Notes under the pieces: generated by a model
The model's input: the letters and a program-made list of their open reading frames with translations, nothing else
Told to the model about the DNA's origin: nothing
Databases searched by the model: none
Shown here: positions 1 through 64,000 of the stretch, in pieces
Position numbering within the stretch: position 1 is the first letter of the stretch
Layout: the number at the start of each line of letters is the position of its first letter
Made by a program: the position numbers and the translations under genes
From: Terriglobia bacterium
GTDB lineage: Bacteria; Acidobacteriota; Terriglobia; Bryobacterales; Bryobacteraceae
Direction of reading: 5' to 3'
NCBI GenBank assembly: GCA_963767595.1
Contig: CAVYEK010000021.1
Coordinates: 33,658 to 97,657, forward strand
Length of the DNA stretch: 64,000 bases

Positions 1-3000
1 AACTGGCCGAGTTGCCCCGCGTCCGCCGTGAGACCCGGCAGCGGGTCCCGTTCGATCGCGGCGCCGCTTTCCTCTATGGCCGCGCTCAGGTTCTGCAGGG
101 CGGTCTGCACCACCGCCTCGCAGTCGGTCTGGCGAAGGTCGAGTTCCTTGCCGTTCACGCGCGAAAACGCCAGCAGGTCGACGATCAACTGTTGCATGCG
201 CTTGGCCCCATCCACCGCGAATTCGATATACCGGTCGGCCGTTTCGTCCAGTTTCCCCGAGTATTTCTTGGAGAGAAGCTGCGTGAAACTGGCCACCATG
301 CGGAGCGGCTCCTGCAAATCGTGCGAGGCCACGTAGGCGAACCTTTCCAACTCCGCATTCGACCGGGCGAGCTTCTCGGCATGGCGCTCCAGGTCTTCCG
401 CCAGTCGTTTGCTCTCGGTGATATCGCGCACCGTGGCCTCCAGAAACGCGTTGCCTGCCATCTCGATTCTGGTAAGCACGACGGTGGCGAGGAATTCCGC
501 GCCGTCCTGCCGCCGGTGCATCCATTCGAAGGAGTGGAAACCCTCGCGCATGGCCGCCTCGATGGCTTCCCGGGCCTTGCCGGCCGAGAGGCTGCCATCG
601 GGCTGCCGTTCGGGGGATACATCCCACGGCCCCAGCGCGCTGAACTCCGCTACATCCCTGGCCCCGAACATCTCGAGCGCCGCCGCATTGCCCGAGGTGA
701 ACTTCCACGAGGGCGGAGCAAGGGTCATCATGGCGTCCCGCGAGCCGTCGAACAGCAGGCGGTGCAGCGCTTCGCTTTTCCGCAGCCCCGCCTCGGCCTG
801 CTTGCGCTCGGTGATGTCCTGAGCGATGCCGGTCATGCGGATCGGTAGGTTCTCCGCGCCCCGCTCCAAATGCCCGCGACCCAGAATATGGCGGACGCCG
901 CCATCGGGCGGGCTGGCGCGGAACTCCAGGTCGGGTGGTTCTTCCCCCGCCAGACAGGCGCCGATCCAGGTTTGCATGGCAGCCCGGTCGTCCGGGTGAA
1001 TCAAACTCGGAAACGCTTCGAGGGAGGGGATATAAGTATCCGGCGAGACTCCGAAAACACGATATGTTTCAGGCGTCCATGCGCACACGGTTGCGCCCAT
1101 CGGCAATTCCCAGCTCCAACTGCCGACGTGGGCGATGCGCTGCGATTCGGACAGAGTAGATTCCTTCGCCCGCAGCGCTTCCTCCACGGCGGCTTGGCTG
1201 ACCACCCGAGCCACGGTGCTCCCGAGCCCGTCCAGCATGGCATCTTCATCGGCCTGGATCGAATGCTTGGCGAACAGCGCCAGAACGCCCAGGGTTTCTC
1301 CTCCCGGCGTTCGCAACTGGTATCCCGCGAACGACTCCAGTCCCAGCTCGCGGGCCCAGGCTTGATTGTGAATATTCGGATCGTTCCGCACGTCGTTGCA
1401 GACGAACTTGGGATCTTCGCGCGATGCCACGCGCCCGATCTTGTAACACCCGAATGGAACACGCCGGTGGCCCGGCCCGTCGACGTGCGTGTAGCGGCCG
1501 GAGCTCGCCAGCAAATGCAAACACCGCTCGCGGCGCCGGCAGACGTGCGGTCCCTCGCGGATCTCCGCGTGCGGGCAGCCCCGTTCGCACAGATCTCCGG
1601 ACCGGATCAACCAGATGCGGCAGAAATCGGCGTCGAACAGGCGCACGATGGCGTCGGTGACCTGCCGGAGTTTGTTTTCGAGCGGGGCCGGGCTCAGCAG
1701 CGAATGCTGAAGGCGGTTGACGCCCCGCTGCCGCACCAGCGTCTTGGCGATGCGCTCCTCGGCCTTCCTGCGCTCGGTGATGTCCAGCAGGGCGGTGCGA
1801 ATGCCGGCTGTCTGGCCCGCCGCGTTGCGCACCAGGCTATCGTGGAACTCAAGCCACAACTCGCCGCCGTCACGCCGGAGGTAACGGCGCTGGTCCGGCG
1901 CCAGAGCCTGTTCCCCGGACAGCTTCCGGCGAACGGCCGCGCGGCTGGCTTCCCGGTCCGCCTCGGCGATGAACTTCCACACCGGCCGGCCTAGGATCTC
2001 GTTCGCCGGGTAACCAAGCAGGTCGCATTCGGCCCGGTTCACCCGGCGCACCACGCCCTCCATGTCCAATTCGTGATATGCCACCGGAGCCCAGTCGAAC
2101 AACTCGCGGAACTTCTCCTCGCTCTCCCGCAGCGCCTCTTCGGTCCTCTTCTGATCGGTAATGTCGTGCGCGGTTACATAGATTGCCTGCGCATCCTCTC
2201 GAACGCTGGCATTCAGCAAAAGCCAGCGGTAGGATCCGTCTTTGCGCCTGGCGCGCCACTCGCGAGCTATAAGTTTCCCCGAGACGAGAAGCTTTTCGAA
2301 CTCGGCCGCGGCGGCCGCGCGATCCTCGGGATGGACCAGGTCGAAGAGGGGAAACCCTTCCCGTTCTTCCGCCGTGAATCCGAGGATTGGCTCCCAGGCT
2401 GTGTTTATCCGTTGGGCGCGGCCATCCAGGCCCCAGATGGCCAGCGGCGTGGGCGATGCCGAGAAGAACTGATCCAACGCCGTCTCGGCCCGCACGCGGT
2501 CGGAGATATCGACATTGACGCCAACCACGCGCGTGGCTATTCCAGCTTCGTCGAACAACACGCTCAACCGCACGAACAGCCAGTGAATACTCCCGTCCGG
2601 CCAGACGATTCGGTACCCGGTCCCAGGGATCTGAACTCCGGAGCAGGCCAGTTCCAGCCCACGGTCCACGCGTTCGCGATCCTCCGGACACACGAGATTG
2701 CGCCATTCTTCATGCGATGGGTATTCGCCAGCCGGGTCCAGGCCACAGATCCGGAATTGTCCCTCCGATACCCTGGTTTTACCGGTCCTGATGTCCCGAT
2801 CGAAAATCCCCACCCCGGCTGCGTTCTGCGCGAAGCCCAGCCATTCGTCGCTTCTTCGCTGCGCCTCCTGCGCGCGCTTCCGCGCCGTGATGTCGGTCAT
2901 ACTGATCACCGAACCCCGCGGGCGGCCTTCGACGACTATGGGTTGGATGGAGTACTGCACCGCGAAGGATGTCCCGTCGCGCCGGAAAAACACATCGTCA

Positions 3001-3341
3001 TCCACCTGCACCGCGGATCCGCTCGCGAGCGCCCTCTGGACATGGCAGTCGTGCTGGGGGCAGATCCAACCGCAGGAGTGGCCCTTATGGATTCGGCATT
3101 GCAGCTTCTGGCCAAGGCATTCTTCCGGAGCATAGCCAAGCACCCGGCAGGCCGCCTGGTTGATGAATACGCAACGCCCCTCGAGATCCAGCGCCCAGAT
3201 GCCGACCCCAGCCGAGTCCAGGGTGGCCGCCAGTTCTTGGGCTCCCCAGGATTCCACGGGCCCCGGCGGGGCCAGCGCGCCGCTGCCGTTCGCGCCCGCC
3301 TCGCGTTTTGGATGCACGCTAAACTCTGGTTTCCGCGCCAC
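1..3341 (-). CDS. multi-PAS/GAF sensor histidine kinase; the 3' (HATPase) end runs off the window
   Basis: Absent from the ORF track because it has no stop in the window. My own translation of the minus frame is open from 3341 to 1. H-box 'ERFAYVASHDLQEPLRMV' is encoded at ~300-350. Five PAS-like blocks each end in a 'DIT(E/A/D)xK' linker. A GAF-like block lies at ~1240-1660. Start GTG 3341 has AGGAG 6 nt upstream (alternative GTG 3317). Plus ORFs 12..848, 870..1994 and 2073..3515 are its antisense shadows. Confidence 0.8.
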   Translation of the reverse strand, partial: MARKPEFSVHPKREAGANGSGALAPPGPVESWGAQELAATLDSAGVGIWALDLEGRCVFINQAACRVLGYAPEECLGQKLQCRIHKGHSCGWICPQHDCHVQRALASGSAVQVDDDVFFRRDGTSFAVQYSIQPIVVEGRPRGSVISMTDITARKRAQEAQRRSDEWLGFAQNAAGVGIFDRDIRTGKTRVSEGQFRICGLDPAGEYPSHEEWRNLVCPEDRERVDRGLELACSGVQIPGTGYRIVWPDGSIHWLFVRLSVLFDEAGIATRVVGVNVDISDRVRAETALDQFFSASPTPLAIWGLDGRAQRINTAWEPILGFTAEEREGFPLFDLVHPEDRAAAAAEFEKLLVSGKLIAREWRARRKDGSYRWLLLNASVREDAQAIYVTAHDITDQKRTEEALRESEEKFRELFDWAPVAYHELDMEGVVRRVNRAECDLLGYPANEILGRPVWKFIAEADREASRAAVRRKLSGEQALAPDQRRYLRRDGGELWLEFHDSLVRNAAGQTAGIRTALLDITERRKAEERIAKTLVRQRGVNRLQHSLLSPAPLENKLRQVTDAIVRLFDADFCRIWLIRSGDLCERGCPHAEIREGPHVCRRRERCLHLLASSGRYTHVDGPGHRRVPFGCYKIGRVASREDPKFVCNDVRNDPNIHNQAWARELGLESFAGYQLRTPGGETLGVLALFAKHSIQADEDAMLDGLGSTVARVVSQAAVEEALRAKESTLSESQRIAHVGSWSWELPMGATVCAWTPETYRVFGVSPDTYIPSLEAFPSLIHPDDRAAMQTWIGACLAGEEPPDLEFRASPPDGGVRHILGRGHLERGAENLPIRMTGIAQDITERKQAEAGLRKSEALHRLLFDGSRDAMMTLAPPSWKFTSGNAAALEMFGARDVAEFSALGPWDVSPERQPDGSLSAGKAREAIEAAMREGFHSFEWMHRRQDGAEFLATVVLTRIEMAGNAFLEATVRDITESKRLAEDLERHAEKLARSNAELERFAYVASHDLQEPLRMVASFTQLLSKKYSGKLDETADRYIEFAVDGAKRMQQLIVDLLAFSRVNGKELDLRQTDCEAVVQTALQNLSAAIEESGAAIERDPLPGLTADAGQLGQ

Positions 3342-4554
3342 GCAGGACTCCTGGCAGAAATGAAAAACGCGGTTTCGGCGTTTGAGTGTCTTTCTCCACG
3401 CCCGCGATCCGCGCGGCGAACCTGGCGATATGCTGCTGGAATGCGCGGCTTTCTCCCAGCCGCTTTCCATCCAGCGAAGCATGCGAAAAGTCCTTGCGGG
3501 CGTCGGGCAGGGTGACTTCCACGCGTACCCCCAGAATCTTCTCCAGTTCGCGGTCCGAGAAAGTGGGCCGGTCCGACGCCTGGTTGAGAACCAGCGCGAA
3601 CTGGTCCGAGCTGAATCCGGCCTGGCCCAGCGCGCGCGCCGTCTCTTTCGCCTCATGCAGCCCGAGGACGTCGAAGGTGCCGACCAGGTGCAGGCGGTCG
3701 ACGTCTTCGGCCACCCGCGCGGAAAATGGGCTCAGCCGTCCCATGTCGATCACGATGAACTGGTAGAGGGAGCGCACGAACCGGATAATGAAACGGATTC
3801 TCTCCGCCTTGGGCGACTGTTCTTCCTTGCAGACCGGACCCGCGGATTGAATGATGTCCACGCCCACGCCGCCGGACGCCACCAGCTTCGCCCACATGTC
3901 GCGATCCAGACGGAGAATATCGGCCGAGGCGTCCAGGATGGTGTAGGATCCTTTTGCGTTCATCAGGAATGCGATCGCATTGGCCGCCCCATCGAGATCC
4001 ATGAGCAATACGCGGCCGCCGGTTTGCCGGTTGAGCTCTCGCCCCAGGTGGCATGCGATGGTGGTGGTTCCCACGCCGCCCTTGGCGCCCAGAAGGCCCA
4101 CCACCAGGGCGCGCGGCTGCCCGGAATCCGCCGGCGCCGCCGCCATCTGAAGGCGCTGCCGGATAATGGTGCGTTGCAGCGTGCGCGCCAGCTCCGCGCC
4201 CTGCAACTTGCCCTTCACCAGGTAATCCTGCGCTCCGCCTTGCACGGCCCGCAGCGCCAGGGACTCGCTGTCCCACCCCGTGAGGAGCACCACCGGGAGT
4301 TCGGGCGCATGGATGCGGATGGCGTTCAAGCCGTCCAGGCCGTGGCTATCCGGGAGAGACACATCGAGGAGCACAAGATCGATATCCCCGCGCGCCAGCC
4401 GGTCCAGACCGGGCAGCAGGGCTTGCGCCCAGTGGACCTTGAACACGGCGTCGCTCGCATCCGCAAGCGATGCCTTCACCAGTTCCGCATCGCCCGGGTT
4501 GTCTTCGATGAGAAGAATGTCAAGGACAGGTTGCGGCAAGGCGCGAGGCTCCAA
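3319..4554 (-). CDS. response-regulator receiver domain fused to a ParA/MinD-type (CpaE/TadZ-like) P-loop ATPase
   Basis: 411-aa ORF. REC motifs 'ILLIEDNPGDAELV' and 'DLVLLDVSLPDSHGLDG'. Deviant Walker A 'LLGAKGGVGTTTIA'. Its stop abuts or overlaps the downstream HK start, so they share an operon. Start is TTG 4554 or TTG 4539. Confidence 0.75.
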   Translation of the reverse strand: MEPRALPQPVLDILLIEDNPGDAELVKASLADASDAVFKVHWAQALLPGLDRLARGDIDLVLLDVSLPDSHGLDGLNAIRIHAPELPVVLLTGWDSESLALRAVQGGAQDYLVKGKLQGAELARTLQRTIIRQRLQMAAAPADSGQPRALVVGLLGAKGGVGTTTIACHLGRELNRQTGGRVLLMDLDGAANAIAFLMNAKGSYTILDASADILRLDRDMWAKLVASGGVGVDIIQSAGPVCKEEQSPKAERIRFIIRFVRSLYQFIVIDMGRLSPFSARVAEDVDRLHLVGTFDVLGLHEAKETARALGQAGFSSDQFALVLNQASDRPTFSDRELEKILGVRVEVTLPDARKDFSHASLDGKRLGESRAFQQHIARFAARIAGVEKDTQTPKPRFSFLPGVLRGAETRV

Positions 4555-4825
4555 GGCTCTCTTTTAGTCTCGGATCGCCTTTCCATCCGGCATATCCCCC
4601 AAAACCCTGCAATTTCGGAAGACGATGCTGCACGGATACGGTCCCCGCAGTCCACTCTCTGCCCCGCGGGTGAGGTCTCTTACAGTGCGCCCCCATGCGC
4701 AAATGCGGGTTGGACTGTATTGAAACCACAGCCGGCCTGAGCCATTCTGTCAATGAAATGAACACGCCGCTCCGCTGCCTGGTATTTCCGGTTCGCTCTT
4801 GCGCCGGCTCGCGAGGGGAGATGTG

Positions 4826-5299
4826 ATGCGCCGGCGCAGTGCGACATACCCGGCAGCGGTTCTGGTTGTGGACGACGACCCATTCCTGCTGCAGTGCGTG
4901 GGCGTCATCCTGAGGAACGCCGGCTTCTTTGTGCTCTCGGCTTCCACCCCTGGCGGCGCCATCGAGATCGAATCGGTATACCCCGGAACGATTCGCCTTC
5001 TTCTTTCCGACGTCGAGATGCCGGAAATGACCGGCCCCGATCTTGCGGCGGCGTTAACCGCCCGCCGGCCGGAAATGCGCGTCCTGTTGATGTCCGCGTG
5101 CGGCGCCTTGCGAAAGCCGTTGCTCCAGCCCGGTTGGCGCTTCATCCAGAAACCCTTCGCGCCCGAAGATCTAACCAGCGCGGTGAGCGATGCCCTGTCC
5201 GTGGATGGGTCCGATGCGCCCGCCGGTTCGTTGCCCGTGAACAACACAACCGGGGTGACTGCCCGTGGCAACCTCCATTCCAGTTCACCGTCGAACTGA
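4826..5299 (+). CDS. single-domain CheY-like response regulator
   Basis: 'AVLVVDDDPFLLQCVGVIL', 'LLLSDVEMPEMTGPDLA' and 'IQKPFAPEDL' are receiver-domain signatures. ATG 4826 has GGGGAG 5 nt upstream. The longest ORF starts at 4799. Confidence 0.75.
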   Translation: MRRRSATYPAAVLVVDDDPFLLQCVGVILRNAGFFVLSASTPGGAIEIESVYPGTIRLLLSDVEMPEMTGPDLAAALTARRPEMRVLLMSACGALRKPLLQPGWRFIQKPFAPEDLTSAVSDALSVDGSDAPAGSLPVNNTTGVTARGNLHSSSPSN

Positions 5300-5322
5300 G
5301 GCCGCGCGGCGCGCTTCGACCG

Positions 5323-5700
5323 GTGGTCGCGGCGGTGATCTACGACGGCTCGATCTTCTATTCGCGCTGGAGCCGGGAACGGGATGCGGAACGAACACGA
5401 GCCCGCGAGGAAGTGGAACGGGCCCGGAGAACCCTCGACCTTTTGGGAGGCGATGAACTCCGCATCATGAACTTCTATGCCTTTCCCGGCGTCATCGGAC
5501 CTGGCAGCCACGCAACCATCTGTTATGGAGTCACCAACGCGAAGAAGGTCCGGATCCAGCCGCCGGTGGGGGAAGTCTGGCCTGCCGTGAGCCATTGCCT
5601 GCAAGTCGCCCCGCGCAAGGACACCGAATACATGCTGACCGCTGAGGACGCCGCAGGACATTCCGTGTCGCAGAGTTTTGTATTGAAGGTCGCGCGCTGA
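5323..5700 (+). CDS. hypothetical small protein with an Ig-like/beta-sandwich-looking C-terminus
   Basis: Tail of ORF 4894..5700. Only the part after the RR stop looks protein-like ('FYAFPGVIGPGSHATICYGVTNAKKVRIQPPVGEV...YMLTAEDAAGHSVSQSFVLKV'). GTG 5323 is a guess; the start is uncertain. Confidence 0.4.
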   Translation: MVAAVIYDGSIFYSRWSRERDAERTRAREEVERARRTLDLLGGDELRIMNFYAFPGVIGPGSHATICYGVTNAKKVRIQPPVGEVWPAVSHCLQVAPRKDTEYMLTAEDAAGHSVSQSFVLKVAR

Positions 5701-6147
5701 ATGCGCACGCGCCGAAGCCACGTTTGGAGGTTTCGGGGACAGTTCTGCGCGCGAGCATGAAGATCTTCCGAATCAGCAGCTTACGGGAATTCTGCAGCCC
5801 CCGAGCATTCTCAAGAGAGCTACGAAACCCCGAAACTGCCGGCTTCAAAAGAGACGCAGTTGTTGGTGGGCCGGGAAGTACCGTTCTCCGACGAGGCGAC
5901 TGCGGGGCGAACTCCGGATGCTCCTGGCGAATCCATGCCTCGACCCTGCCGCGAAGTGTTTCGGCAATCCGCCGCATCCGGCCGGGCGGCGAGCCAGGAT
6001 GCGGACTGCGTCGCGCCGTCCCCATTCAATGAACGCGGTTGCCGAAGGGAAGGGAATAAGCGCAAAATAGGGCATGGCCGCCGTACGGCATCCCCAAGCG
6101 GCCTTGGCTTCGGCAACGTCCGGCCTAGCGGTAACTGAGGAGGCAAG

Positions 6148-6576
6148 TTGGCCAAGATTTCGTTGAACAAGAGGATCGAAGCCACCAAGCTCCATGAGCG
6201 GACAGGAGCGCCACTGGCGGGACCGGAAGTGACGATACCCTTCGGAGCGCTGGTGGAGTCAGTGGGGACCGAGCGCGATCGGGAGAGGTTTCGCTACCTG
6301 GGCGCGTTGTATTCGGCGCCCCAGGAGATCTTTCTGGAGGCTACCAGGCCGGATGAAGCCGGCGCGGCGCCGGCTCTCGGTCCAGCGCCGGTGGAACCGA
6401 AATGCTCCGCGGCGCCAGGCGCCAAGGAGGCCAGTCTGCGGTTCGAGCAGTTGAATGCGGGCGGCTACGCAGTGGCGCGGGCCAAGGTTCCGGGCGGATG
6501 GCTGGTAACTTGCGGCGCGGGTGTAACGTTCTACCCGGACCAGGGCCACGAGTGGGATGGCGCGTCGGTGGAGTGA
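6148..6576 (+). CDS. hypothetical protein (142 aa) directly upstream of the PAAR-like gene
   Basis: TTG start preceded by GAGGAGG. Codon usage is host-like. I recognise no domain and see no signal peptide. Confidence 0.5.
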   Translation: MAKISLNKRIEATKLHERTGAPLAGPEVTIPFGALVESVGTERDRERFRYLGALYSAPQEIFLEATRPDEAGAAPALGPAPVEPKCSAAPGAKEASLRFEQLNAGGYAVARAKVPGGWLVTCGAGVTFYPDQGHEWDGASVE

Positions 6577-6677
6577 GGCCGTGATGGGCTGCGCTCCAGC
6601 GGGACTTCGAGACTCCCGGTTCGATTTCCCATCTCGCCGTGGATGGAATCCAGGGCGCGCGACGAGGAGGTAATGGG

Positions 6678-7067
6678 ATGCCGATGCAGGTCTGCATGGG
6701 AGCCAGCATGATGTGCAGTTTTGGGGTGGCTCCCAGTTCCCTGGTGGTGCTGCCGGCCAACCGGGTGACCACGAACCAGGCGCCGGACGCCAACATCATG
6801 GATCACATTCCCATGGTCAACATCATGCCCTTTGGGATGTGCATGTCGCCAGCGAACCCCACGGTAGCCGCCGCCACCGCCGCCGCTCTGGGGGTTCTGA
6901 CTCCCATGCCTTGTATTCCGGCCACGCCCGCGCCGTGGGTCCCCGGAGCGCCGAATGTGCTTCTGGGCAACTTCCCGACGCTGGACGACAGTTCCCAGTT
7001 ACTGTGCACGTGGGGCGGCGTCATCACCTTTGTCACGCCCGGGGAATTCACCGTCACGGTCCCGTAG
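6678..7067 (+). CDS. DUF4280 (PAAR-like) T6SS spike-tip protein
   Basis: 'MPMQVCMGASMMCSFGVAPSSLVVLP...NIMPFGMCMSPANPTVAAATAAALGVLTPMPCIP...PWVPGAPNVLLGNFPTLDDSSQLLCTWGGVITF' matches the DUF4280 pattern. GAGGAGG lies 8 nt upstream of ATG 6678. The 3' end overlaps the vgrG 3' end by 14 nt (convergent). Confidence 0.8.
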   Translation: MPMQVCMGASMMCSFGVAPSSLVVLPANRVTTNQAPDANIMDHIPMVNIMPFGMCMSPANPTVAAATAAALGVLTPMPCIPATPAPWVPGAPNVLLGNFPTLDDSSQLLCTWGGVITFVTPGEFTVTVP

Positions 7068-8931
7068 CGCCGGAATCGGTAGGCGAGAGCGGTGACTCGA
7101 GCGAGCCCGCCGAGCCGGAGAGCGCCGCTCCGCCGCTGTTGATCTGCACCATCGGCGTGCCCGAAATCGCAATCCCCGAGGAATCGATGGTGATGAAGTT
7201 GCCGCCGACCTTCAGGGTCAGGCCCACCGATGCTTCAATCACCACCTGCATCGCCTCCAAGTAAAGGTTCTGGGTCACCTGGCTGCTGTGGTTGCCGCTG
7301 AACTGCTCGATCACGTCGCCGGTGACTGCCAGGGAGTTCGAACCCGTGATCTTGACCGCGGCCTTTCCATCGATTGTCACGTGGCGATCGCGGCCGATCC
7401 ATTCCTTGCGGTCGTTCTCGATGCGTATGTCGATGTCTTTCTGGCCGTGGATAAAGATCTGCTCGCTGCCCTTTTTGTCTTCCAGCCGGATCTCGTTGAA
7501 TCCGCCGCCGCCCTTGGAACTGTCCGACTTCAGCGTGCTCTTGGTCTGCTCGGCCGGCAGGGTATAGGGCGGCATCTGGTCGGCATTGTAGACCGACCCG
7601 ACGATCAGAGGGCGGTCCGGGTCGCCCTCGAGAAAACCAACCGCGACTTCCTGGCCGATGCGCGGGATGTAGATGGAACCCCACTGCTTCCCGGCCCAGC
7701 CTTGGGCCACCCGAATCCAGCAGGAGCTTTTCTCGTCGGCTTTTCCTTCCCGATCCCAAAAGAACTGCACGGTGACGCGTCCATACTTGTCGGTCCAGAT
7801 CTCTTCGCCGGACTTGCCGACCACCACGGCGGTCTGGGCGCTGGCGATTACCGGTTTGCGGGCCAGGCGCGGGGGCCGGAAGGACACGGAATTGGGAATG
7901 GCTTCGAACTCATTGGCGTAGTCGAACGGTTGCGGATGCCCGGAACGGTAACTCGTGTTCTTCCCCTTGTGCTGGAGTGAAATCAAGGTGTAATTCCGGT
8001 TGACCGCATCGCGGAAGTGCTCCGCCAAAGTGAACTTATAGCCACACTCAAAGCCCATGCAGTTGCTCTTGCCCCGCAGGGTCGACAGCTCCACTTCCCG
8101 CTCTTCCAGACGAATCCTGGCATAGCGGTCGCCGTCGCTCTTGCTGGTGTATTTTCCGGGGTAATCGTAGTACTCGGCGGGTTCGGGGCTGGAAAGAGTG
8201 GCATAGAGACGCGTCTTGGGCTTCTCAAAGTAATAATCCGCCAGCGAAGCCGTTCCGGTATTTACCTTGTGTTCTTCTTCCACCGCGAGGACGGTGTCCT
8301 CATCGAGGCGGCCGCCGAGCGACGGCGTATAGCGAGCCTTGTTCTTATGCGGGCAGGCCTGAAAGGCGGACTTATCGTCCGCGATCACAAGCTTGTGCTT
8401 ATCCTTGGTCTGCTCGAAAAAATAGAAAATGCCTTCGTCCTCGAGCAGCCGCGAAACAAAGTTGAAGTCGGTCTCGCGGTACTGCACGCAGTACTCCCGG
8501 GGCTGATAGGAGCCGGTCAGCTTCAGGTCGTAATCGGGAAAGCCCCGGTCCTTGAAGATCTGCTCCACGATGTCCGGGACGCTCTTGTTCTGGAAGATGC
8601 GGCAGTTGGAATACAGGGTGAGGAACCAGAGCCAGGGAACCATCTCGGCCTGGTACACGGCCATGGCATCGTCCCCGTACTCCACCAGTTTCATCCGGCT
8701 GATGAGGCCGTGGATTTGGCGCTCGTTTTCATCGTCGAGCTTGATCGACAGAACCGCGGGTTGAGTCAGCAACCCCTTCATGTCGATGTTTGGGTCGTCC
8801 GACAGCAGCTCCAAAACGAAGCGGAAGGGCGTGGAGATGCGCTCATAGCCCGTGAAGGCGCTCAACAGCAGGGCGTCGTCGCCCAGCGGTGTTTTGATGC
8901 GGAATGGACGTTCAGTTTGCGTTGCGGGCAA
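7054..8931 (-). CDS. vgrG: T6SS spike protein VgrG (TssI), no C-terminal effector extension
   Basis: 625 aa. N-terminus 'RPFRIKTPLGDDALLLSAFTGYERISTPFRFVLELLS', a gp27/gp5-like core and a C-terminal beta-helix repeat region. TTG start with GGAGGA upstream. Confidence 0.95.
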   Translation of the reverse strand: MPATQTERPFRIKTPLGDDALLLSAFTGYERISTPFRFVLELLSDDPNIDMKGLLTQPAVLSIKLDDENERQIHGLISRMKLVEYGDDAMAVYQAEMVPWLWFLTLYSNCRIFQNKSVPDIVEQIFKDRGFPDYDLKLTGSYQPREYCVQYRETDFNFVSRLLEDEGIFYFFEQTKDKHKLVIADDKSAFQACPHKNKARYTPSLGGRLDEDTVLAVEEEHKVNTGTASLADYYFEKPKTRLYATLSSPEPAEYYDYPGKYTSKSDGDRYARIRLEEREVELSTLRGKSNCMGFECGYKFTLAEHFRDAVNRNYTLISLQHKGKNTSYRSGHPQPFDYANEFEAIPNSVSFRPPRLARKPVIASAQTAVVVGKSGEEIWTDKYGRVTVQFFWDREGKADEKSSCWIRVAQGWAGKQWGSIYIPRIGQEVAVGFLEGDPDRPLIVGSVYNADQMPPYTLPAEQTKSTLKSDSSKGGGGFNEIRLEDKKGSEQIFIHGQKDIDIRIENDRKEWIGRDRHVTIDGKAAVKITGSNSLAVTGDVIEQFSGNHSSQVTQNLYLEAMQVVIEASVGLTLKVGGNFITIDSSGIAISGTPMVQINSGGAALSGSAGSLESPLSPTDSGATGP

Positions 8932-8981
8932 GGTATGGTCCTCCAGTCGGCCAAGCCGGCCCGGCCGGCGCCCGATGCCGC

Positions 8982-11672
8982 CTACGAATAGGCGAACTCT
9001 CCATTTTCTCCGACCGTGACGTGAACCGCATCGGGCTTGAGTCCTTCGGCGATCTTGCCCAGGATCTGGGTGGATATCTCGGGCAACATCGTATTGGTCA
9101 GGATATTATCCACATTTCGGGCGCCGCTCTCCACCTCGGTGCAGCGGCGGGCCACTTCGTCGACCAGGGCGGCGTCGTAGGTGAGCGCGACGCGGTGGCT
9201 TTCCTGGAGGCGGCGCTGGATCTTGGCGAGCTTGAGCCCGATGATCTTCTTCAACGCTTCATCGCGAATGGGGAAGTAGGGGATGACCACCAGGCGTCCC
9301 AGGAAGGCGGGCTTGAAGATCTTGTCGAGTTCCGGCTTGATGGCCTTGACCAGCCCGTGCTGCGAGGGCATGGTCTCCGGGTCGGCGGTGAGCTTCATGA
9401 TGCTGTCGGTGGCGGCGTTGGAGGTCAGGATGATGATGGTGTTCTTGAAGTCGATCTCGCGGCCTTCGCCGTCTTCCATCTGGCCCTTGTCGAACACCTG
9501 GAAAAAGAGCTCCAGTACGTCGGGGTGAGCCTTCTCGACTTCATCGAGCAGCACCACGGAATACGGGCGGCGGCGGACGGCTTCGGTGAGCACGCCGCCT
9601 TCGCCGTAGCCCACATAACCCGGAGGCGATCCCTTGAGGGTAGAGACGGTGTGGGCTTCCTGAAACTCGGACATGTTGATGCCGATCAGGTTACGCTCGC
9701 CGCCAAAGAGGAGGTCGGAAAGCGCCAGCGCGGTCTCGGTTTTGCCGACGCCGCTGGGGCCAACCAGCAGGAACACGCCGACCGGTTTGCCGGGATCGTC
9801 CAGCCCGGCGCGCGCGGTTCGCACGCGCTGGCTGATCATGGCGAGGGCGTGGTCCTGGCCGATGACGCGCGCGCCGAGGTGCTGCTCCAGCTTGAGCACC
9901 GTGGCGATTTCGTCCTTGAGCATCTTGCCGACCGGAATACCCGTCCAGGCGGAGACCACCTCGCCGATGATCTGGGCGTCCACGCAGACGCGCAACAGCG
10001 GCGTTTCGCCCTGCAGGGCGGCCAGTTCGTCGTTCAACTCGCCAAGCCGGGCGCGCAACTGTTCGGGGTCGGGCGCGGGCTGCGCGGCGGCGGCGGCGCC
10101 CGCGCCGGCCGGCTCGGCTTCGGCGGGGGATGGCGCCGCGGGGGCGTTGCCGGCTTCCAACTGGGAGCGGATTTCCCGAATGCGGGTGACCAGATCGCGC
10201 TCCTTCTCCCAGCGGCCGTTCAATTCCTGGAGGGCCGCTTCGGTCTTGGTCTTCTTCTCGGCGATAGCCGCCAGCCGTTCCGCGTGATCCGCGCCCGCGG
10301 CGGCTTCCCGCTCCAGAATGCGGGTCTGCACGGCGAGGTCTTCGAGCGTGCGAATGGAGTCCTCAATGGCCGGGGGCGTCGAGTTTTGACCCAGCGCCAG
10401 GCGGGCGCAGGCGGTGTCGAGGACGCTGACGGCCTTGTCGGGCAACTGGCGGTCCGGCAGGTAGCGGTGCGACAGCTTGACTCCGGCGAGCAGGCCCTCA
10501 TCCAGGATGCGGACGCTGTGATGTTTCTCGAGAGTGGGGACCACGCCACGCAGCATGAGAGCGCATTGGGTTTCGGTGGGCTCCTCGACCTTGATCAACT
10601 GGAAGCGGCGCGCCAGGGCGGGGTCCTTTTCGAAGTACTTCTTGTACTCGGACCAGGTGGTGGCGGCGATGGTGCGCAATTCGCCGCGGGCGAGGGCCGG
10701 CTTGAGCAGGTTGGCGGCGTCGTTCTGGCCGGCCTGGCCGCCCGCTCCGATCATGGTGTGGGCCTCATCGATGAACAAGATGATCGGCGTGGGCGAAGCC
10801 TTGACCTCGTTGATCAGTCCCTTGAGGCGGTTTTCGAATTCGCCCTTGACGCCCGCCCCGGCTTGCAGCAGCGCGAGATCCAGAGTCCGCACGGCGACGT
10901 TCTTCAGCACCGGGGGCACGTCGCCCTGCGCGATGCGCAGCGCAAAGCCCTCGACTACGGCGGTTTTGCCGACGCCGGCTTCGCCCACCAGAATGGGGTT
11001 GTTCTGACGCCGGCGGGTGAGAATGTCGACCACCTGGCGGATCTCGGAATCGCGCGCCAGCACGGGGTCCACTTTGCCCTGGCGGGCGTTCTCGGTCAGG
11101 TTGACGGTGTACTGATCGAGGTTGGGGGTTTTGCCACCGGCGCCGGGCCGCGGCGCGCCTTCCGGCGCGGCGGCTTCGGCGGCCTCCATTTCCTCGCTTT
11201 CGGCGGAATTGGCGACGATCGTGAGGAAGTCCTTCTTGAGGGCGTCGGCCGGGATCTTCTGCAGCTCTCGGCTGACCTCGCGCACAATCCGCGCCAGCTC
11301 TTCATCGGAGACCAGCGCCAGAATCGTGAAGCCGGTGCGGATGCGCGTGGCCGCGAAGTCGATCGAGCCTATGGTCCAGGCCTGGGTGAACATCTTCAGC
11401 AGCGACGGGCTCAAGGCCGGCGTGCGCGCGTTGCCGGACTTGAGTTTGTCCAGGCTGCGCGTCAACTCCGCGGACAGGCGCGACTTGTCGATGCCAAATT
11501 GTTTCAGGATGAAGGCGAAGTCTCCATCGCTCGAATCGAGCAGTTTCATCAGGTAATGCTCGATTTCGACGTCATAGTGGGTCCGGGACAGGCAGAATCC
11601 CGCGGAAGCCTCCAACGCCAGGCGCGCCGAGTCATTCAGTTTCGCGATGAGCGATCGTAGATTGAGCCCCAT
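8982..11672 (-). CDS. clpV: T6SS AAA+ sheath-recycling ATPase ClpV (TssH)
   Basis: 896 aa. Clp N-domain and two AAA+ modules ('GEAGVGKTAVVEG', 'GPSGVGKTETALAL'). GGGAGGA RBS. Confidence 0.95.
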   Translation of the reverse strand: MGLNLRSLIAKLNDSARLALEASAGFCLSRTHYDVEIEHYLMKLLDSSDGDFAFILKQFGIDKSRLSAELTRSLDKLKSGNARTPALSPSLLKMFTQAWTIGSIDFAATRIRTGFTILALVSDEELARIVREVSRELQKIPADALKKDFLTIVANSAESEEMEAAEAAAPEGAPRPGAGGKTPNLDQYTVNLTENARQGKVDPVLARDSEIRQVVDILTRRRQNNPILVGEAGVGKTAVVEGFALRIAQGDVPPVLKNVAVRTLDLALLQAGAGVKGEFENRLKGLINEVKASPTPIILFIDEAHTMIGAGGQAGQNDAANLLKPALARGELRTIAATTWSEYKKYFEKDPALARRFQLIKVEEPTETQCALMLRGVVPTLEKHHSVRILDEGLLAGVKLSHRYLPDRQLPDKAVSVLDTACARLALGQNSTPPAIEDSIRTLEDLAVQTRILEREAAAGADHAERLAAIAEKKTKTEAALQELNGRWEKERDLVTRIREIRSQLEAGNAPAAPSPAEAEPAGAGAAAAAQPAPDPEQLRARLGELNDELAALQGETPLLRVCVDAQIIGEVVSAWTGIPVGKMLKDEIATVLKLEQHLGARVIGQDHALAMISQRVRTARAGLDDPGKPVGVFLLVGPSGVGKTETALALSDLLFGGERNLIGINMSEFQEAHTVSTLKGSPPGYVGYGEGGVLTEAVRRRPYSVVLLDEVEKAHPDVLELFFQVFDKGQMEDGEGREIDFKNTIIILTSNAATDSIMKLTADPETMPSQHGLVKAIKPELDKIFKPAFLGRLVVIPYFPIRDEALKKIIGLKLAKIQRRLQESHRVALTYDAALVDEVARRCTEVESGARNVDNILTNTMLPEISTQILGKIAEGLKPDAVHVTVGENGEFAYS

Positions 11673-11681
11673 GTGTCCTCC

Positions 11682-12734
11682 CTATGTCAACAACAACACC
11701 GTATCCGCGGGGGCGCGATCGAAGTCCGGTCCGGACTTCATCCAGGTGAACCAGCCCAGCCGCGGCCCAGCCAAACCATCTTCCCCCAATTTGCAGCGCG
11801 GCACTACCGCGCGCTCCAGGATCAGGCTGACCTCGATCTCCAGATGGGCGCCGCAGGAGAATCGCGCCATGTCCCGCAAAGGTTCGTGCGCGGCGCCGCC
11901 CGGCAGGAAGTCCAGGTACCGCTCCTCGGTCAGCGGGCCTAGTTTGAGGCGGATCCGCGACTGCTGATCCCAGATTTCGTCGCCCACCACGGTTCCCACG
12001 CCGAGTTGGGAGCTCAACGTCGCGCCGCTGCCCAGATCGCACTGATCGGCTTTCCCGAGAGGCTGCCAGGCTCCCACGAACTGCTCCACCTCCACCGGAA
12101 CGCCGAAATAGTCCTCGAGCACGCCGCGGACCGCGACGGCGGAGCGCGGCTGCAGGGAGAGCAGGCCGCAATAGTAGAGCAACGAATCGTCGCGGACCAC
12201 CATGCGATTCCGCAGGCCATCGGAGCCAAGGCCGATCAGCGACATGAAATACTCCGAGAGGCGGTCTCCGCCGTCACGCTCATAGGCCACCGCGGAGCGG
12301 TACTTTTCCCATGCCTGGTAGAACAGGGAAATCATGCGGTGGTTGAAGATGTCGAAGAAGTCGGCTGCCGTGCGATCGCGCGAGCGAATGCGCGACCGGA
12401 TCAACTCCGTATAGACGCGTGGGAGCACGCCCATGGGGCCGGTCAGTCCCATGAAATTCACGGTCATGGCGGGCGCATCGCCAGACCAGTCGATGGAATC
12501 GATCTGGCTGCGAGGAAACGCGAGCGTGTTATTGGCGCGGAAGCGCACGGCCTCGCGGGCGGCGGAGCCGTAACCGCCGGGCTGCTCGCGCTGGTTGAAC
12601 ATCCGCAGCACCAGGCGCACGGCCTGGAAGAATTCGAAGCGGCCGGGATGTTCCTCGAGGTCGCGCCGCACTTCGGCCAGGAAGGCGCCCGGCGGCGTCA
12701 GACCAGGATTTTCTGTCCCGCTCGCGGAGGCCAT
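11682..12734 (-). CDS. tssG: T6SS baseplate protein TssG
   Basis: C-terminal 350 aa of ORF 11682..14129. 'GRFEFFQAVRLVLRM' and the following sequence are typical of TssG/ImpH. The ATG at 12734 was confirmed in the sequence. It overlaps the tssF stop by 37 nt. Confidence 0.9.
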   Translation of the reverse strand: MASASGTENPGLTPPGAFLAEVRRDLEEHPGRFEFFQAVRLVLRMFNQREQPGGYGSAAREAVRFRANNTLAFPRSQIDSIDWSGDAPAMTVNFMGLTGPMGVLPRVYTELIRSRIRSRDRTAADFFDIFNHRMISLFYQAWEKYRSAVAYERDGGDRLSEYFMSLIGLGSDGLRNRMVVRDDSLLYYCGLLSLQPRSAVAVRGVLEDYFGVPVEVEQFVGAWQPLGKADQCDLGSGATLSSQLGVGTVVGDEIWDQQSRIRLKLGPLTEERYLDFLPGGAAHEPLRDMARFSCGAHLEIEVSLILERAVVPRCKLGEDGLAGPRLGWFTWMKSGPDFDRAPADTVLLLT

Positions 12735-14539
12735 TCGCGGATCACCTCCTTCCTCTGCCGGGTTCGGGCGCTGAGCTGGGTGAAGCTGTTGAGCGTCGCG
12801 TAGAGAGCCAGGAAGCGCTCGATCACGCTGGCAAACAGGTAGACGCCGCCGCCCACGAACTGCTCCTCGTCGAGTTCGAGCTCGACGCGGGTTCCGCGCG
12901 CGAACGTCACGCCGTTCTCGGTGACGATGGGGGCGAAGTGCGGGCGGCTCTTCAAATCGGCGATCCCCTCGATCATCTTCTGAGCGAATGGAGAATCGGT
13001 GAAGTCGTAGAGGCGCAGGATCTGCTTGAGAGCGTCGCGGCCGTCTTCCACCAGCGACAGATGGTTGAGCGAAAGATGCGAGATCAGGCGCCACAGCGCC
13101 ATCTTGGAAGCGGGCGGGCGCAACGGAAGAGTGGGTTTGGTCAGCGCCACGATGCTCTTGATCGGGGCGCCGCCTTCCAGTTCGAAATCGCCGTCGGCAT
13201 TGCCGAAGGGCAGGCGCGCGGGCAGGTTCCGGTTGGTGCAGGTGGTGCGCACCGTCAGCGTGTCGGCGTCGGGGAGAGCCCTGCGGCCGGAGCGGTCCAC
13301 CAGCGCTATGTACATATCGGAAGCGTCGTCGTTCACGCGATTGGAGGCGCGGCGGTTGGCGATCCAGTAGCATTCCCGTCCGGCTCCCGCGGTCTCCTGA
13401 CGGTAGGAGTAGAACGGGCGGTAGGTAACCAGCTCGCGCGTGTCGGAGTCGATGGAACCGACTTCGTCGATGGAAAAGACCTCGGTGGCGGCGGGGCGCC
13501 GGATGTCGGGTTTGATCTCGTATTCGTATTTGCGCTGGTCGAGCAGGATGGGCTCGGTGGTCTGCGGGTACAGATTGACAATGGGAACGCAGCCGAGGCG
13601 GAATGTCTTGGGAGAAACTCCCATCTCCAGCCGCTGCGCGCGCTCTTCGTCGCCGGCGCCGGAGAACAGAAAAACGATCTCGGCGCTGTTCCGGAAGCCC
13701 GCGCCCCACACCGTGTCCAGGCCCGTTACGTCCACGAAAAGGAACTTGCTGGGGAAGGCGAAGAACTCCTGCAGAATTCGATAGCCGATGTGCGAGCGGA
13801 GCGGGTACGGCGCCATCCCTTCGTCTTCGGCGAATCCGACCGGGCGCAATGCGGAATCCGGCAGAGTCACGGGCGGGACTTTGGGGTTGTTTGGGTCGCG
13901 AACCACGATGCGCGTCAGCTTGGAGCAAAGCAGCTCGTAGAGCGCGTGAACCAGGTTGTTTTCTCCGGTGAGGTGAAAGCGGAGACAGTCGAGCTCGAGC
14001 TTGGGGAGGAGGGCATCCGGCGCGGAATTCACCACCAACCGGAGCGCGTGGGTCGCGTCGAGCGCGCGCAGAGGCGGGTGCAACTGGCCGGGGCTGGTCC
14101 ATTCGGCGCTGGTCACGCTCACCGGCCACACGGTGGCGTCATAGCAGGTGCGGAATTTGCAGGGGACGCCCCCGACCGGGCGGGAATAGAGCGCCGTGCC
14201 GCGATCGATTTTCAGACCCGTGGTCAGTTTGCCGCGTTCCAGGTCGAGGCGGAACTCCACGATCGACATGGACGGAATGGGCCGGATGAAATGCGGGTAG
14301 ACGATTCCCAGGAAGGCTTCCGTGATCTCGGGGAAATCGTCGTCGAGCTTCAGATGCACGCGCCCGGCCAGAAAGGCGAAGGCCTCCAGCAAACGCTCCA
14401 CGTGCGGGTCCTCGGACTCCTTGGACTCCTCGAGCATGAGCCGCGCCGCGATCTTCGGGTACTTTCCGGCGAACTGCGCTCCCATCTCCCGCAGGTACGT
14501 CAGCTCGCGTTCGTAATACAGCAGGACGTCATCCCGCAT
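12698..14539 (-). CDS. tssF: T6SS baseplate protein TssF
   Basis: 613 aa. The N-terminus 'MRDDVLLYYERELTYLREMGAQFAGKYPKIAARL' is characteristic of TssF/ImpG. Confidence 0.95.
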   Translation of the reverse strand: MRDDVLLYYERELTYLREMGAQFAGKYPKIAARLMLEESKESEDPHVERLLEAFAFLAGRVHLKLDDDFPEITEAFLGIVYPHFIRPIPSMSIVEFRLDLERGKLTTGLKIDRGTALYSRPVGGVPCKFRTCYDATVWPVSVTSAEWTSPGQLHPPLRALDATHALRLVVNSAPDALLPKLELDCLRFHLTGENNLVHALYELLCSKLTRIVVRDPNNPKVPPVTLPDSALRPVGFAEDEGMAPYPLRSHIGYRILQEFFAFPSKFLFVDVTGLDTVWGAGFRNSAEIVFLFSGAGDEERAQRLEMGVSPKTFRLGCVPIVNLYPQTTEPILLDQRKYEYEIKPDIRRPAATEVFSIDEVGSIDSDTRELVTYRPFYSYRQETAGAGRECYWIANRRASNRVNDDASDMYIALVDRSGRRALPDADTLTVRTTCTNRNLPARLPFGNADGDFELEGGAPIKSIVALTKPTLPLRPPASKMALWRLISHLSLNHLSLVEDGRDALKQILRLYDFTDSPFAQKMIEGIADLKSRPHFAPIVTENGVTFARGTRVELELDEEQFVGGGVYLFASVIERFLALYATLNSFTQLSARTRQRKEVIREWPPRAGQKILV

Positions 14540-15020
14540 TCTGAACCTCGTACTGGCTGGTGGTCAGTTGCAGGACCGTGTCGAAGGAGATATGTTCGGG
14601 GGCCGGGTCCATCATCAGGAGGGCTTCGATGCGGAAGCGGAACGTGCGGGTGTTGGCGGCCAGCGGCTCGATCGGCACAACGCGCACCTTGGCCAGCCGG
14701 GGCTCAAAGAACTTCAAGGCGGACTGCAACTGGCGGGTCAGCTTGGTCTCGGCGGCGGCGGACCCCAGGTTGTATCCGGTGTAGTCCGGCAAGCCGTAGA
14801 CATAGACCGAGCGGTTGAGCTCGCGCAGTCCTTCGGGGGGTGGAAAGGCCACTTGCCGGGTATTGAGGAGCCATTCGAGATCGCGCCGCACGGCGTCGCG
14901 AAGCGCCCGGACGGACTGTGCGCGCGTGAGGGACGCTTCGCTCGAGATCCGCGGGTCGGCGTCGATCAGCCGATCGAACACCGACAAAGTGACCGCCGCA
15001 TCAGGACCGGGTGGGGGCAT
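14529..15020 (-). CDS. tssE: T6SS baseplate gp25-like protein TssE
   Basis: 163 aa from ATG 15020 (confirmed in sequence). 'SVFDRLID...DLEWLLNTR' is the GPW/gp25 signature. The longest ORF (to 15164) is a spurious extension into tssA. Confidence 0.9.
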   Translation of the reverse strand: MPPPGPDAAVTLSVFDRLIDADPRISSEASLTRAQSVRALRDAVRRDLEWLLNTRQVAFPPPEGLRELNRSVYVYGLPDYTGYNLGSAAAETKLTRQLQSALKFFEPRLAKVRVVPIEPLAANTRTFRFRIEALLMMDPAPEHISFDTVLQLTTSQYEVQNAG

Positions 15021-15022
15021 GG

Positions 15023-16813
15023 TTATACGGAGAGCGCCTGGACGGGATCCAGGCGGCAGATCCGCTCGAACAGCGCCTGCTTGGCTTTTGGGTCCGCCTG
15101 GATCTTCTTGCTGCTCTGCAGCAGGAAAACCAGGGCGCCCGCGATGGTCTCGCGATCCTCCCAATCGTCCAGTTTATGCGTATCGATGGCCGCCGCCACA
15201 TCGTCCAGCAAGGGCTGGGCGATACTGTCCTTGCCGGCGGCGATGCAGATCCGCGCCAGTTGCATTTTGCGCAGGAAGCGGGCGCGGCCGCTGAGGGCGC
15301 GTTCCACTTCGCGTTGCAGGATCTCGACGGCTTTCGGCTGCAGGCCCGCCCGCATGGCCTCCTGGGCGAGGGCCTGCGGATCCACAAACCGCTTCTGCCA
15401 GCCGGGAGCGCGCGCATCGTCGGCGGCGGGACCGTGCGGCGCGCCGGGAAGCGGAGGCGCGTCGGATGGTTCGGCGAGGAGCTCGCGCAGCCATCTCTGG
15501 GTTTCGGAATTGGCCGCCGGCGTGTCGTCGGTAAGAGCGGAGTCGAGCAGTTGCGGAAGGTCTCGCAGCAGCGTACGCAGCTCCGAGCGGATGGCGACGG
15601 CGATGGCGTTGTACTTGTCGCCCAGCGCCGTGCAGGCCTCCACCACGAAGCGCTGCAGGTCGAGCCAGGCGCGGCTGCACGGAAGGGCCATGATCTGTTC
15701 GGAGAGTTCCAGCAGCTCGGCCCAGCGGTTGCGCATCGCCAGGGCCTTGATCCGCTGGCGGAGGTCGCTGGGGGGCGCCTCCAGGACGCCCGGGTCGGAG
15801 GAGCCGCGCAATTCGCCCCAGCGGAGGCCGCGCAGCATCAGGTAAGCGGAAGGGCTGAACGGATCGCGCTTGCGCAGAACCGCGGCGGCCGCCACCACCG
15901 CCGCGATGGCCTCGCGGCGTTCGGCGGGCTCCGCGGAAACCAGAGAGCCCAGCCCGATGGAAGGGCCGCCACCCTCGGTTTCAGTTCCTTCGGTTCCCTC
16001 GGCCGCCTCTTGCGGAGATTCCGCGGGAACCTCTTCCACCGGGTCCGGCTCGGTTTCCCGCTTCTTTTGCAGCAGGCTGTGGACCACCTGGCGGACTTCC
16101 GTCAACCCTTCGCTCAGCCTGCCGAACCCCGGCCCCGCATCGGCGAATTTCCGCTGGCAGGCTTCATTGAGCGCGGCGACCGCGGCCACCGAGGCGTCGA
16201 ATTGCTTCTCCAGGTCGGCGTAAAAGGCCTTGGGTGTTTCGACGAACGATTTGTCGAAGATCTCAGGGGCAAGTTTGCCCTCTTTCAGGGCTTTCTCGCG
16301 AGCGGCTTTCTGTTCCTTGCTCTGCGCCTGATCTTCGAAACCAACGGTCCGCGAGTCCTTGTACTGGAGGAAATTGTAGCCGTCCTGGCACAGCGCAACG
16401 CTCTTGACCGCGACAATCAGCCGGGAGCCAAGCCAGTCCAGCGGGGCCGTGCGTTGCTCGGCGTCGCCGTCCTCCAGTTCCGGATAGAGAGTGTCCCAGA
16501 AGTTATCCACCAGGCCATGGCACAATCTCAAGCCTTCGCTGAAGCCACGGATGCCCTCCCGCTTGAGCAGAGCTTCCGAAAGCCAGACCGCCAGTTGCAG
16601 GTCTTTGCTCTGGGTGGCGATGGCATCCTGGCAGAGTCTGGAGACCTGGACCCAGTCGGCGACCTTGCGCTCGAACTGCCAGGCGCCCTGGGCCAGCTCA
16701 TCGTCTTCGCGGCGGGCCTCCTTGATCTGGTCGTAGACGGGAGCGTAACGGAGGCTCTGCCCGCTGGGGTTGTCGCCCGCGATGGGATTGAGAATGTCTT
16801 CACGCAGTGGCAT
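15023..16813 (-). CDS. tssA: T6SS protein TssA (ImpA_N domain plus long VasJ-like C-terminal region)
   Basis: 'ILNPIAGDNPSGQSLRYAPVYDQIKEARRED' is the ImpA N-terminal motif. ATG 16813 confirmed; it overlaps the tagJ stop by 14 nt. Confidence 0.85.
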   Translation of the reverse strand: MPLREDILNPIAGDNPSGQSLRYAPVYDQIKEARREDDELAQGAWQFERKVADWVQVSRLCQDAIATQSKDLQLAVWLSEALLKREGIRGFSEGLRLCHGLVDNFWDTLYPELEDGDAEQRTAPLDWLGSRLIVAVKSVALCQDGYNFLQYKDSRTVGFEDQAQSKEQKAAREKALKEGKLAPEIFDKSFVETPKAFYADLEKQFDASVAAVAALNEACQRKFADAGPGFGRLSEGLTEVRQVVHSLLQKKRETEPDPVEEVPAESPQEAAEGTEGTETEGGGPSIGLGSLVSAEPAERREAIAAVVAAAAVLRKRDPFSPSAYLMLRGLRWGELRGSSDPGVLEAPPSDLRQRIKALAMRNRWAELLELSEQIMALPCSRAWLDLQRFVVEACTALGDKYNAIAVAIRSELRTLLRDLPQLLDSALTDDTPAANSETQRWLRELLAEPSDAPPLPGAPHGPAADDARAPGWQKRFVDPQALAQEAMRAGLQPKAVEILQREVERALSGRARFLRKMQLARICIAAGKDSIAQPLLDDVAAAIDTHKLDDWEDRETIAGALVFLLQSSKKIQADPKAKQALFERICRLDPVQALSV

Positions 16814-17510
16814 CGGAAGTGAACTCCAGCGACCGGACCTCCAGCAGCGGAACTTCCTCGCCATCCACGACGAACGTCTTCTGCCCCACGGGGAACTCGT
16901 GGCCGTCATCGTCGGCAACCCACTCGGTCGCGCGGCCCAGCCAAACCGACTCGTCGTCGGACTTCCACGAGAACGGATAGATTGCGGGAATCAGCACCTG
17001 CCCGATGTCGGTTCCTTTGAAGCTCGGACCGGTCAGGACGAAAGCGGGAGTCCACAGGGTATCGCGCAGGACGCGAGGAGGCGCGATTTGAACGGAGGCG
17101 ATATGCTCGAACGGGATCCACAGATAGGCGCCCGCCGCGTACAATTCCAGGCGCGAACCGATTGCGGGGTCCGCGTCGCTTATGGATTGAAACGGTTTGC
17201 CATTGAGCGTTCCCGGCGGGGACGCCGGCGCCGGGGCCTGGGGAAACTCCTGCTTCTGAAACATCGAATTGCGGGTCTTTTCGCCGTGCAGGGCGGAGTA
17301 GTAGAGCACCGCGCCCATTTCAGCTTCGGGGCTGCCCTTGGCCAAAACGCCCAACTGCTTCTCCGCGCGGTCGTACTGCCCGGAGAAGCAGAGGAGCTCG
17401 AAAAGAAACGTCCGCAACGCGGTGTCCGCGGGGTTGTCGCGGAGAGAGGCGCTGAGGGCTCTCTCCGCCTCCCGGACCTTCCCGGCATCGAGAAGTTCCT
17501 TGGCTTTCAT
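16800..17510 (-). CDS. tagJ: T6SS accessory protein TagJ (ImpE/SciE family)
   Basis: 236 aa. TPR-like N-terminus ('LLDAGKVREAERALSASLRDNPADTALRTFLFELLCFSGQYDRAEKQL') and an ImpE-like C-terminus. Sits between hcp and tssA. Confidence 0.8.
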   Translation of the reverse strand: MKAKELLDAGKVREAERALSASLRDNPADTALRTFLFELLCFSGQYDRAEKQLGVLAKGSPEAEMGAVLYYSALHGEKTRNSMFQKQEFPQAPAPASPPGTLNGKPFQSISDADPAIGSRLELYAAGAYLWIPFEHIASVQIAPPRVLRDTLWTPAFVLTGPSFKGTDIGQVLIPAIYPFSWKSDDESVWLGRATEWVADDDGHEFPVGQKTFVVDGEEVPLLEVRSLEFTSDATA

Positions 17511-17525
17511 GTCGGAGCCTAAGCG

Positions 17526-18029
17526 TCAGAAATTCCCTGGCGCCGCGAAATCGGGCTTCAGCGTCGCAAGGTCGTAGCCCTTTCTGATCGCGGCATCGAG
17601 CGACCCGTCGTCTTTCTCCGGCTTGTAAGCGATCTCCACAGCCTCGAAAGCGAAACTGACCGACTCGGTGGGGTTCTCATGGCTGCCCGATAACTGTACC
17701 GAAGTGATGAGCACATCCTTGAGATAGATGCGGAAGTAGTCGTCCTGCTTGTCGCCGACCGGTTTGTCGTACATCAGGTAGGCGTCCATCAGGATGTCGC
17801 CGCTGGCGCAGTGATCGCACAGCAGCGGGGAGGTTTTATCCAGGACCTTCATGATGGTCAGGTTTGAAAAGTTGGCCCGTCCGGACTTGGCCTCCTTGCC
17901 GGATGCGCCGGCGCCATAAGTTGCCGTCTGGCTCACGCCCCAACTGAACGACAGGATGTCGATGGCCCCTGTCTTGCTTGAGCTTGGCCCTTTGATGCTG
18001 TCAATCACTAAATAAGCGTTTACAGCCAC
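17526..18029 (-). CDS. hcp: T6SS inner tube protein Hcp (TssD)
   Basis: 167 aa. 'AYLVIDSIKG...AIDILSFSWGVSQ' and overall Hcp1 length and pattern. GTG start with AAGGAG upstream. Confidence 0.95.
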   Translation of the reverse strand: MAVNAYLVIDSIKGPSSSKTGAIDILSFSWGVSQTATYGAGASGKEAKSGRANFSNLTIMKVLDKTSPLLCDHCASGDILMDAYLMYDKPVGDKQDDYFRIYLKDVLITSVQLSGSHENPTESVSFAFEAVEIAYKPEKDDGSLDAAIRKGYDLATLKPDFAAPGNF

Positions 18030-18090
18030 GGATTTCTCCTTTACTCCTTCTCCAAAGTGAACCTAACCGCACACAAACCGCGGCGCGCCC

Positions 18091-19578
18091 CTACTTGGCT
18101 GGCGCCGGCAGATCCGCCACCAGGCGCAGCGAAACCGTCAGCTCCTCAAGCTGGAAGTGCGGCCGCATAAAAGCGACGGCCCGGTAGCAACCCGGCTTCC
18201 CCGGAATTTCCGTCACATCCACGCGAGCTTCCCGCAACGGGCACCTGGCCTTCATCTGGGGCGACGCGGTGTCGTCGGGAACGACATATCGGGTAATCCA
18301 GCGATTCAGGAAGATCTCGGCGTCGGCGCGCGACATGAAACTGCCGATCTTGTCGCGCATCATGGCCTTCAGGTAGTGCGCGAAGCGCGAGATCGCCATG
18401 ATATAGGGAATTTGCGCCGACAAACGGGCATTGGCGTTCGCCGAATCGCTGTCGTACAGTTTCGGCTTCTGGCAGGATTGCACGCTGAAGAACGCGGCGT
18501 AGTCGGTGTCCTTGCAGTGCACCAGGGGCACGAAGCCGAGGTCCGCCAGCTCTTTCTCGCGCCGGTCGGTAATGGTCATCTCGGTGGGGCACTTCATCGC
18601 TACGTCGCCCTCATCGGTGTAGAAGTTGTGAACCGGCAGGCCGGTCACCAGGCCGCCCCCTTCCACGCCCCGCATGGCAACGCTCATGCCAAACTGCGTG
18701 AAGGAGTTGGTCATCCGCGAGGCCAGAGCGAAAGCCGCATTCATCCACAGATACTTCGAATGATCGGTTCCGTCCACGTGCTCTTCGTAATTGAAATCCT
18801 CCACCGGCTTGGTGTCCTTGCCGTAAGGCAGCCGGCCCAGGACGCGAGGCAGGGTGAGGGCCACGTAGCGGGAATCTTCCGACTGGCGGAAACCCTTCCA
18901 CTTGGCGTACTCCGTGGTGTCCAGGATCTTCGCCAAGTCGCGCGGAGCGTCCAGGGCGGTCCAGGACGGCAAGTTGAGTATGTCGCAACTGGCCGCCGTG
19001 CAGAAAGGCGCATGAGCGGCCGCCGCCACATGGGAAATCTGGTCCAACAATTCGATGTCCTCGGGGTGCTTGCCGAATTCGTAGTCCCCCACCAGGGCGC
19101 CGAAGGGGGCGCCGCCGAAGACGCCGTACTCTTCCTCGTAAACTTTCTTGAACAGGGCGCTTTGGTCGAACTCCGGCGCGCGCTGCAAGTCCTTCAGCAG
19201 CTCCTTCTTGCCGCAGTTGAGGATGCGGATCTTGAGCATGGTTCCGGTTTCGCTCTGATCCATCAGGTACTTGACCCCGCGCCAGCTTGCTTCGAGCTTC
19301 TGGAACGAGGGGTGATGCATGATCTCGTTTAACTGGATCGATACCAGGTGGTCGATTTGCGCAATGCGGGCGTTGATCATCATCTCCGCATCGCGCGCGA
19401 TGGTCATGGAGCCTTCCAGAACCTGCGCCACGAACTCCTTCACCAGGTTCTTGCCGCGCTCGCGTGAAGCCGGCTCCATGCCAAAACGGCCTTCTTCCAC
19501 GATCTGGTCGAGCAGGCTCTTCTCCTGAACCTGTTCGCTGGCAGCCACCGAAGCCTGCGCGCTCTTTCGCTCAGCCAT
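18091..19578 (-). CDS. tssC: T6SS contractile sheath large subunit TssC
   Basis: 'HHPSFQKLEASWRGVKYLMDQ' is the TssC signature. ATG 19578 forms an ATGGCTGA overlap with the tssB stop. Confidence 0.95.
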   Translation of the reverse strand: MAERKSAQASVAASEQVQEKSLLDQIVEEGRFGMEPASRERGKNLVKEFVAQVLEGSMTIARDAEMMINARIAQIDHLVSIQLNEIMHHPSFQKLEASWRGVKYLMDQSETGTMLKIRILNCGKKELLKDLQRAPEFDQSALFKKVYEEEYGVFGGAPFGALVGDYEFGKHPEDIELLDQISHVAAAAHAPFCTAASCDILNLPSWTALDAPRDLAKILDTTEYAKWKGFRQSEDSRYVALTLPRVLGRLPYGKDTKPVEDFNYEEHVDGTDHSKYLWMNAAFALASRMTNSFTQFGMSVAMRGVEGGGLVTGLPVHNFYTDEGDVAMKCPTEMTITDRREKELADLGFVPLVHCKDTDYAAFFSVQSCQKPKLYDSDSANANARLSAQIPYIMAISRFAHYLKAMMRDKIGSFMSRADAEIFLNRWITRYVVPDDTASPQMKARCPLREARVDVTEIPGKPGCYRAVAFMRPHFQLEELTVSLRLVADLPAPAK

Positions 19579-20089
19579 TGCCGCCTCCCTTTCCAATCTC
19601 ATTCTTCAGCTTGTCCAGCTTCTCGGTGTTGCCGACGCTCTCCAGCAGCAATTCCTCCAGCTTGTCGTTGCCCTGCAAACTGCCGCGGAGATCGGAAAGT
19701 CGAGTCCGCAGATCGAGCAGTTCCTTGAGGGGCTTGACCTGGCGCGCCACATTTTGCGGGTCGAAATCTTCCAGTTTGGCGAACTTCAAGTCCACCTTGA
19801 GGTTAGCGGCCTCCGGTTCCTCGCTCAGCTTGTTTTCCACGGCAAAGTTGAGGTGAGGTTTCATGCCTTCCAGGACGGAGTCGAAGTTGTCCGGATTCAC
19901 CTCGACGAACTTGCGATCCTTTAGTCTGGGCAGAGGCTGCTCCGGCTGGCCGGTGAAATCCCCTAGTACCCCGACCACGAAAGGGAGTTCCTTCAATTCG
20001 ATCGCCCCGCCCACCTCGACGTCGTAGGTGATCTGTACGCGTGGGGAGCGTACCCGATCCAACTTATGTTGCGTACTTTCTCTGGCCAT
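19571..20089 (-). CDS. tssB: T6SS contractile sheath small subunit TssB
   Basis: 172 aa. 'SPRVQITYDVEVGGAIELKELPFVVGVLGDF' is the TssB/VipA signature. Confidence 0.95.
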   Translation of the reverse strand: MARESTQHKLDRVRSPRVQITYDVEVGGAIELKELPFVVGVLGDFTGQPEQPLPRLKDRKFVEVNPDNFDSVLEGMKPHLNFAVENKLSEEPEAANLKVDLKFAKLEDFDPQNVARQVKPLKELLDLRTRLSDLRGSLQGNDKLEELLLESVGNTEKLDKLKNEIGKGGGNG

Positions 20090-20122
20090 AGCACCTCCCG
20101 AACAAAATGTTCAGTGAAACAC

Positions 20123-20151
20123 ACTATATGCCGCGCCAGAGGAAACGTCAA
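20123..20151 (-). promoter_or_regulatory. sigma70-like promoter for the tssB...vgrG operon
   Basis: On the minus strand: TTGACG (20151-20146), a 17-nt spacer, then TATAGT (20128-20123). The -10 ends ~33 nt upstream of the tssB ATG. A GGGAGG RBS follows. Confidence 0.45.
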
Positions 20152-20242
20152 GCTCCTCAGCCCCAACGAACAGGAATTTCCGGTTTTATTGGGGCGATCC
20201 GGGTATCCGGCCTGCCCGGCGGAGACGTGAAGGGCCAAAGTC

Positions 20243-21709
20243 TCACACCAGCGCCAGACGGCGCTCCACCAGCTTGCGCATCACCGCGCAACACTGCTGG
20301 CGCGCCTGTTCCCGATCGACCTTGGCCGCCGCCGCGAGATCCTCCGCCAATTCGTTCAAGGTCCGGGCGCCGTCACATCCCCGCAGGAAGTCGGCCACCT
20401 GCGGATCGAGCGCCAGTGAGCTGGGGATGCCGCCGGTCCGCCTGAGTTGCATCGAGGATGCCTTCCACTCTCCGGCCACCAGACGCAACTGCTGGTCGAT
20501 GTACGTATCGGATGGCAGCCGCGGCTTCCAAGCCATCATTTGGTCCGTGGAACGGTCCGTTTCCAGCCTGTCCTGGTTGCCGAATAATTCCACAATGGAC
20601 TCGCCAAACGGTTCCGTAAAGTCCAGGTTGGACGCTTCCTCAATGCGTATCCAGTTCTTGCCGGACCTGCGCCGCATGGCCAGGATCCCGCCCTGGATCT
20701 CCTGGACGCCATGGGCGCGATAATAGTCCATCCATTGGTCGAACCGTTGGTTGGCGGTGATCGGCGAATACGGCATCATCCGGCCGATGCGTTCGGAGGC
20801 GTACGCGGCGGCCGAGCGCGCGTAGCTGCGGAGCACCCAGGCGTCGCAGCCCGTATCCTCCAGCCACTCCTTCAGGCGGTCCTGCCAGGACTGCCCGCTC
20901 ACCTGGACCCACTCGAAGGTCATCTGCAGGAAGCCGTCTTCGTTGAGGTAGCGCGGCGCCGTCCGGACGAGCTCTCGGCAGTAATCGTCCAATTCCATGC
21001 TGTTTTCGCAATATATCTGCCCCGTGGACGGGGTCACGAAGAACGGCGGGTTGCTGACGATCAGGTCGAACGTCCGGCCCTGGACGGGTTCGAAGGTGTC
21101 GCCGGTCAGGCAGTCCACGTTCTTTACGCCGTTGAGCCAGACGTTGAAGCGGGCAAACTCGGTGGCGCGCGGGTTCAAGTCGGTCGCTACCACCCGGCGG
21201 CTGTGATCCGACGCGAGGATGGCGAGGATCCCGCAGCCGGCGCCAAGATCCAGGGTTGCCCCGGAAGGGCGCCGGATGGCGAACATTTGGAGCAGGCGCG
21301 TGGAAGGATTGGGCCACAAGACCATCGCGGAGGATTCCGGCGACTCCAGCGTGCGGGCCGGATCGGCTGCGAACAGGAAGCGTTCGCATGGCGTCAGCAT
21401 GACCCTGGGGGTCAAGCGGGCCCCGTCGCGAACCAGCATTCCCGTTTCCAGCATCTGGGCAACCACCGGTTCCGGCACAAGCCCCGAGATGGACTCGCTC
21501 TCCAGCGGCACGCCCAGGAAGAACCAGCGCAACAAGACGTGCAACGTCGAGGGCGCGGAAATGCGTTCCAGGAGATCCGGCAGGTTGCCGAGGCGGCTCG
21601 ACGGAAGGTCGCCCAGCGCCGGGTCTTGCTTGAATTGCTCGTGAGTGAAGCCGGCCTCCCTGAAGAACTCGAGAAGCTGCCGTGGAGCGGGGCCAATAGG
21701 AGTGAGCAT
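20243..21709 (-). CDS. class I SAM-dependent methyltransferase (NPPF-type) with long N- and C-terminal extensions
   Basis: 488 aa. Motif I 'TLDLGAGCGILAI', acidic 'VVATDLNPRA', motif IV 'LIVSNPPFF'. The C-terminal ~60 aa ('LDPQVADFLRGCDGARTLNELAEDLAAAAKVDREQARQQCCAVMRKLVERRL') look winged-helix/PqqD-like. Confidence 0.8.
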   Translation of the reverse strand: MLTPIGPAPRQLLEFFREAGFTHEQFKQDPALGDLPSSRLGNLPDLLERISAPSTLHVLLRWFFLGVPLESESISGLVPEPVVAQMLETGMLVRDGARLTPRVMLTPCERFLFAADPARTLESPESSAMVLWPNPSTRLLQMFAIRRPSGATLDLGAGCGILAILASDHSRRVVATDLNPRATEFARFNVWLNGVKNVDCLTGDTFEPVQGRTFDLIVSNPPFFVTPSTGQIYCENSMELDDYCRELVRTAPRYLNEDGFLQMTFEWVQVSGQSWQDRLKEWLEDTGCDAWVLRSYARSAAAYASERIGRMMPYSPITANQRFDQWMDYYRAHGVQEIQGGILAMRRRSGKNWIRIEEASNLDFTEPFGESIVELFGNQDRLETDRSTDQMMAWKPRLPSDTYIDQQLRLVAGEWKASSMQLRRTGGIPSSLALDPQVADFLRGCDGARTLNELAEDLAAAAKVDREQARQQCCAVMRKLVERRLALV

Positions 21710-21761
21710 CGGACAGTCCTCACGCCACTGTAGCGCAGAATGCGTGGCGTGACGTGGGGCA

Positions 21762-21783
21762 GGTTGTCAACCGGTTGTCAACC
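21762..21783. promoter_or_regulatory. two abutting copies of the 11-bp palindrome GGTTGTCAACC (candidate operator) in the MTase/tssK1 divergent region
   Basis: Exact copies at 21762-21772 and 21773-21783, giving an 11-bp period. A third degenerate copy, GATTGTCAC, lies at 21791-21799. Confidence 0.35.
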
Positions 21784-21897
21784 TGCGGCCGATTGTCACT
21801 CGGCCGCTGGCGAGCCCCAAAAACCGGAATTTCCACATTGTTCAGGACAGTTTCGGCGGGCGCCGGTTGGCATGACTGGCAAGTTCTGGTACTGTGA

Positions 21898-23259
21898 ATG
21901 CGAATGCGGCGATTGCAACCAGTGATCTGGACCAAGGGCACGTTTCTCACCCCCCAGCACCTGCAACTCCAGGATCGCTTTCTCGAAAGTCTCCTGGAGT
22001 TCCACCTGGACAGTCTTTCATTCCGTCCCTGGGGTTTCGCCACCCTGCAAATCAGCCGGGAAGCTCTCGCGGGCGGAGTATTCGGTATCGGCAGCGCGTC
22101 CGGGCTCCTGCCGGACGGGCTGATCTTCGATATACCCGGGGCCGACAGCGCCCCGCCGCCCAGGCAACTGATTGAGTGCTTCGAGAAGGATCAAACCACC
22201 CTTGACATGTACCTGGCCGTTCCGCAATACCGCGACCGGGGTCTGAACGTGGCCTCTTCCACGCGCGACAGCGGGGCCAGGTATCGCGCGGAAATCGAAG
22301 TGTTCCGCGACGAAACCACGGGCCTTTCGGAAAAGCCGGTCCAGGTGGCGCACAAGAATCTGCGCCTGCTGGTGGAAGGCGAGAATCGCGACGGCTGCTC
22401 GACCTTGCGCGCGGCCCGGGTCCAGCGCAGCGAAACCGGCGTTTTTCAACTGGACCCGGGTTTCGTGCCACCGTTGCTGGATTTCGCCGCTAGTGACCAC
22501 TTGGTTTCGATCGCGCGCCGTCTCGTGGAGCTTCTCACCGCGCGCTCCAGCGCCATCTCCGGAATGCGGCGGCAGAAGAACCAGAGCCTGGCGGATTTCA
22601 CCGCCGCCGATATCGCCAGTTTCTGGCTGCTCTACACCGTCAACACGGCCTTCCCGGTTCTCCGCCACTTATTCGAAACCCGTCGCGGGCACCCCGAGGC
22701 GCTTTATAACGCGATGCTCTCGCTGGCCGGAGCGCTCTCTACGTTTTCCACGGAAGTCCACCCGCGCGACCTGCCGGCGTACGATCACGACAATCTGGGC
22801 GTCTGCTTCACGGACCTGGACGAGAAACTGCGCACGCTGCTCGAAACCGTTGTGCCTACCAATATCGTGTCGCTGCCGCTGAAACTGGTCCAGCCGGCGA
22901 TCTACGCCACCTCCCTCGACAACGAGAAGTACCTGGTGAATACCCGGATGTACTTGGCGGTGAGCGCTGAAACCAGCCAGGCGGAGATCGTGGGCAAGAC
23001 GCCGCCACTGGTCAAAGTGTGTTCGGCGAGCCACATCGACCACCTGGTGCGGCAGGCGCTGCCCGGTGTTCCGCTGACTTACGTTGCGGCCCCGCCCAGC
23101 GCAATTCCGGTCAAGTTGAACCACCAGTATTTCAGCCTGAGCCAGTCCGGCCCCGCGTGGGAAGCCGTGCTGCGTGCCCGCAACCTGGCCGCCTACGTCC
23201 CCGCGGACCTGCCCAACCCGCAACTCGAGCTGATCATTCTGCTGCCGCAAGCGGGGTAG
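21898..23259 (+). CDS. tssK: T6SS baseplate protein TssK (paralogue 1)
   Basis: 453 aa. 'PVIWTKGTFLTPQHLQLQDRF' is the TssK N-terminal signature, and the protein is collinear with the second copy. Start is ATG 21898 or 21904, with no SD. Confidence 0.9.
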   Translation: MRMRRLQPVIWTKGTFLTPQHLQLQDRFLESLLEFHLDSLSFRPWGFATLQISREALAGGVFGIGSASGLLPDGLIFDIPGADSAPPPRQLIECFEKDQTTLDMYLAVPQYRDRGLNVASSTRDSGARYRAEIEVFRDETTGLSEKPVQVAHKNLRLLVEGENRDGCSTLRAARVQRSETGVFQLDPGFVPPLLDFAASDHLVSIARRLVELLTARSSAISGMRRQKNQSLADFTAADIASFWLLYTVNTAFPVLRHLFETRRGHPEALYNAMLSLAGALSTFSTEVHPRDLPAYDHDNLGVCFTDLDEKLRTLLETVVPTNIVSLPLKLVQPAIYATSLDNEKYLVNTRMYLAVSAETSQAEIVGKTPPLVKVCSASHIDHLVRQALPGVPLTYVAAPPSAIPVKLNHQYFSLSQSGPAWEAVLRARNLAAYVPADLPNPQLELIILLPQAG

Positions 23260-23272
23260 GGCCTCGTTAGTG

Positions 23273-23471
23273 TAGTGGGGCGTAAGAACTGCCCATTATC
23301 CATTGCCAGCCAATCATCGCGCTCGATCCGTAGAGCGGGCTTCCAGCCTGCCATGCCGGCGTCCTCGCCGGCATTCTTCGAGGAATGCCGGTACGGATAC
23401 CGGCATGGCAGGCTGGAAGCCCGCTCTACGGCGCTCTCGATAATGCGCATCATTTGCGCTGCGGACCACTA
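23273..23471. repeat. composite palindromic element: two inverted copies of a ~90-100-nt structured unit filling the tssK1/Pro-rich-gene convergent gap
   Basis: Perfect 32-bp inverted repeat 23328-23359 / 23400-23431 (ccgtagagcgggcttccagcctgccatgccgg). Inner 9-bp hairpin at 23368-23391. The outer ends begin TAGTGG (23273 on plus; 23471 on minus, where TAG is the stop codon). A third copy lies at 38742-38833. Confidence 0.6.
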
Positions 23472-25025
23472 GCGCCGCATTAGCAGAAACACCACAAGAC
23501 CGCCTGCCAGAAACATCAGCAGCCCTACAATTGCCAACAGCAGGACGTTGGTGGAAGGCGCCTTGACCGGCGCCGGCGGGGGCATGGAGTACTGCGGCGC
23601 CGGCATGGAGTATTGCGGCGCCGGCGGCGGGGGCATGGAGTATTGCGGCGCCGGTGGCGCCGGCATGGAGTACTGCGGCGACGGCAGACCGGGAATCGCG
23701 GGTTGCGCCACGCCTGGGATCGGGGGCGCATTGGCTTGCGGCATCGCGGGCGTGCTCGCGATCTGAGGCATGTGCGGATACCCGGGCGCCGGGGGCGTGG
23801 CGGGAGCGCCGGCGCCCGGGGTCGGGGGAACCGACATCAGGAGAGTGTACTCACTGGGACCCTGCTGCACGCCGGGTGCCTGACCCGGCTGCGGCGGCGA
23901 TGGAATCGCAAACGCCTGGGTCGCGCCAGCCGGTCCGGCATGGCGTGGCGCGGGCGGCGGAGCCGACCACGATCCCGGGGCGGACGGGAACCCGGACGCC
24001 GCCGGCAAAAGCGGTCCTTCGGTTCCCGGGGGCTGGGCCTGAAAGAGCCGCGTGAATTCGCCCCCTTGTGGACGGCTCGCGGGCTCCGGCACGGGCGGCG
24101 ATGGCGACTGAAACATGCGAGTAAATTCGCCGGCCGGGGCTGGGGACGGCGCTGGAGGCGGCCAATCCCCCGTTGACGGCGAAGACGGCAGGGGAGATTG
24201 ATAAAACACCCGCGTGAACTCTCCGGGCGAACCGGAAGCCGCCGGAGGCTGCGGAGGCGGCGCCGGCTCGGCCATCGGCGCGGCCGGGGCCTGAAACAAT
24301 CGGGTGAACTCTCCCGGCGTCGATTCCGCTGGCGGAGGCGCCGGCAGCGGACTCGCCGGCGATGCGGCAGAGTGCGGCAGCGTTGCAACCTGCGCGGCCG
24401 GGGCCTGAAACAATCGGGTGAATTCTCCCGGCTGCGGTTCGGCCGGCCCCGCAACAGGCGCCGCGGCGACCGGTGGAGGAGCGGGCGGCTCGGCCGGGGA
24501 CTGAAACAGTCGCGTAAACTCTCCCGGCTCGGAATCGACCGGTGACGGCTCGCCCGGCGGCGCCATCATCGGGCCGGCGGGCATCGGCATCGGTTCCTGG
24601 AACCTGCCGGCGAATGCGGTGGGCGGTACGGCCGGCGCGGGCGCGGCTGGGGGCCCGGGAGATGGCGGCTCCGCGGGCGGCTTGAACGTAGGAACCTTCC
24701 ACACGCCCGCGCGACTCAGTTTCTGAGCCTCCATCGCCGCGTGTTCCTGGTCCTTGAGCCACTCCAACAAATGCTGAAAGGGCGGGGCAGCCGTCACAAC
24801 GTACTGCGTCCCTTCGCTATCGTTCCCGAGTTCGAGCATCCGGGCCAGCGAGATCGGCGGAAGAGCGCGCAGCCTGGCCAGAATCCTCTCGTTCTCCGGA
24901 GTCTGCCCTTGCGCCAAGAAATGGACGCTCACAGCCCGCCCGGAGCTTCTCTGCCGAGCCCGGAAGCTCTTAGGGCCTTCACCAGGCAGTGGTTCGATCA
25001 ACTCGTACTTTTGATGGACGTCCAT
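23469..25025 (-). CDS. tail-anchored proline-rich repeat protein with a degenerate kinase N-lobe-like N-terminus
   Basis: ORF 23469..25067; ATG 25025 has GGAG upstream. Six 'GEFTR(L/M/V)F' motifs and four 'PQYSMP' motifs. C-terminal TM 'VLLLAIVGLLMFLAGGLVVFLLM'. The N-terminal 'YELIEPLPGEGPKSFRARQRSSGRAVSVHFL' resembles Hanks subdomains I-II but lacks the Gly-loop and the Lys. Confidence 0.7.
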   Translation of the reverse strand: MDVHQKYELIEPLPGEGPKSFRARQRSSGRAVSVHFLAQGQTPENERILARLRALPPISLARMLELGNDSEGTQYVVTAAPPFQHLLEWLKDQEHAAMEAQKLSRAGVWKVPTFKPPAEPPSPGPPAAPAPAVPPTAFAGRFQEPMPMPAGPMMAPPGEPSPVDSEPGEFTRLFQSPAEPPAPPPVAAAPVAGPAEPQPGEFTRLFQAPAAQVATLPHSAASPASPLPAPPPAESTPGEFTRLFQAPAAPMAEPAPPPQPPAASGSPGEFTRVFYQSPLPSSPSTGDWPPPAPSPAPAGEFTRMFQSPSPPVPEPASRPQGGEFTRLFQAQPPGTEGPLLPAASGFPSAPGSWSAPPPAPRHAGPAGATQAFAIPSPPQPGQAPGVQQGPSEYTLLMSVPPTPGAGAPATPPAPGYPHMPQIASTPAMPQANAPPIPGVAQPAIPGLPSPQYSMPAPPAPQYSMPPPPAPQYSMPAPQYSMPPPAPVKAPSTNVLLLAIVGLLMFLAGGLVVFLLMRR

Positions 25026-25117
25026 GAGCGCTCCGCTTCCCTGTAACATCGTACCGCGCCGGCTCAAAGTGAGCGCTGCACCGAGCGGCTTATGCTACCC
25101 TAATCCGGAGCGGGCTT

Positions 25118-26470
25118 ATGAACGTGCTATCGAGGGTGGTATGGTCTGAAGGCATGTATCTGGGGCCACACCATTTCCAGGTTCAGAGCCGCTATTTCGA
25201 AGATTCTATTCAGTTCGCCACCTCGACCCTGTGGTTCTCTTCGTACGGTCTGGCGGGTGTGGATCTCGATGCCGAAGCGCTCCAAAATGGCACCGTTTCG
25301 CTGCTCCATGCGCGGGGGATTTTCCGCGACGGCCTGACCTTCCACATGCCCGAAAGCGATGCGCTGCCGGAGCCACGGGCCGTCGCCGACCTGTTTCCCC
25401 CCACCCACGACGGCATTGTCGTGCTGCTCGCGATTCCACCGCGCAAACCCAACGGCTTCAATTGCTCGCTGCCGGACGGGGAGATCGCGGAGGCCCGCTA
25501 CACCGCCGAACCGCGCGTCCTGCGCGACGAAAATACCGGCGCCGACGAGCGCACCGTGCATCTCGGCCGCAAGAACCTGCGCCTGTTGTTCGATACCGAG
25601 CCGGCCGGCGACCTGCTCACCATGCCCATCGCGCGCGTGGTGCGGGGCGGCGCCGGCCACTTCGCCTACGACGCCAATTTCGTCCCGCCGGTGCTGGGGA
25701 TTTCCGCCTCCACCCGGCTCATGCTCCTGGCGCAGCGCCTCATCGAAATCCTGGACGACAAGAGCGCCGCCATCGGCCGCGGCGCGCGCAACGCCTCCGG
25801 CGGGCCGGCGGAGTTCTCCACGCGTCAGATAGCCAGCTTCTGGCTGATGCATGCCGTGAATTCCGCCTTGACGCCGCTGCGTCACCAGTTCATCGCCAAG
25901 CGCGGCCATCCCGAAGAGCTGTTCGTCGAGATGTCGCGCCTCGCCGGCGCCCTGTGCACCTTCGCCCTCGATTCGCACCCGCGCGACCTGCCGCTGTACG
26001 ATCACGACAACCTGAGCGTTTGCTTCGAGGAACTCGACCGCCACATTCGCGCGCACCTGGAAATCATGGTTCCCACCAACTGCATTTCCATTCCGCTGAA
26101 ACGCGCGGAGGATTACTACTACGAAGGCGACATCGCGGACCAGCGCTGCCTGGGCCGTTCGCGGTGGCTGCTGGCCATCCGCGCCCGAATGGGCGACGCC
26201 GACCTGATGGCCAAAGCCCCGGCGCTCATCAAGGTCTGCAGCCCGGCCTTCGTGCGGGAACTCGTGAAACGGGCCCTCCCCGGCATGCCGCTGATTCATC
26301 TTCCGGCGCCGCCGCCGGCGGTTTCCGCCCGGCTGGAAACGCAATATTTCGGTCTGAGCAAGGGCGGCCCCTGCTGGGACAACATGAGCGCGACGCGCAA
26401 GGTGGGAGTCTACGTTCCCGGTGAGTTTCCCGATCCCGAAATTGAGATTTTAGTCGTGCTGGAGAACTGA
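25118..26470 (+). CDS. tssK: T6SS baseplate protein TssK (paralogue 2), first gene of tssK-tssL-tssM
   Basis: 450 aa. 'RVVWSEGMYLGPHHFQVQSRYFE'. GGAG RBS. Confidence 0.9.
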   Translation: MNVLSRVVWSEGMYLGPHHFQVQSRYFEDSIQFATSTLWFSSYGLAGVDLDAEALQNGTVSLLHARGIFRDGLTFHMPESDALPEPRAVADLFPPTHDGIVVLLAIPPRKPNGFNCSLPDGEIAEARYTAEPRVLRDENTGADERTVHLGRKNLRLLFDTEPAGDLLTMPIARVVRGGAGHFAYDANFVPPVLGISASTRLMLLAQRLIEILDDKSAAIGRGARNASGGPAEFSTRQIASFWLMHAVNSALTPLRHQFIAKRGHPEELFVEMSRLAGALCTFALDSHPRDLPLYDHDNLSVCFEELDRHIRAHLEIMVPTNCISIPLKRAEDYYYEGDIADQRCLGRSRWLLAIRARMGDADLMAKAPALIKVCSPAFVRELVKRALPGMPLIHLPAPPPAVSARLETQYFGLSKGGPCWDNMSATRKVGVYVPGEFPDPEIEILVVLEN

Positions 26471-26471
26471 T

Positions 26472-27176
26472 ATGACCCCTTCGGCGAATATCCGCGGGCC
26501 GGAAAACCTGCCGCTCATTTTCCAGGAAGTTTTCACGGCCATCGAACGGCTGCGCTCGAATCGCCAGGGCGTCGCCGATTCGCAGTCTTTCCGGTATCAC
26601 ACCCGCGAGGCGCTAAAGACCGCCGCCGGCCAGGCAATGGCCGCCGGTTATTCACCCGACGACGTCAAGTTCGCCACCTTCGCCACGGTCGCGTTCCTGG
26701 ATGAATCCGTCCTCAATTCGCAGAACCCCGTTTTCACCGACTGGCTCCGCAAGCCGCTTCAGGAGGAGCTGTTCGGTACTCACATCGCGGGCGAGGTCTT
26801 CTTTCAGCATTTGCAGGCACTCCTCGGCCGAAACGATTCCGCCGACCTCGCCGATGCGCTCGAGGTCTACTATCTTTGCCTGCTGCTCGGTTTCGGAGGG
26901 CGCTACAGCGCGGGCAATCGCGGAGAACTGGCGCAGGTCATGAGCCTCGCCGCGGAGAAGATCCGCCGCATCCGCGGCCCGTTCGGGCCGCTTTCCCCCG
27001 CCTGGATGCTCCCCCAGGAACGTGTGGTCACCCGCTCGGACCCGTTGGTGCGAAAGCTGGGCTTTCTTGCCCTGGCGTGTGCGATATCGATGGCGCTGCT
27101 CTTCGGCGGCTACAAGGTCGCCCTTGGTTCGGGAGTGTCCGACGTTCGGGCCATCGCCGTTCCCGCTCAACAATAG
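26472..27176 (+). CDS. tssL: T6SS membrane-complex protein TssL (DotU family), no OmpA/peptidoglycan-binding extension
   Basis: 234 aa. 'ALEVYYLCLLLGFGGRYS' is the DotU signature. Single C-terminal TM 'LGFLALACAISMALLFGGY'. Confidence 0.9.
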   Translation: MTPSANIRGPENLPLIFQEVFTAIERLRSNRQGVADSQSFRYHTREALKTAAGQAMAAGYSPDDVKFATFATVAFLDESVLNSQNPVFTDWLRKPLQEELFGTHIAGEVFFQHLQALLGRNDSADLADALEVYYLCLLLGFGGRYSAGNRGELAQVMSLAAEKIRRIRGPFGPLSPAWMLPQERVVTRSDPLVRKLGFLALACAISMALLFGGYKVALGSGVSDVRAIAVPAQQ

Positions 27177-27185
27177 GAGGTCTGC

Positions 27186-30100
27186 GTGACCGTTCTTTAC
27201 ATCTTGCTCGCGGTGGCGCTGGTGGCGCTGATCGTCCTGGTCGTTCTTTTCTTCGTAAAGAAGAAGAAAGCCGAGGCCGCCGCCAATCAGCCGGGCGGAC
27301 CCGCGGGTTTCGGCGAAGATGAGATTTCGCTGCTGGTGCGCGCCGCCGAAGCCAGGCTCTCCGCCGCCAAGCTCGAACAGGGCGCCAGGATCGCCAACCT
27401 GCCGGTTTATATTCTGATGGGCCAGTCCGGCAGCGCCAAGACCAGCGTCATGATTCACTCCGGTCTCGATCCCGAACTGTTGGCCGGCCAAGTCTATCGG
27501 GATGCCAGCGTCGCGCCCACCCGGGCCGCCAACCTGTGGTTCTCACGGCGCAGCGTCTTCGTCGAGGCGGGCGGCGCCTTGTTGGCGGACCCGAGCCAAT
27601 GGAACCGTTTGGTCCGCGGACTGCAGCCGCGCTCCTCCGTGGTCGGCAAAGGCGGGCAGGCGCCGCGCGCGGCGGTGGTGTGCTTTGACAGCGAGACCTT
27701 CACCCGCGCCGGCGCGCAGGAAGCCGTGGTGAACGCCGCTCGTGTTTTGCGGGCCCGTCTGGGCGAGATCTCCCAGGCGCTCGGCGCCAATCTCCCGGTC
27801 TACGTGCTGTTCACCAAGATGGACCGGCTGCCGTTCTTTGCCGAGTACGTGCGGAACCTGAGCAACGACGAGGCCACCCAGGTGCTCGGCGCGACTCTCC
27901 CCCTCCTCACCGGCCGCACGGAAGGCGTGTACGCCGAAGAGGAGACCGCGCGCCTGAGCGGCACGTTCGAGCGGCTGTTCCGATCGCTGGCGGACGCGCG
28001 GCCGGAGTTCCTGGCGCGCGAGACCGACCCCGCGAAGCTGCCCGCCACCTACGAGTTTCCGCGCGAGTTCCGCAAGATTCGCCCCGCCGTGGCGCAGTTT
28101 CTGGTGGAGTTGTGCCGGCCCAGCCAGCTAAGCGTGGGGCCTGTTCTGCGCGGATTCTACTTCACCGGCGTGCGGCCGATCCTGGTCAACGAAACCGCCC
28201 CGGTCGCCGCGGCGGCGCCGCCGCGGCAGGCCGCCTACGGACCGGCCGCCGGCGCCACCGGCATCTTTCGGGCGGGCGCCCTGGCGCCGGCCGCACATGC
28301 CGCGCCGCCGCAGGCGGGCGTCACTCGCAGGGCGCCGCAATGGCTCTTTCTCAGCCACCTGTTCGCGGATGTTCTCCTTTCCGACCGGGCCGCCATGGGC
28401 GCCAGCGGGGCCAGCGTCAGGACGAGTTTCGCGCGCCGCGTGCTGTTCCTCGCGGCCGCCGCGCTGTGCCTGGCGCTCTCCATCGCCTTTACGGTTTCGT
28501 TCTTCCATAACCGCGGCCTGGAAACACGCGTGCGCACGGCCGCGCGGGGCGCCGCGGACGCCGGCGTGGCGGGCGCAGATCTCGCGCCCCTCGACAGTCT
28601 GCGGAAACTGGAGGCGCTTCGCCAGTCGCTCGAGTCCCTGCTCCAGTACCGGCGTGAAGGCGCTCCAATGTCTTACCGCATGGGCCTGTATGTCGGCGAC
28701 GATCTCTATCCGGAAGCGTGGCGCGTTTATTTCGGCCGCTTCCGCCAGGTGCTGTTCGCGCAAACGCTGGACAGCGTCCTGCAAGGGCTGCGCGGCCTGC
28801 CCGCAACCCCGGGGCCGGAGTACGGCCCCACCTACGACGCGCTGAAGGCCTATCTGATCGCCACCTCCCGCCACGAGCACAGCACCAGCCAGTTTCTTTC
28901 GCCGGTTCTGATGAAGTGGTGGGCCAATGGCCGCGCCATCGATCCGGAACGCCAGCAGCTCGCCCAGAAGCAATTCGATTTCTACTCCGGCGTACTCAAG
29001 GAAGAGAATCCGTACTCGGAAGCGAACGACGCCGGCTCGATCGAGAAAGCGCGCCGATATCTGACCCAGTTCGCCGGGGCCGAGCGGGTCTACGCTTTCA
29101 TGCTGTCCGAAACCGGTAAGCGCGTCCCGTCCATCGACTTCAATCGCCAGTTCGCCGGCTCGGCCCAAGTGGTGTTGGAGACGTACGAAGTGCCCGGCGC
29201 GTTTTCCAAGGGCGGCTGGGCTCTGATGAAAGACGCCATCCAGCACGCCGACCGGTACTTCAGCGGCGAGCAGTGGGTCCTCGGCGACCAGGCTTCCGCC
29301 AACATCGATCGCGCCAAGCTGGAGCAGGATCTGCGCGCCCGCTACAACGCCGATTTCGTGCAGCGCTGGCGGACCTACATCAAGTCGGCCTCGGTGGTCC
29401 GCTACGCCGGTCTGGCGGACGCTTCCCGGAAGTTGATCCAACTTTCCGGCAACCAGTCGCCGCTGCTGGAGCTGTTGGCGCTGGCATCGCAGAACACGGC
29501 GGTGGACGATCCGGATGTGGCGTCGGTGTTTCAGCCGGTACAGACCGTGGTCCCGCCGGGGAGCACGGACCGGTACATTCTGCCGCCCAACCAGAACTAT
29601 GTCAACGCGCTGGTCACGCTGCAGGCCTCTCTCGAAGCGATTGCCGGCCAGGGTGGAACCCCCGCCGATGCGGCGGCGGCTCCGGTGCTGGCCAACGCCG
29701 TTCAGGCCAAGATCACCACGCGCCAGATGGCACAGTCCTTCCGCATCGATTCCGAAGGCCACATCGAGGGTCAAGTGCAGAAGCTGCTGGAAGATCCCAT
29801 CGTCTACGTGGAAGGCATGCTGCGCGCGCTCGGCCCGGCGGAGTTGAATGCCAAGGGTAAGGCGCTGTGTGGACAGTTCCGCCCGGTGTTGGCCAAGTAT
29901 CCGTTCAACCCCAACGCCACCGTGGAAGCCACCGTGGTGGACGTCAATGGCCTCCTGCGCAAGCCCGATGGGGCCCTCTGGAGTTTCTACGACCAGAACC
30001 TGCAGAAGCTGCTGGTCAAACAGGGATCGCAGTTTGCGATCGGTCCCGCGGGGGGCGTGAACCCGGCTTTCCTCACCTTCTTCAACGCCGCCGCGGCGTT

Positions 30101-30557
30101 ATCCGACGCGATCTACGCCGGCGGCGCGCAGGACCCGCACTTCGTTTACACGCTCAAGGCGGAACCTTCGGAGGGCATTCAGACGGTGAACCTGGAGGTT
30201 GACGGGCAGAGGCTCAGCTACTCGGGCGGCGCGGCCACGCCCAAGCAGTTCAATTGGCAGGGAGGCGGAGCGCACGGCGCCAAGGCTTCGGTCAAGTTCG
30301 GCGGTCCGGAAATCACATTCTCGGAGCACGAGGGCATCTGGGCGGTGTTCCACTTCTTCAACAAGGCCGACCGTTGGACTCCCGCCGGCGCCGGCCAATC
30401 CCTCGAATGGATCATCCGCGCCGGAAAGGATCCGATGAAGCTGCCCAACGGAAAACCTCTCACCGTCCACTTCGAACTCGACATGGGCGGCGCGCCGGCG
30501 GTCTTCCAAACCGGTTATTTCTCGCGCCTCGCCTGCGTGGCGGACGTTGGGCGGTAG
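27186..30557 (+). CDS. tssM: T6SS membrane-complex protein TssM (IcmF family)
   Basis: 1123 aa. N-terminal TM, Walker A 'LMGQSGSAKTS', a second TM pair near residue 400 and a large IcmF-like C-terminal domain. GTG start with AGGAGG upstream. Confidence 0.95.
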   Translation: MTVLYILLAVALVALIVLVVLFFVKKKKAEAAANQPGGPAGFGEDEISLLVRAAEARLSAAKLEQGARIANLPVYILMGQSGSAKTSVMIHSGLDPELLAGQVYRDASVAPTRAANLWFSRRSVFVEAGGALLADPSQWNRLVRGLQPRSSVVGKGGQAPRAAVVCFDSETFTRAGAQEAVVNAARVLRARLGEISQALGANLPVYVLFTKMDRLPFFAEYVRNLSNDEATQVLGATLPLLTGRTEGVYAEEETARLSGTFERLFRSLADARPEFLARETDPAKLPATYEFPREFRKIRPAVAQFLVELCRPSQLSVGPVLRGFYFTGVRPILVNETAPVAAAAPPRQAAYGPAAGATGIFRAGALAPAAHAAPPQAGVTRRAPQWLFLSHLFADVLLSDRAAMGASGASVRTSFARRVLFLAAAALCLALSIAFTVSFFHNRGLETRVRTAARGAADAGVAGADLAPLDSLRKLEALRQSLESLLQYRREGAPMSYRMGLYVGDDLYPEAWRVYFGRFRQVLFAQTLDSVLQGLRGLPATPGPEYGPTYDALKAYLIATSRHEHSTSQFLSPVLMKWWANGRAIDPERQQLAQKQFDFYSGVLKEENPYSEANDAGSIEKARRYLTQFAGAERVYAFMLSETGKRVPSIDFNRQFAGSAQVVLETYEVPGAFSKGGWALMKDAIQHADRYFSGEQWVLGDQASANIDRAKLEQDLRARYNADFVQRWRTYIKSASVVRYAGLADASRKLIQLSGNQSPLLELLALASQNTAVDDPDVASVFQPVQTVVPPGSTDRYILPPNQNYVNALVTLQASLEAIAGQGGTPADAAAAPVLANAVQAKITTRQMAQSFRIDSEGHIEGQVQKLLEDPIVYVEGMLRALGPAELNAKGKALCGQFRPVLAKYPFNPNATVEATVVDVNGLLRKPDGALWSFYDQNLQKLLVKQGSQFAIGPAGGVNPAFLTFFNAAAALSDAIYAGGAQDPHFVYTLKAEPSEGIQTVNLEVDGQRLSYSGGAATPKQFNWQGGGAHGAKASVKFGGPEITFSEHEGIWAVFHFFNKADRWTPAGAGQSLEWIIRAGKDPMKLPNGKPLTVHFELDMGGAPAVFQTGYFSRLACVADVGR

Positions 30558-30603
30558 CGTGGGGCGGGATGACATCCTGCGGCGGGCCGACAACCTACCC
30601 GGA

Positions 30604-30640
30604 GCGCCGGCTTCCAACCGGCGCGCAGCTTGACAAGCTG
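30604..30640. terminator. two adjacent GC hairpins in the tssM/kinase convergent gap (possible bidirectional terminator, no U-tract)
   Basis: gcgccgg-cttccaa-ccggcgc (30604-30624) and cagctt-gac-aagctg (30626-30640). Confidence 0.3.
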
Positions 30641-30671
30641 CCCCACAATCGCGCGGTTCCGCACCGTCGGG

Positions 30672-32318
30672 CTAGTTGCCCAGAAAACCCTCCAGCTTCG
30701 AAACCTCGCGCTCGGCGAGGTCGAGATTCCGCTTGGCCGCCTGTGCGTCGCCATTCTTGAGAGCCGCCTTGGTCTCGTCGAGGTAGTTCTCCATCCGCTG
30801 CGCCGAGGCGGCCATGTCGGCTCGCAGCCCAAGTCCCGAACGGGCCTGCTGGCTGCGCAGGTTATCCAGGCTGGTCTTGACGGTTCGGGCGCGCACATCG
30901 AGAAGCGCGAACTGCTCCCGGGCTTCTCTCAACTGCGCACTTTGTGTTGCCGCCGCCCCGGCCGCCGCGGCGGACGGCCGCGAAGCCTGCACGGGAGCCG
31001 CCTCGGTGGACTGTGAAACAGGCTGTTGCGCGGGCGGCGGGAACTGCTCAGCGGGCGGCGGAGCCACCGGCTGAGAGGAGTTTCGCGGAATTCCACGACG
31101 CGGCGACTGAGCGGCCACCGAAGGCCTCGCCGCGGCGGGGTTCCCGGCGGGCGCGGGCGCGGGCGCGGGCGCCGCGGGAGTCTCGCTCGCCGGCTCCGCG
31201 GCCGCGGGGCTCGAGGCCGGTGGCTGCGCAACCACCGCCGGCGCCGCCGTGGGCGGAACGCCCTCCGCGGTAGCATGGCGAAACTTCGGGATCTGCATCG
31301 CCACCACCACCAGCACGCCGAGGGTCACCAGCGATCCCAGCGCGATCCAAAGACCACGGTGGCTGCTCGCCGCCGGAGGAGGCGGAGGAGCAGCCACGGG
31401 TGCTGCCACGGGAACTGCCTCGGGAGCCTGCGCCGGGGCGGCCATCGGGGCTGTTTGTGAGACGGGAGCGGGAGGAGGCGCAACGGCCGCCTGCCCCGGC
31501 TTGCTCACCGAGAGCAACGCGGAACGCATCGCATCCGCCGTCTGGAACCGCTTCGCGGGATCCTTTTCGAGGGAGAGCAGAATGATCTCGCTCAGCGCCG
31601 GTGGCAGGTTCGGCGCGACCTGAATCGGCGGCGGCGGGTTGGCCTGCAGGTGCGCCGACATGATGGAGTACTCGCTATCTCCCTGGAACGGCCGCGCGCC
31701 GGTGCACACTTCGTAAAGCGAAACGCCCAGCGAATACAGGTCCGAGCGCGCGTCGAGATCCAGACCGCCCTTGATCTGCTCGGGCGACATGTAGTACAAA
31801 GACCCCACCGTCTGCCCGGTCTGCGTCAGCTTGCGGTCCTGTTGCATCCTGGCGATGCCGAAGTCCATCAGTTTCACGACGCCGTCAGCCGTGATCATCA
31901 TGTTCGCCGGCTTGAGGTCGCGATGGATTACGCCGCGAGCGTGGGCGTAAGAAAGCGCCGAAAGCACCTGCGTCATGTAGTCCACGGCCTGGCCGATCGG
32001 AATCGGGCCGGCCGCCATCAGGTTCTCCAGCGTGACGCCTTCGACGAACTCCATCAGCATCAGCAGTTGATTCTCGATTCGGAGCGCCGTGTGCAACACC
32101 GCGATATTGGGGTGATCGAGACTGGCCTGCACCTTGATCTCCCGCATGAAGCGGTTGGCGAGATCGGGATCGCCGTCCAGATCCGGAAGCAGCACCTTCA
32201 TCGCTTCGACACGTTCGGAAATGACATTCCGGACCTTGTAGACGCGACCCATGCCGCCGGCGCCGAGAATCTGTAGAACCTCGTAATCGCCGACGCGCGA
32301 ACCTACTTCGTAGTTCAT
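30672..32318 (-). CDS. membrane Hanks-type Ser/Thr protein kinase (PpkA-like position next to tssM)
   Basis: 548 aa. 'LGAGGMGRVYKV', 'VEAMKVL', 'HRDLKPANMM', 'DFGIARM' and 'GSLYYMSPEQ' are all intact. Pro/Ala linker, one TM ('LWIALGSLVTLGVLVVVAM'), a second Pro-rich linker and a ~110-aa helical extracytoplasmic C-terminus. Confidence 0.9.
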   Translation of the reverse strand: MNYEVGSRVGDYEVLQILGAGGMGRVYKVRNVISERVEAMKVLLPDLDGDPDLANRFMREIKVQASLDHPNIAVLHTALRIENQLLMLMEFVEGVTLENLMAAGPIPIGQAVDYMTQVLSALSYAHARGVIHRDLKPANMMITADGVVKLMDFGIARMQQDRKLTQTGQTVGSLYYMSPEQIKGGLDLDARSDLYSLGVSLYEVCTGARPFQGDSEYSIMSAHLQANPPPPIQVAPNLPPALSEIILLSLEKDPAKRFQTADAMRSALLSVSKPGQAAVAPPPAPVSQTAPMAAPAQAPEAVPVAAPVAAPPPPPAASSHRGLWIALGSLVTLGVLVVVAMQIPKFRHATAEGVPPTAAPAVVAQPPASSPAAAEPASETPAAPAPAPAPAGNPAAARPSVAAQSPRRGIPRNSSQPVAPPPAEQFPPPAQQPVSQSTEAAPVQASRPSAAAAGAAATQSAQLREAREQFALLDVRARTVKTSLDNLRSQQARSGLGLRADMAASAQRMENYLDETKAALKNGDAQAAKRNLDLAEREVSKLEGFLGN

Positions 32319-32534
32319 GAGAAGCTCCTCTCAGTCGACTCCCGCCTTGCTCCCAACCCCGAGCTCCCGCCCCAATTCATTATAGTTTGCGATTACAGGT
32401 TGCGATACGCCCATTTCCCCTTCCGCGGCAGGCCGGCGCAAGGGGAGTGGCCAGCCGAGACTTCCTCCGCCCGGCGGCCGCCACTTCAGCCGCTTGCCCG
32501 GACGGGCGACCGAGACAGCAGCTATACTGATCCG

Positions 32535-34427
32535 GTGCCGGAACCCCTCACCGTCGAAGAAGCCGTGGCTCTGGCGCGGGACTTGGCGCGGTCGGGCGAC
32601 CCGGCCAATGCCGCCCAAATCTGCATCAAGGTTCTGCAGGCTGTGCCGGACCAGCCGCGGGCGCTGCACTTGCTTGGCATGACCGCTTTCCAGCAGGGCC
32701 GGACGGACGAGGCGGCGGAGTTGCTTCAGAGGGCCGTCCACTCCGATCCGCACTTCGCGGTGGCGGCGAACGACCTCGGCAATCTGCTGGCGCTGCGGGG
32801 TATGCTCGCCGAAGCGGCCGCCAGCTACCGCCAGGCGATCGCGGAGACGCCGGACTTCGCCGAGGCGCATAACAATCTTGGCAATCTACTGCAGATGGCG
32901 GGCTCCCTCGATGAAGCGGTGGCCCACTATCGCGCCGCGGCGGGCCTGCGGCTGGGTTACGCCGAGGCGTTCCGGAACCTGGGCAGCGCCTTGCGCCGGC
33001 TTGGCAGGCCGGACGAGGCCGCCACGGCGTTCCGTACGGCGCTGGCGATCGACCCGCGGTTCACCGCGGCGATTCCCCCATTGGCGCACCTGTTGCAAGA
33101 GCTTTGCGATTGGACCCAGTTGGACGATCTAACGGCGGAACTGGTCGAAATCGTCGAGACGGAGTGTGCGGCGGTGAATCCGTTCGTGTTTCTGAGCCTC
33201 GATACGACGCCACGCCAGCAGTTGCTGTGCGCGAAACGCTGGGCGGCCGAACACCTGGGCGCCGCACGGGAACGGCCCCCAACGTCCAAGGGCGGGGACC
33301 GCATTACGATCGGTTACCTGTCCGCGGACTTTCAGGAACACGCAACCGCGCGCCTGATCGCGGAACTGTTCCAGTTGCACGATCGCGGGCGATTTCGGGT
33401 GATCGGGTATTCCTATGGGCGGGACGATGGCGGCGCGGCCCGCCGGCGCTTGAGGGAATCGTTCGACGAGTTCGTGGATCTGCTCGATTGTTCGCACGCG
33501 GAATCCGCCGCCAGGATCCGGGCGGACGGCGTGGACATCCTGGTGGACCTGAAGGGTTACACCACCGATGCGCGGCCGGAGATACTCCATCTCCGGCCGG
33601 CGCCGGTGCAGGTGAACTACCTCGGCTATCCCGGCACGATGGGGAGCGATGCGGTGGACTTCGTGCTGGTGGATCCGGTGGTCGTTCCGGCGGACGAGCA
33701 GCCGTACTTTACCGAACGGCTGGTGCACCTTCCGGATTGCTACCAGGTGAACGACCGCCAGCGGCCGATCGCGCCGCCCATCCCGGCGCGGACGGACTAC
33801 GGACTGCCCGAAACGGGGTTCGTGTTCTGCTGCTTCAGCGCCACATACAAGATCACGGCGGCGATATTCGATGTATGGATGCGGCTCCTCGCGGCTGTGC
33901 CGGGAAGCGTGTTGTGGTTGATCGAGCCGCACGCGACGGCGGCGGCGAACCTGCGGCGCGAGGCGGAATCGAGGCTCGCTGGAGGGGCCGCGCGGCTGGT
34001 GTTCGCGCCCTGGCTGCCGAACCCGGAACACCTAGCCCGTCTGGGGTTCGCCGATCTGTTTCTCGACACCCTTCCTTACGGCGCGCATACGCTCGCGAGC
34101 GATGCGCTTTGGGGCGGATGCCCGGTAATCGCATGCTCGGGCCGGGCATTCCCGGGACGCGTGGCGGGGAGCCTGCTGCGAGCCGTCGGACTGCCGGAAC
34201 TGGTTACTCGATCGCTGGCGGACTACGAGGCCCTGGCGTTGCGGCTTGCGCTTGATCCGGACCGCTTGCGCGCGATCCGCCGAAAGCTGCAAGCGAACCG
34301 GCTTACGACGGCTCTGTTCGACAGCCGGCGGTTCACGCGTCACTTGGAATCCGCCTTCGAGACGATGTGGCGCATGCATCTGGCCGGGGAACCGCCGCGG
34401 TCTTTCGCCGTGGATCCGATCGACTGA
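32535..34427 (+). CDS. TPR-repeat protein fused to a GT41 (O-GlcNAc transferase/SPINDLY-like) glycosyltransferase domain
   Basis: TPR repeats ('AEAHNNLGNLLQMAGSLDEAVAHYRAA', etc.) followed by 'ITIGYLSADFQEHATARL...VQVNYLGYPGTMG...FCCFSATYKI...DTLPYGAHTLASDALWGGCPV'. The longest ORF starts at 32400; GTG 32535 is my best guess. Confidence 0.8.
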   Translation: MPEPLTVEEAVALARDLARSGDPANAAQICIKVLQAVPDQPRALHLLGMTAFQQGRTDEAAELLQRAVHSDPHFAVAANDLGNLLALRGMLAEAAASYRQAIAETPDFAEAHNNLGNLLQMAGSLDEAVAHYRAAAGLRLGYAEAFRNLGSALRRLGRPDEAATAFRTALAIDPRFTAAIPPLAHLLQELCDWTQLDDLTAELVEIVETECAAVNPFVFLSLDTTPRQQLLCAKRWAAEHLGAARERPPTSKGGDRITIGYLSADFQEHATARLIAELFQLHDRGRFRVIGYSYGRDDGGAARRRLRESFDEFVDLLDCSHAESAARIRADGVDILVDLKGYTTDARPEILHLRPAPVQVNYLGYPGTMGSDAVDFVLVDPVVVPADEQPYFTERLVHLPDCYQVNDRQRPIAPPIPARTDYGLPETGFVFCCFSATYKITAAIFDVWMRLLAAVPGSVLWLIEPHATAAANLRREAESRLAGGAARLVFAPWLPNPEHLARLGFADLFLDTLPYGAHTLASDALWGGCPVIACSGRAFPGRVAGSLLRAVGLPELVTRSLADYEALALRLALDPDRLRAIRRKLQANRLTTALFDSRRFTRHLESAFETMWRMHLAGEPPRSFAVDPID

Positions 34428-34515
34428 GCGCGCTCCCGCCACGCACGATTCCCCAGCCAGCCTGCCGCCGTCTGCCACTCGTCGCACAGGATCACCGGGA
34501 CTTCGGCGCGAAGCG

Positions 34516-35538
34516 CTACTGGATGCTTGCCAGGGCTTTGATTTCGCGGGCGGCCAGTTCTTTGGGGAGCGGCGCGTATTGCAGTGGGGCGGCCAGGCTC
34601 TGCCCGTCGGTGAGGGCCCAACGCAGAAACGCCACCAGGGCTTTGCGCGCCGCGGAATTCGGACCTTTATTGGGAACCAGAAACCAGGTGAAGGTGGAAA
34701 TCGGGTAGGCCCGCGGGCCGGGAGCATCGGTGATGGAGACGCGGAAGTGGTCGGGGATGCTGGCGCCGAAGCCGGCGGCGGCGGCGGCCACGCTGGCCAG
34801 ATCGGCGCGCACAAAGACTCCGGAGGCATTGCGGACACTGCCGAAGGGGATTCCATTTAGTTTGGCGTAAGTCAATTCGACGTAGCCGATGGCGTACGGA
34901 GTCTGTTTGACCAGCGCGGCCACGCCGTCATTGCCCTTGGCGGCGGCGCCGACGGGCCACGCAACGGTCGTGCCTTTGCCGATGCGTTTGTTCCATTCCG
35001 GATTGACCTTGGAAAGATAGTCGGTCCAACAGAAGCTGGTGCCGCTGCCTTCGGCGCGGTGGATCACGGCGATGTTATTCGAGGGGAGCTTGACGCCGGG
35101 ATTGTTCCTGGCAATAGCGGGGTCGTCCCACTTGCGAATGGAGCCTAGGAAAATGCCGCTGAGCGCCTCGGCAGTGAACTTGAGGTTATCGGGCACGCCC
35201 GGGATGTTGTAGGCCGGGACGGCCGCCCCCAGAACCATGGGGAAATGCAGCACCGTGGTTTTCAATTTGGCGGACGCTTCGGCCATCTGCTCATCGGTGA
35301 GGGGCATGTCGGAGGCGCCGAAATCGACCGCGCCATCCAGTAGTTGCGTCACGCCGGCGCCGGAACCGACCGAGCGGTAGTTGATTTCGACGCCGCGATG
35401 GGCGGACTGAAATGCATCGAACCACTGTCCATAGAGGGGGTAAGGAAAAGTGGCTCCGGCGCCGTTGATGGTCTGGGCCGGCGCGGAGCCTGCCAGCAGC
35501 AAGCAAGCGAAGGCACAGGTCAGGATACGACTCAGCAT
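34516..35538 (-). CDS. pstS: phosphate ABC transporter substrate-binding protein PstS (orphan; no pstCAB adjacent)
   Basis: Signal peptide 'MLSRILTCAFACLLLAGSAPAQ', then 'INGAGATFPYPLYGQW...YRSVGSGAGV'. ATG 35538 confirmed, with an AAGGAG RBS. The longest ORF (to 35694) is a spurious extension. Confidence 0.9.
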   Translation of the reverse strand: MLSRILTCAFACLLLAGSAPAQTINGAGATFPYPLYGQWFDAFQSAHRGVEINYRSVGSGAGVTQLLDGAVDFGASDMPLTDEQMAEASAKLKTTVLHFPMVLGAAVPAYNIPGVPDNLKFTAEALSGIFLGSIRKWDDPAIARNNPGVKLPSNNIAVIHRAEGSGTSFCWTDYLSKVNPEWNKRIGKGTTVAWPVGAAAKGNDGVAALVKQTPYAIGYVELTYAKLNGIPFGSVRNASGVFVRADLASVAAAAAGFGASIPDHFRVSITDAPGPRAYPISTFTWFLVPNKGPNSAARKALVAFLRWALTDGQSLAAPLQYAPLPKELAAREIKALASIQ

Positions 35539-35608
35539 GATGCAATCTCCTTTCGATTCAGAGTGGGAAACCCGAAAACACCTTCGGCGCATGGCCGACG
35601 GCGGGCCT

Positions 35609-35660
35609 ATATTTACTATGCGCGGCGGGTATTGCAATAACATGACGGGAAGATTGCAAT
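35609..35660 (-). promoter_or_regulatory. candidate pstS promoter/operator: two ATTGCAAT palindromes 22 bp apart, the proximal one overlapping a -35-like TTGCAA
   Basis: ATTGCAAT at 35631-35638 and 35653-35660. On the minus strand, TTGCAA is followed 16-17 nt later by TAAATAT. Confidence 0.35.
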
Positions 35661-35690
35661 TCGATGAGTTGGCCAGCGCCCCGAACCGTG

Positions 35691-38600
35691 TCATGCGCGA
35701 ACCCCGGGAACAGCTCCGCCGTCCCTGGAGCGGGCGATCCTCCCGAGCATCGCCAGTAACTGGTCCATATCGACGGGCTTGGAGATGTAGTCGTCCATTC
35801 CCGATTCGAGGCAGCGTTCCCGGTCGCCCTTCATGGCATGAGCCGTGAGGGCCACGATGGAAACCCGGCCGCCGGTCCGGCTTTCGCGCTGGCGGATCCG
35901 GCCCGTGGCTTCAATGCCGTCCATCCGGGGCATCTGAACATCCATGAGGATCACGTCGAAGGGAAGCCGCTCCACCTTTTCCAGCGCTTCGACGCCGTTG
36001 GCTGCGGTGGCCACCGAGTGGCCGTTTTGCATAAGCACCTTCGAAACCAGTGTCCGGCTGGTGGGGTCGTCTTCCACCACCAGAATGGCCAGCGAAGGAC
36101 GATCCGGACAGGTGCGCATGAGGGGAGCCTCGACCGCCGCCGGGGGAACCTCCACGGCGCCGAAGCAGGCCGTAAAGTGGAAGACGCTCCCATGCTCTAA
36201 CTCGCTTTCCACCCAGATCTTGCCGTGCATGTTGCCGACGAGCCGCGCCGAGATGGTCAGGCCGAGACCGGTGCCGCCGTATTTCCGGGTAGAGGAGCCA
36301 TCCACCTGGCGGAATGGCTCGAAGATCAGCCGCTGCTGCGCGGGGGCTATGCCGATGCCGCTATCCCGGACGGTGAAGTGGAGCGCGGCGCCGCCGTCTC
36401 CGGCGGATTCGCGGCGCACCTCGGCCCGGACAAAGCCCTGGCTGGTGAATTTGACCGCGTTCCCGAGCAGATTCACCAGCACCTGGCGGAGGCGCGTGGA
36501 ATCGCCGAGCAACGCGTCGGGGACATCGGGATCGATGTCCCAGCTCAGATCCAGACCCTTGCGCGTGGCGTCCAGCGCGATGGCGCCGGCGGCGCCCGCC
36601 ACCGTTTCGCGCAGCGAGAAGGGTTCTTGCTCGGTCAACAGACTGCCGGCTTCGATCTTCGAGAAATCCAGGATGTCGTTGATGATCCGCAGAAGCCCCT
36701 GGGCGGAGCTTTCCACGGTCTCCAGATAATCGCGCTGGTCGGGGGTCAGGGATGTGTCGAGGGTGAGCTGGGTAAAGCCGATGATTCCGTTCATGGGCGT
36801 GCGGATCTCATGGCTCATGTTGGCCAGAAATTCGCTCTTGGCCCGGCTGGCGTCCTCCGCCCGGTCTCGGGCGGAGGCCAGCTCGGCGGTGCGCTCCGCG
36901 ATTTTCCGGTCGAGGCCGGCCAGCACCTCCTGCAACTCGGCGTTAAGATGTTCCCGCTCTCCCAGCGCCGACTGCAACGCGGTATAGGAAGCGGACAGGC
37001 GATTGGCCACCTGCTCGAAATCGCCGACAGCGTCGGCCAGTTCCCGCGGCGCGGTCTCCGGCAAGCGGACTTGCGGCACACGGCTGCTGTCGGCGGAAAA
37101 GGCGCGAAACGCGGCGAGGAGGGTTTCCACGGGGCGCAGGAAGCTGAGACTGAGCAAGCGGGAGAGAGGCAGGCACAGGGCGAAGACGACCAGCAGGCAC
37201 AGAGACGCGAAGAGATAGTGGAGCTCCGTCTGCAAGTAGACATCGGAGAAGGGCTGTTTCAACAGAATGCGCCAGCCGGTGAGCAGCGATGTGTCGGCGC
37301 CCACCAGGTAGGCTGCATTGGCTCCCGCGCTGTTTCGATCGTTGAAGCGGAAGGCGGCCTTCTTTCCAGCGTGGCGGGCGGCCGCCAACAGGGGAGAGTC
37401 TTCCCAGGATTCCATGGGCGTAGGCGTTTGGTCTCCGGCGGCGTAGATCACCTGCCCGGCGGGGTCGACGATGACCGCCGCAAAGCGATTCAGGCGCTCG
37501 GGCCGGTAGGAAAACTGAAACGCGGAGATCTTGAGGGAGCCGGTGACCACCGAATCGACCGATCCGTCCGCGGAGAGCACCGGAGCGCTCAAATAGATGA
37601 CGGGCTCGGCGTGGGCGCGGTCCCACATGACGTCGGAGACAATGGGCTTGCCGCCGGAGACGGTGCGGCGAAAGAACTCGCGGTCGCGGAGGCGCCCGCC
37701 TAAAGCGGTCTGGAGGGATGACGCCGCCGGTTCGGCGGCTCCCTGGACGTTGCCCTCGCGGTCGGCCAGGATCACATCCTCGAAATCCGGATAGACGACG
37801 GCCACGCGCGCCAGCCACCGATTGAGGAGGGGGCCGGAGCTTGTGCGATTGACGGCCAGGGAACCGGCCAGAGCCTGGACCGCCGACAGGTGACGAACCA
37901 CAATGGCGTCGATGTTTTCGCGGATCGCGAAGGCGGCTTCGGCGGAATAGTCCCGCGCATCGTTGTATTGGCGTTCCACATAGAGACGTCCGCTGACCAC
38001 GGTGACCAGCAGGAGGGGGAACGCGGCTATGGAGGCGAAGCGCTGGGAGAGATGGCGGCGCAGCGGAAGCGAGTGGATGGTCCGGCGCCCGGCGCCGCCG
38101 AGATTGCGGATTCCGGGCAGCGTTTCCAAGAACTGGGCGACGATGGCGTTGGAGAAGCCGTTGAGCGCCGGGGTGACGATGAGGACCCAACACTCGGGCG
38201 ACGGGTAGTGCAGAATGACGATGTAGGCCAACAGGGCGCAAGGCGAGCCGGCGGCCGCCCAGAACAGCAGTTCCCCCAACGGGGCCTGAATTCCGCGCCG
38301 CGCCATTACGCCGACGGCGAAGGCTTCCGCGCAGACCACCGGGAGGACGGGCCATCCAAAATGGGGAAGCAAAGCGAAACCCGAGAGGAGCGCGGCGGAC
38401 GCGCCGGCGAGGGGGCCAAACCGCAGCGCCGCCAGCAGGTAGAAAACGCCTCCGAAGTAGATCCCGACGTCCGGCAGAATGGAAATCCCAAAATGGTTGA
38501 GGAACAGGCCAAGCAAGCCCGCAACCGCGACCGCACCGGCGTCACGCCACTGGGGATGAAAGCGCCTCGGGGTCGCATATCGTGGGACATCCGGCTGGTT

Positions 38601-38702
38601 GCCACGGCCCGTGGAGAACGGCGCCGAAAGGCCCCCGTGTCCATCCACTGAGGATTGGATCGATGGCATCTCTACATTTGACTTATCGGCTGGTGAATGC
38701 AC
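35691..38702 (-). CDS. hybrid sensor histidine kinase: polytopic N-terminal membrane domain, Cache-like sensor, HisKA-HATPase, C-terminal receiver
   Basis: 1003 aa. '[20 protein letters not shown]' H-box, '[10 protein letters not shown]' and 'GTGLGLTIS' ATPase boxes, REC '[11 protein letters not shown]...[17 protein letters not shown]'. A Cache-like '[19 protein letters not shown]' region. The start (GTG 38702 or an internal ATG) is uncertain. Confidence 0.85.
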
Positions 38703-38741
38703 TTACTCTGTTTCCAATTGGTTTCAGTCTCGTTACAGAAA

Positions 38742-38833
38742 GGGCCGGGCTGGTACGAATACCGGGATGGCAGGCGAGACGCCCGCTCCATGCCGCACTC
38801 GATAATGGGCGCCATCCGCGCCGCGGACCACTA
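38742..38833 (-). repeat. solo copy of the structured 3'-end repeat unit, beginning at the TAG stop of the upstream acyltransferase gene
   Basis: About 75% identical over ~90 nt to 23381-23471, including 'ctcgataatg' and 'gcggaccactag'. The two small hairpins are preserved by compensatory changes. Confidence 0.55.
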
Positions 38834-40660
38834 GCGGCCCGTCACGGGCGCCCCCCGACCGGTGGCATGCCAGGCCGAGAAAGCGGCCGCTCCCGGCTTA
38901 CCCAGGTACCGCTCCAGCACGGCCGAAGGTAAGTTGCGCAGATCCACCAGGATCAAGGCGTCCAGGGCGTTGACGAAGCGGCGGTCCACGTTGAATCCCA
39001 GGAGCCGCCCTCCGGCTTTCAAATATTGCTTGATCAGAATGGGAACGCCCTTGCCGTCCCTCTCCACTCCCGCGACCAAGTCGGAGAGATCCTCAATGGC
39101 GGCGGGCGTCCGGCGCACCGCACCGGTGCGGCGGAACAGGCGTTCGGCGGGGCGGTACGCGCGGCGCGGGGCCACCCAGCGGGCCAGGTCGCCGGCGCCA
39201 TGCGCTTCGAGGAATTTCACCATGAGGTGCCGCGAGACCGGGTGATAGTCGTTGCTGATGCTCACCCCGCCGAACAGGGCGGCGCATTCCGGACGGCCGG
39301 CGACGTAGCGGCCAATGCCTTTCCAAAGCAGCAGCAGCGGCGCATACTGCTTTTGGTATTCCGGCCGAATGAAGGACCGGCCGAGCTCGATGGCCGGGCC
39401 GATGCGATCGAACAACTCCTTTCGAAAGCGGAACAGCGTACTGGTGTAAAGGCCGCGAATTCCATAACGCGGGAGGATGTCGGGCGTGGGGCCAAGCCGG
39501 TACGCCCCCGCAATTTCGCCGGCCTCCCCATTCCACAAGAAGAGGTGCAGATAATGCTCGTCGAACTCATCCAGGTCGATGGTTCGCCCGCTGCCCTCTC
39601 CCACCTGCCGGAAGGCGATCTCGCGCAGGCGGCCGATTTCGCGCGTCACGTGCGGGAGTTCTTCGGCGGTACCCAGGAAGGCCGCCAACTGGCCCGCCGC
39701 GCACAGCATCCGGCCGGCCGGCAGGCGGTCCACTTCCGCCGCCAACGCGCGCCGCGGAACGGTTGCGGCCACGCGCCGGAAGTTTCCAAAGGGCGCGACG
39801 CGCGGCGTCACCGGCGCGCGGCGTGTCCGGACTCCGGCCGAATCCAACAGGTAGGTTCGGCAGCGGAGGTACTCGGTGGCCTCGCGGGCGTCGGGGAACG
39901 ATTGCAGGGTGGCGTGGCTGATGGGCTGGCCAATCTTCAGGTGGACCGAACGGCCGCGTTTGTTCAGGAGTTCGCGCGGCAGGCTGGCCGTGCGCCAGCG
40001 TGGATGGAAGGCCCCCGTCACCTGGAACAGGACGCTGTTGGCGCCCTTGAAGAAGATCGGCAGTGCGGCCGCCCCCGCAATTTGCGCCAGCCGCGCCACG
40101 GTGGGATTCCACGGGGGATCGGCCAGAATCCCGTCTTTCCAGTTCAGGTGAGCCACTTCACCGGCCGGAAATGCGACCAGCGCTCCTCCGCGGCGAAGCC
40201 ACGCCAGGCACTCCCGCAGCGCGCCCGCATTGGCGGCGGCCAGGTCCGGGCGCCCGAATGGATCGATGAAGATGCACTTCTCCCACAGTTCCGGCACGGC
40301 GGCGAGCATCGAATTGGCCAGGATCCGGACGTCGGGCCGGATTCTCGGGAGAACATGCGCGAGGATGGCCCCTTCCAGCAACCCGAAGGGATGGTTGGCC
40401 ACGGCGACTACCGGACCCGACGGCGGGATTCGCGCGAGTTCCGAGGGATCGAGGTCGATGGTGATCTCAAGCTGCGCGAGCAGGGAAGCGATGGGGCCCT
40501 CGCTCACCGGGGAACAACGGGCCGCATCGATCACCGCACGCAGCCGGTGGAAGGAAAGCAACCTCTGGATCGCCGGTTCCACGGGCCCCAGGATGCTGCG
40601 CAGCGGTTCATCCAGGACTCCGGAAACGGCCGGCGGATCGAACGTGATGGGGATCGGCAT
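38831..40660 (-). CDS. bifunctional acyltransferase: N-terminal PlsC-like lysolipid acyltransferase plus C-terminal GNAT/OlsB-like N-acyltransferase (OlsF-like aminolipid synthase candidate)
   Basis: 609 aa. 'VVAVANHPFGLLEG' (HX4D/E box) and 'ALVAFPAGEV' for the PlsC-like part. 'LREIAFRQVGEGSGRTIDLDEFDEHYLHLFLW' and 'ELGRSFIRPEYQ' for the OlsB-like GNAT part. Confidence 0.65.
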   Translation of the reverse strand: MPIPITFDPPAVSGVLDEPLRSILGPVEPAIQRLLSFHRLRAVIDAARCSPVSEGPIASLLAQLEITIDLDPSELARIPPSGPVVAVANHPFGLLEGAILAHVLPRIRPDVRILANSMLAAVPELWEKCIFIDPFGRPDLAAANAGALRECLAWLRRGGALVAFPAGEVAHLNWKDGILADPPWNPTVARLAQIAGAAALPIFFKGANSVLFQVTGAFHPRWRTASLPRELLNKRGRSVHLKIGQPISHATLQSFPDAREATEYLRCRTYLLDSAGVRTRRAPVTPRVAPFGNFRRVAATVPRRALAAEVDRLPAGRMLCAAGQLAAFLGTAEELPHVTREIGRLREIAFRQVGEGSGRTIDLDEFDEHYLHLFLWNGEAGEIAGAYRLGPTPDILPRYGIRGLYTSTLFRFRKELFDRIGPAIELGRSFIRPEYQKQYAPLLLLWKGIGRYVAGRPECAALFGGVSISNDYHPVSRHLMVKFLEAHGAGDLARWVAPRRAYRPAERLFRRTGAVRRTPAAIEDLSDLVAGVERDGKGVPILIKQYLKAGGRLLGFNVDRRFVNALDALILVDLRNLPSAVLERYLGKPGAAAFSAWHATGRGAPVTGR

Positions 40661-41027
40661 GGTTCAGGACCTTTCGCCCCGGTATCTTCGGGCGGCGGAT
40701 CCCGGGGCGCCGGCCGCGCTTCGATGACGCGCGACCCGCAACTAATACATTTGGGCCTCGATGATTTCAATTGAATAAACAGGCCGTGAAGAATTCACCG
40801 ACGCGTTGACTCAGGCAACCGCTCGAGCGGCGGCCGTGTGCGACAGACGATCGTTTTTTGTCGTTTGTCGACGCCGGGGCGCTTCGCCGGAGCGGCCTGT
40901 CAGCCAAAACATTTTCGGGTCCGCACGTTTTCACAGGAAGATCACATCTCCGCCAAGGCTTTGTAACCGATTGCGGCGCAAGCTTGAGGTGGCGCCGGCT
41001 TGAGGCGGCGCCGGCCAAGGAGGGTTT

Positions 41028-42137
41028 GTGAAACCACCTAACGTGCATCCGCTCTGGCGGGAACCGGCGGCGATCCGGAAGTTCCGCACGGCGGTCTCGC
41101 TGCATGGGCACACCATGCATTCCCAGGAATGCCTCTCGTTTCTGCCGCGCTACCTGCGCCAGATTCCGGGCGTGTCGCAATTCGTCCGGCGGCGTCAAAG
41201 GCGTCCGGGCCTCGATTTCGCCAGAGCCTGGTGGACGCCGCCACTCAGCCCGGCGGGCGCTTTGCAAGTGGAGCGCAAGCAAATCGGCGATTTGGGGCTG
41301 CACCCGCTGGTTTCACTCACGGATCACGACGATATAGAAGCCGGCGCGGCGCTGGGGGTGACCGCGGAACGGAGCGAGGTCCCCATCTCGGTGGAGTGGA
41401 CCGCGCCGTACGGCCAATCGATTCTGCACCTGGGGATTCACAATCTGCCGGCGGGCGCGGAGCGCTCCTGGATGGCCGCCATGCGGGACTACACCGCGGC
41501 GCCCGAGGACGCGCGGCTGCCCGAACTGCTGAGCCCGCTGTCGAAAATCCCGGAGACGCTGATCGTCCTGAACCATCCGTTCTGGCGGGAAGAGGGGATT
41601 GGCGAGGCGGCCCATCAGCGCGCGATCGAGAGATTCCTGCCGGACTGCCGGGAGTGGATTCACGCCGTGGAACTGAATGGCACGCGGCCGTGGAAGGAGA
41701 ATGCGGCCACCATCGCCCTGGGGGAGGCGCACGGGCTGCCGACGATTTCCGGAGGGGACCGGCACGCCTGCGAACCGGCCGCCTGCCTCAATTTGACGAA
41801 TGCCCGGACCTTTCCCGAATTCGCCGCCGAGATCCGCCAGGGATCGAGTGTTCTGCTTTTCATGCCGCAGTACCGGGAGCCGCTGGGCCTCCGCTTCCTG
41901 GAAGCCATGTGGGACATCCTGCGGCCCTATCCCGAGTACCCCGGGCGGGAACGGTGGACCGACCGGATTTTCTATCGCGGCGAGGACGAGGTAGCCCGGC
42001 CACTCTCGATCCTCTGGCGGAACCGGGCGCCGTGGATGCTCCACGGGGCCGCCGCCGCGGTACAGCTTTTGGCGACCACCAAACTGCGTGCGGCCCTTCG
42101 CCTGCTCCTGGCGGATCGCGGAGAGGTGTTCCCGTGA
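41028..42137 (+). CDS. PHP-domain-like metal-dependent phosphoesterase
   Basis: 369 aa. 'VSLHGHTMHS', 'VSLTDHDDI' and 'ISGGDRH' resemble PHP motifs. GTG start with AAGGAGG upstream. Confidence 0.55.
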   Translation: MKPPNVHPLWREPAAIRKFRTAVSLHGHTMHSQECLSFLPRYLRQIPGVSQFVRRRQRRPGLDFARAWWTPPLSPAGALQVERKQIGDLGLHPLVSLTDHDDIEAGAALGVTAERSEVPISVEWTAPYGQSILHLGIHNLPAGAERSWMAAMRDYTAAPEDARLPELLSPLSKIPETLIVLNHPFWREEGIGEAAHQRAIERFLPDCREWIHAVELNGTRPWKENAATIALGEAHGLPTISGGDRHACEPAACLNLTNARTFPEFAAEIRQGSSVLLFMPQYREPLGLRFLEAMWDILRPYPEYPGRERWTDRIFYRGEDEVARPLSILWRNRAPWMLHGAAAAVQLLATTKLRAALRLLLADRGEVFP

Positions 42138-42172
42138 CCGTGGCCGCGCGCGTCGGGAAACAATCAAGGCTG

Positions 42173-42649
42173 ATGCAGCCGCTGCTCGATCTTGCGCTGC
42201 ATGGGATGTCTCCCGAAGCCATCGCTCTGAGCATCGCGCTGGGTTTTGCGCTGGGGCTGTTCCCGGTTCCCGGCTGCCCTACCCTGCTGTGCGCCCTGGC
42301 GGCGCTGATTCTGCGCTTGAACGGGCCGGCGGTTCAGGCGGTCAACTACCTTGTGTACCCTCTGCAATTGGCGCTGTTCGCGCCGTTCATGCGCCTGGGA
42401 GGACGGCTGTTCCCGGCGCCCGCGCGCCATCTCCCGGCCATCCTGCACGGCGGAGCATGGCGGGCGGCCGTCGGCGTTCTGGCCGCCGCTTCGCACGCCA
42501 TCGCCGGCTGGGTTTGCATCGGCGCCCCGGCTGGCCTGCTGGTTTATCTGCTGCTAACGTGCTGTCTTCGCCGCCGGGGCCGTGCGGAGAACCAATCAAA
42601 CGGTCGAAAACCTAGTCATTTCGTTTACAACGGCGCCGGCGGCGCATGA
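42173..42649 (+). CDS. DUF2062-like small polytopic membrane protein
   Basis: Only the last third of ORF 41129..42649 looks real ('MQPLLDLALHGMSPEAIALSIALGFALGLFPVPGCPTLLCALAALIL...'). An alternative start, GTG 42134, forms a GTGA overlap with the PHP gene stop. Confidence 0.5.
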   Translation: MQPLLDLALHGMSPEAIALSIALGFALGLFPVPGCPTLLCALAALILRLNGPAVQAVNYLVYPLQLALFAPFMRLGGRLFPAPARHLPAILHGGAWRAAVGVLAAASHAIAGWVCIGAPAGLLVYLLLTCCLRRRGRAENQSNGRKPSHFVYNGAGGA

Positions 42650-42836
42650 CGACCACGACCGCCGCGGCTGAAGCCGCGGCAGCGGTGAAGACGATGAGGG
42701 CAAGTTGTGAATACATAAATGTCTCCAGGGTTCCCGCCCGAAGTACTATTTCAGACTCCAGGATCCTTTGTAGGATACGCCCAGCCACGGGCTTTTGTTC
42801 CGCGAGTTGCGTTCCCGCCCGCGGGAACCGGGCAGC

Positions 42837-43841
42837 CTACTTCAGAGCCGCCACAGCCTTCAACAAATCCGGGTCGTTGGGCAGCAGTTCGAGCGCCTTT
42901 CGGTAGGCCGCGGCGGCGCTGTCCTTCAACCCTTTGTTCTTGAGGGCCTCCCCGAGATAATAGTAGGCCTGGGGCGATGGCTGCTGGGCGATGGCCTTTT
43001 CGAAATCCGCGATGGCTCCGTCCACGTCTCCGCCGTATCCGGGAGGAGCCATCAACCGGGCGATGCCGCGGCCGAGAAAAGCGACCCGGTTATGCGGGTC
43101 GAGCGATAGGGCCTTTTCGAATTCGTCCCCGGCGCCCATTCCATACTTCAGCATGTCCAGGGGATTCGCCTGAGCGAGGCTGTTCATCATGCGGCCTCTC
43201 CAGGCATGGGCGTCGGCGTTCTTGGGGTCCTTGGCGATCAGGGCGTCCGCCACCGCCAGGGCATCCGCATACTTCTTGGCGTTGAAGAGTTTCGTCAGCT
43301 CGCCCAACGACGGGTTGCCGGCTGAAGAAGCCGGCGTGTTCATTTCCCCCAGGTTCAGAGCCTGGACCATCACCGTGGTTTGTCCCGTCATCGCCGAGAT
43401 CAGCGGCGCAAGGTCCTGAACCGACCCGGACATCTCTCCGAGGTTTACCCCATTCACCATGAAGCTTACCTTTCGGTCCAGAATGGCCTGGATGACCTCA
43501 TGGAGATAAGAGGGCTTTTCCACCGGTTCCGGGAACATCTCCGCGCGAACGTCATCGCCCTCGACCACCAGGATTCCGAGCGGGACGGTCTTGGCGCCCA
43601 TGCCGCCGGCGAACGCGATGGCCGCCTGGCCGCCGCCAAGCCCGAACTGAACCTTGGCAAAGGGGATGACCGCGACGTCGCCGGAGCGAATCGGATCTCC
43701 GACCACGCTGCTGGTTTTCAGTTGCGAAACCAGCTTGTCGAATTCCGCCAACGGCGCGGCCAAAGGAGCCTGGGCTCTCGCCGGGATTCCCGGGAGAAGC
43801 AGGAAGGCCGCCATGAGAACAGTTTTTCGCATCGCTTTCAT
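42837..43841 (-). CDS. secreted protein: GerW/YtfJ-like N-terminal domain plus C-terminal TPR repeats
   Basis: Signal peptide 'MKAMRKTVLMAAFLLLPGIPARAQA'. 'VVGDPIRSGDVAVIPFAKVQFGLGGG' is the YtfJ/GerW motif. TPR-like 'YYYLGEALKNKGLKDSAAAAYRKALELLPNDP'. GAGGAGG RBS. Confidence 0.65.
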   Translation of the reverse strand: MKAMRKTVLMAAFLLLPGIPARAQAPLAAPLAEFDKLVSQLKTSSVVGDPIRSGDVAVIPFAKVQFGLGGGQAAIAFAGGMGAKTVPLGILVVEGDDVRAEMFPEPVEKPSYLHEVIQAILDRKVSFMVNGVNLGEMSGSVQDLAPLISAMTGQTTVMVQALNLGEMNTPASSAGNPSLGELTKLFNAKKYADALAVADALIAKDPKNADAHAWRGRMMNSLAQANPLDMLKYGMGAGDEFEKALSLDPHNRVAFLGRGIARLMAPPGYGGDVDGAIADFEKAIAQQPSPQAYYYLGEALKNKGLKDSAAAAYRKALELLPNDPDLLKAVAALK

Positions 43842-43851
43842 GATGGCCTCC

Positions 43852-44253
43852 TCACTTCACGGGGGGTTGGGCGACGCTTATGAAGCGCGTCCCTTTCCTG
43901 CCGATCGCGACAAATCCGAGGGGCCGGGCTTCGCCGCTCATAACGAACCCATCGGCGCCCGCGGATGGATTTTGGGATCCAGCCGCTCCACCCGGAGCAG
44001 CCATTCCTCCGCCCCCGAAGCTGACGTCGATCATCAGAATCGGTATCAGGGTGACCGAGCCCGCTTTTATGGGCTCGCCCACCACCGTCTTGACATGCAG
44101 ATCGTCGCTCAAACGCCGCGCCAAGGTACTGGCCAGATCGCTGCCCGGTGGCACGGCCGGCGCCTGGGGCTTGGTCCCCGGTTGGTTCTGGCCCGCGGCG
44201 ATGGACCCCAGCATCAGCGCGGCCACGACGACAATGACGATTCTCGGATTCAA
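43852..44253 (-). CDS. small exported GerW/YtfJ-like protein
   Basis: TTG 44253 with AGGAGG 5 nt upstream. 'VVGEPIKAGSVTLIPILMIDVSFGGGG' motif and an N-terminal hydrophobic segment. Co-oriented with 42837..43841, 10 nt upstream of it. Confidence 0.6.
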   Translation of the reverse strand: MNPRIVIVVVAALMLGSIAAGQNQPGTKPQAPAVPPGSDLASTLARRLSDDLHVKTVVGEPIKAGSVTLIPILMIDVSFGGGGMAAPGGAAGSQNPSAGADGFVMSGEARPLGFVAIGRKGTRFISVAQPPVK

Positions 44254-44514
44254 ACAAACCTCCTGAACGAGCTCTCGGGCATTGATGCCTGGCTGCCCGG
44301 CATCGCCCGGCTCGCCGCTAAACGATAATGGAACTCGGCCTGCGCTCCTGGCCGCCCTCGATTGTAGCTCCAAGCGGCCTAATCGGAGATGGTTCTCTCA
44401 TTCCCATGGCGCGCGAAGCGCCTGCCTCTAGCGCCGGGTTCGTCCGGTTGCCGTAGCCGCCAGAAGAACCCCATGCGCGGGAGACGGATTCCAGATATAA
44501 AGGTTGTGGAGTCC

Positions 44515-47136
44515 ATGGTGGCGTCATCGTTTTCCAATAGCCAGGGATCGCGATGGTTGCACGTCGCGTTGCGGGCGCTGGCGATCGTTTTCGCGAGCGC
44601 CACGGTGCTCTATACCTATTTCTGGATGGCCGCCGACCGGCTCCAACAACCTGCCGCCGTCGAACTTGGTCTCGAATGTCCGTACCAGACGTCTCAACAC
44701 GCCAATGTAGTGACCCAGGTATATACCGGCAGTCCGGCGGAGAGAGCCGGATTGAAGGTCGGGGACCAGATGGTGGCGTTCGACGGCCGCCCAGTCGAGA
44801 GCGCGGCGGATCGAGCAAGAGTCTGGAAGCTTCATGCGCCTGGGGATTCGGTCCGTCTGACCATTCTGCGTCCGGGGCAAACCGCTCCAATCGAGTTAAT
44901 CGGCGTTTTCCGGCGCAATTCGGATCTGGGCGGGGCTGCCGGCAATTTGCAGGCAGCCGCCGGCCGGCTCCTGCGGACCTCGATGCTACTGGCTTTCGCG
45001 GCCGTGGGACTGGTGATTCTGTTGCTGCGTCCGGAAGACCGCAACGTCTGGCTGCTGGCCTGCTTTTTCGCCGGCATCGTTTCGGCCCCCGGGTTCCCGG
45101 ACAATTTCCAAACCGTACCGGCGGCGCTGCGGCCCGGGGTCGAGGCGTACATGGGGATCTTTCTCGGCGCCATCGGGGCCTCGTTTTATTTCCTGTGCGC
45201 GGTGTTCCCGGCGCGCTCTTCGATCGACCGGAGGTTTCCATGGCTCAAATGGGTTGCAGTGGTCCTGGGATTGGTGAACGCCGGCGAGATGAACCGACCC
45301 GATGTTTCGCGGCCCGTCGCCACTTTGTCGAGACTCATCGGCCCTCAGGCTGCCGACCGGCTCGACACCGGCATCGTGCTCGGGTTTCTGGCGCTCGGGC
45401 TGGTTTCACTGGCCGCCAACTATTTCGGCGCCAGGGAACCGGAATCGCGCCGCAAGATCCGGGTGATCTTCTGGGGCGCCGTGGTCGGCCTCGGCCCTTC
45501 ATTGATAAGAGCGGGTTTCGAGGACTACACCGGTTTCCGGGCGCCGGATTGGCTGGACATGATCCTCAACGGCCTTCTGCTGCTGGTCCCGGCCTCGTTC
45601 GCCTACGCCGTTTTCAAGCAGCGCGTGTTGGACATTCCGGTTCTCTTGCAACGCGGCGCGCGCTACCTGCTGGTGCAGCGCGGCTTCCTGCTGCTGCTGT
45701 GTTTCGTCAGCTTCGGGTTGACGCTGTTGTTCGCGGCGTCGCTGGCGCATCTGCCGCTGGTGATCGGAATGGGCCACTCGGCAAGCACGGCGCTGGGCGC
45801 GGGGTTCGGTACGGCGCTGCTGTGGGGCGGGTCGAACGTTCACAGACAGGTGAGCGGGAAGATCGACCGCGCATTTTTTCGCAGCTCCTACGACGCCCGG
45901 GTGATTCTGGAGAATCTGGCGGAAACTTCTCGCACCGCCGCCAACCGCGAGGCGCTGGCGCAGTTGCTTCACAACCAGCTCAACGCAGCGCTCCAACCGG
46001 CGTCTCTGGTGGTCTATCTGGCGGCCAATGACCACGAATTGGACGCCGCCGCCGGAGTCGTGCCGCCGGAGCTTAGAAGGATTCATTCGTCGTCGCCGTT
46101 GCTTGTGGAACTGGCGCGCCAGGGCGAACCCTGGGAACTGCCCCCGGCGGGACTCGAAAAAGACGCCGCGACGGCGGTGCTGGCGCCGCTCCATTCCGGC
46201 TGCCTGGTCCCCATCCTGGGCCGCGAAGGCCAATTGGTTGGGCTGCTGGCGCTCGGCCCACGCTTGTCCGAAGAACCCTACTCCGGCGAAGACAAGCGCC
46301 TTTTGGCTTCCGTCGCCAGCCAGGCCGGCATGGCGCTGGAGAATTTCCGCCTGGCCGAGGACATCGCGGAAAAACTGGAAGGCGAACGCCGAACGGCGCG
46401 GGAAATGGAGATTGCCAAAGACGTTCAGACCAGACTGCTTCCTCAGTCGGCGCCGGACCTGAAGACGCTGGAATGCGCCGGGCGATGTCTCCAGGCTTGG
46501 CGCGTGGGCGGAGATTATTACGACTTTCTCGAACTGGGCCGGGACCAGATAGGACTGGTATTGGCCGACGTCTCCGGCAAGGGCGTGCACGCCGCGCTGT
46601 TGGTGGCGAATCTGCAGGCGCATTTGCGCAGTCTCAGCGGGCTCACGCGCGGCGCGGCGGGATTGATGACGCCGCTCGATTTGGTCGAGACCCTGCAACA
46701 GGTGAACCAGGTTCTGTGGAAGTCGACGGCCGCGCAGCACTATGCCACGCTGTTTTTCGGCCTCTACGACGACAACACGCAACGTCTGACCTATGTCAAT
46801 TGCGGCCACAACCCGCCCATTTTGTTGCGTGCGGACGGGAGCGTGGATCGGTTGGGAGCCACCGTCACGGTGATCGGGGTGTTCGAAAAGTGGAAATGCG
46901 TCGCGCGGGAGGTTCAGATGCATCCTGGGGATCTGCTGGCGATTTTCAGCGACGGCGTCACCGAGGCGATGCTGGGAGAGGCTGAATTCGGCGAACCCCG
47001 ATTGCTCGATGAACTGCGCAAGACAAGCCGGCTTCCAGTGGACCAAGTGGTCACCGATGTTTTCAACGCGGTGCAGCGGTTTAGCGCCGGCAATCAGTCG
47101 GACGACCTGACGCTGGTGATCGCGCGGGCAAAATAG
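44515..47136 (+). CDS. membrane sensor phosphatase: PDZ domain, polytopic TM region, GAF-like domain, PP2C/SpoIIE domain
   Basis: PDZ 'GSPAERAGLKVGDQMVAFDGRPV'. SpoIIE 'GGDYYDFLELGRDQIGLVLADVSGKGVHAALL...NCGHNPPILL...IFSDGVTEA...DDLTLV'. The longest ORF starts at 44389; ATG 44515 precedes the first TM. Confidence 0.8.
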   Translation: MVASSFSNSQGSRWLHVALRALAIVFASATVLYTYFWMAADRLQQPAAVELGLECPYQTSQHANVVTQVYTGSPAERAGLKVGDQMVAFDGRPVESAADRARVWKLHAPGDSVRLTILRPGQTAPIELIGVFRRNSDLGGAAGNLQAAAGRLLRTSMLLAFAAVGLVILLLRPEDRNVWLLACFFAGIVSAPGFPDNFQTVPAALRPGVEAYMGIFLGAIGASFYFLCAVFPARSSIDRRFPWLKWVAVVLGLVNAGEMNRPDVSRPVATLSRLIGPQAADRLDTGIVLGFLALGLVSLAANYFGAREPESRRKIRVIFWGAVVGLGPSLIRAGFEDYTGFRAPDWLDMILNGLLLLVPASFAYAVFKQRVLDIPVLLQRGARYLLVQRGFLLLLCFVSFGLTLLFAASLAHLPLVIGMGHSASTALGAGFGTALLWGGSNVHRQVSGKIDRAFFRSSYDARVILENLAETSRTAANREALAQLLHNQLNAALQPASLVVYLAANDHELDAAAGVVPPELRRIHSSSPLLVELARQGEPWELPPAGLEKDAATAVLAPLHSGCLVPILGREGQLVGLLALGPRLSEEPYSGEDKRLLASVASQAGMALENFRLAEDIAEKLEGERRTAREMEIAKDVQTRLLPQSAPDLKTLECAGRCLQAWRVGGDYYDFLELGRDQIGLVLADVSGKGVHAALLVANLQAHLRSLSGLTRGAAGLMTPLDLVETLQQVNQVLWKSTAAQHYATLFFGLYDDNTQRLTYVNCGHNPPILLRADGSVDRLGATVTVIGVFEKWKCVAREVQMHPGDLLAIFSDGVTEAMLGEAEFGEPRLLDELRKTSRLPVDQVVTDVFNAVQRFSAGNQSDDLTLVIARAK

Positions 47137-47161
47137 TCCGCGGTTCAACCCCAGTTCTCCA

Positions 47162-48898
47162 TCAGACCCAGTAGCCCAGCAGACGCCAGTGCCAGAGCCA
47201 GGCCACATAGAGGGTGAGGACAACGCCGACGAGCCATGGGGGCGCGCCGCGCGGATGGCTCCGAAACAGGCGTATCAGGAACCAGGCGAAACACGCGGCC
47301 CCCAGCACGCCGAGGCTCTGGACGACCCAGATAGGCCATGGCAGGCCGTACATGTAGCCGCCTTCCCGCTCGACGGGGGGAGTCAGCAGTTGCAGTACGA
47401 TGCCCAGCCCGAGCAGGTGAAAGCCGAACGCGTTGGCTGCCAGACCGGCGGGCGTGCGCAGTGGATCGGGCAGGAGCCATCGGCGCGTGGGCCTCACGAT
47501 CAGCAGGACCAGCGCCAGCGCGCAGAGCAGGAAGACATCGCGCTGGATGGGCGCCGAAAGCAGTTCCGGCACGCGCTCCATGGCCGTGGTCCCGGAGGTG
47601 AAGAGGTGGGTGACCCGGCCGGAGGAATCGCGGCGGAAGGCGCAGAAGTAGTTGTCGTCGAGCGACTGGAAGAGATTCGGCGCCACCTGAACCAAGCGCC
47701 GGGCGGCGCCGTCGAACCGGGGCACGGTAATGACGCCGCCGGGCGCGGCGCCGATGGTGAGCTCGCCGCCCAGGTAGCCGAGCAGCACGCCGACCTTGAG
47801 GAGCCTGTCATGTGAGTAGCGAACGTCGCGGTAGACGCCGGTGAAGGCCGCAACGTTGGCATCCCGCTGCTTGGGTGGCGGCAGCGGCGCGGGCGGAATT
47901 TCGTCCAGTACCTGTTGTTCAACGGCGGCCGCGACCTCGCCCAGGAAGGCGCCGGAGAGGGCGTTGGCGGCAATGAAATAGCCGGCGCCGTCGCGCGGGA
48001 AGATACGCACCCGGGCCACCGCGCCAGGAGTGCCGCCATCGTGACCGGCGAAGGGGTGTCCGCGGGACTGGTCCAGGTCCCAAGCCCAGCCGATAGCGGC
48101 GGCCAGACTAGGATTCTGAGTGAAGTGGACTTGGAACTCCGGGCGCGAGGCGTGGTCCAACGCCCACTGGATAAAGCGGGCCATATCCGCGCCCGAGGAC
48201 ATCTGCATTCCGGCGGGGGCGTCCTGCAGGTAGTCCCATGGCAGCGCCTGGTAAGCCGAGCCCGTCCACTGGTAGGGAATCGCGGCGGGTTGCGCCAGCA
48301 GGAATGAGGAATTGGTCATGCCCAAGGGCCCGAAGACCATGTCCCGGGCCAGTTGAGCGAAGGGCTTGCCGCATACGCGCTCGGCGATGTGGCCGGCCAG
48401 CGCCACGCCGTAGTTGGAGTAAAGGAAGACCTCGCCGGGCGGCAGGATCCGCTTGGGAAGATTGCGTTTCAGATATGCGCCGAGGGGCAGGGCGAGATCG
48501 AAAGAGCGCGCCGATTTGCCGGTGTATCGGTCGTCAAATCCGGCGGTGTGGGTGAGGAGCTGGGTGAGGGTGATCGGCTTGCCGCCGTAGGCCGGGATTG
48601 TGAAATCGAGGTAGCGATTCACGTCGGCGGCCGGATCGAGCTTGCCCTCATCGATGAGTTGGGCGACGATGGCGGCCGTGATCACCTTGGAGACGGAGGC
48701 GGTGCGGAAGGCCGTGTGTTCAGGGTCCACCGGAGTGCGGGTCACAGCATCGGCTACGCCGTAGCCAGAGATGGCTGGAGGCTGGCCCCGGCGAACGATG
48801 GCCACCACGGCGCCGGGCGCGTGGCAGCGGTCCAGTGCGGCGCGGACAGTATCGTCGAGCGACGCTGGAGTGAGCAGCGCAAGCAAAAGAGGAAACAT
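47162..48898 (-). CDS. beta-lactamase/PBP-fold serine hydrolase with a C-terminal polytopic membrane domain
   Basis: 578 aa. 'FRTASVSKVITA' (SxxK), 'LLTHTAGF' and 'YSNYG'. The last ~130 aa are hydrophobic helices. Confidence 0.8.
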   Translation of the reverse strand: MFPLLLALLTPASLDDTVRAALDRCHAPGAVVAIVRRGQPPAISGYGVADAVTRTPVDPEHTAFRTASVSKVITAAIVAQLIDEGKLDPAADVNRYLDFTIPAYGGKPITLTQLLTHTAGFDDRYTGKSARSFDLALPLGAYLKRNLPKRILPPGEVFLYSNYGVALAGHIAERVCGKPFAQLARDMVFGPLGMTNSSFLLAQPAAIPYQWTGSAYQALPWDYLQDAPAGMQMSSGADMARFIQWALDHASRPEFQVHFTQNPSLAAAIGWAWDLDQSRGHPFAGHDGGTPGAVARVRIFPRDGAGYFIAANALSGAFLGEVAAAVEQQVLDEIPPAPLPPPKQRDANVAAFTGVYRDVRYSHDRLLKVGVLLGYLGGELTIGAAPGGVITVPRFDGAARRLVQVAPNLFQSLDDNYFCAFRRDSSGRVTHLFTSGTTAMERVPELLSAPIQRDVFLLCALALVLLIVRPTRRWLLPDPLRTPAGLAANAFGFHLLGLGIVLQLLTPPVEREGGYMYGLPWPIWVVQSLGVLGAACFAWFLIRLFRSHPRGAPPWLVGVVLTLYVAWLWHWRLLGYWV

Positions 48899-48959
48899 GT
48901 GGCCCCCTGCGCCGCCACGTCAGCGACAGCGAACCACATAGTATCGCGCTTCGGGCCGA

Positions 48960-50534
48960 ATGGGGCGGACGCAAAGCCCGCGTCCGCGGATGCCGGATGA
49001 TAACGCCGTCCGGAGATGGCGGCCGCGTCCATCGAACGGCTCCCGTCCCGCCAAGGGCCATTCCGGTTCCATTCATGCGGGCGGGGTGGCGCTCCGAGCC
49101 GCTTGCTATGATGATGCCGTGCCAACCGATGCAGCGCTCCACCTGGCGCGGAACGATGCTTTCCGTCTGGTCCTCGGAGAGCTGGTTCTCGCCTCGGGTT
49201 TGGTCGCTTGCATATTGTACCTGCTCCGCGCGAGAAAGGCCGACCTTTCGGCTTTGTACTTCGGGATCGCCGGCGTATTGTACGGGCTGCGCCCCATAGT
49301 CGAACTCGACTTGCTGCGCACTGCTTTTCCCGTGTTTCCATGGGCCAGTTTGGATTCGGGAATCACCTTGATCGTGGGCATTCCCTTCGTACTGTTTTTC
49401 GGGAGCACGATCGCCCGTGGGTATCCCTGGGTTACCCGCGGGTTCATCACCGCGCAGGTTCTTCTCGCATCGGCCGGTATCCCCGTGATCCTTCTCCACG
49501 GGCCGGTGCGGTATGTCTGGTTTCTCGACGGAGTCGTCTCAATCGCCTCGGTGATCGTGTTTGTGTGGATCGCCTTCCACCCAAAGGCGCCGTTGGACCG
49601 CGAAGTGCGGATTTTGAAACTCGGCCTTCTGGTTTTTGGCGTATTCGTACTCGTTCAAAACCTGGTCTCAGTCGACCTGCTGCCCGATTTTGGCAACTGG
49701 GAACCGGTGGGCATGGTGATTCTTCTTTGCACCGTGGGTTACGTCAGCGCCGCGCGCACCATTCGAACGGAGCGGAACTGGATAGCCATAAGGAGGGAAC
49801 TCGAAATCGCGCGCCAGATTCAGCTCTCGATTCTCCCCCGGGAGATGCCGCGGACGAAGGCGCTTCAAGTGGCGGCGCGATACGTACCGATCACAGCCGT
49901 AGCGGGGGATTTTTACGATTTTCTGGTCGTGGATGGGGACCGTGCCGGCATTCTGGTGGCCGATGTCTCCGGCCACGGCGTCCCCGCGGCGCTGATCGCC
50001 TCCATGGTGAAGATCGCCATCGCGGCGCAGATGCCTCACGCCGAGGATCCGGCGCGGGTCCTGACCGGCGTGAATCGGACGCTGTGCGGCAAACTTCAGG
50101 GGCAGTTTGTCACGGCCGCCTACCTGTTTATCGATGCTGCCGCGGGCCGCATGAGGTACGCGGCCGCGGGCCATCCGCCCATGCTATGGCGCCGATGCAA
50201 GGACCAGCGCATCCACGTAGTGGAGGAGAACGGCTTGATATTGGGCTTTCAAGCCGAGGCGGCCTACACCTTCACGGAACGGGAGACCAGCCCGGGTGAC
50301 CGATTCCTCCTGTACACCGATGGAGTTCTCGAAGCGGCTAATGAAGCGGGCGAGTTCTTTGGCGAAGAGAGGCTTCTGAAAGAGATGGAGGAGGCGCGAA
50401 CGGTAGGAGCGGAGGACTTCGCGACGTCTTTGTTGCACGACGTTGGGTCCTGGGCCGGGTACGGCCGCGGCCGCCCCCAGGACGACGATCTCACCTTGCT
50501 TATAGTCGACTGCCGATCCCGCGCGAGTGAATGA
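48960..50534 (+). CDS. 7TM-type membrane sensor fused to a PP2C/SpoIIE phosphatase
   Basis: About 6-7 predicted TM helices, then 'IARQIQLSILPREMP...VAGDFYDFLVVDGDRAGILVADVSGHGVPAALIA...AAGHPPMLW...LYTDGVLEA...DDLTLL'. The true start is probably internal (for example GTG 49119). Confidence 0.75.
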   Translation: MGRTQSPRPRMPDDNAVRRWRPRPSNGSRPAKGHSGSIHAGGVALRAACYDDAVPTDAALHLARNDAFRLVLGELVLASGLVACILYLLRARKADLSALYFGIAGVLYGLRPIVELDLLRTAFPVFPWASLDSGITLIVGIPFVLFFGSTIARGYPWVTRGFITAQVLLASAGIPVILLHGPVRYVWFLDGVVSIASVIVFVWIAFHPKAPLDREVRILKLGLLVFGVFVLVQNLVSVDLLPDFGNWEPVGMVILLCTVGYVSAARTIRTERNWIAIRRELEIARQIQLSILPREMPRTKALQVAARYVPITAVAGDFYDFLVVDGDRAGILVADVSGHGVPAALIASMVKIAIAAQMPHAEDPARVLTGVNRTLCGKLQGQFVTAAYLFIDAAAGRMRYAAAGHPPMLWRRCKDQRIHVVEENGLILGFQAEAAYTFTERETSPGDRFLLYTDGVLEAANEAGEFFGEERLLKEMEEARTVGAEDFATSLLHDVGSWAGYGRGRPQDDDLTLLIVDCRSRASE

Positions 50535-50920
50535 GAGGACGAGAATCCGCCATAAGCCGCCCGGCCGCACATGGAATGCGAGTGTTCCCGGAATCGGGCC
50601 AAGAATCGTAACGCATTTGAAACAACGCCTTGCCGCGGCTCAGGCGCCAATCTTCTCGGGTTGCTAACAGGTTTGTCATGGGTTGCGGGATAGACTCGAA
50701 TCACTCCTGCTAGTCGACCCCTGGGGGCGATTTCGGCGACTTATCGCCCCCTTCCCCGCATAATGGCCTTCGGTGAAAGCCCGGATACTTGATCGACGCA
50801 TGGCCTCGCCGGCGATCGCATCCGCACCCGCGGCGCCCTGTAACTCATTATTCAACGATCTGTAAACACGGAGTGATGCCCGCCTGATACCGTACCTCTT
50901 CCGAGAGGAATCAAACCACA

Positions 50921-53900
50921 ATGAAGAATCTTCCGACGCGCATAGTGTTTCTGGGTTGCGTTCTTTGCGCACCCTTGGTCTTCGGGCAGTTCGAGAGCGC
51001 CGAGGTCCTAGGTACGGTAAGGGATGCGTCCGGCGGGGCGATGCCCAAGGCCGCCGTTACGCTGACCAACTCGGACACGGGTATTCAGGCCAAAGCGACC
51101 ACTGACGAGAATGGGAACTACGACTTCTTCAACGTGAAGGTTGGCGGCTACAACCTGGTGGTGGAGCAGCCCGGATTTTCGAAGTTCACCGCCACCGACG
51201 TGCGGGTGAACGTGAATGCCCGGCAGCGCGTGGATGTTTCCATGAAGGTCGGCGCTATCACCGAGACCGTCGAGGTGACGGGCGCCGCCGCCGCGCTGGA
51301 CACCGATTCGAGCGATCACGGCCAAGTGGTCAGCACGGCGACGGTCGCGGAGCTCCCGCTCAACGGGCGCAATTATGCGGACCTGGCGCTGCTTTCCCCC
51401 AACACCATCAAGTCTCCGATCTCGGCCACCTTCTCGGCCACCGGCACGCCGCGGGAAGGCGCCTTCAACGTGAACGGCATGCGCAGCACGTATAACAGTT
51501 TCCTGCTGGACGGCCTGGATAACAACGCCTACGGCACCAGCAACCAGGGCTATTCCGCCCAGTTGGTGCAGCCCTCGCCGGACGCGCTCGCCGAATTCAA
51601 GGTCATCACGAGCAACTACAGCGCCGAATACGGGCGCGTGGGCGGCGCGGTGGTGAACGCCGTCATGAAATCCGGAACCAACGACTTTCACGGCTCGGCA
51701 TACGAGTACCTGCGCAACACCGTTCTCAACGCCGCCGGCTTTACGTTCAGCCCCACGGTCTTCGTGAAACCCCCTCTCCAGCGCAACCAGTTCGGGGCCA
51801 CCATCGGCGGACCCATCCTCAAGAACAAGTTATTCTTCTTCGCGGATTACGAAGGCTTCCGGCAGTTACAGCACTATCTCAACTTCGACTCCATCCCCAG
51901 CATGACGGACCGCCAGGGAATCCTCCCCGTGACGGTGGTCAACCCGCTGACCGGCGTGGTTTATCCGGCCAACACGCAGATCCCGGTGGCGCAGTTGAAT
52001 CCGTTCGCCGCGGCGGCCCTGGCCGGGCTGCCGCCGGTCACCGGCCCCGGACGCTCCAACAACGACGAGGCGCTCCTGCTCATCAAAGACTACGGCGATA
52101 AATTCGACGGCAAGCTGGACGGCCAGATCAACGATCATATGACGGCGTTCCTAAGGTTCAGCCAGCGCAAGGACTTGCAGTATTTCTCGCCCGACCTCAC
52201 CGGGCCGTCCGGCGGCGACGGCAACGGCCATATTCACGCCATCGATCAGAACGCCTCGCTGGGCTACACCTGGACAGTCACGCCGACATCACTATTCCAG
52301 GCTCGTCTGGGTTTCTCCCACATCGTCGCCGGCAAGACGCCGCCGTATCTGGGCGGTCCAAGCATGGGTTCCATGTTCGGCGGTTTTCAGGGCCTGCCGA
52401 CCACGCCCAGTCTCACCGGCGGAATCGACACGCAGACCATCAGTGGACTTACCGCCCTCGGCCGCCAAACCAGCAATCCGCAGTTCCAGAATCCGACTTC
52501 CTGGGATCCGGAGCTCAATTATTCGAGGACTCTGGGCCGGCACTCCATCAAAATGGGTTACCAATTTCTGATGGTCCGCACCGAGATTCTGGACACCAAT
52601 CCGCTCTATGGTCAAGACACGTACAGCGGGGCGTTCAGTAAGCCCACCTGCGCGCAACTGGGCCAGGCGGCCGGCTGCGCGGTTCCCAGCGATTCCACCA
52701 GCTACAGCCTGGCGGATTTTATGTTCGGTACTCCCAACCAGATCAACCTCGGGAGCTACGCGGTCGTCAATCTGCGGCAATACGTCCACTCGCTGTACTT
52801 TCAGGACGACTATCGAGTGAGCGCGAAGCTCACCCTGAACGTCGGGTTGCGGTGGGAGTTCGCCTCCCCGCTCTATGAGCGCGACAACAACTACTCCAAT
52901 TTCGACCCCACCACCAACACCATGATCAAAGCCGCCAGCGGAAGCCTGTTTCAGCGCGCTCTGGTTCACCCCGACTACAAAGACTACGGGCCGCGGCTGG
53001 GCTTGGCGTACAGCATCGACTCGAAGACCGTTATTCGCTCCGGATACGGCATCAGCTACACGTTTTTCAACCGGCCGGGAAGCGCCCAGGAGGGGATCAA
53101 TGCTCCTCAGGCCCTGTTCGGCGTCCTCAGCCAGTCGAATCCTACGTCGCCGGCCTTCCTCACCACTCTGAATAGTTTCAGCACCAACATCGCCAGCCCG
53201 GCGGCTTTCAATCCAGCCGTTACCAACGTGGTCTACACCCCGCCGGACAGCAAATGGCCGTACATACAGAACTGGTTCTTCTCGGTGCAGCGGCAACTTC
53301 CCAAGAACACCGTCGTCGAGTTGGCCTACACCGGGAACCACAGCCTGCGGCTGCCGATCATCGCCGACTACAATCAAGCGGCTCCGAACCAGCCGGGGCA
53401 GAGTCTGGGAGTCACGGCGCGCGTGCCGATACAGGGATGGGGACCGATCACCTGGCTCGACCCGGCGGGTGACAATCACTACAATGGCCTTTCGGCCCGC
53501 GTGGAGCGCCGGTTCACCAAGGGTTTTTACGTGCTGAACTCGTTCACCTGGGGGAAGGCCATGGGCGATTCGGAGCAGGCGCTCGAGTATTTCGCGGGTT
53601 ACTACCAAGCCAATCCCCAGAACATTCACAACCTGGCCGCCGAGAAAGGGCCCTCCAGCTTCGACGTGAAGTTGAACAATGTCAGCAGCGTGGTCTACCA
53701 GCTTCCCTTCGGCAAGGGTCGCCAATTCGGCTCCAACATGAGTCCCGTGGTAGATGCGTTTGTGGGCGGATGGGAACTCGCCGGCATCAACACCGCTCAC
53801 ACGGGCCTGCCGCTCGACGTGACCTACGGCGCCTCGGGGGCCAACATCGTCAGTTCCCTTTCCAACGATTATCGCGGCCAGCCGTACCTGCGTCCCAACG

Positions 53901-54235
53901 TAACCGGCGCCGCCTCCAGCCAGAGCCGCTCGGCCATGTTGAACACCTATTTCGCCGGATACGCATTCAGCACGCCGGCAGCCAGCGCGCCGTATGGGAA
54001 TCTCGGCAGGAATGCGTTCCGCGCTCCCAACTTCGATCAGTGGGACCTTGCCGTCGACAAGAATTTCCGGATCGGCGAACAGGCCCGGCTGCAATTCCGG
54101 TCGGAGTTCTTCGATGTCCTCAACCACACGAATTTCGGCATACCGAACACACAAACCACCAGCGCCGCCTTCGGCACCATTCGCACCACCTACGCATCGC
54201 GCCAGATCCAGTTCGCATTGAAGGCCATCTTCTGA
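50921..54235 (+). CDS. TonB-dependent outer-membrane receptor with an N-terminal carboxypeptidase-regulatory-like domain
   Basis: 1104 aa. Signal peptide, then 'GTVRDASGGAMPKAAVTLTNSDTGIQAKATTDENGNYDFFNVKVGGY' (CarboxypepD_reg), a plug ('LPLNGRNYADLALLSPN') and a C-terminal 'RQIQFALKAIF' terminal Phe. Confidence 0.9.
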   Translation: MKNLPTRIVFLGCVLCAPLVFGQFESAEVLGTVRDASGGAMPKAAVTLTNSDTGIQAKATTDENGNYDFFNVKVGGYNLVVEQPGFSKFTATDVRVNVNARQRVDVSMKVGAITETVEVTGAAAALDTDSSDHGQVVSTATVAELPLNGRNYADLALLSPNTIKSPISATFSATGTPREGAFNVNGMRSTYNSFLLDGLDNNAYGTSNQGYSAQLVQPSPDALAEFKVITSNYSAEYGRVGGAVVNAVMKSGTNDFHGSAYEYLRNTVLNAAGFTFSPTVFVKPPLQRNQFGATIGGPILKNKLFFFADYEGFRQLQHYLNFDSIPSMTDRQGILPVTVVNPLTGVVYPANTQIPVAQLNPFAAAALAGLPPVTGPGRSNNDEALLLIKDYGDKFDGKLDGQINDHMTAFLRFSQRKDLQYFSPDLTGPSGGDGNGHIHAIDQNASLGYTWTVTPTSLFQARLGFSHIVAGKTPPYLGGPSMGSMFGGFQGLPTTPSLTGGIDTQTISGLTALGRQTSNPQFQNPTSWDPELNYSRTLGRHSIKMGYQFLMVRTEILDTNPLYGQDTYSGAFSKPTCAQLGQAAGCAVPSDSTSYSLADFMFGTPNQINLGSYAVVNLRQYVHSLYFQDDYRVSAKLTLNVGLRWEFASPLYERDNNYSNFDPTTNTMIKAASGSLFQRALVHPDYKDYGPRLGLAYSIDSKTVIRSGYGISYTFFNRPGSAQEGINAPQALFGVLSQSNPTSPAFLTTLNSFSTNIASPAAFNPAVTNVVYTPPDSKWPYIQNWFFSVQRQLPKNTVVELAYTGNHSLRLPIIADYNQAAPNQPGQSLGVTARVPIQGWGPITWLDPAGDNHYNGLSARVERRFTKGFYVLNSFTWGKAMGDSEQALEYFAGYYQANPQNIHNLAAEKGPSSFDVKLNNVSSVVYQLPFGKGRQFGSNMSPVVDAFVGGWELAGINTAHTGLPLDVTYGASGANIVSSLSNDYRGQPYLRPNVTGAASSQSRSAMLNTYFAGYAFSTPAASAPYGNLGRNAFRAPNFDQWDLAVDKNFRIGEQARLQFRSEFFDVLNHTNFGIPNTQTTSAAFGTIRTTYASRQIQFALKAIF

Positions 54236-54243
54236 AGAGCCGT

Positions 54244-54362
54244 TTCCGTGGCGCGGCCTCTCAGGCTGCCGCGGCGAGATTCGTCTCGACGCTGGGCGGC
54301 GGATTGTGGGCCAGACTCGAGACGAGTGTCGAGCCGGCAGGTTAAGAGCCTGCGCCACGGAA
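54244..54362 (+). other. ~120-nt extended imperfect hairpin occupying the TBDR/glpQ intergenic region
   Basis: Outer 11-bp pairing ttccgtggcgc (54244-54254) with gcgccacggaa (54352-54362). Inner 9-bp pairing tcgtctcga (54281-54289) with tcgagacga (54317-54325). ctgccg/cggcag pair in between. No U-tract. Confidence 0.4.
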
Positions 54363-54375
54363 CTGGGAGAATCGC

Positions 54376-55251
54376 ATGATGAAGCCGACTCTGCTGGCAG
54401 CGGTCCTCGCCGTACCGCTGCTGGCCCCGATGGCCATGTCCTGGGAGGCCGCCAGCCCGCCCCGCATCCTGGTGCACGGCCACCGAGGGGCGCGCGCCAT
54501 GCGCCCGGAGAACACCATCCCCGCGTTCGAGTACGCCATCGCCCAGGGCGTGGATGCGCTCGAAATGGATATGGCGGTCACTCGCGACAATGTTCTCGTC
54601 ATTTCCCACGACCCGATTCTGCGCCCGCCCGTGTGCAGCGGTCCGCGGGATCAGGCGCTCATTCACAGCCTGACGTTCGCCGAGGTTCGCCAGTGGGATT
54701 GCGGCGCGGTCCGCAATCCCGCATTTTCCACGCAGACGCCTATCCCCGGCACGCGCATGCCCACCCTCGACGAGGTCTTCCAGTTGGCTCCCCTGGGCGG
54801 CTTCGACTACAACATCGAAACCAAGAGCTTTCCCGACCACCCCGAGTGTACGCCCCCGCCCGAGGAGTTCGTGCGCCTGGTGCTCGCCGCTGTGCGCCAG
54901 CGCCACATCGAGAAGCGCATCATTCTGCAGTCCTTCGATTTCCGCACCCTGGTGGCCATGCGCCGGCAGGCCCCCGAGATCCGTCTCTCGGCCCTCACCG
55001 AAACCGACCCGCGCCCATTCGCCGCCATCGCCGAGGAAGCCGGCCAGGCCGAAATCGTCTCGCCCGAATTCCACCTGGTCACCGCCGCCAAGGTGGAAGC
55101 CGCGCACCAGGCCGGCCTTCATGTGGTCCCTTGGACGGTCAACCAGGAAGCCGATTGGGACCGCCTCATCGCCGCCCGCGTGGACGCCATCATCACTGAT
55201 AATCCTGCCGCCTTAATCGCCTATCTCAAGGGAAGAGGCCTGCGCCCCTGA
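54376..55251 (+). CDS. glpQ: secreted glycerophosphodiester phosphodiesterase
   Basis: 291 aa. Signal peptide, then 'HGHRGARAMRPENTIPAFEYAIAQGVDALEMDMAVTRDNVLVISHD' (GDPD signature). Confidence 0.9.
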   Translation: MMKPTLLAAVLAVPLLAPMAMSWEAASPPRILVHGHRGARAMRPENTIPAFEYAIAQGVDALEMDMAVTRDNVLVISHDPILRPPVCSGPRDQALIHSLTFAEVRQWDCGAVRNPAFSTQTPIPGTRMPTLDEVFQLAPLGGFDYNIETKSFPDHPECTPPPEEFVRLVLAAVRQRHIEKRIILQSFDFRTLVAMRRQAPEIRLSALTETDPRPFAAIAEEAGQAEIVSPEFHLVTAAKVEAAHQAGLHVVPWTVNQEADWDRLIAARVDAIITDNPAALIAYLKGRGLRP

Positions 55252-55454
55252 GCCGCCCGAACGCTGGAGTGCATCGCCCACCTCCCTGTTGCGGCCCCCG
55301 CTCGCGGCCACGGAGTCTTTGGTTCTGGCCAACCCGGCGCGCCCCGGAGGGAACGGCATTCGTATTGCGCCGGAAGCGTCTGGCATGTCCCGCCGGCCAA
55401 CCACTTCGAGTATCTTGCCAGCGGCGCAAGGCCGCCCATGCCTCCCGCCGTCCG

Positions 55455-55739
55455 CTACATCCCGGCGGTGGACCTGGCAATCCACGTCAGGTAGAGGTAT
55501 ATTCCAGCCAGGGCGATGAGGTACGCCACCGTCGCCGCGGTCAGCAGTTTACCCCACTTGTCGATCGCTTCGAGTTTGTGGGCCATCGCCACTTGCCGGG
55601 GGATCATGACTTCGTCCGCCAGCACGTGAATCGAATCCATTTCGTTACTGGCAGCCCGCTTCCGCCAGATGATCATGGCCAGGACCGCCAGCACGAGTAC
55701 TACGCCGATGCTGATGAATGGTATCCAACTGGATTTCAT
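55455..55739 (-). CDS. small two-TM membrane protein (94 aa)
   Basis: ATG 55739 with a GAGGAGG RBS. 'MKSSWIPFISIGVVLVLAVLAMIIW' and 'LLTAATVAYLIALAGIYLYL'. Confidence 0.5.
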   Translation of the reverse strand: MKSSWIPFISIGVVLVLAVLAMIIWRKRAASNEMDSIHVLADEVMIPRQVAMAHKLEAIDKWGKLLTAATVAYLIALAGIYLYLTWIARSTAGM

Positions 55740-55827
55740 GGCTCGCCTCCTCTTACTGGTAGCCGATTCAGATATACACCAGATGAAGGCCGCGGGCAAG
55801 CGGTATTCTTGGCGCCGGCGCAATTCC

Positions 55828-58551
55828 TCACTTCTCGAACTCGGCCATCCATACGTCGGCTTCGGTGGTGCTCACGCTGAAATAAATCCGCCGATCGTCG
55901 GGGCTCAGCGCGAACCCCCGGCGGGCGATCTCCTCGGGCATGGCCGACACGAGTTCCTTCGATCTTCCGGACTCGCCGTCCAACAGGCAAATCTTCCCCT
56001 GGTTCAGGAACAACAGGCGGCGGCTGTCGCTCAGCCACGCCGGATCCGAGCCATGCCCGGTCAACTTGCGGAATGTCCGCGAGTCCGGCGAATAGAGTAC
56101 AACCCCGTCATCCCGGTTGAGGAAGCCGGCCAACGTATGCCCATCGGGCGACCAGTTCCATCCGCTGAAGACCTGTCCCTGGCCCGGGAACGGCGGCAAC
56201 TTCTCGGGTGTCTGGGCGCCCCAAGGCTTCCCGTTCACGATGAGAAAGGTGTTCAGGCCGAACAGCGTGTAAGCCATGCGCTTGCCGTCGGCCGACCATA
56301 CCGGCCAGGCGACGTTGTACCCCCCCAAGCTGGTAACCTGGTGAAACTCGGCGCCCTCCGGGTCGGTCGTCCATATCTCCCAAGCGCCGCTACGGGTCGA
56401 AAAGAACGCGATCCGCTTGCCATCGGGGGACCAGCGCGGGCCGCGGTTGCGCTGCTTGCCGCTGGTGAGCTGGCGCAAGCCCGAGCCATCCGCGCGCGTC
56501 ACAAACAGGTGCTCTTCCTGCTCCGTGGAGTTGTAAGCCAGCCACTTGCCGTCGGGCGACAGCGACGGACGGGACGCCCCTTTCGCGCTTCGGACGATCT
56601 CCTTCGGTTCGCCCATCACGACTTCCCGCTCCGGATCGAACAGGACCGCGTTCAAGTGCCCCGTGGTCATCTGGCTTACGTACGCCATGCGCCGCCCGTC
56701 GCCGGAAAAACTGAGGTGCGCCGGATAATCTCCGGGCGTGCGAACGGGCTCCGGCTCTCCGCGCGGTTCACCGGTGCTTTTCTTCATCGGCATCCGCCAG
56801 ATGGCCATGTTCCCGCCGCGGTTGCTGCAATAATACAGCCAGGCGCCATCCGGCGACCATACCGGATCCCAGTCCAGGAAAGCGTCTCGCGTAATTCGGA
56901 CTGGCGGACCGCCGGACGCCCGCACGGTCCACAAATCGCGATTCCCATCCCGGTCGATGGCCCAGTATGCCAGGTACTGACCGTTCGGGGACCACCGCGG
57001 CTGTACGCCGTCATCCTGGCTCACCAGCCGTTTGCGCCCGCTCGAAACATCCACCGTCCAAAGCTGGCTGACTCTCGCGGACCGGTCCTCGGGACGCGTG
57101 ATGCTTTCTTCGGCATAGGCAATCTCCCGGCCATCGGGAGACCACGCCGGGTTGTACCCCGAGTCCGCGATGCGCCGGACGCCGGCGCCGTCGCGGTCGA
57201 TGATGAAGATCCCCCCGCCACCGCGGTCGGAACGGAACGCAATGGAGCGGCCGTTGGGTGAAAAAGCCGGTTGCGTATCGTCCGCGGACGAATCCTTCGT
57301 GAGATCGATCGCCTCGGCCGATCCGATCTGTTGAAGATAGATGTCCCAGTTACCCGTCGCCTTGCTTGCATAGACCACGGCTTTCCCGTCGGGTGACAGG
57401 CTGGGGAACAACTCCGCGCCCGGGTCATCGGTGATCTGCGCAAAGACGCTCCCTTCCACCGACCGCCGCGCGCGGCGCGACCCCCAATAGAAGTACGCCA
57501 ATAGCATTCCCAGCGCCAGGCACAGCGCAGCCGCGGCGATCCGCACGCCATAATGGCGGAGCCGTCCGCCAGGCCCGGCCGCCGGCGCCGCCGGAATCGG
57601 CTGCCTTCCGGCGGCTTCGAGCGCGAATCCCAAATCCTGCGCCGACTGGAAACGGTCCGCCGGCGCCTTCTCCACGCAGTGCAGAATGATGCGTTGGAGC
57701 GCATCCGGAATCGCCGCTCCGCCTTCGCAAAGTTCGGCGGCATCGGCATTCAGGATCGCGCCGATCGAATCCATCGGCGATCCCCGGTCGAAAAGGTCGC
57801 GCCCGGCCAGCATACGGTACAGCACCGCGCCGAACGCGAACACATCCGATCGAGGGTCCACCGGTTCACCCCGGATTTGTTCCGGCGACATGTAGTGTGG
57901 CGTGCCCGCGATCTCATGGCGCACGGTAACGGTTTCCGGGCCGCCGCCGGCGGGCGTCTTGCGCGCCAGGCCGAAGTCCAGCAGCTTGACCGTGCCCTCG
58001 CGCGTGATCATGATATTGCCGGGTTTCAGATCGCGGTGCACCACGCCCGCCCGGTGCGCGCACGCCAGAGCTTGCGCGATCTCGATCCCGTACGCGACGG
58101 CCTGTTTCGCCGGCAGCCCCGCCGGCGGAATTATCTCATTGAGGGGCCGCCCGTCCACGTATTCCATGGCGATGAAGTCGATATCGCGGTCGCTGCCGAT
58201 GTCGTACACCGCGACTATGTTCGGCTGGACAAGGGCGGACGCCGCGCGCGCTTCGCGCACCAGGTATTGACGCCGGACGGGGTCGCCTACCCGCTCCGGG
58301 CGCAAAACCTTCAGGGCTACGCGGCGGTCGAGGCGCGTGTCCCACGCGCGGTAGACTACGCCCATGCCGCCCTGTCCGATCTTGCCTTCCACGCGGTACG
58401 GCCCCAGCATTTCGCCGCGCGCCAGGTCCGGGAGCTCCGTTCCGGCCAGAGCGCCGAGCAGCGGATTCTTCGAGCGGTTCGCGTTCCGCTTCGAGCAGCC
58501 GCTGAACCTGTTCGCACAGGCTCGGATCGGAGGCCAAGGTCCGTTCCACAA
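55828..58551 (-). CDS. Ser/Thr protein kinase with one TM and a TolB-like (PD40/WD40-like) beta-propeller region; the N-terminal segment is in another frame (apparent frameshift)
   Basis: 'GQGGMGVVYRAWD', 'VALKVL', 'HRDLKPGNIM', 'DFGLAR' and 'GTPHYMSPEQ'. Repeated 'P.WSPDG..IAF/AY' blades. The conserved N-terminal 'MTPQRWARLKDVFGAALELPEAERRDF' lies in the frame of ORF 58136..58675. Confidence 0.85.
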   Translation of the reverse strand: MWNGPWPPIRACANRFSGCSKRNANRSKNPLLGALAGTELPDLARGEMLGPYRVEGKIGQGGMGVVYRAWDTRLDRRVALKVLRPERVGDPVRRQYLVREARAASALVQPNIVAVYDIGSDRDIDFIAMEYVDGRPLNEIIPPAGLPAKQAVAYGIEIAQALACAHRAGVVHRDLKPGNIMITREGTVKLLDFGLARKTPAGGGPETVTVRHEIAGTPHYMSPEQIRGEPVDPRSDVFAFGAVLYRMLAGRDLFDRGSPMDSIGAILNADAAELCEGGAAIPDALQRIILHCVEKAPADRFQSAQDLGFALEAAGRQPIPAAPAAGPGGRLRHYGVRIAAAALCLALGMLLAYFYWGSRRARRSVEGSVFAQITDDPGAELFPSLSPDGKAVVYASKATGNWDIYLQQIGSAEAIDLTKDSSADDTQPAFSPNGRSIAFRSDRGGGGIFIIDRDGAGVRRIADSGYNPAWSPDGREIAYAEESITRPEDRSARVSQLWTVDVSSGRKRLVSQDDGVQPRWSPNGQYLAYWAIDRDGNRDLWTVRASGGPPVRITRDAFLDWDPVWSPDGAWLYYCSNRGGNMAIWRMPMKKSTGEPRGEPEPVRTPGDYPAHLSFSGDGRRMAYVSQMTTGHLNAVLFDPEREVVMGEPKEIVRSAKGASRPSLSPDGKWLAYNSTEQEEHLFVTRADGSGLRQLTSGKQRNRGPRWSPDGKRIAFFSTRSGAWEIWTTDPEGAEFHQVTSLGGYNVAWPVWSADGKRMAYTLFGLNTFLIVNGKPWGAQTPEKLPPFPGQGQVFSGWNWSPDGHTLAGFLNRDDGVVLYSPDSRTFRKLTGHGSDPAWLSDSRRLLFLNQGKICLLDGESGRSKELVSAMPEEIARRGFALSPDDRRIYFSVSTTEADVWMAEFEK

Positions 58552-58626
58552 AGTCCCGCCGCTCTGCTTCCGGCAATTCGAGCGCGGCCCCGAAAACGTC
58601 TTTAAGCCGGGCCCAGCGTTGGGGCG

Positions 58627-59208
58627 TCATCGCCCGCGTATCTCCAGGTGCAGCCATGCCTTGGCCATGGCCCATTCCCGCTTCACCGTACGCGGCGAGA
58701 TGGCCAGGGCCTGGGCCGTCTCCTCCACCGTCATTCCGCAGAAATACCGCAGCTCCACCACCCGCGCCTGCTGCAAATCCAAATCAGCCAGCCGCGTCAA
58801 GGCTTCGTCCACCGCCAGCAACTCCTCCGACTGCCCGATGTCAAGGCCAACTTCGCACCGGTCCAGATCGAGCGCCATCTCGCCGCCGCCGCGCTTAGTG
58901 GCGACTCGCTGCCGGGCGTAGTCCACCAGAATCCGCCGCATCGCCTGCCCCGCCACGGCCATGAAGTGAGCGCGGTTCCGCCAATCCGCCTTCTGTCCGG
59001 CCAGCCGCAGGTACGCCTCATTCACCAGCGCCGTGGGCTGCAGGGTATGCCCCTCGCGCTCGTCCTGGAGGAGATGGGCCGCCAGCCGCTTCAGTTCCTG
59101 GTATACCAGCGGAACCAGCCTCGGGAGGGCATCGCTGTTGCCCTGACCGATTTCGGCCAGCAGCGCGGTCACCTCGCCCGGATTGGCCATGGGATGCTCG
59201 AAGGTCAT
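58627..59208 (-). CDS. ECF-type sigma-70 family factor (kinase-associated type)
   Basis: 'ALPRLVPLVYQELKRLAAHLL' (region 2) and 'ISPRTVKREWAMAKAWL' (region 4). Its stop forms an ATGA overlap with the kinase N-terminal ATG at 58630. Start is ATG 59208 or 59190; the longest ORF reaches 59247. Confidence 0.85.
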   Translation of the reverse strand: MTFEHPMANPGEVTALLAEIGQGNSDALPRLVPLVYQELKRLAAHLLQDEREGHTLQPTALVNEAYLRLAGQKADWRNRAHFMAVAGQAMRRILVDYARQRVATKRGGGEMALDLDRCEVGLDIGQSEELLAVDEALTRLADLDLQQARVVELRYFCGMTVEETAQALAISPRTVKREWAMAKAWLHLEIRGR

Positions 59209-59847
59209 TGTAGCTGCAATTCGCCGCCGGCCACCACGGGCGATCAAGACCCGCTTTTTCCGCGCACTTGCGGGGGCCCTATCCCGAGATGGGCAACCTG
59301 CGGACCCGCAGGCGGCCGTTTCGAAAGACAGCGACGCACCCGGCCAACAGTTTTGGCTCCAGCGGGGGCAGTGCTGGGAGCAGCTCGGCGGACTCTGCCC
59401 GAGCAGTCGATCAAGGACATGAAGACAACCCAGACGCGAGGCTGGGGCAAGGTAACACCGGTTTTGCCGCCGCTGCCTGGGGAACCGTACTAAGGGCGTC
59501 CTTTCAAGAGTTCGGCGACGTCACTTGGCCTGCGCCTCGGTGCACAGGCGAGCCGGCCGATGCTGACGGATGTGTGTTCCGGGCTGGGGCGAAGCTGCGG
59601 AAAGAGCCAATTTGGCGGCTCATCAGCTTGAAGATGGCTGCCTCTTAGGATGGGATCTCATCTCTGTTCTGTTTTTTTTCCCGGCATCTGGCTTTGGGGG
59701 CCTTGCCGGGGCTGTAGGAACCGGTTCCTTTCTCCTCGCGAGGAGGAGAACAAGCCACTATGGCCGCCTTACGAACGTTGCTCCACGTATGAATCCGACT
59801 TTGCAGCCCCCGCGCGGTATTGGGCGCCGGACGTGGTCCCGAAACGA

Positions 59848-59879
59848 GCTGCTTCTCGGCGAGCGAGCAGCCTTTTTTC
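59848..59879 (+). terminator. intrinsic-terminator-like hairpin plus T6 run in a gene-less, lower-GC stretch
   Basis: gctgct...agcagc stem (59848-59871) followed by cttttttcg. No convincing upstream CDS, because the only ORFs there have low GC3. Confidence 0.4.
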
Positions 59880-60194
59880 GATTTCAGAGTAGCAGGGGGG
59901 TTTGGGCGGGGTTTGCGGACGGGGCGGGCAAGTGGTTGAAAAGGATGGGTGAATAATTTTACGAGGGTTGTGATCGACTTGCAAAACTCCCAGGAAAGGG
60001 CCTTGACAAGGAGGCGTCGGCTGTGAAACGGAGAGTTTTTGCGGCCACCTGACGATTTTCGTCTTTTCAGGCTTGCTTATGGGCAGCGAGGCCTGTTTGC
60101 GCGCTGAAGAAGGGCACGCCGCGACCGGACCTCGTTGGTCGCGGTCATGTTTTCGACTTCTAATTTGAGTATTAAAGAACTTTTCGGTATATAT

Positions 60195-61358
60195 TTAACC
60201 TGGCTTGCCCATCCTCAGCCATTGGTCCACGGTCAGCGCCAGCACCCCGAACATCAGATGCGCCATGACCTTGGCTGCGCCGCGAACCCGGAGGTGACTT
60301 GCTCCAAACTCATCCTTCAGACGCGCGTTCACCCGCTCGACCATGGTCCGCTCCTTGAAGCGCTCCTGCTGCGCCCAGGTGAGCTCCGGAGTCGGCGCGA
60401 CAGGAAACACTTTCGGCAGTTGGGAGGGCTTCTTGGTCCCCCGGCGCGGGTGCGGCGCGACGATCGGCACGTGGTTCAGCTTCCGGCTGTGGGCGTGCAG
60501 GCCGTCCGCGTCATAGGCCGAGTCCATAAGGTCGTAGAGGTAGACTACCCGCTGAGAGGTCATCGTCATCAACGGAATGGCCACCTGCGAATCGTGCACG
60601 CTGGCGCTGGTGAGCACCGCGCTGATGGGAACCTGCCCATCGGCGACGTCCAAGTGGAGTTTGTAACCGCGCCAGTAATGCTCGTGGCCCTGGCTGTTCT
60701 TCTTGGCGCCGATGTCGCATTGCCGCGGCAGATCGGCCAGCATGACCTCCAGTTTTTGATGCGGCTGGCGCTGAATGCGTTTGCCGCGTTCACTGGCTTT
60801 GGCTCTGGTGTGGAAGCCTTTGCGCGGTTTTCGTTTGGGCTTCTTGGCGGCCCGCTTCCGCTCCCTCACCGCTTCCGGGAAGCGCTCCCGCGCCGGGATG
60901 GCGGTGGAGTCCCGAGCAATGTGGCCGATGAGACGCTGGTTCTGGGTGGCCTGAACGACTGCCTCATGCAGGCGCTCGGGCAATCGGCCAGCCGCAAATT
61001 CGGCAAAGGCGCGCGAAAACTTGGATTCGTGCGGCAAGGCGCCCGGACTGCGCCAGCCGCAGAATTGGCGCAGCGCCCGGTCCACCCGCAGACGACCCAT
61101 GAGGTCGCGTGTGGTGGGCAGATTGAAGATGGCTTTGGCGATGAAAGCTGTGGCCAGAGCCGCCCGATCTTTGGCTGGCCGGCCGGTGCGGGCGCGACGC
61201 GCGCCCAACCATCCAGCCAACGGGGCCAAGGCAACCACAGAAGCCAGCAACTCCAATTGCGGGCTCAGGCCGCCGACGGCGGCCTCCAGGTGCGGAAACA
61301 GTTGCTGTTGAAGAACGTGGCCGAATTGCAACACGGCTTGGCGGGGTGTAAGCTGCAT
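60195..61358 (-). mobile_element. IS4/IS5-superfamily DDE transposase ORF (387 aa); IS ends not resolved
   Basis: 'HIARDSTAIPA', 'WRGYKLHLDV...PISAVLTSASVHDSQ', 'YLYDLMDSAYDA' and 'ERTMVERVNARLKDEFG' are DDE_Tnp_1-type blocks. AT-rich flanks at 60145-60194 and 61359-61500. Confidence 0.85.
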
Positions 61359-61550
61359 TAGGGGTTGGCTCGGGAATCGGTTTTGTTTGGCGACAACACC
61401 TTACCGTAGCTCAACCCCCTTCTCTTTCAAACAACTTCCCCCGGATTTGTTTCAACTTTTCGGCCCTGAGTTTTGCAAGAGGCTCTTGTGACTCAAAAGG
61501 TATGCCGCCCAATTTCCCGGTTTTCCGGACCGGTTTTCGGGGTTCAATGG

Positions 61551-61583
61551 GAGAAAATCGCGCAGTTCTGAACTGCGCGATTT
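61551..61583 (-). terminator. intrinsic terminator of higBA
   Basis: 13-bp perfect stem aaatcgcgcagtt / aactgcgcgattt (61555-61567 / 61571-61583). On the minus strand it is followed by TTTTCTCCC. It lies ~50 nt after the higA stop. Confidence 0.55.
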
Positions 61584-61635
61584 CCTTCGCCGAGAACGGG
61601 CATTCCGCTGTGTTCCTCTTTCCCCCCGGCTCGGT

Positions 61636-61938
61636 TTAGGCCGCCGTCCGTGGCAGCACTTCCATTTCAATCCGCGGCCGGATCTCCTGGCTGGCGACCT
61701 CGAGATCGTACGCGACCTGCAGGTTCAACCAGTACTGTGGCGACGTGCCGAAATACCGCGCCAGACGCATCGCGGTGTCCACCGTGATGGCCCGCTTGCC
61801 GTTGACGATCTCGCTGATCCGGTTCATCGGAACCCGGAGTGCGCGCGCCAGTTCGTTCAGGCTGACGCCAATCTCAGCGAGTTCGTCCCGGAGAAGTTCG
61901 CCCGGGTGGATGGGAGGCAATTTCCTTCGCTGCGCCAT
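61636..61938 (-). CDS. higA: HigA-family antitoxin (XRE helix-turn-helix)
   Basis: 100 aa. 'IHPGELLRDELAEIGVSLNELARALRVPMNRISEIVNGKRAITVDTAMRLARYFGTSPQYWLNLQ'. Confidence 0.85.
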   Translation of the reverse strand: MAQRRKLPPIHPGELLRDELAEIGVSLNELARALRVPMNRISEIVNGKRAITVDTAMRLARYFGTSPQYWLNLQVAYDLEVASQEIRPRIEMEVLPRTAA

Positions 61939-61949
61939 GGTTCTCCTTC

Positions 61950-62228
61950 CTAGTGGTAGTCGACGATCTCGACGTTATGCGCGTTTCCTTCCCGCCATGA
62001 AAAGCAAATCCGCCAGCGGTCGTTGATACGTATGGTGTGCTGACCAGCCCGGTCGCCTTTCAGCGCCTCCAGTCCGTTGCCCCGAATGGCCCCCAGGTCC
62101 GTGAGGCTGGTGGCCGCACCCAGCCAGCGCAGGCGCTTTCGCGCCCGCTCTTCGATCCCACGAAACTTGCGGCTGCCATATCCTTCGCAGATCGCCTCGG
62201 TTTCCCGGCATCGGAAGGAGCGAATCAT
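61950..62228 (-). CDS. higB: HigB-family toxin (RelE/ParE superfamily)
   Basis: 'MIRSFRCRETEAI...LEALKGDRAGQHTIRINDRWRICFSWREGNAHNVEIVDYH'. ATG 62228 confirmed. 11-nt gap to higA. Confidence 0.85.
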   Translation of the reverse strand: MIRSFRCRETEAICEGYGSRKFRGIEERARKRLRWLGAATSLTDLGAIRGNGLEALKGDRAGQHTIRINDRWRICFSWREGNAHNVEIVDYH

Positions 62229-62422
62229 ACACGTCAAACATACTATGTGACGCGTACTGAGTCAACCGGGGCCAGACGCGCAGCCGCCGCCGCCGAAGAC
62301 GTTGGCGCCCCACGGGAGCCCCGAGCTTCCTTCTGTCAGGCCGTCCGTTCGCCCGATTTGTCCACCGCCTCCGGCCCTGCGAGGGAAACGCCGGCGGCAA
62401 AGACCGCCGGCGCTACCGAGCT

Positions 62423-63949
62423 TTAGTGCCGGCCGAAGCGCCGCCCCGCCCCGCTGGGCATGTGGAAGGAGCGCGGCGCCGGCGCTGAGTGGAAAGATGG
62501 CATGGCCGGGCGCGGGTTGCTTCCGAAGCTTCTCGGCGCGCTGCCTCCCGGCTGGCGGCTCGACGGCGTGGCGTAGGGCGAATCGCGGAACGTACCGGGC
62601 TTGCTGGCGAACGGGGAATTCTTGAACCCGCCGCCCTTAGCGTACGAACTGCCGGAGTAGGTCTGCCTGGTGGTTGAGCCCTGGGTCCCGTATCTTTGAC
62701 CGGCGCCACCTTCGTTGCCATAGTAGGTCTGGCCGCGCGTCTGATAGCCGCGGTAGCCTTCCCAATCGCCGCGTTCTATGGGGCGATAGTTGTGGTTGAA
62801 CAGCAGGTCGCGCATGAGCGCGTACTCGCCGTAGAAAACCCAGAAATCGCGGCCGCCGCTGTGGTCCCAATAACCGTACTGATTGCGGCCCTGCGCGAGC
62901 GGGGCCATGTAGGCGAAGCCGGCGGGCTGGGCCACGCGGTCGGATTCGAAATCGTATTTGCCGGCGGGCTTGTGCTCCACAGCCATGCCCAGGTCATTGC
63001 GCATGGCATCATAAATGGAGGGGGAAACCGCCACCCAGTTTTCGTCTGAGGAGGTGGCGCCGGTCTTGGCGGAGGCATCGGCAAGCTGGGTCCTGACGGT
63101 GCGGATCTTCTGCTGATATTCCTTGGACCCGCTTCCGCGGCGCTCCATATCGACCAGCAGCTTGTCCCAGGAATAATACAACTGGGCGCTCAGGGCCTTC
63201 ACCTCGGCGGCCTTTGGCGGCAGATCGGCGGCGGCGGTCTTCAACTGGTCGGCGGCTCCGAACAGGACCCCGAAATCGAGCCCGGCGTAGTTCCCGGAGG
63301 CCGCCTGGCGGCGGGCCTCGGCGCTTGATTGCCAGGCGCGCTCGCCCTGGGCGGACAGGTCGCTTGCGGCGGCCAGGCGGGCGTCCAGATCGGCCTTCTT
63401 CTCGGGCCAATCGGTGGCCGCCTTGCGTTCCGTGGCCGATAGCGCCGCGAGGTCGAAATCGTGGACCGTGCGGTAGTCGCGCTCCATCTCCGAAAGAGCG
63501 GTGGGCAGGTGCTGCTTGAGATCCACCCAGTGATCGGCTTCCTGGCGTACGCCGGAGGCCCCGGCGGCCGCATTCGAACGCTCGGCGCCCTCCTGGGCGA
63601 GGAGCGTCTCCACGCGCTGGCGGTCCTGGCGGCGGTTCTGTTTCTCGAGCAGCGAAAGCTGGTCCATATCGCGCCCGGCGGAGGTCAGCAGCGCGGCTGC
63701 CTTTTCGAAGCGTTCGGGGTACTGGCGGCTGGAAGGGATGCCGGAAAAAAGCGCGGATTCCGATTGCAACTCGCGGACGACCGCGTCCTGGGCGGAGCGG
63801 ATTCCGGTCTGCGCCGAAGCCAACTGGGAACGCTCGGCGTCGATCTGCTTGCGCAGATCGCGCGGCAGGTTGTCGAACCCCGCCATGATCACCACGAGGA
63901 TCAGGATCGAAAGAACGACGGCCAGAAACTTGAGACTGGATCTGCTCAT
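62423..63949 (-). CDS. hypothetical membrane-anchored protein (N-terminal TM, helical region, Gly/Tyr/Ser/Arg-rich C-terminus)
   Basis: 508 aa. 'LKFLAVVLSILILVVIMAG' TM. Coiled-coil-like middle. 'YGYWDHSGGRDFWVFYGEY' block and a low-complexity tail. I recognise no family. Confidence 0.6.
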   Translation of the reverse strand: MSRSSLKFLAVVLSILILVVIMAGFDNLPRDLRKQIDAERSQLASAQTGIRSAQDAVVRELQSESALFSGIPSSRQYPERFEKAAALLTSAGRDMDQLSLLEKQNRRQDRQRVETLLAQEGAERSNAAAGASGVRQEADHWVDLKQHLPTALSEMERDYRTVHDFDLAALSATERKAATDWPEKKADLDARLAAASDLSAQGERAWQSSAEARRQAASGNYAGLDFGVLFGAADQLKTAAADLPPKAAEVKALSAQLYYSWDKLLVDMERRGSGSKEYQQKIRTVRTQLADASAKTGATSSDENWVAVSPSIYDAMRNDLGMAVEHKPAGKYDFESDRVAQPAGFAYMAPLAQGRNQYGYWDHSGGRDFWVFYGEYALMRDLLFNHNYRPIERGDWEGYRGYQTRGQTYYGNEGGAGQRYGTQGSTTRQTYSGSSYAKGGGFKNSPFASKPGTFRDSPYATPSSRQPGGSAPRSFGSNPRPAMPSFHSAPAPRSFHMPSGAGRRFGRH

Positions 63950-64000
63950 GCTAATTCCTTAATCGGCTGGGAGGCCGGTAAACGAGCTACCAGGTTTTCG

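Follow-up and report, generated by a model that had tools for sequence, protein, structure and literature searches.

TssK joins the contractile tail of a type VI secretion system (T6SS) to its membrane complex. The DNA analysed here, a 64,000-nt stretch from a soil acidobacterium of the Terriglobia (referred to below as the window), carries a T6SS locus with two tssK genes, tssK1 and tssK2, which raises the question of what one machine does with two connectors. An earlier note had described their products, K1 and K2, as diverged, full-length and collinear paralogues bracketing a non-T6SS gene, and had proposed that they act as mixed or alternative connectors.

Both genes encode TssK from end to end. 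Against the profile PF05936 (T6SS_VasE/TssK/ImpJ; 429 positions, cut-off 23.4), K1 scores 462.3 bits and covers positions 1-428, and K2 scores 428.3 bits and covers positions 1-429. No third TssK was found in the 64,000-nt window. The BLASTP alignment of K1 with K2 contains 183 identities over 448 positions (41%, 60% positives, one gap, E = 2e-128), and identity is higher in the neck, the trimerisation bundle (50%), than in the shoulder and head (37%). Collinearity and gene boundaries were thus as described in the earlier note, and its four quoted peptide strings are all present in the alignment; its estimate by eye of 35-40% identity was slightly low. Residues 9-449 of K1 (E = 4e-57, 197 bits) and 5-448 of K2 (E = 3e-46, 161 bits) align to residues 4-443 of the EAEC TssK 5m30, to which K1 is therefore the closer of the two. 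The best solved relative of K2 is 5y0e, to which K1 aligns too, and the isolated C-terminal head 5m2y is matched by both. By these sequence alignments, the three-domain build of solved TssK (N-terminal shoulder, helical neck, C-terminal head) is conserved collinearly in both paralogues. Most orthologues favour the second methionine of K1 (21904) as its start, giving 451 residues, and a GGAG lies 8 nt upstream of the K2 ATG.

The T6SS core genes of the window (tssB, tssC, hcp, tssA, tssE, tssF, tssG, clpV, vgrG, tssL and tssM) form one set within 7054-30557 (Table 1). Only K2 belongs to a tssK-tssL-tssM operon, its stop at 26470 being followed by the starts of tssL at 26472 and tssM at 27186. 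K1 is a separate transcription unit, flanked by a divergent methyltransferase gene and a convergent gene, here called X; both points agree with the earlier note. The position of the methyltransferase gene between tssB and K1 is kept in most related loci, as judged by synteny. The Ser/Thr kinase next to tssM is a possible PpkA-like regulator, and kinase genes also lie 3' of tssM in two other loci (L084 and L095).

Table 1. Features of the T6SS locus, in positions of the window
Feature	Coordinates	Strand	Remarks
Sheath/baseplate/spike operon, tssB to vgrG	7054-20089	-	single; Pfam matches
vgrG	7054-9105	-	Pfam
clpV	8982-11681	-	Pfam
tssG, wedge adaptor	11682-12701	-	PF06996, 347 bits; two TssK-binding loops
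tssF	12698-14539	-	Pfam
tssE	within 14529-15164	-	Pfam
tssA	15023-16918	-	Pfam
tagJ	16800-17510	-	Pfam
hcp	17526-18029	-	Pfam
tssC	18091-19602	-	Pfam
tssB	19571-20089	-	Pfam
Methyltransferase	20243-21709	-	MTS domain and DUF7782/PqqD-like C-terminus; between tssB and K1
Tandem GGTTGTCAACC, two copies	21762-21783		each a GGTTG-T-CAACC palindrome; methyltransferase/K1 divergent spacer
tssK1 (K1-type TssK)	21898-23259	+	453 aa from first ATG; separate transcription unit
Long perfect hairpin	23328-23432		stem of about 48 bp; K1/X convergent spacer
Gene X, conserved accessory	23469-25025	-	divergent from K2, convergent to K1
tssK2 (K2-type TssK)	25118-26470	+	450 aa; first gene of tssK-tssL-tssM
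tssL (DotU family)	26472-27176	+	PF09850, 155 bits
tssM (IcmF family)	27186-30557	+	PF14331, PF06761, PF21070, PF06744
Hanks-type Ser/Thr kinase	30672-32318	-	PF00069, 181 bits; adjoins tssM

The divergent spacer between the methyltransferase gene and K1 measures 188 bp. GGTTGTCAACC gave six matches over both strands for 0.76 expected, and both exact copies are the tandem pair in this spacer, which makes it a candidate operator. On the other side of K1, the region 23262-23468 containing the hairpin folds with a dG of -129.3 kcal/mol (z = -11.2 against shuffled sequences), and the hairpin is likely to serve as a bidirectional terminator or insulator. With a promoter region of its own and this hairpin, K1 could be regulated separately. 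Scans for sigma-70 promoters and terminators between 20000 and 27300 gave nothing useful near K1 or K2. A sigma-54-like TGGCA...GCA upstream of K1 was dropped, its spacing being wrong.

The two-TssK layout is not peculiar to this locus. K1 orthologues occur in 80 Bryobacterales genomes, with 65-92% identity. When only loci with 9 kb or more of flanking sequence on the relevant side are counted, the pair is present in 31 of 50 K1-anchored Bryobacterales loci and in 18 of 25 K2-anchored metagenome loci. It recurs in distant loci (L081-L086, L088, L093 and L095), where identity of the K1-type protein is down to 48-52% and the single named cluster member is a Gemmatimonadaceae, and on two plasmids of named species, the RefSeq-annotated pACIX901 of Granulicella tundricola and a plasmid of Gemmatirosa kalamazoonensis. 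The earlier note had allowed that a duplicated tssK might prove to be a common and already characterised feature of this T6SS subtype; it is common to the whole lineage, but we found no paper discussing it. A literature search on tssK duplication returned no T6SS paper, its results being dominated by the testis kinase TSSK, and searches on Acidobacteria T6SS returned only plasmid surveys; the surveys that list the Granulicella and Gemmatirosa systems do not mention a second tssK. The layout is a conserved feature of an uncharacterised T6SS lineage in Acidobacteriota and Gemmatimonadota. This lineage probably sits on a branch of subtype i4b, by analogy with the Granulicella and Gemmatirosa systems, which were typed as an i4b branch (PMC9113992) and whose TssB proteins are 71% and 62% identical, respectively, to that of the window.

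On both plasmids the genes vgrG-clpV-tssGFEA-tagJ-hcp-tssCB lie on one strand, as in the window. Next comes a tssK of the K1 type, then a long hypothetical gene in the opposite orientation, then a tssK of the K2 type accompanied by genes for DotU and TssM. The K1-type proteins are 56% (Granulicella tundricola MP5ACTX9, NC_015057.1) and 51% (Gemmatirosa kalamazoonensis KBS708, NZ_CP007129.1) identical to K1, and the K2-type proteins 44% and 45% identical to K2. The Granulicella genes are both annotated tssK, and that locus differs in having an amidohydrolase gene inserted behind K1. The Gemmatirosa plasmid keeps K1 by the tssB operon, with K2-tssL-tssM 30 kb away.

K2 was followed by tssL in each of the 66 loci that extend 1 kb or more beyond it, and the commonest position of K1 was divergent from the tssB operon (35 of 54 loci). 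Forty-one K1 loci had 9 kb or more of flanking sequence on each side; of these, 14 had no K2 within 10 kb, a count that covers the flanks only. In seven (L028 and L045, for example) K1 stood among housekeeping or metabolic genes, with no T6SS gene within about 10 kb. In view of these loci, that the machine needs both paralogues is something we infer. The orphan copies could also mean that K1 works outside the machine, as a regulator, an assembly chaperone or a TssK-like adaptor, and its departures from the canonical W-x-E-G-M...H-F-Q motif, which is strongly conserved elsewhere, would fit such a role. Orphan loci are weak evidence, however, because T6SS genes are often scattered in genomes. 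K1 moreover keeps all three TssK domains, scores above K2 against the Pfam profile, resembles EAEC TssK more than K2 does, and most often stands beside tssB. We therefore regard a function outside the machine as very unlikely.

Both copies are under purifying selection. Over the same genome pairs dN/dS was 0.02-0.14 for K1 and 0.04-0.21 for K2, K1 being slightly more constrained, and no inactivating change, which the earlier note had named as a ground for refutation, was seen in either window copy. Across the same 33 genomes, orthologues of K1 shared on average 75% identity with the window copy, and those of K2 71%. Of the 80 K1 orthologues, 78 are intact full-length reading frames; one, in L064, is split over two frames and is the one observation in favour of a redundant, decaying duplicate. 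Reading-frame intactness and dN/dS rule out a pseudogene. A merger of two T6SS loci by assembly or binning is ruled out as well: every other core gene is single-copy, and the same layout recurs in many independent assemblies and on the two finished plasmids of cultured strains. Decay or artefact, to which we give next to no credence, can be taken as effectively refuted. Recent local duplication was also rejected, given the 41% identity between the copies and the deep clade that each forms, with many representatives at 50% identity. Bootstrap monophyly was 99.5% for the K2-type and 71% for the K1-type, the two types being sister clades in only 61.5% of neighbour-joining bootstraps. Across 18 genomes the pairwise distances of K1 and K2 correlated with r = 0.93.

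The bracketed gene X, which the earlier note had set apart as non-T6SS, turned out to be a conserved accessory gene specific to this T6SS lineage. Its start is most likely 25025 rather than 25067. The product has an N-terminal domain of about 100 residues resembling a kinase N-lobe, a proline-rich region in which GEFTR(L/M/V)F is repeated six times, and a transmembrane anchor at the C-terminus. A homologous architecture was seen in L081, L082, L084, L086 and Gemmatirosa. No Pfam family, Pkinase included, matched X at E <= 1, and a literature search on the GEFTR motif gave nothing relevant. In the AF2 model (pLDDT 80.6) the top PDB fold matches were all kinase N-lobes (Foldseek probability 1.0, TM-score on the query 0.45-0.57). 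The full Hanks-type catalytic domain is missing: the position of the VAIK lysine reads VSVHFL, and the C-lobe, which would carry HRD/DFG, is absent. X thus resembles a kinase N-lobe but is not a kinase.

Where K1 and K2 lie apart (30 kb in Gemmatirosa, long spacers in several metagenome-assembled genomes), X stays divergently beside K2-tssL-tssM and is never next to K1. This linkage argues against the docking of K1 to the tail-anchored X, as the earlier note had suggested. It also bears on a wider alternative, in which K1 and K2 would build two kinds of baseplate according to condition or membrane anchor, for instance with K1 on X and K2 on TssL/TssM. The promoter region of K1, with its tandem palindrome, and the large hairpin that insulates the gene speak for such alternative connectors. 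So does the head of K1, which is better conserved than that of K2 (identity to the window copy 79% and 67%, respectively) and suggests a conserved partner of its own. Yet a single set of TssG, TssF and TssE is available for docking, and a mere alternative copy would often be lost, whereas both have been kept across phyla under similar constraint. Alternative connectors hence seem unlikely to us.

Five positions alone separate all K1 from all K2 sequences, namely K13/E, T15/M, L22/F, Y246/H and A431/G (K1/K2), and at the first four the outgroup has the K2 residue. Three of the five fall within the first 22 residues (Fisher p = 0.0014 over all positions, 0.011 over conserved positions). K2 keeps the canonical N-terminal docking motif W-x-E-G-M/L-x-L-x-P-Q/H-H-F-Q in the form W-S-E-G-M...H-F-Q (VVWSEGMYLGPHHFQ), while K1 carries the variant W-x-K-G-T...H-L-Q (VIWTKGTFLTPQHLQ), with the changes E13K, M15T and F22L relative to canonical TssK. 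Among K1-type sequences, K13 and L22 were present in 18 of 18 and T15 in 16 of 18; the 22 single-TssK outgroup sequences mostly have E, M and F at these positions. By its sequence, then, K1 is the derived copy in the segment expected to dock to TssG.

In EAEC the N-terminal 15 residues of the TssK trimer form a cavity that takes a TssG loop, and the wedge contains two TssK trimers, on TssG loops 1 and 2 (PMC6300606). Aligned to EAEC TssG (6giy_C), the TssG of the window has loop 1 at about residues 225-245 and loop 2 at about 307-325. In most of 13 two-TssK systems the end of loop 1 reads G-(D/E)-E-(V/I)-W-D, the second acidic position being E in 13 of 13 and the first D or E in 11 of 13. In eight single-TssK systems the position is basic or neutral. 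Loop 1 of EAEC itself has Asp-His at this place, which counts against a link between the charge and the paralogue bound. Loop 2 looks canonical in both groups; a Trp-rich loop 2 was tried as a marker of two-TssK systems and discarded, as single-TssK TssG proteins share the LGW..W pattern.

The reading that we favour, plausible but some way from assured, is that K1 and K2 are an ancient co-inherited pair, both structural in one T6SS, whose trimers would fill the two non-equivalent TssK sites of each wedge. In the solved wedges one TssG holds two non-equivalent TssK trimers, of which the one on loop 1 lies at the apex and the one on loop 2 at the periphery, and in this lineage the two sites would be split between the paralogues. 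K2, with its canonical docking motif and its co-transcription with tssL-tssM beside X, would take loop 2, and its trimer would make the contact with the membrane complex. K1, with its remodelled motif and its genetic tie to the tssB...clpV operon, would take loop 1, where the acidic change in TssG may match the K1 docking motif. We likewise infer that each paralogue forms homotrimers and which site each takes; the site assignment is not phylogenetically independent, because it draws on one charge co-variation within a single clade.

K1 and K2 might instead co-assemble as heterotrimers, for example 2:1, and form an asymmetric connector. The neck is indeed the region most conserved between them, and co-diversification as close as theirs would fit any obligate partnership. 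Against this, their genes are separate transcription units, often kilobases apart (30 kb in Gemmatirosa), and K1 stands alone in the seven orphan loci, an arrangement less usual among the subunits of a single oligomer. The most clear-cut fixed differences, moreover, are found in the N-terminus that docks to TssG and not in the neck, and all solved TssK structures are homotrimers. Heterotrimers appear improbable on balance. The mixed or alternative connectors first proposed are still compatible with the locus, but the two non-equivalent TssK trimers of the published wedges make the two-site reading narrower and more specific.

The framework for this two-site reading is the EAEC Sci-1 wedge (5m30, 6giy, 6n38; Park et al. 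2018, PMC6300606), with two TssK trimers per TssG. K1 and K2 align to its TssK end to end, and TssG of the window aligns to its TssG, including both TssK-binding loops and the hydrophobic anchor positions. In EAEC, however, one gene product fills both sites, whereas the window has two paralogues, one with an altered docking motif; and EAEC has TssJ-L-M, whereas TssJ was not detected in the window. TssJ (PF12790) had no match among the scanned window ORFs, small ORFs being scanned non-exhaustively. A tblastn search of the window with the TssJ of L094 also gave no match, although the fast divergence of TssJ makes this a weak test. TssJ is likewise absent from the precomputed Pfam tables of nine two-TssK loci, whereas that of the single-TssK locus L094 lists it.

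Single-TssK systems share a homologous core gene set, both in the proteobacterial clusters that come closest in sequence (megaplasmids of Ralstonia and Paraburkholderia, i4b), whose TssK shares 37% identity with K1 and 32% with K2, and in the metagenome loci L094 (tssJ-K-L-M) and L096. They differ in having one TssK place per record, the canonical N-terminal motif and no acidic D/E-E in TssG loop 1, and L094 also in having TssJ. More than one paralogue of a structural protein per machine is known from the minor Hcp of Bacteroidales, with its heteromeric rings (PMC13213661), and the concept is the same for multiple VgrG/PAAR paralogues. Those cases concern tube, spike and cargo choice and not the TssK connector, for which no paralogous pair in one T6SS was found in the literature searched.

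Two old and equally conserved TssK proteins in one T6SS suggest different proteins in the two TssK positions of the wedge. In a fuller version, which we put forward tentatively and think rather doubtful as a whole, the lineage would have hard-wired these positions into two paralogues, with K1 bound to loop 1 by means of a compensatory charge swap and K2 bound to loop 2. The tail-anchored, N-lobe-only pseudokinase X would link the K2 position to a membrane complex that lacks TssJ, and the neighbouring Ser/Thr kinase would phosphorylate the GEFTR repeats of X or dock to them. The finding matters for annotation pipelines, because these expect one tssK per system. It describes a widespread, unstudied T6SS architecture in abundant Acidobacteriota of peat and soil, which combines two TssK with a pseudokinase anchor protein and a conserved methyltransferase and in which no TssJ was detected. 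In model systems the roles of the two wedge TssK trimers are genetically inseparable, because one gene encodes both. If the two trimers are K1 and K2, these roles could be separated by single deletions, site-specific tags and loop swaps, and cultured hosts exist in Granulicella tundricola MP5ACTX9 and Gemmatirosa kalamazoonensis KBS708. If the sites are indeed hard-wired, the lineage would offer a naturally labelled baseplate, in which the inner and outer TssK trimers, and also the mismatch between baseplate and membrane complex, could be dissected genetically.

The genes around K1 and K2, the two TssK paralogues (tssK1 and tssK2), form the one T6SS of the window (see table). As the earlier note had reported, both copies are full-length, and the peptides it quoted are present in the K1/K2 alignment. 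Each spans the TssK family profile PF05936 from the first to the last position (462 bits for K1 and 428 bits for K2, cut-off 23.4) and is collinear end to end with the solved EAEC TssK (PDB 5m30) and with 5y0e; the separately solved C-terminal head (5m2y) is also covered by both alignments. K1 scores higher than K2 against 5m30 (197 and 161 bits, respectively) and K2 higher than K1 against 5y0e (178 and 168 bits). K1 and K2 are ordinary members of the TssK family, sharing 41% identity and 60% positives over 448 aligned residues with one gap; identity is 37% in the shoulder, 50% in the neck and 37% in the head. No third TssK was found within the window. The earlier note was also right in placing K2 in a tssK-L-M unit and K1 in a unit of its own, as K2 is translationally coupled to tssL (stop at 26470, start at 26472) and K1 stands alone.

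Features of the T6SS region, in window coordinates
Feature	Coordinates	Strand	Remarks
145-aa ORF without family match, then DUF4280 (PAAR-like) gene	6139-7067	+	divergent from vgrG
tssB, tssC, hcp, tagJ, tssA, tssE, tssF, tssG, clpV, vgrG	7054-20089	-	T6SS genes
tssG	11682-12701	-	
Methyltransferase gene (MTS small domain + DUF7782/PqqD-like C-terminus)	20243-21709	-	between tssB and K1
Tandem GGTTGTCAACC x2, exact copies	21762-21783		methyltransferase/K1 divergent spacer; each a GGTTG-T-CAACC palindrome
K1	21898-23259	+	intact ORF, 453 aa
Near-perfect hairpin, stem ~48 bp, without T-run	23328-23432		K1/X convergent spacer
X	23469-25025	-	Pro-rich ORF between K1 and K2; 532 codons before revision to the most likely start
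K2	25118-26470	+	intact ORF, 450 aa
tssL	26472-27176	+	after K2
tssM	27186-30557	+	after tssL
Hanks-type Ser/Thr kinase gene, TPR-GT41 glycosyltransferase gene (O-GlcNAc-transferase-like)	30672-34427	-, +	directly after tssM

A scan with K1, in which one genome per species was kept and the window proteins were mapped onto the loci found, yielded 80 loci at 65-92% identity, nearly all of them in Bryobacterales/Solibacteraceae MAGs, which identifies the source of the window as a Bryobacteraceae-like acidobacterium. K2-tssL-tssM lay on the strand of K1, 1.6-8.1 kb away, in 31 of the 50 loci whose sequence continues for 9 kb or more downstream of K1, and the divergent tssB operon lay beside K1 in 35 of the 54 that reach 9 kb or more upstream. 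Where both flanks were available (41 loci), 19 had both neighbours, 8 K2-L-M only, 7 the tssB operon only and 7 neither; in the two classes without K2-L-M, K1 has housekeeping genes after it or on both sides, for example those for an FGGY kinase, PheST, glutamate dehydrogenase and CstA. When metagenome contigs were searched with K2 in turn, K1 lay upstream in 18 of the 25 loci whose upstream sequence reaches 9 kb or more, and TssL followed K2 in every one of the 66 loci that extend 1 kb or more past it. The linkage of the two copies is distinct: K2 keeps with tssL-tssM and with X, the gene for a tail-anchored protein that separates the two, and K1 is found with the tssB operon or alone.

The pair extends well beyond these MAGs. 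In an exhaustive K1 search of the representatives clustered at 50% identity, the best matches reached only 45-52% identity, and all four contigs that were looked up (those of P0122, P0273, P0121 and P0124) have the architecture of the window, in the order tssB...clpV operon, K1-type gene, an opposite-strand gene of 420-610 aa without Pfam match, K2-type gene, DotU and TssM. Three representatives that fall with K2 in the tree (P0165, P0145 and P0276) come from two-TssK loci too, and P0286 and P0135, from other clades, come from ordinary single-TssK clusters, one with TssJ. On the finished plasmid pACIX901 of Granulicella tundricola MP5ACTX9 both copies are annotated as tssK (56% identity to K1 and 44% to K2); a finished plasmid of Gemmatirosa kalamazoonensis carries the pair at 51% (K1) and 45% (K2) identity, with K1 beside the tssB operon and K2-L-M 30 kb away. 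The Ralstonia and Paraburkholderia records listed in the same search, unlike these two-TssK plasmids, have one TssK place each. The pair, recurring in Bryobacterales, distant metagenome loci, Granulicella and Gemmatirosa, is the rule in a whole T6SS lineage.

An intact full-length ORF was found for 78 of the 80 K1 orthologues. The sole disrupted K1 seen, in a Bryobacterales MAG (L064:10001-11360), is spread over two HSPs that overlap and lie in different frames (residues 1-59 and 44-453), owing to a frameshift or an assembly error. Nei-Gojobori dN/dS ratios for the same genome pairs were 0.02-0.14 for K1 and 0.04-0.21 for K2. Among the 33 genomes with both copies, mean identity to the window copy was 75% for K1 and 71% for K2; in the head, K1 (79%) exceeded K2 (67%), and K2 evolves about 1.2 times as fast as K1. 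That K1 is redundant or an artefact is extremely improbable, and a non-structural role for it is very unlikely.

We built a neighbour-joining (NJ) tree from 18 genome-matched K1/K2 pairs, drawn from Bryobacterales, Granulicella, Gemmatirosa and the distant metagenome loci, and 22 single-TssK sequences. Bootstrap support was 99.5% for monophyly of the K2 type, 71% for that of the K1 type, 61.5% for the two as sisters and 86.5% for both together with four nearby single-TssK sequences. Pairwise distances among the K1s correlated with those among the K2s of the same genomes (r = 0.93). The simplest history would place a duplication at or close to the root of this T6SS lineage and have both copies passed on together from then on; as the NJ support for sisterhood is weak, one copy may instead have been captured from another T6SS. 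The two intact TssK paralogues of one T6SS, under purifying selection, have co-diversified across at least two phyla.

Orthologues of X begin MD(F/V)xQKYELIEP, which makes 25025 its most likely start. The protein consists of an N-terminal domain of ~100 residues, a Pro-rich stretch of ~350 residues that contains six GEFTR(L/M/V)F repeats and, further on, a GPSEYT motif, and a C-terminal transmembrane helix. This build recurs in most of the distant loci, where the N-terminal domain carries V(M/S)VH(F/L)L, the repeats read (G/S)EFT(R/Q/K)(M/L/V)F and the C-terminus forms an anchor; among the exceptions, L081 has repeats and anchor without the VxVHxL domain, and L086 has domain and anchor without recognisable repeats. 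No Pfam match was obtained for X, even at E <= 1, and the databases list its relatives without a name or as hypothetical fragments. Modelled with AlphaFold2, the N-terminal 114 residues (mean pLDDT 80.6) matched only protein-kinase N-lobes in the PDB (probability 1.0, query TM-score 0.45-0.57, E ~1e-3). Since the catalytic-lysine position reads His and the C-lobe is absent, X is predicted to be an N-lobe-only pseudokinase on a membrane tail anchor. The Thr of the GEFTR repeats may be phosphorylated, a prediction made because a Ser/Thr kinase gene adjoins tssM.

X lies directly upstream of K2 and divergent from it in Granulicella, Gemmatirosa and the MAGs in which a long spacer separates K1 from K2, and loci with K1 only lack it; the genetic partner of X is thus the K2-L-M module. 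This distribution goes against the proposal that K1 docks to X; the earlier note had suggested that one of the two TssK copies might dock to this protein. The wider explanation to which that proposal belongs, namely that K1 and K2 are alternative or separately regulated connectors, is improbable.

In the 18 pairs, both types have the same conserved residue (at least 80%) at 80 positions, and only five positions are conserved in each type but differ between them: K13/E, T15/M, L22/F, Y246/H and A431/G (K1 numbering, K1 state first). At the first four of these K2 has the state that prevails among the 22 single-TssK sequences, so K1 is the derived copy. The fixed differences, few in number, are concentrated in the TssG-docking segment, three of the five falling in the first 22 residues (p = 0.0014 against all positions, p = 0.011 against conserved ones). 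In the EAEC wedge, the N-terminal 15 residues of the TssK trimer form a hydrophobic cavity for a TssG loop, a contact tested by deleting residues 1-17; loop 1 of TssG bears the apex trimer and loop 2 the peripheral trimer, and the trimers touch (PMC6300606).

The window TssG aligns with EAEC TssG through both loops (loop 1 at about residues 225-245, loop 2 at about 307-325), with hydrophobic anchor positions. TssG sequences of 13 two-TssK loci were compared with those of 8 single-TssK systems (Ralstonia, Aureimonas, Pantoea, Rhizobium, Eleftheria, Azospirillum, the metagenome locus L096 and EAEC). The end of loop 1 (residues ~240-247) reads G-(D/E)-E-(V/I)-W-D in most two-TssK systems, with Glu second in 13/13 and Asp or Glu first in 11/13, versus basic or neutral residues in single-TssK systems, which have QK, RR, DH, RT, DA, SA, AR or AA at the same site; the two-TssK systems being one clade, these counts are not independent observations. 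Loop 2 looks similar in both groups. The acidic change in loop 1 parallels the Glu-to-Lys change at K1 position 13, which is a lead and not proof.

These observations suggest that K1 and K2 would each contribute one trimer per wedge and divide between them the two sites for which model systems use a single gene product. K2 would sit on the canonical-looking loop 2, facing the membrane complex, and K1 on the acidified loop 1. We put this picture forward tentatively as a whole, and the specific assignment of K1 to loop 1 and K2 to loop 2 is doubtful. Mixed K1/K2 trimers are unlikely. The weaker claim, that K1 and K2 are both required structural subunits of the same machine, is probably correct.

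TssJ (PF12790) was found neither in the window nor in the two-TssK loci with precomputed Pfam tables, in contrast to the single-TssK locus L094, which carries tssJ-K-L-M. A tblastn search of the window with TssJ, Fha and PP2C proteins of related loci gave no match. Some related loci have FHA-domain, PP2C phosphatase and kinase genes after tssM. A PDZ-GAF-SpoIIE (PP2C-type) phosphatase gene lies ~14 kb from the T6SS (44383-47136, + strand), and the same domain set directly follows K1 at L022:11337-13832, where K2-L-M is not nearby. The Ser/Thr kinase and GT41 genes may exert post-translational control of the window T6SS. The methyltransferase gene may be an accessory gene of the two-TssK lineage; a homologue holds the tssB-K1 place in most Bryobacterales loci and adjoins K1 in the distant locus L088, and the gene after tssG on Aureimonas pAU20a encodes a methyltransferase-regulatory-domain protein. 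The gene pair divergent from vgrG is likely a spike-tip or effector-adaptor pair, for which no effector was identified.

The spacer upstream of K1 (188 bp, common to the divergent methyltransferase gene) contains the tandem palindrome, a candidate operator; a third, degenerate copy, GATTGTCAC, lies just downstream. The downstream spacer (209 bp, common to the convergent X) contains the hairpin, which may act as a terminator in both directions or be an element of the REP/MITE type (fold of 23262-23468: dG -129 kcal/mol, z = -11.2).

T6SSs on Acidobacteria and Gemmatimonadetes plasmids form a joint branch of subtype i4b, and the plasmid T6SS survey describing it names duplicated tssA and tssC and leaves tssK unmentioned in this respect (PMC9113992). 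A 2026 survey does not mention a second tssK either, and no paper noting or studying one was found in the literature searched, which most subscription journals lay outside; the second tssK is visible in the RefSeq annotation of the Granulicella plasmid. The components are already known, and the two-site mechanism is inferred. The unusual feature is the combination, within one T6SS lineage, of two obligate-looking TssK proteins, no detectable TssJ and a conserved anchor protein of predicted pseudokinase fold. This two-TssK lineage offers genetic access to what each of the two TssK trimers does.

Follow-up and report, generated by a model that had tools for sequence, protein, structure and literature searches.

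What is the palindrome that fills the gap between tssK and a convergent Pro-rich gene in a genome of the Bryobacteraceae, and does it serve either gene? The window, meaning the whole stretch of DNA that was analyzed here, is 64,000 nucleotides long and corresponds to C21:33658-97657 of an Acidobacteriota metagenome-assembled genome (MAG) of 5.98 Mb in 38 contigs, called G000 below. We believe, with a probability of about 85%, that positions 23270-23469 of the window are a non-autonomous MITE of the IS630/Tc1-mariner family with a REP doublet as its core.

Structure of the palindrome in the tssK/Pro-rich gap

The near-palindrome is 205 bp long (23268-23472). Its arms, 23328-23379 and 23380-23431, have 52 nt each and are 88% complementary. 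As described in an earlier note on this DNA, complementarity is perfect over 32 bp, and it is confined to the outer part of the arms (23328-23359 and 23400-23431). Each arm can form the 7-bp hairpin of that note (GCGGGCT-TCC-AGCCTGC, one G-T pair, a G-U pair in RNA), which is followed by a second hairpin of 9 bp. The inner 9-bp hairpin (CCGGCATTC/GAATGCCGG) was found at the apex, 23368-23391, in both sequence and fold. The whole gap folds with -140.4 kcal/mol against a shuffle mean of -84.5 (z = -11.8), and none of 200 shuffles equaled it. A palindrome made by chance or locally, unique to this locus, can be dismissed, since besides this fold score dozens of copies exist in two species and the copy census refutes it.

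The earlier note had read the gap as two inverted copies of one unit of about 95 nt. The palindrome stands, but the single unit does not, as each half joins one 50-nt REP unit to a terminal repeat arm of the IS630 type, with arm lengths of 58 nt (left) and 38 nt (right) (Table 1). Its two labels, REP/BIME-like and MITE-like, both apply: the core is a REP doublet and the outer ends are IS630 terminal inverted repeats (TIRs). Each half is indeed sense-oriented to the coding sequence it follows, but this is automatic because the element is palindromic.

Orthologues of tssK in Bryobacteraceae MAGs are 65-92% identical, and relatives of TssK place the genome among Bryobacteraceae/Solibacteraceae MAGs from peat. 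The Pro-rich protein had no Pfam match, and the 3' end of its gene is conserved among relatives. It carries about seven GEFTR(L/V/M)F(Q/Y) repeats and QYSMP repeats ahead of the C-terminal membrane anchor.

Table 1. Features at and around the palindrome, in window coordinates
Feature	Position	Strand	Basis or remark
tssK, type VI secretion baseplate protein	21898..23259	+	Pfam T6SS_VasE, E = 1.9e-138; stop TAG 23257-23259
Left TA, one copy of the probable TA target-site duplication (target T-TA-G)	23268..23269	.	Sequence; empty sites in relatives
Putative MITE proper	23270..23469		TA flanks at 23268-9 and 23470-1
MITE left arm	23270..23327	+	IS630-type terminal inverted repeat of ~35 nt (GTGTAGTGGGGCGTAAGAACTGCCCATTATCC), then linker
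REP unit	23329..23378	+	C-GTAG-A, hairpin 1 (7 bp, one G-T pair), hairpin 2 (9 bp), TTCTT
REP unit	23381..23430	-	With the plus unit, tail-to-tail doublet, GTAG outward (REPIN-like)
MITE right arm	23432..23469	+	Terminates in IS630-type repeat ...GATAATGCGCATCATTTGCGCTGCGGACCAC
Right TA of the probable target-site duplication	23470..23471	.	Sequence; empty sites
Stop codon TAG of the Pro-rich gene	23469..23471	-	Duplicated TA plus last base of the element; probable stop before insertion, TAA
Pro-rich protein, GEFTRLFQ repeats, C-terminal membrane anchor	23469..25067	-	Longest ORF; true start may be further in
Second MITE copy, truncated (half a REP unit and right arm)	38742..38834	+	Terminal CTAG gives stop TAG of a 610-codon minus-strand ORF

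An RNA element selected by the host was considered, namely a bidirectional terminator, a protective 3' hairpin or a source of a 3'-UTR sRNA for tssK and the Pro-rich gene. The position exactly between two convergent stop codons and the very stable hairpin fit such a role, and effects of MITEs and REPs on mRNA stability have been reported (PMC3733652). However, scanning 22900-23800 gave no terminator-like site. The tails read TTCTTC and TTCCTC, so the view that the structure lacks a U-tract and is not a classical intrinsic terminator held. An Rfam E-value scan matched miRNA-precursor models only, which are generic hairpins, with 20-60 bits against gathering thresholds of 51-196.

Copies of the element and of its REP unit

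The note had proposed to look for further copies, and BLAST of the gap against G000 gave 13 near-full copies (180-206 nt, 81-96% identity) and about nine fragments. Full copies were present only in G000 and its sister species G001, where the numbers were similar. The REP core was distributed more widely: it occurred in eight of nine congeners, and weakly in just one of 15 other genera of the family. For the right REP arm, most copies show GAGAC as the loop. In the window copy (23400-23431) the loop is TGGAA, the exact complement of the left arm, hinting at conversion between arms within a single element.

Iterated nhmmer searches of G000 with one arm detected 185 REP units at 150 loci (116 singlets, 33 doublets and one triplet). 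The 50-nt unit reads CGT(A/G)GAGCGGGC(T/C)TCC(A/G)GCCTGCCA(T/C)GCCGGC(A/G)TCCN(T/C)GCCGGC(A/G)TTCTT, and the 185 units start with CGT(A/G)GAGC. Singlets have sharp borders and unrelated flanks. In 29 of the 33 doublets GTAG points outward. Tight doublets, with 2-4 nt between the units, were found inside the family-A MITE shell only, and therefore the doublet was amplified by the shell. The unit at 23329-23378 folds as DNA with -18.3 kcal/mol (z = -6.1). The covariation check suggested earlier was carried out with 74 distinct units and gave strong hairpin covariation: the two-hairpin structure was 97.9% paired, six of 16 pairs were changed on both sides (111 cells), none of 500 shuffles reached the observed score, and slid controls collapsed. 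One G-T pair was kept in 66 of the 74 units and thus marks one strand as the folding strand.

Gene calls were made with a crude script based on ORFs and codon scores, which missed the Pro-rich gene, and statistics of genomic context are approximate. REP units were mostly extragenic, and most of the 37 calls "inside a gene" lay at ORF ends. With these approximate calls, the units showed no significant orientation bias relative to flanking genes (28 sense, 20 antisense), and the orientation to genes expected in the note was not borne out. The 50-nt unit has the hallmarks of a REP: GTAG or GTGG next to an imperfect palindrome, high copy number and a mostly extragenic location.

Could the whole 205-bp element then be a REPIN or BIME, that is, a REP doublet with extended flanks moved as single-stranded DNA by a RAYT? 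The GTAG or GTGG 5' of the palindrome, the number and extragenic location of the units, the outward GTAG of the doublets, and the retained wobble pair with its compensatory changes are all in line with this, and G000 encodes 11 Y1_Tnp genes. However, when a RAYT/TnpA(REP) gene was searched for, as the note advised, none of the 11 Y1_Tnp loci of G000 or of 26 Y1 loci of congeners was flanked by the REP of the MITE core. They had other hairpin repeats instead, and only two weak partial REP matches were seen, both in congeners. No transposase was encoded among the genes between inverted REP pairs. Moreover, IS630-type TIRs flanked by CTAG form the exact borders of the 205-bp unit, and the tight doublet is restricted to this shell. 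We consider a RAYT origin of the whole element quite unlikely; for the 50-nt REP singlets that occur free, the RAYT reading may still be right.

Among the Y1 loci, three copies (L001-L003; 91-95% identical) of a Y1 (IS200-like) transposase element of about 735 bp with its own inverted repeats of about 90 nt were seen at C16:64712-65053, C17:34789-35130 and C16:31119-31460 of G000, together with a truncated fourth copy at C19:302694. About 3 kb downstream of every one of these three lies a REP unit with matching orientation, which may be a coincidence. We take this element to resemble the "TIRYT" elements described for Acidobacteria.

IS630-type ends and insertion at a stop codon

A pattern search with the end motif gave hits in nine of ten genomes of the genus and near-zero hits in controls, and the hits were mostly inverted pairs 150-205 bp apart. 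In the congener G004, two pairs lay 1,171 bp apart. One of these copies has an intact ORF of 364 aa and the other is frameshifted. The protein contains the Pfam domains DDE_3 and HTH_32/HTH_29 and matches the NCBIfam model NF033545, "IS630 family transposase", with 279 bits (cut-off 100). Homologues with 84% and 70% identity are multi-copy in complete genomes of other genera and have the same ends and CTAG flanks. The ends of this IS (CTAGTG...TGCGGC...ATTAT) match the TIRs of the MITE: when the IS and the short elements were aligned, the blocks TAGTG, TGCGGC and ATTAT were common over about 35 nt. The left arm of the window copy aligns with both ends of the 1,171-bp IS and with other MITE families, in which these blocks are conserved.

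In its features, the G004 element is like two autonomous IS630/Tc1-mariner elements, IS630 of Shigella sonnei and ISY100 of Synechocystis: 1,171 bp with a single transposase that has an N-terminal HTH and DDE_3, imperfect TIRs, and CTAG flanks with TA at the junction. What sets it apart from both, as a new member, is a TIR sequence of its own (TA, then GTGTAGTGCGGC...).

No intact cognate transposase was found in the G000 assembly, only a truncated relative with 64-66% identity (C12:114513-114965), and the assembly of G001, which shares the MITE family, likewise had no intact one. MAG assemblies often lose multi-copy IS, and absence from an assembly is not proof. The window itself contains a DDE transposase at 60195-61358 on the minus strand (DDE_Tnp_1 and DUF772), for which no clear inverted repeats were found. 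It was rejected as the partner, being IS5-like and single-copy, with ends unrelated to the MITE.

The orthologous sites in relatives are empty, and the window copy is a recent insertion. The element was present in none of 80 TssK loci from related genomes, and the tssK/Pro-rich gap is without it in L012-L015, L017, L018, L020 and G007. In about ten close relatives the Pro-rich stop codon lies at the same position (CTA, TTA or TCA on the plus strand), and the gap has 8-96 nt of unrelated sequence. Removal of 23270-23471 in silico gave ...GGCCTCGTTAGCGCCGCAT, with a 7-nt gap and a TAA stop; this can be compared with the gap of G007 and L020, which is 8 nt long and forms no hairpin. Other copies behaved similarly. 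When the joined flanks of the 13 copies were used as queries, intact empty sites were found in G001 for C13:492031-492233, C7:76702-76898 and C10:59250-59438. In the reciprocal case, a family-B copy is filled in G001 and its site is empty in G000. A family-B copy of G001 (L145, C41:9266-9460) is inserted where a small ORF encodes its signal peptide, and this ORF is intact in G000 (C19:295954).

These sites also bear on the RNA element. Such a hairpin could be useful at this place, as other relatives have other palindromes in the same gap. However, the element is missing from the orthologous loci, some of which have no hairpin at all, and the same element stands in unrelated contexts with REP units unbiased in orientation. 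A host-selected RNA element is, in our opinion, very unlikely, and a dedicated terminator, 3'-UTR or sRNA role found no support in the sequence. As a side effect, the MITE may hypothetically still work as a hairpin in RNA, at the 3' end of the tssK transcript and of the convergent Pro-rich one.

The tssK/Pro-rich gap is an insertion hot spot by the stop codon, with a different insert in almost every relative (L011-L020, G005). The inserts include family-C palindromes, a B-like shell, 1.5 kb in L011 and 0.6 kb in L019.

Aligned copies start with CTAGTG(C/T)AGTGCGGCG and end with CGCCGC(A/G)GACCACTAG. All intact copies are flanked by C/TTAG...CTAG. The three empty sites read CTAG, two of them CACTAG, and in this palindromic target a 2-bp duplication looks the same as a 4-bp duplication; an element ending in CTAG and inserted beside CTAG is also compatible with it. 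The IS630 family is described as moving by cut-and-paste into TA, which is duplicated, with CTAG preferred (PMC2170065 and the Tenzen papers cited there). In G000, CTAG is depleted about 10-fold (2,014 observed against 19,740 expected from base composition). From the copies at C8:423962, C10:59250 and C8:955267, the outermost ~11 nt are missing on either side; C10:59250 nonetheless has an empty site in G001. Such copies are not explained by simple cut-and-paste. A direct repeat of 13 nt (GCGGTCCCGCTAG) borders the copy on C23. An IS200/IS605-style insertion 3' of CTAG, considered since the target CACTAG resembles the right end, was dropped once the IS630 partner was found.

The overlap with the Pro-rich stop codon follows from these ends. 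The note had placed a minus-strand stop TAG of the Pro-rich gene in the repeat, and it is there, within the terminal CACTAG. The edges of the element read TA-G...C-TA (hyphens at the junctions), and a gene that enters either edge meets TA plus G, that is TAG, no matter which of TAA and TAG had been its stop before. The Pro-rich stop codon lies in the edge of the element because G...C ends inserted in the TA of a stop codon rebuild TAG. The TA/CTAG target and the G...C ends explain the link with stop codons, and a function at 3' ends is therefore not needed. By the crude gene calls, the terminal TAG is the stop codon of an ORF of 155-610 codons in five of 14 copies; likewise, 235 of the CTAG sites of G000 share bases with a predicted stop codon, and another 906 are intergenic. 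The association with stop codons is about at the level given by target choice and purifying selection.

In sum, the ends of the element are the ~35-nt TIRs of a 1.17-kb IS630-family IS that a congeneric genome contains, and in place of a transposase gene the interior has the inverted doublet of the genus-wide 50-nt REP unit. The origin that we propose is as follows. A transposase supplied in trans would have excised the element and inserted it at a TTAG overlapping the Pro-rich TAA, within the TA of this site, and the TA would have been duplicated. With G as its first and C as its last base, the element would rebuild TAG at either edge. Such insertions would do the protein no harm, and for this reason would survive. 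The palindrome, like the hairpins in it, is a property of the mobile DNA, from TIR pairing and the REP doublet, and not a signal evolved for tssK or the Pro-rich gene. In annotation, the palindrome should be labeled as mobile DNA (IS630-family MITE with a REP core) rather than as a regulatory signal belonging to the T6SS locus, and the overlap of its edge with a stop codon should be read as a target-site effect. The TA-G...C-TA ends illustrate how insertions at stop codons can become neutral.

Known systems and interchangeable cores

MITEs derived from IS630 elements have been described before, with Correia and RUP as examples (PMC2817692). The element described here is 200 bp long and non-coding, it has 13 near-full copies, and relatives have empty sites. 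For the Acidobacteriota it represents a new MITE of the IS630 family, one whose core is a REP doublet. Like Correia/NEMIS of Neisseria and RUP of Streptococcus pneumoniae, it falls within 100-300 bp, carries TIRs matching an IS630-family IS, may duplicate a TA target, lies intergenically next to genes, folds back on itself, and occurs in dozens of copies with insertion polymorphism between close relatives. Unlike them, it belongs to a host of the Acidobacteriota (Bryobacteraceae) whose assembly holds no intact partner IS, its interior is a doublet of an independently abundant REP unit rather than what a deletion left of the IS, and the same TIR shell occurs in the genus with at least four unrelated palindromic cores.

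The core can be compared with REP/REPIN-RAYT systems (Pseudomonas fluorescens SBW25, the BIMEs of E. coli, the GTAG repeats of Stenotrophomonas). GTAG or GTGG followed by an imperfect palindrome, hundreds of copies, singlets and inverted doublets, and compensatory changes that preserve the hairpins are common to both. In contrast to these systems, the unit here has 50 nt and two hairpins, no RAYT flanked by the core REP was found in the loci searched, and the tight doublet owes its amplification to the DDE-transposon shell that carries it as cargo, rather than to spread as a free REPIN.

Within the genus, four kinds of palindromic core (A, B, C and D) were found between the same IS630 ends. 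Family B has a palindrome of the GTGGGGCAG type and occurs in G000 at C7:199246-199442, C35:98591-98779 and C22:25384-25540, and also in G001. Family C (CAAAGCGGGGACTGG...) was seen in G003, G004 and G006, and in L014 and L017 the tssK gap contains the same palindrome with no shell around it. Family D (CCGCTCCCTCACGGTCGCGGCTCTG) was seen in G005, and its arm is present at no fewer than 48 G000 loci outside any shell. At the same tssK/Pro-rich site, G005 has a B-like shell of about 90 nt without a core. This design is modular: four cores lie in the same transposon ends, and two of them come from independently abundant REP units. As selfish DNA the element is of an ordinary type, and it is this build that is unusual. 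Candidate routes for the entry of a core are insertion of a REP into the apex of a MITE, capture of filler DNA during gap repair, and deletion of a composite.

More tentatively, the ~35-nt IS630 ends might be a reusable shell that has repeatedly captured REP/REPIN palindromes of different families (cores A to D), giving REP doublets that lack a RAYT a second route through a DDE transposase, or REPINs might favor the single-stranded apex of fold-back MITEs. This would be a chimeric MITE-REPIN class. We regard it as possible, with the odds against it, and no description of such a class was found in the literature searched. If true, one selfish element would be riding on another. In any case, the modular design bears on the origin of MITEs and on the spread of REPs without RAYTs. 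For the Bryobacterales, which are poorly studied, the data also document a clade of IS630 elements together with its MITEs, and the insertion polymorphisms can be used as strain markers in peat metagenomes.

Two further repeat loci were observed. At 54244-54362, the window contains a rod-like palindrome of another REP family (GTGGCGC...CTCAGGCTGCCGCG...GTCTCGAC), and a palindrome of this type also adjoins the IS630 remnant on contig C12. A repeat hot spot at C7:199246-201458 of G000 consists of a family-B MITE and, after it, a pair of family-A MITEs with 137 nt between them.

Follow-up and report, generated by a model that had tools for sequence, protein, structure and literature searches.

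The window, by which we mean the whole stretch of 64,000 nucleotides that was analysed, carries on its minus strand at 23469..25025 a gene of 518 codons plus stop that encodes a tail-anchored N-lobe pseudokinase with an array of short linear motifs (SLiMs). The gene is wedged between two tssK genes, as the preliminary description had stated, and both flanking genes matched TssK (PF05936; E 1.9e-138 and 4.1e-128). On one side lies tssK1 (21898..23259, plus strand), the second TssK paralogue, which is convergent with the gene and about 40% identical to TssK2; on the other lies the tssK2-tssL-tssM operon (25118..30557, plus strand; by Pfam 25118-26470, 26472-27176 and 27186-30557). A divergent intergenic region of 92 bp (25026..25117), presumed to be a bidirectional promoter, is common to the gene and tssK2. 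Convergent with tssM is a gene for a Hanks Ser/Thr kinase with one transmembrane (TM) helix (30672..32318, minus strand), a candidate kinase for the motif threonines considered below. An OGT-like gene adjoins this kinase gene, and an ORF antisense to the OGT-like gene (32331-32870, minus strand) was regarded as spurious, having an Arg-rich translation and no family match. O-GlcNAc on the motif Thr, which the OGT-like gene had suggested, was set aside as tblastn picked up no homologue in related loci.

The ORF first assigned to the gene, 23469-25067 on the minus strand, is present in the window and its frame stands, but its TTG start at 25067 does not, as this lies 14 codons upstream of the true ATG. 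Translation starts almost certainly from the ATG at 25025 (MDVHQKYEL...); GGAG stands 7 nt 5' of this codon, and the sequence matches the MD(V/F)(H/Y)QKYEL at which full-length homologues start. The protein is therefore 518 amino acids long and the residue numbers of the preliminary description are 14 too high; where quoted here they are marked as numbered from 25067. It has four parts, an N-lobe of about 105 amino acids, a Pro/Ala-rich disordered region of about 380 amino acids, four PQYSMP repeats and a C-terminal tail anchor, and AF2 pLDDT values followed these parts (83-95 for the N-lobe, 45-65 for the disordered region and about 95 for the TM helix). Neither Pfam nor NCBIfam had a model that the protein matched, those for the known T6SS families included.

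The tail anchor (23475..23549, minus strand) was recognized by hydropathy and as an AF2 helix at 493-517, and is followed by RR and the stop codon. The single C-terminal TM segment followed by RR had been described before, and it is indeed the sole strongly hydrophobic 19-mer (about 508-530, numbering from 25067); a C-terminal TM segment followed by one to four basic residues is kept in 100 of 120 homologues. No signal peptide was found at the N-terminus MDVHQKYELIEPL, the only hydrophobic segment being the C-terminal one. These sequence features are those of a tail-anchored protein with a predicted N-in topology, and they agree with the earlier view of a mainly cytoplasmic protein.

A kinase N-lobe as the head

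The N-terminus had been read by eye as a dead kinase N-lobe, and profile, profile-profile and fold searches all bore this out. Residues 1-105 (24711..25025, minus strand) comprise b1-b3, aC and b4-b5, then a long helix. With the family profile the 20 best matches among PDB sequences were MARK-family kinases, in register (E 0.005), hhalign against T6SS-linked kinases gave a probability of 93.4% (E 2.5e-7) with His35 placed on the VAIK Lys, and when the AF2 N-lobe model was compared with the PDB in Foldseek the top 50 matches were all kinases, at a query-normalised TM-score (TMq) of about 0.5. Pfam Pkinase (PF00069) gave no match to the protein at E<=0.01. The N-lobe was carried by 119 of 120 first-round family matches.

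The beta3 VAIK Lys is absent (of 265 family members, 91% have His at position 35, 8% have Phe and none has Lys), and so is the Gly-rich loop GxGxxG, to which PGEGPKS aligns here and R/P-D/G-D/E-G-V-K-T across the family; PGEGPKSF and VSVHFL, the segments picked out earlier, were found at 28 and 46 (numbering from 25067). C-lobe, HRD and DFG are absent as well, the fold stopping after helix 86-105 and giving way to Pro-rich disorder. By ancestry the head is a kinase N-lobe, but it is without a C-lobe and has kept none of the residues for catalysis or ATP binding, which leaves protein-protein interaction as the only function open to it. Conserved in the family head are a K/R before the YEL strand (88%) and an E/D-x-G in b4 (92% and 96%), together with a basic patch on the former ATP-phosphate-binding face that is formed by K19 (K/R 72%), R24 (R/K 89%), R30 (R/K 88%) and H35 (91%).

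The motif array and the membrane-proximal modules

Directly after the N-lobe comes the first linear motif, SRAGVWKVP (24690..24716, minus strand; consensus [FL]x[RK][AV]GxW[KR][VI]P), in which two alignments showed G107 and W109 to be nearly invariant and P112 to be invariant in the subclade. A degenerate motif-like element, FAGRFQEP (24591..24614, minus strand), precedes the six GEFTR[LVM]F motifs of the Pro/Ala-rich disordered linker (24042..24524, minus strand), which lie at 24504-24524, 24408-24428, 24294-24314, 24204-24224, 24111-24131 and 24042-24062. All were at the residues given for them before (numbering from 25067: GEFTRLF at 182, 214, 252 and 336, GEFTRVF at 282 and GEFTRMF at 313), and FAGRFQEP (152), SEYTLLM (405) and the four PQYSMP repeats (464-491) could be located in the same way. 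The 41-nt direct repeat reported at 24278-24318 and 24392-24432 is there with 40/41 identical positions and is part of a 74-nt unit in four copies; the DNA units of the array are 62-100% identical. Six exact copies of seven residues are far beyond chance.

Over 686 instances the family motif has the 12-residue consensus E-P-G-E-F-T-R-[ML]-F-Q-x-P, with Thr in 99% and Ser in 1%, Glu at -2 in 94% and Phe at +3 in 84%; a peptide of the motif reads EPGEFTRMFQAP. The protein studied here has 6-7 copies and family members have 2-12. In about 1.9 million six-frame residues from 60 related loci and the window the motif was confined to this gene family, none of the proteins encoded by neighbouring genes carried it, and a search with the motif array alone matched almost only fragments of the same family. 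A TIR-headed protein (P0079) carries the same array and is the single other architecture with the motif. The AF2 full-length monomer had low-confidence one-turn helices on three of the GEFTR motifs; cis-docking of the motifs onto the N-lobe was considered and dropped, as that model shows no ordered docking.

Nearer the membrane is the module GATQAF...GPSEYTLLM (residues 367-397; 23835..23927, minus strand), which holds Thr394. SEYTLLM had been taken for a degenerate copy of the GEFTR motif, a reading that we abandon: its Thr is the only motif residue that is invariant in a full-length alignment of 51 sequences, and it belongs with the upstream AT.xF to a module of its own. That module was entertained as a mark of T6SS-linked members only, until a direct check found it family-wide. 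The four PQYSMP repeats (23580..23678, minus strand; looser PQ[FY]x[MV]P in homologues) adjoin the membrane.

Family and T6SS neighbourhood

The protein belongs to a large family that the preliminary description had missed, with at least 810 clusters at 50% identity (representatives at E<=1e-10), mostly from Acidobacteriota and including a minority of paralogues without T6SS linkage. The three-part architecture of N-lobe, disordered motif linker and TM segment is constant across the family; new full-length representatives had two or more motifs in 34/34 cases and a C-terminal TM segment in 29/34. The motif strings turned up in no paper when full texts were searched, and the literature on pseudokinases, tail-anchored proteins and T6SS yielded no prior description. 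The family is previously undescribed and is without a Pfam or NCBIfam model.

A scan with the close-subclade alignment gave a set of subclade loci from 48 GTDB species-level genomes. In 46 of these 48, tssK2-tssL(-tssM) is directly upstream of the gene and divergent from it, and of 12 diverse members, with identities reaching as low as 29%, 9 had the same divergent tssK-tssL-tssM arrangement; downstream of the family gene a second, anciently diverged tssK is usual. Enrichment of homologues beside T6SS genes had been set beforehand as a test and proved massive, so that the first finding named as speaking against the earlier proposal, a lack of such enrichment, is not what was seen. Linkage to T6SS core genes across species, which is an operational criterion for a Tag, was thus found, and because the gene nearly always adjoins T6SS genes its product is probably a new T6SS component, accessory or regulatory in nature.

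The exceptions (2/48 subclade loci and 3/12 diverse members) kept the same motif in the absence of T6SS linkage. At the two subclade loci, L027 and L030, the neighbours encode a MacB-like permease, an S41 peptidase and a histidine kinase, and some paralogues adjoin Fe-ADH, a MacB-type permease or other genes. Since members without T6SS linkage keep the motif, its partner may be a general cell component and not a T6SS protein.

A kinase domain was encoded within 3.5 kb beyond tssM at 17/46 loci (about 40%). These kinase genes mostly start about 20 nt past the tssM stop on the same strand, and most form one conserved orthologue group, which carries K-YEL and Y-D-F-G-E elements matching those of the family head. 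The window kinase (30672..32318) is of a different type and has D-YEV and HTALR at these elements, both conserved residues being missing. The claim that the locus has no FHA protein held up, an FHA domain being found neither in the window nor in the Pfam results for the annotated loci. An FHA-signature regular expression matched nothing in the window and 60 loci, a weak negative as the expression had no positive control, and neither another known pThr reader nor a PP2C phosphatase was found inside the cluster; two SpoIIE-type phosphatases are encoded in the window, more than 14 kb away.

Proposed role and known systems

We propose that the protein is a cytoplasmic, membrane-tethered multivalent T6SS scaffold and a probable phospho-acceptor, a reading to which we would give a probability of roughly 0.45. 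We infer the scaffold role, the Thr phosphorylation and the identity of the binding partner from the architecture, the conservation of the motif, synteny and the kinase linkage. The tail anchor would insert the protein in the inner membrane beside the TssL/TssM membrane complex, with all else facing the cytoplasm, and the protein would there serve as a multivalent tethered scaffold for a cytoplasmic partner while the baseplate (TssK) docks. The Hanks kinase that is often encoded after tssM would phosphorylate the motif Thr, the array would then act as a graded phospho-switch, and the whole would be a form of the PpkA-Fha1 and PpkA-TssL pathway of threonine phosphorylation that does without FHA. 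That the motif Thr may be a phospho-acceptor is suggested by circumstantial evidence, namely the preference for Thr over Ser, the Glu at -2, the large hydrophobic residue at +3 and the tssM-linked kinases. PknA-dependent phospho-Thr sites of M. tuberculosis are enriched in upstream acidic residues and a hydrophobic +3 residue (PMC7164672); PpkA phosphorylates Thr14 of TssL, which is then read by Fha, and also phosphorylates Fha1 (PMC3953482); and among membrane-anchored pseudokinases EssB is a secretion-system scaffold and MviN a PknB substrate (PMC3526858). Against the phospho-switch, only about 40% of the loci have an adjacent kinase and that of the window is of another type, no known pThr reader or PP2C phosphatase was found in the cluster, the AF2 monomer gave no sign of docked motifs, and the strict conservation of Thr could be structural, as a beta-branched residue or a helix cap. 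A more far-reaching version of this reading, which we consider very improbable, is a self-contained FHA-less phospho-switch in which the basic patch of the N-lobe would read GEF-pT-RMF on neighbouring molecules and kinase activation would lead to multivalent head-to-tail clustering, giving a two-dimensional inner-membrane condensate that nucleates or positions baseplate assembly. If true, the basic patch would be a new phosphothreonine-reading module made from half a kinase, and the head-to-tail clustering a new principle by which a contractile secretion system is assembled.

Another explanation for the data, which we regard as somewhat unlikely, is that the protein is a baseplate tether that works independently of phosphorylation, its GEFT motifs directly binding a structural T6SS protein, such as TssK1/TssK2 at their trimer head domains or TssL or TssM at their cytoplasmic domains, so that the array concentrates or captures baseplates at the membrane complex and Thr is a contact residue. 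In favour of such a tether are the placing of the gene, which is flanked by ancient TssK paralogues and is divergent from tssK-tssL-tssM at almost every locus, the roughly 60% of loci without an adjacent kinase, the failure to find an FHA reader and the character of the motifs, which as short helix-prone SLiMs with Pro flanks are typical of docking peptides and whose multivalency would fit a 6-fold baseplate. However, the same motif occurs in non-T6SS paralogues and the same array in the TIR-headed protein, which argues for a generic partner, and the conservation, Thr at 99% and Ser next to absent, is stricter than usual for a simple contact residue. It is less probable still that the head is what matters and the array is secondary, with the protein acting as a kinase regulator or decoy. 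Its head would form a pair with the N-lobe of a genuine Hanks kinase and either switch that kinase on or off allosterically at the membrane or dock it to its substrate. Back-to-back N-lobe dimerisation activates PknB-type kinases, the N-lobe is precisely the part of the kinase fold, and the only one, that the head has kept, and its conserved K/R and E/D-x-G have their match in the K-YEL and Y-D-F-G-E of the conserved tssM-downstream kinases. These positions are the putative counterparts of the Arg10/Asp76 dimer-interface pair of PknB. Against this reading, the window kinase lacks both residues, most loci lack an adjacent kinase, the conservation of a 4-12-copy motif array would be left unexplained, and the TIR variant shows that the head is exchangeable.

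The protein could also be a general membrane-associated disordered protein, such as an organiser of the envelope or cytoskeleton, whose position at the T6SS is a vertically inherited accident. Paralogues in unrelated contexts and the absence of a match to any known T6SS family model point that way, but the position is kept where the proteins are only 29-35% identical and the clusters are otherwise rearranged, and the gene has a 92-bp divergent control region in common with tssK2. T6SS genes make up, by a rough estimate, well under 1% of a genome, and linkage in 46/48 and 9/12 cases is far above that share; we consider an accident of this kind improbable. Hardly credible is a T6SS effector, immunity protein or cargo adaptor: the gene is T6SS-linked, unannotated and variable in repeat number, but it sits amid the core structural genes tssK, tssL and tssM and not beside VgrG or PAAR, its product is tail-anchored in the inner membrane of the producer and has no toxin domain, and its position is constant in distant lineages, unlike that of effector/immunity cassettes.

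What is known of accessory and regulatory T6SS parts comes almost wholly from Proteobacteria. The family lies at the heart of the block of genes for the membrane complex and baseplate, in acidobacterial T6SS clusters that are without TssJ and Fha. If the protein is a phospho-regulated scaffold, it would show how a T6SS can be controlled by threonine phosphorylation with no FHA reader involved, and an N-lobe-only class would join the bacterial pseudokinases. The 12-residue motif with its near-invariant Thr is easily tested as peptides. A new Pfam/NCBIfam model and a Tag designation would be justified and would improve T6SS annotation in soil metagenomes.

It had been suggested that the protein could replace Fha or TssJ-type accessory functions. 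TssJ is an outer-membrane lipoprotein, and a TssJ-like role is not supported because this protein has a cytoplasmic location and an inner-membrane anchor; it has neither a lipobox signal peptide nor, by Pfam, the SciN fold (PF12790). A literal replacement of Fha fails on the absence of a phospho-reading domain, as no FHA domain (PF00498) was matched in Pfam or NCBIfam searches of the protein and its only folded domain is the kinase N-lobe; at most, it mimics the disordered phospho-acceptor half of Fha1. Fha1/TagH with PpkA-PppA in P. aeruginosa and PpkA-TssL(pT14)-Fha in Agrobacterium (PMC3953482) are comparable in having an accessory gene beside tssK-tssL-tssM and a link to a Hanks kinase. 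Fha1/TagH also has a long Pro-rich disordered region bearing Thr, and the PpkA-TssL-Fha case shows that a tail-anchored inner-membrane T6SS protein (TssL) can be a phospho-acceptor. Unlike Fha1/TagH, the protein described here has an N-lobe head in place of FHA and many repeated acceptor-like motifs where Fha1/TagH has a single site; Fha1 is soluble whereas this protein is membrane-anchored, the cluster here is without PppA or TagF, and phosphorylation is putative.

MviN (MurJ) of M. tuberculosis has a pseudokinase domain that is phosphorylated by PknB (PMC3526858). It is a phospho-Thr substrate and scaffold for this Hanks kinase and is then bound by FhaA; both lobes of the pseudokinase are present and joined to a polytopic flippase, and an FHA protein reads its one phospho-site. 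The protein described here is likewise a bacterial membrane-attached pseudokinase, but it has the N-lobe only and a repeat array, and no FHA partner was found. EssB/YukC of the type VIIb system (PMC3526858) provides another example of an inert kinase-fold module on the cytoplasmic face of the membrane that is an interaction scaffold in a secretion machine, the role here being putative. EssB has both lobes, a mid-protein TM segment and an extracellular domain and is without a SLiM array, whereas here there are the N-lobe only, a tail anchor and long disorder; EssB also comes from another secretion system and another phylum, and no EssB/YukC chain was among the PDB sequence matches at E<=10 or the top 50 Foldseek matches. 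Hanks receptor Ser/Thr kinases (PknB-like, PpkA-like and tssM-linked) have a homologous N-lobe and the same order of head, Pro-rich juxtamembrane linker and single TM segment; in contrast to them, the protein lacks the C-lobe, HRD, DFG, VAIK Lys, Gly-loop and ectodomain, and its linker is expanded to a motif array. With TssL/DotU it has in common a tail anchor in the inner membrane, a mainly cytoplasmic body and a gene in the same block, but by Pfam it is without a DotU domain, most of it is disordered and its head derives from a kinase.

Architecture of the GEFT-array protein

The reading frame at 23469-25067 (-) named in the preliminary description is present in the window, and its six GEFTR[LVM]F motifs, SEYTLLM, FAGRFQEP, PGEGPKSF, VSVHFL and four PQYSMP repeats all lie at the residues reported there, as does a single strongly hydrophobic C-terminal segment followed by RR and the stop codon. 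The start should be moved from 25067 to the ATG at 25025, because GGAG lies 7 nt upstream of this codon and full-length homologues start M-D-[VF]-x-Q-K-Y-E-L. The gene (23469-25025, -) then encodes 518 amino acids and is separated from the divergent tssK2 by 92 bp; residues are counted here from ATG 25025, the earlier numbers being 14 higher. The 41-nt direct repeat reported previously (40/41 identical) is a portion of a 74-nt unit present in four copies with 62-100% identity, and the array has therefore expanded through intragenic duplication.

The head had been described as a dead kinase N-lobe, and three independent approaches concur that it is one. A profile built from 45 diverse N-terminal domains was compared with all PDB sequences and its 20 best matches were all MARK-family kinases (E 0.005), with the register kept from b1 through the hinge. 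Compared profile to profile with 13 kinases taken from the family's own T6SS clusters, the head scored a probability of 93.4% (E 2.5e-7, 90 columns), aligning the VAIK Lys with His35 and the hinge with YVVT. AF2 models the head confidently, with pLDDT 83 when it is run by itself and about 95 within the full-length protein, in a b1-b3 / aC / b4-b5 / helix topology, and the best 50 Foldseek matches in the PDB were all protein-kinase N-lobes (TMq about 0.5). This head cannot be an enzyme, because it ends one helix past the N-lobe with no C-lobe, HRD or DFG, the Gly-loop is degenerate across 265 family members and the VAIK Lys position in these is His (91%) or Phe (8%) and never Lys.

Residues from about 110 to 490 are disordered in the full-length AF2 model (pLDDT 45-65), with one-turn helices on three GEFT motifs and a confident TM helix at 493-517. 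Across 686 instances the motif consensus is E-P-G-E-F-T-R-[ML]-F-Q-[AS]-P, with Gly at 90%, Glu 94%, Phe 93%, Thr 99% (Ser 1%), Arg 81% and Phe at +3 84%; spacing has a median of 39 residues and proteins usually carry 4-8 copies (range 1 to 12). Two further elements are conserved. One is a separate linear motif, [FL]x[RK][AV]GxW[KR][VI]P, which follows straight after the head and reads SRAGVWKVP in the studied protein. The other is a membrane-proximal module, AT.xF...GP[SG]E[YF]T, which contains the only motif residue invariant among 51 aligned full-length sequences; its use as a marker of T6SS-linked members was dropped when a direct check found it family-wide. The protein has no N-terminal signal peptide, and in 100 of 120 homologues a TM helix stands at the C-terminus with just 1-4 residues, mostly basic, after it (the others being mostly truncated gene calls), which argues for a tail-anchored, N-in topology. 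The protein would thus be cytoplasmic and membrane-tethered, a topology that excludes the TssJ-like role suggested earlier.

The GEFT-array proteins are a large, uniform family without annotation. A word-indexed search returned 290 relatives with neither a functional name nor a Pfam domain on the head-array-anchor architecture; their named source organisms are acidobacteria, mostly Bryobacteraceae, and the same N-lobe was found in 119 of 120 among the matches listed. When 1.84 billion representatives were searched exhaustively with a profile, 810 clusters passed E<=1e-10 and 1588 passed E<=1e-3, and new full-length representatives carried at least two motifs (34/34) and a C-terminal TM segment (29/34). 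The motif was absent from all other proteins of the neighbourhoods searched, and a search with the array alone revealed no second architecture. The sole exception to the family architecture is P0079, a metagenome protein of 688 amino acids in which a TIR domain takes the place of the N-lobe and, with a ~200-aa domain of unknown type, is fused to the same GEFT array, PQ repeats, AT.xF...GPSEYT module and tail anchor. The disordered tail can therefore be regarded as portable, and what it binds is probably independent of the head.

Linkage to T6SS genes

The gene sits within a complete T6SS cluster. On the reverse strand lie VgrG (7054-8931), ClpV (8982-11672), TssG (about 11682-12700, the C-terminal part of ORF 11682-14129), TssF (12698-14539), TssE (14529-15164), TssA (15023-16918), TagJ/ImpE (16800-17510), Hcp (17526-18029), TssC (18091-19602), TssB (19571-20089) and a HemK-like methyltransferase (20243-21709). 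TssK1 (21898-23259, +) lies on the 3' side of the studied gene, and TssK2 (25118-26470, +), TssL (26472-27176, +) and TssM (27186-30557, +) stand across the divergent spacer, followed by a Hanks kinase (30672-32318, -). The scanned ORFs of the window yielded neither an FHA protein nor TssJ.

When one genome from each GTDB species was scanned with an alignment of close relatives, 48 loci were obtained, nearly all from Bryobacterales, Solibacteraceae or other Terriglobia MAGs. The T6SS linkage raised in the preliminary description extends to these homologues: TssK2-type and TssL genes are directly upstream and divergent in 46 of the 48, with TssM where the contig is long enough, and the two exceptions have unrelated neighbours. 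When 12 members covering the family diversity were inspected one by one, nine had the same tssK2-tssL-tssM arrangement, including proteins 29-35% identical to the query in clusters otherwise rearranged, and three lay elsewhere. Homologues are therefore clearly enriched next to T6SS genes, contrary to the refuting outcome set in the preliminary description, and by an operational definition the family is T6SS-associated. The studied gene stands in the block of acidobacterial T6SS clusters that encodes the membrane complex and baseplate.

TssK1 and TssK2 are about 40% identical, each being 53-92% identical to its own orthologues (50+ loci), and are ancient paralogues. Downstream, 26 loci have a TssK1-type gene, whereas about 10 have none within 10 kb. 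We speculate that the two paralogues may fill the two non-equivalent TssK-trimer positions of the baseplate wedge.

Kinases and other neighbouring genes

A Hanks kinase domain occurs within 3.5 kb beyond tssM in 17 of 46 loci with TssM, usually starting about 20 nt past the tssM stop on the same strand; locus L059 is an additional case with two kinases. One well-conserved orthologue group (ARIGKYELEEFLGGGMSHVYRARDTVIGRTVAVKILT...) holds 11 of 13 aligned kinases, reaches distant lineages and is co-operonic with tssK-tssL-tssM, lying immediately 3' of tssM in L017, L019, L023, L025, L026, L028, L029, L031, L032, L042, L043, L050, L053, L056, L057 and L059. Some tssM-linked kinases bear an FGE-sulfatase ectodomain. 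This group looks like a PpkA analogue, and PppA, TagF and Fha were not found alongside it. The window kinase is of another type, convergent with tssM, with a close relative in L015. Among the 12 annotated loci no Pfam table lists an FHA domain, and an FHA signature regex, a crude pattern run without a positive control, had no match over all loci.

In the closest relatives a fused VipA-VipB gene (458-468 aa; a second, sheath-like gene) lies 3' of tssM (L001 3081-4457, -; L052 891-2297, -; equivalent position in L004-L013); the window has none, the Hanks kinase occupying that place. The methyltransferase (HemK/PrmC-like; PF05175 MTS plus a DUF7782/PqqD-like C-terminus) recurs in acidobacterial T6SS clusters, tblastn finding it in about 20 of 60 loci (L001 12949-14415; L053 9664-11127; L059 10163-11680), and in L053 and L059 it immediately follows the N-lobe/GEFT gene in the same orientation. 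The conserved Gln of GEFTRMFQ is a candidate target. At the cluster edge, divergent from the Hanks kinase, is a TPR-GT41 (O-GlcNAc-transferase-like) gene (32400-34427, +; E 3.8e-84), for which tblastn found no homologue in related loci; antisense to it, ORF 32331-32870 (-), 179 aa, Arg-rich and with no family match, is most likely not a gene. A DUF4280 (PAAR-like) gene (6639-7067, +) adjoins VgrG, and sizeable Pfam-less ORFs beside the cluster (4750-5721, -; 870-1994, +; 2073-3515, +) may be effector or immunity genes. PstS (34516-35694, -), a hybrid histidine kinase (35691-38702, -) and an OlsF-like ornithine-lipid synthase (38831-40660, -) lie downstream; they probably serve housekeeping and the phosphate response and have no connection with the cluster. 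Ser/Thr phosphatases were seen in the window only as two genes of SpoIIE/PP2C type (44389-47136, + and 48960-50534, +; one with PDZ and GAF domains), 14-20 kb from the cluster. Another Hanks kinase, which carries a PD40 beta-propeller (55828-58551, -), adjoins an ECF sigma factor (58627-59247, -), with a DDE transposase further downstream (60195-61358, -).

Proposed function

What is established is an inert kinase-derived interaction head and, joined to it, a multivalent array whose Thr-containing linear motif is strictly conserved. We propose that the protein acts as a scaffold beside TssL/TssM (probability about 0.75); that its motif Thr residues serve as phospho-acceptors is a more tentative suggestion, which we regard as somewhat doubtful. 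Both ideas draw on the nearly absolute preference for Thr over Ser, and on the surroundings of this Thr: with Glu at -2 and a bulky hydrophobic side chain at +3, the motif resembles PknA-dependent phospho-Thr sites of M. tuberculosis, in which acidic residues upstream and Leu/Val at +3 are over-represented (PMC7164672). They also draw on T6SS precedents, as PpkA phosphorylates Fha1 or the membrane protein TssL (PMC3953482), and on the membrane pseudokinases EssB (T7SSb) and MviN, which serve as scaffolds or kinase substrates (PMC3526858).

The operon block often includes a kinase as well. Only about 40% of loci have one adjacent, and neither a phospho reader nor a phosphatase was found in the T6SS cluster; these points count against the scaffold and phospho-acceptor reading. 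One main alternative is a tether for TssK, TssL or TssM that is independent of phosphorylation, and another is that the N-lobe is a decoy regulating the kinase. Paralogues unlinked to T6SS bear identical motifs, which also counts against our reading. The remaining main alternative is a generic membrane protein that has no T6SS role of its own.

No family model for the protein was found, and a literature search returned no paper describing it or its motif. T6SS and bacterial-signalling specialists are the likely interested readers. The earlier idea that the protein might replace Fha holds for the acceptor half of Fha1 only and fails for its FHA reader. The ingredients resemble known ideas, namely secretion-system pseudokinase scaffolds and control of T6SS by threonine phosphorylation; what is new is their combination, not described together before, of an N-lobe-only head, 4-12 SLiM copies in an array, a tail anchor and a constant position with a TssK paralogue on either side.
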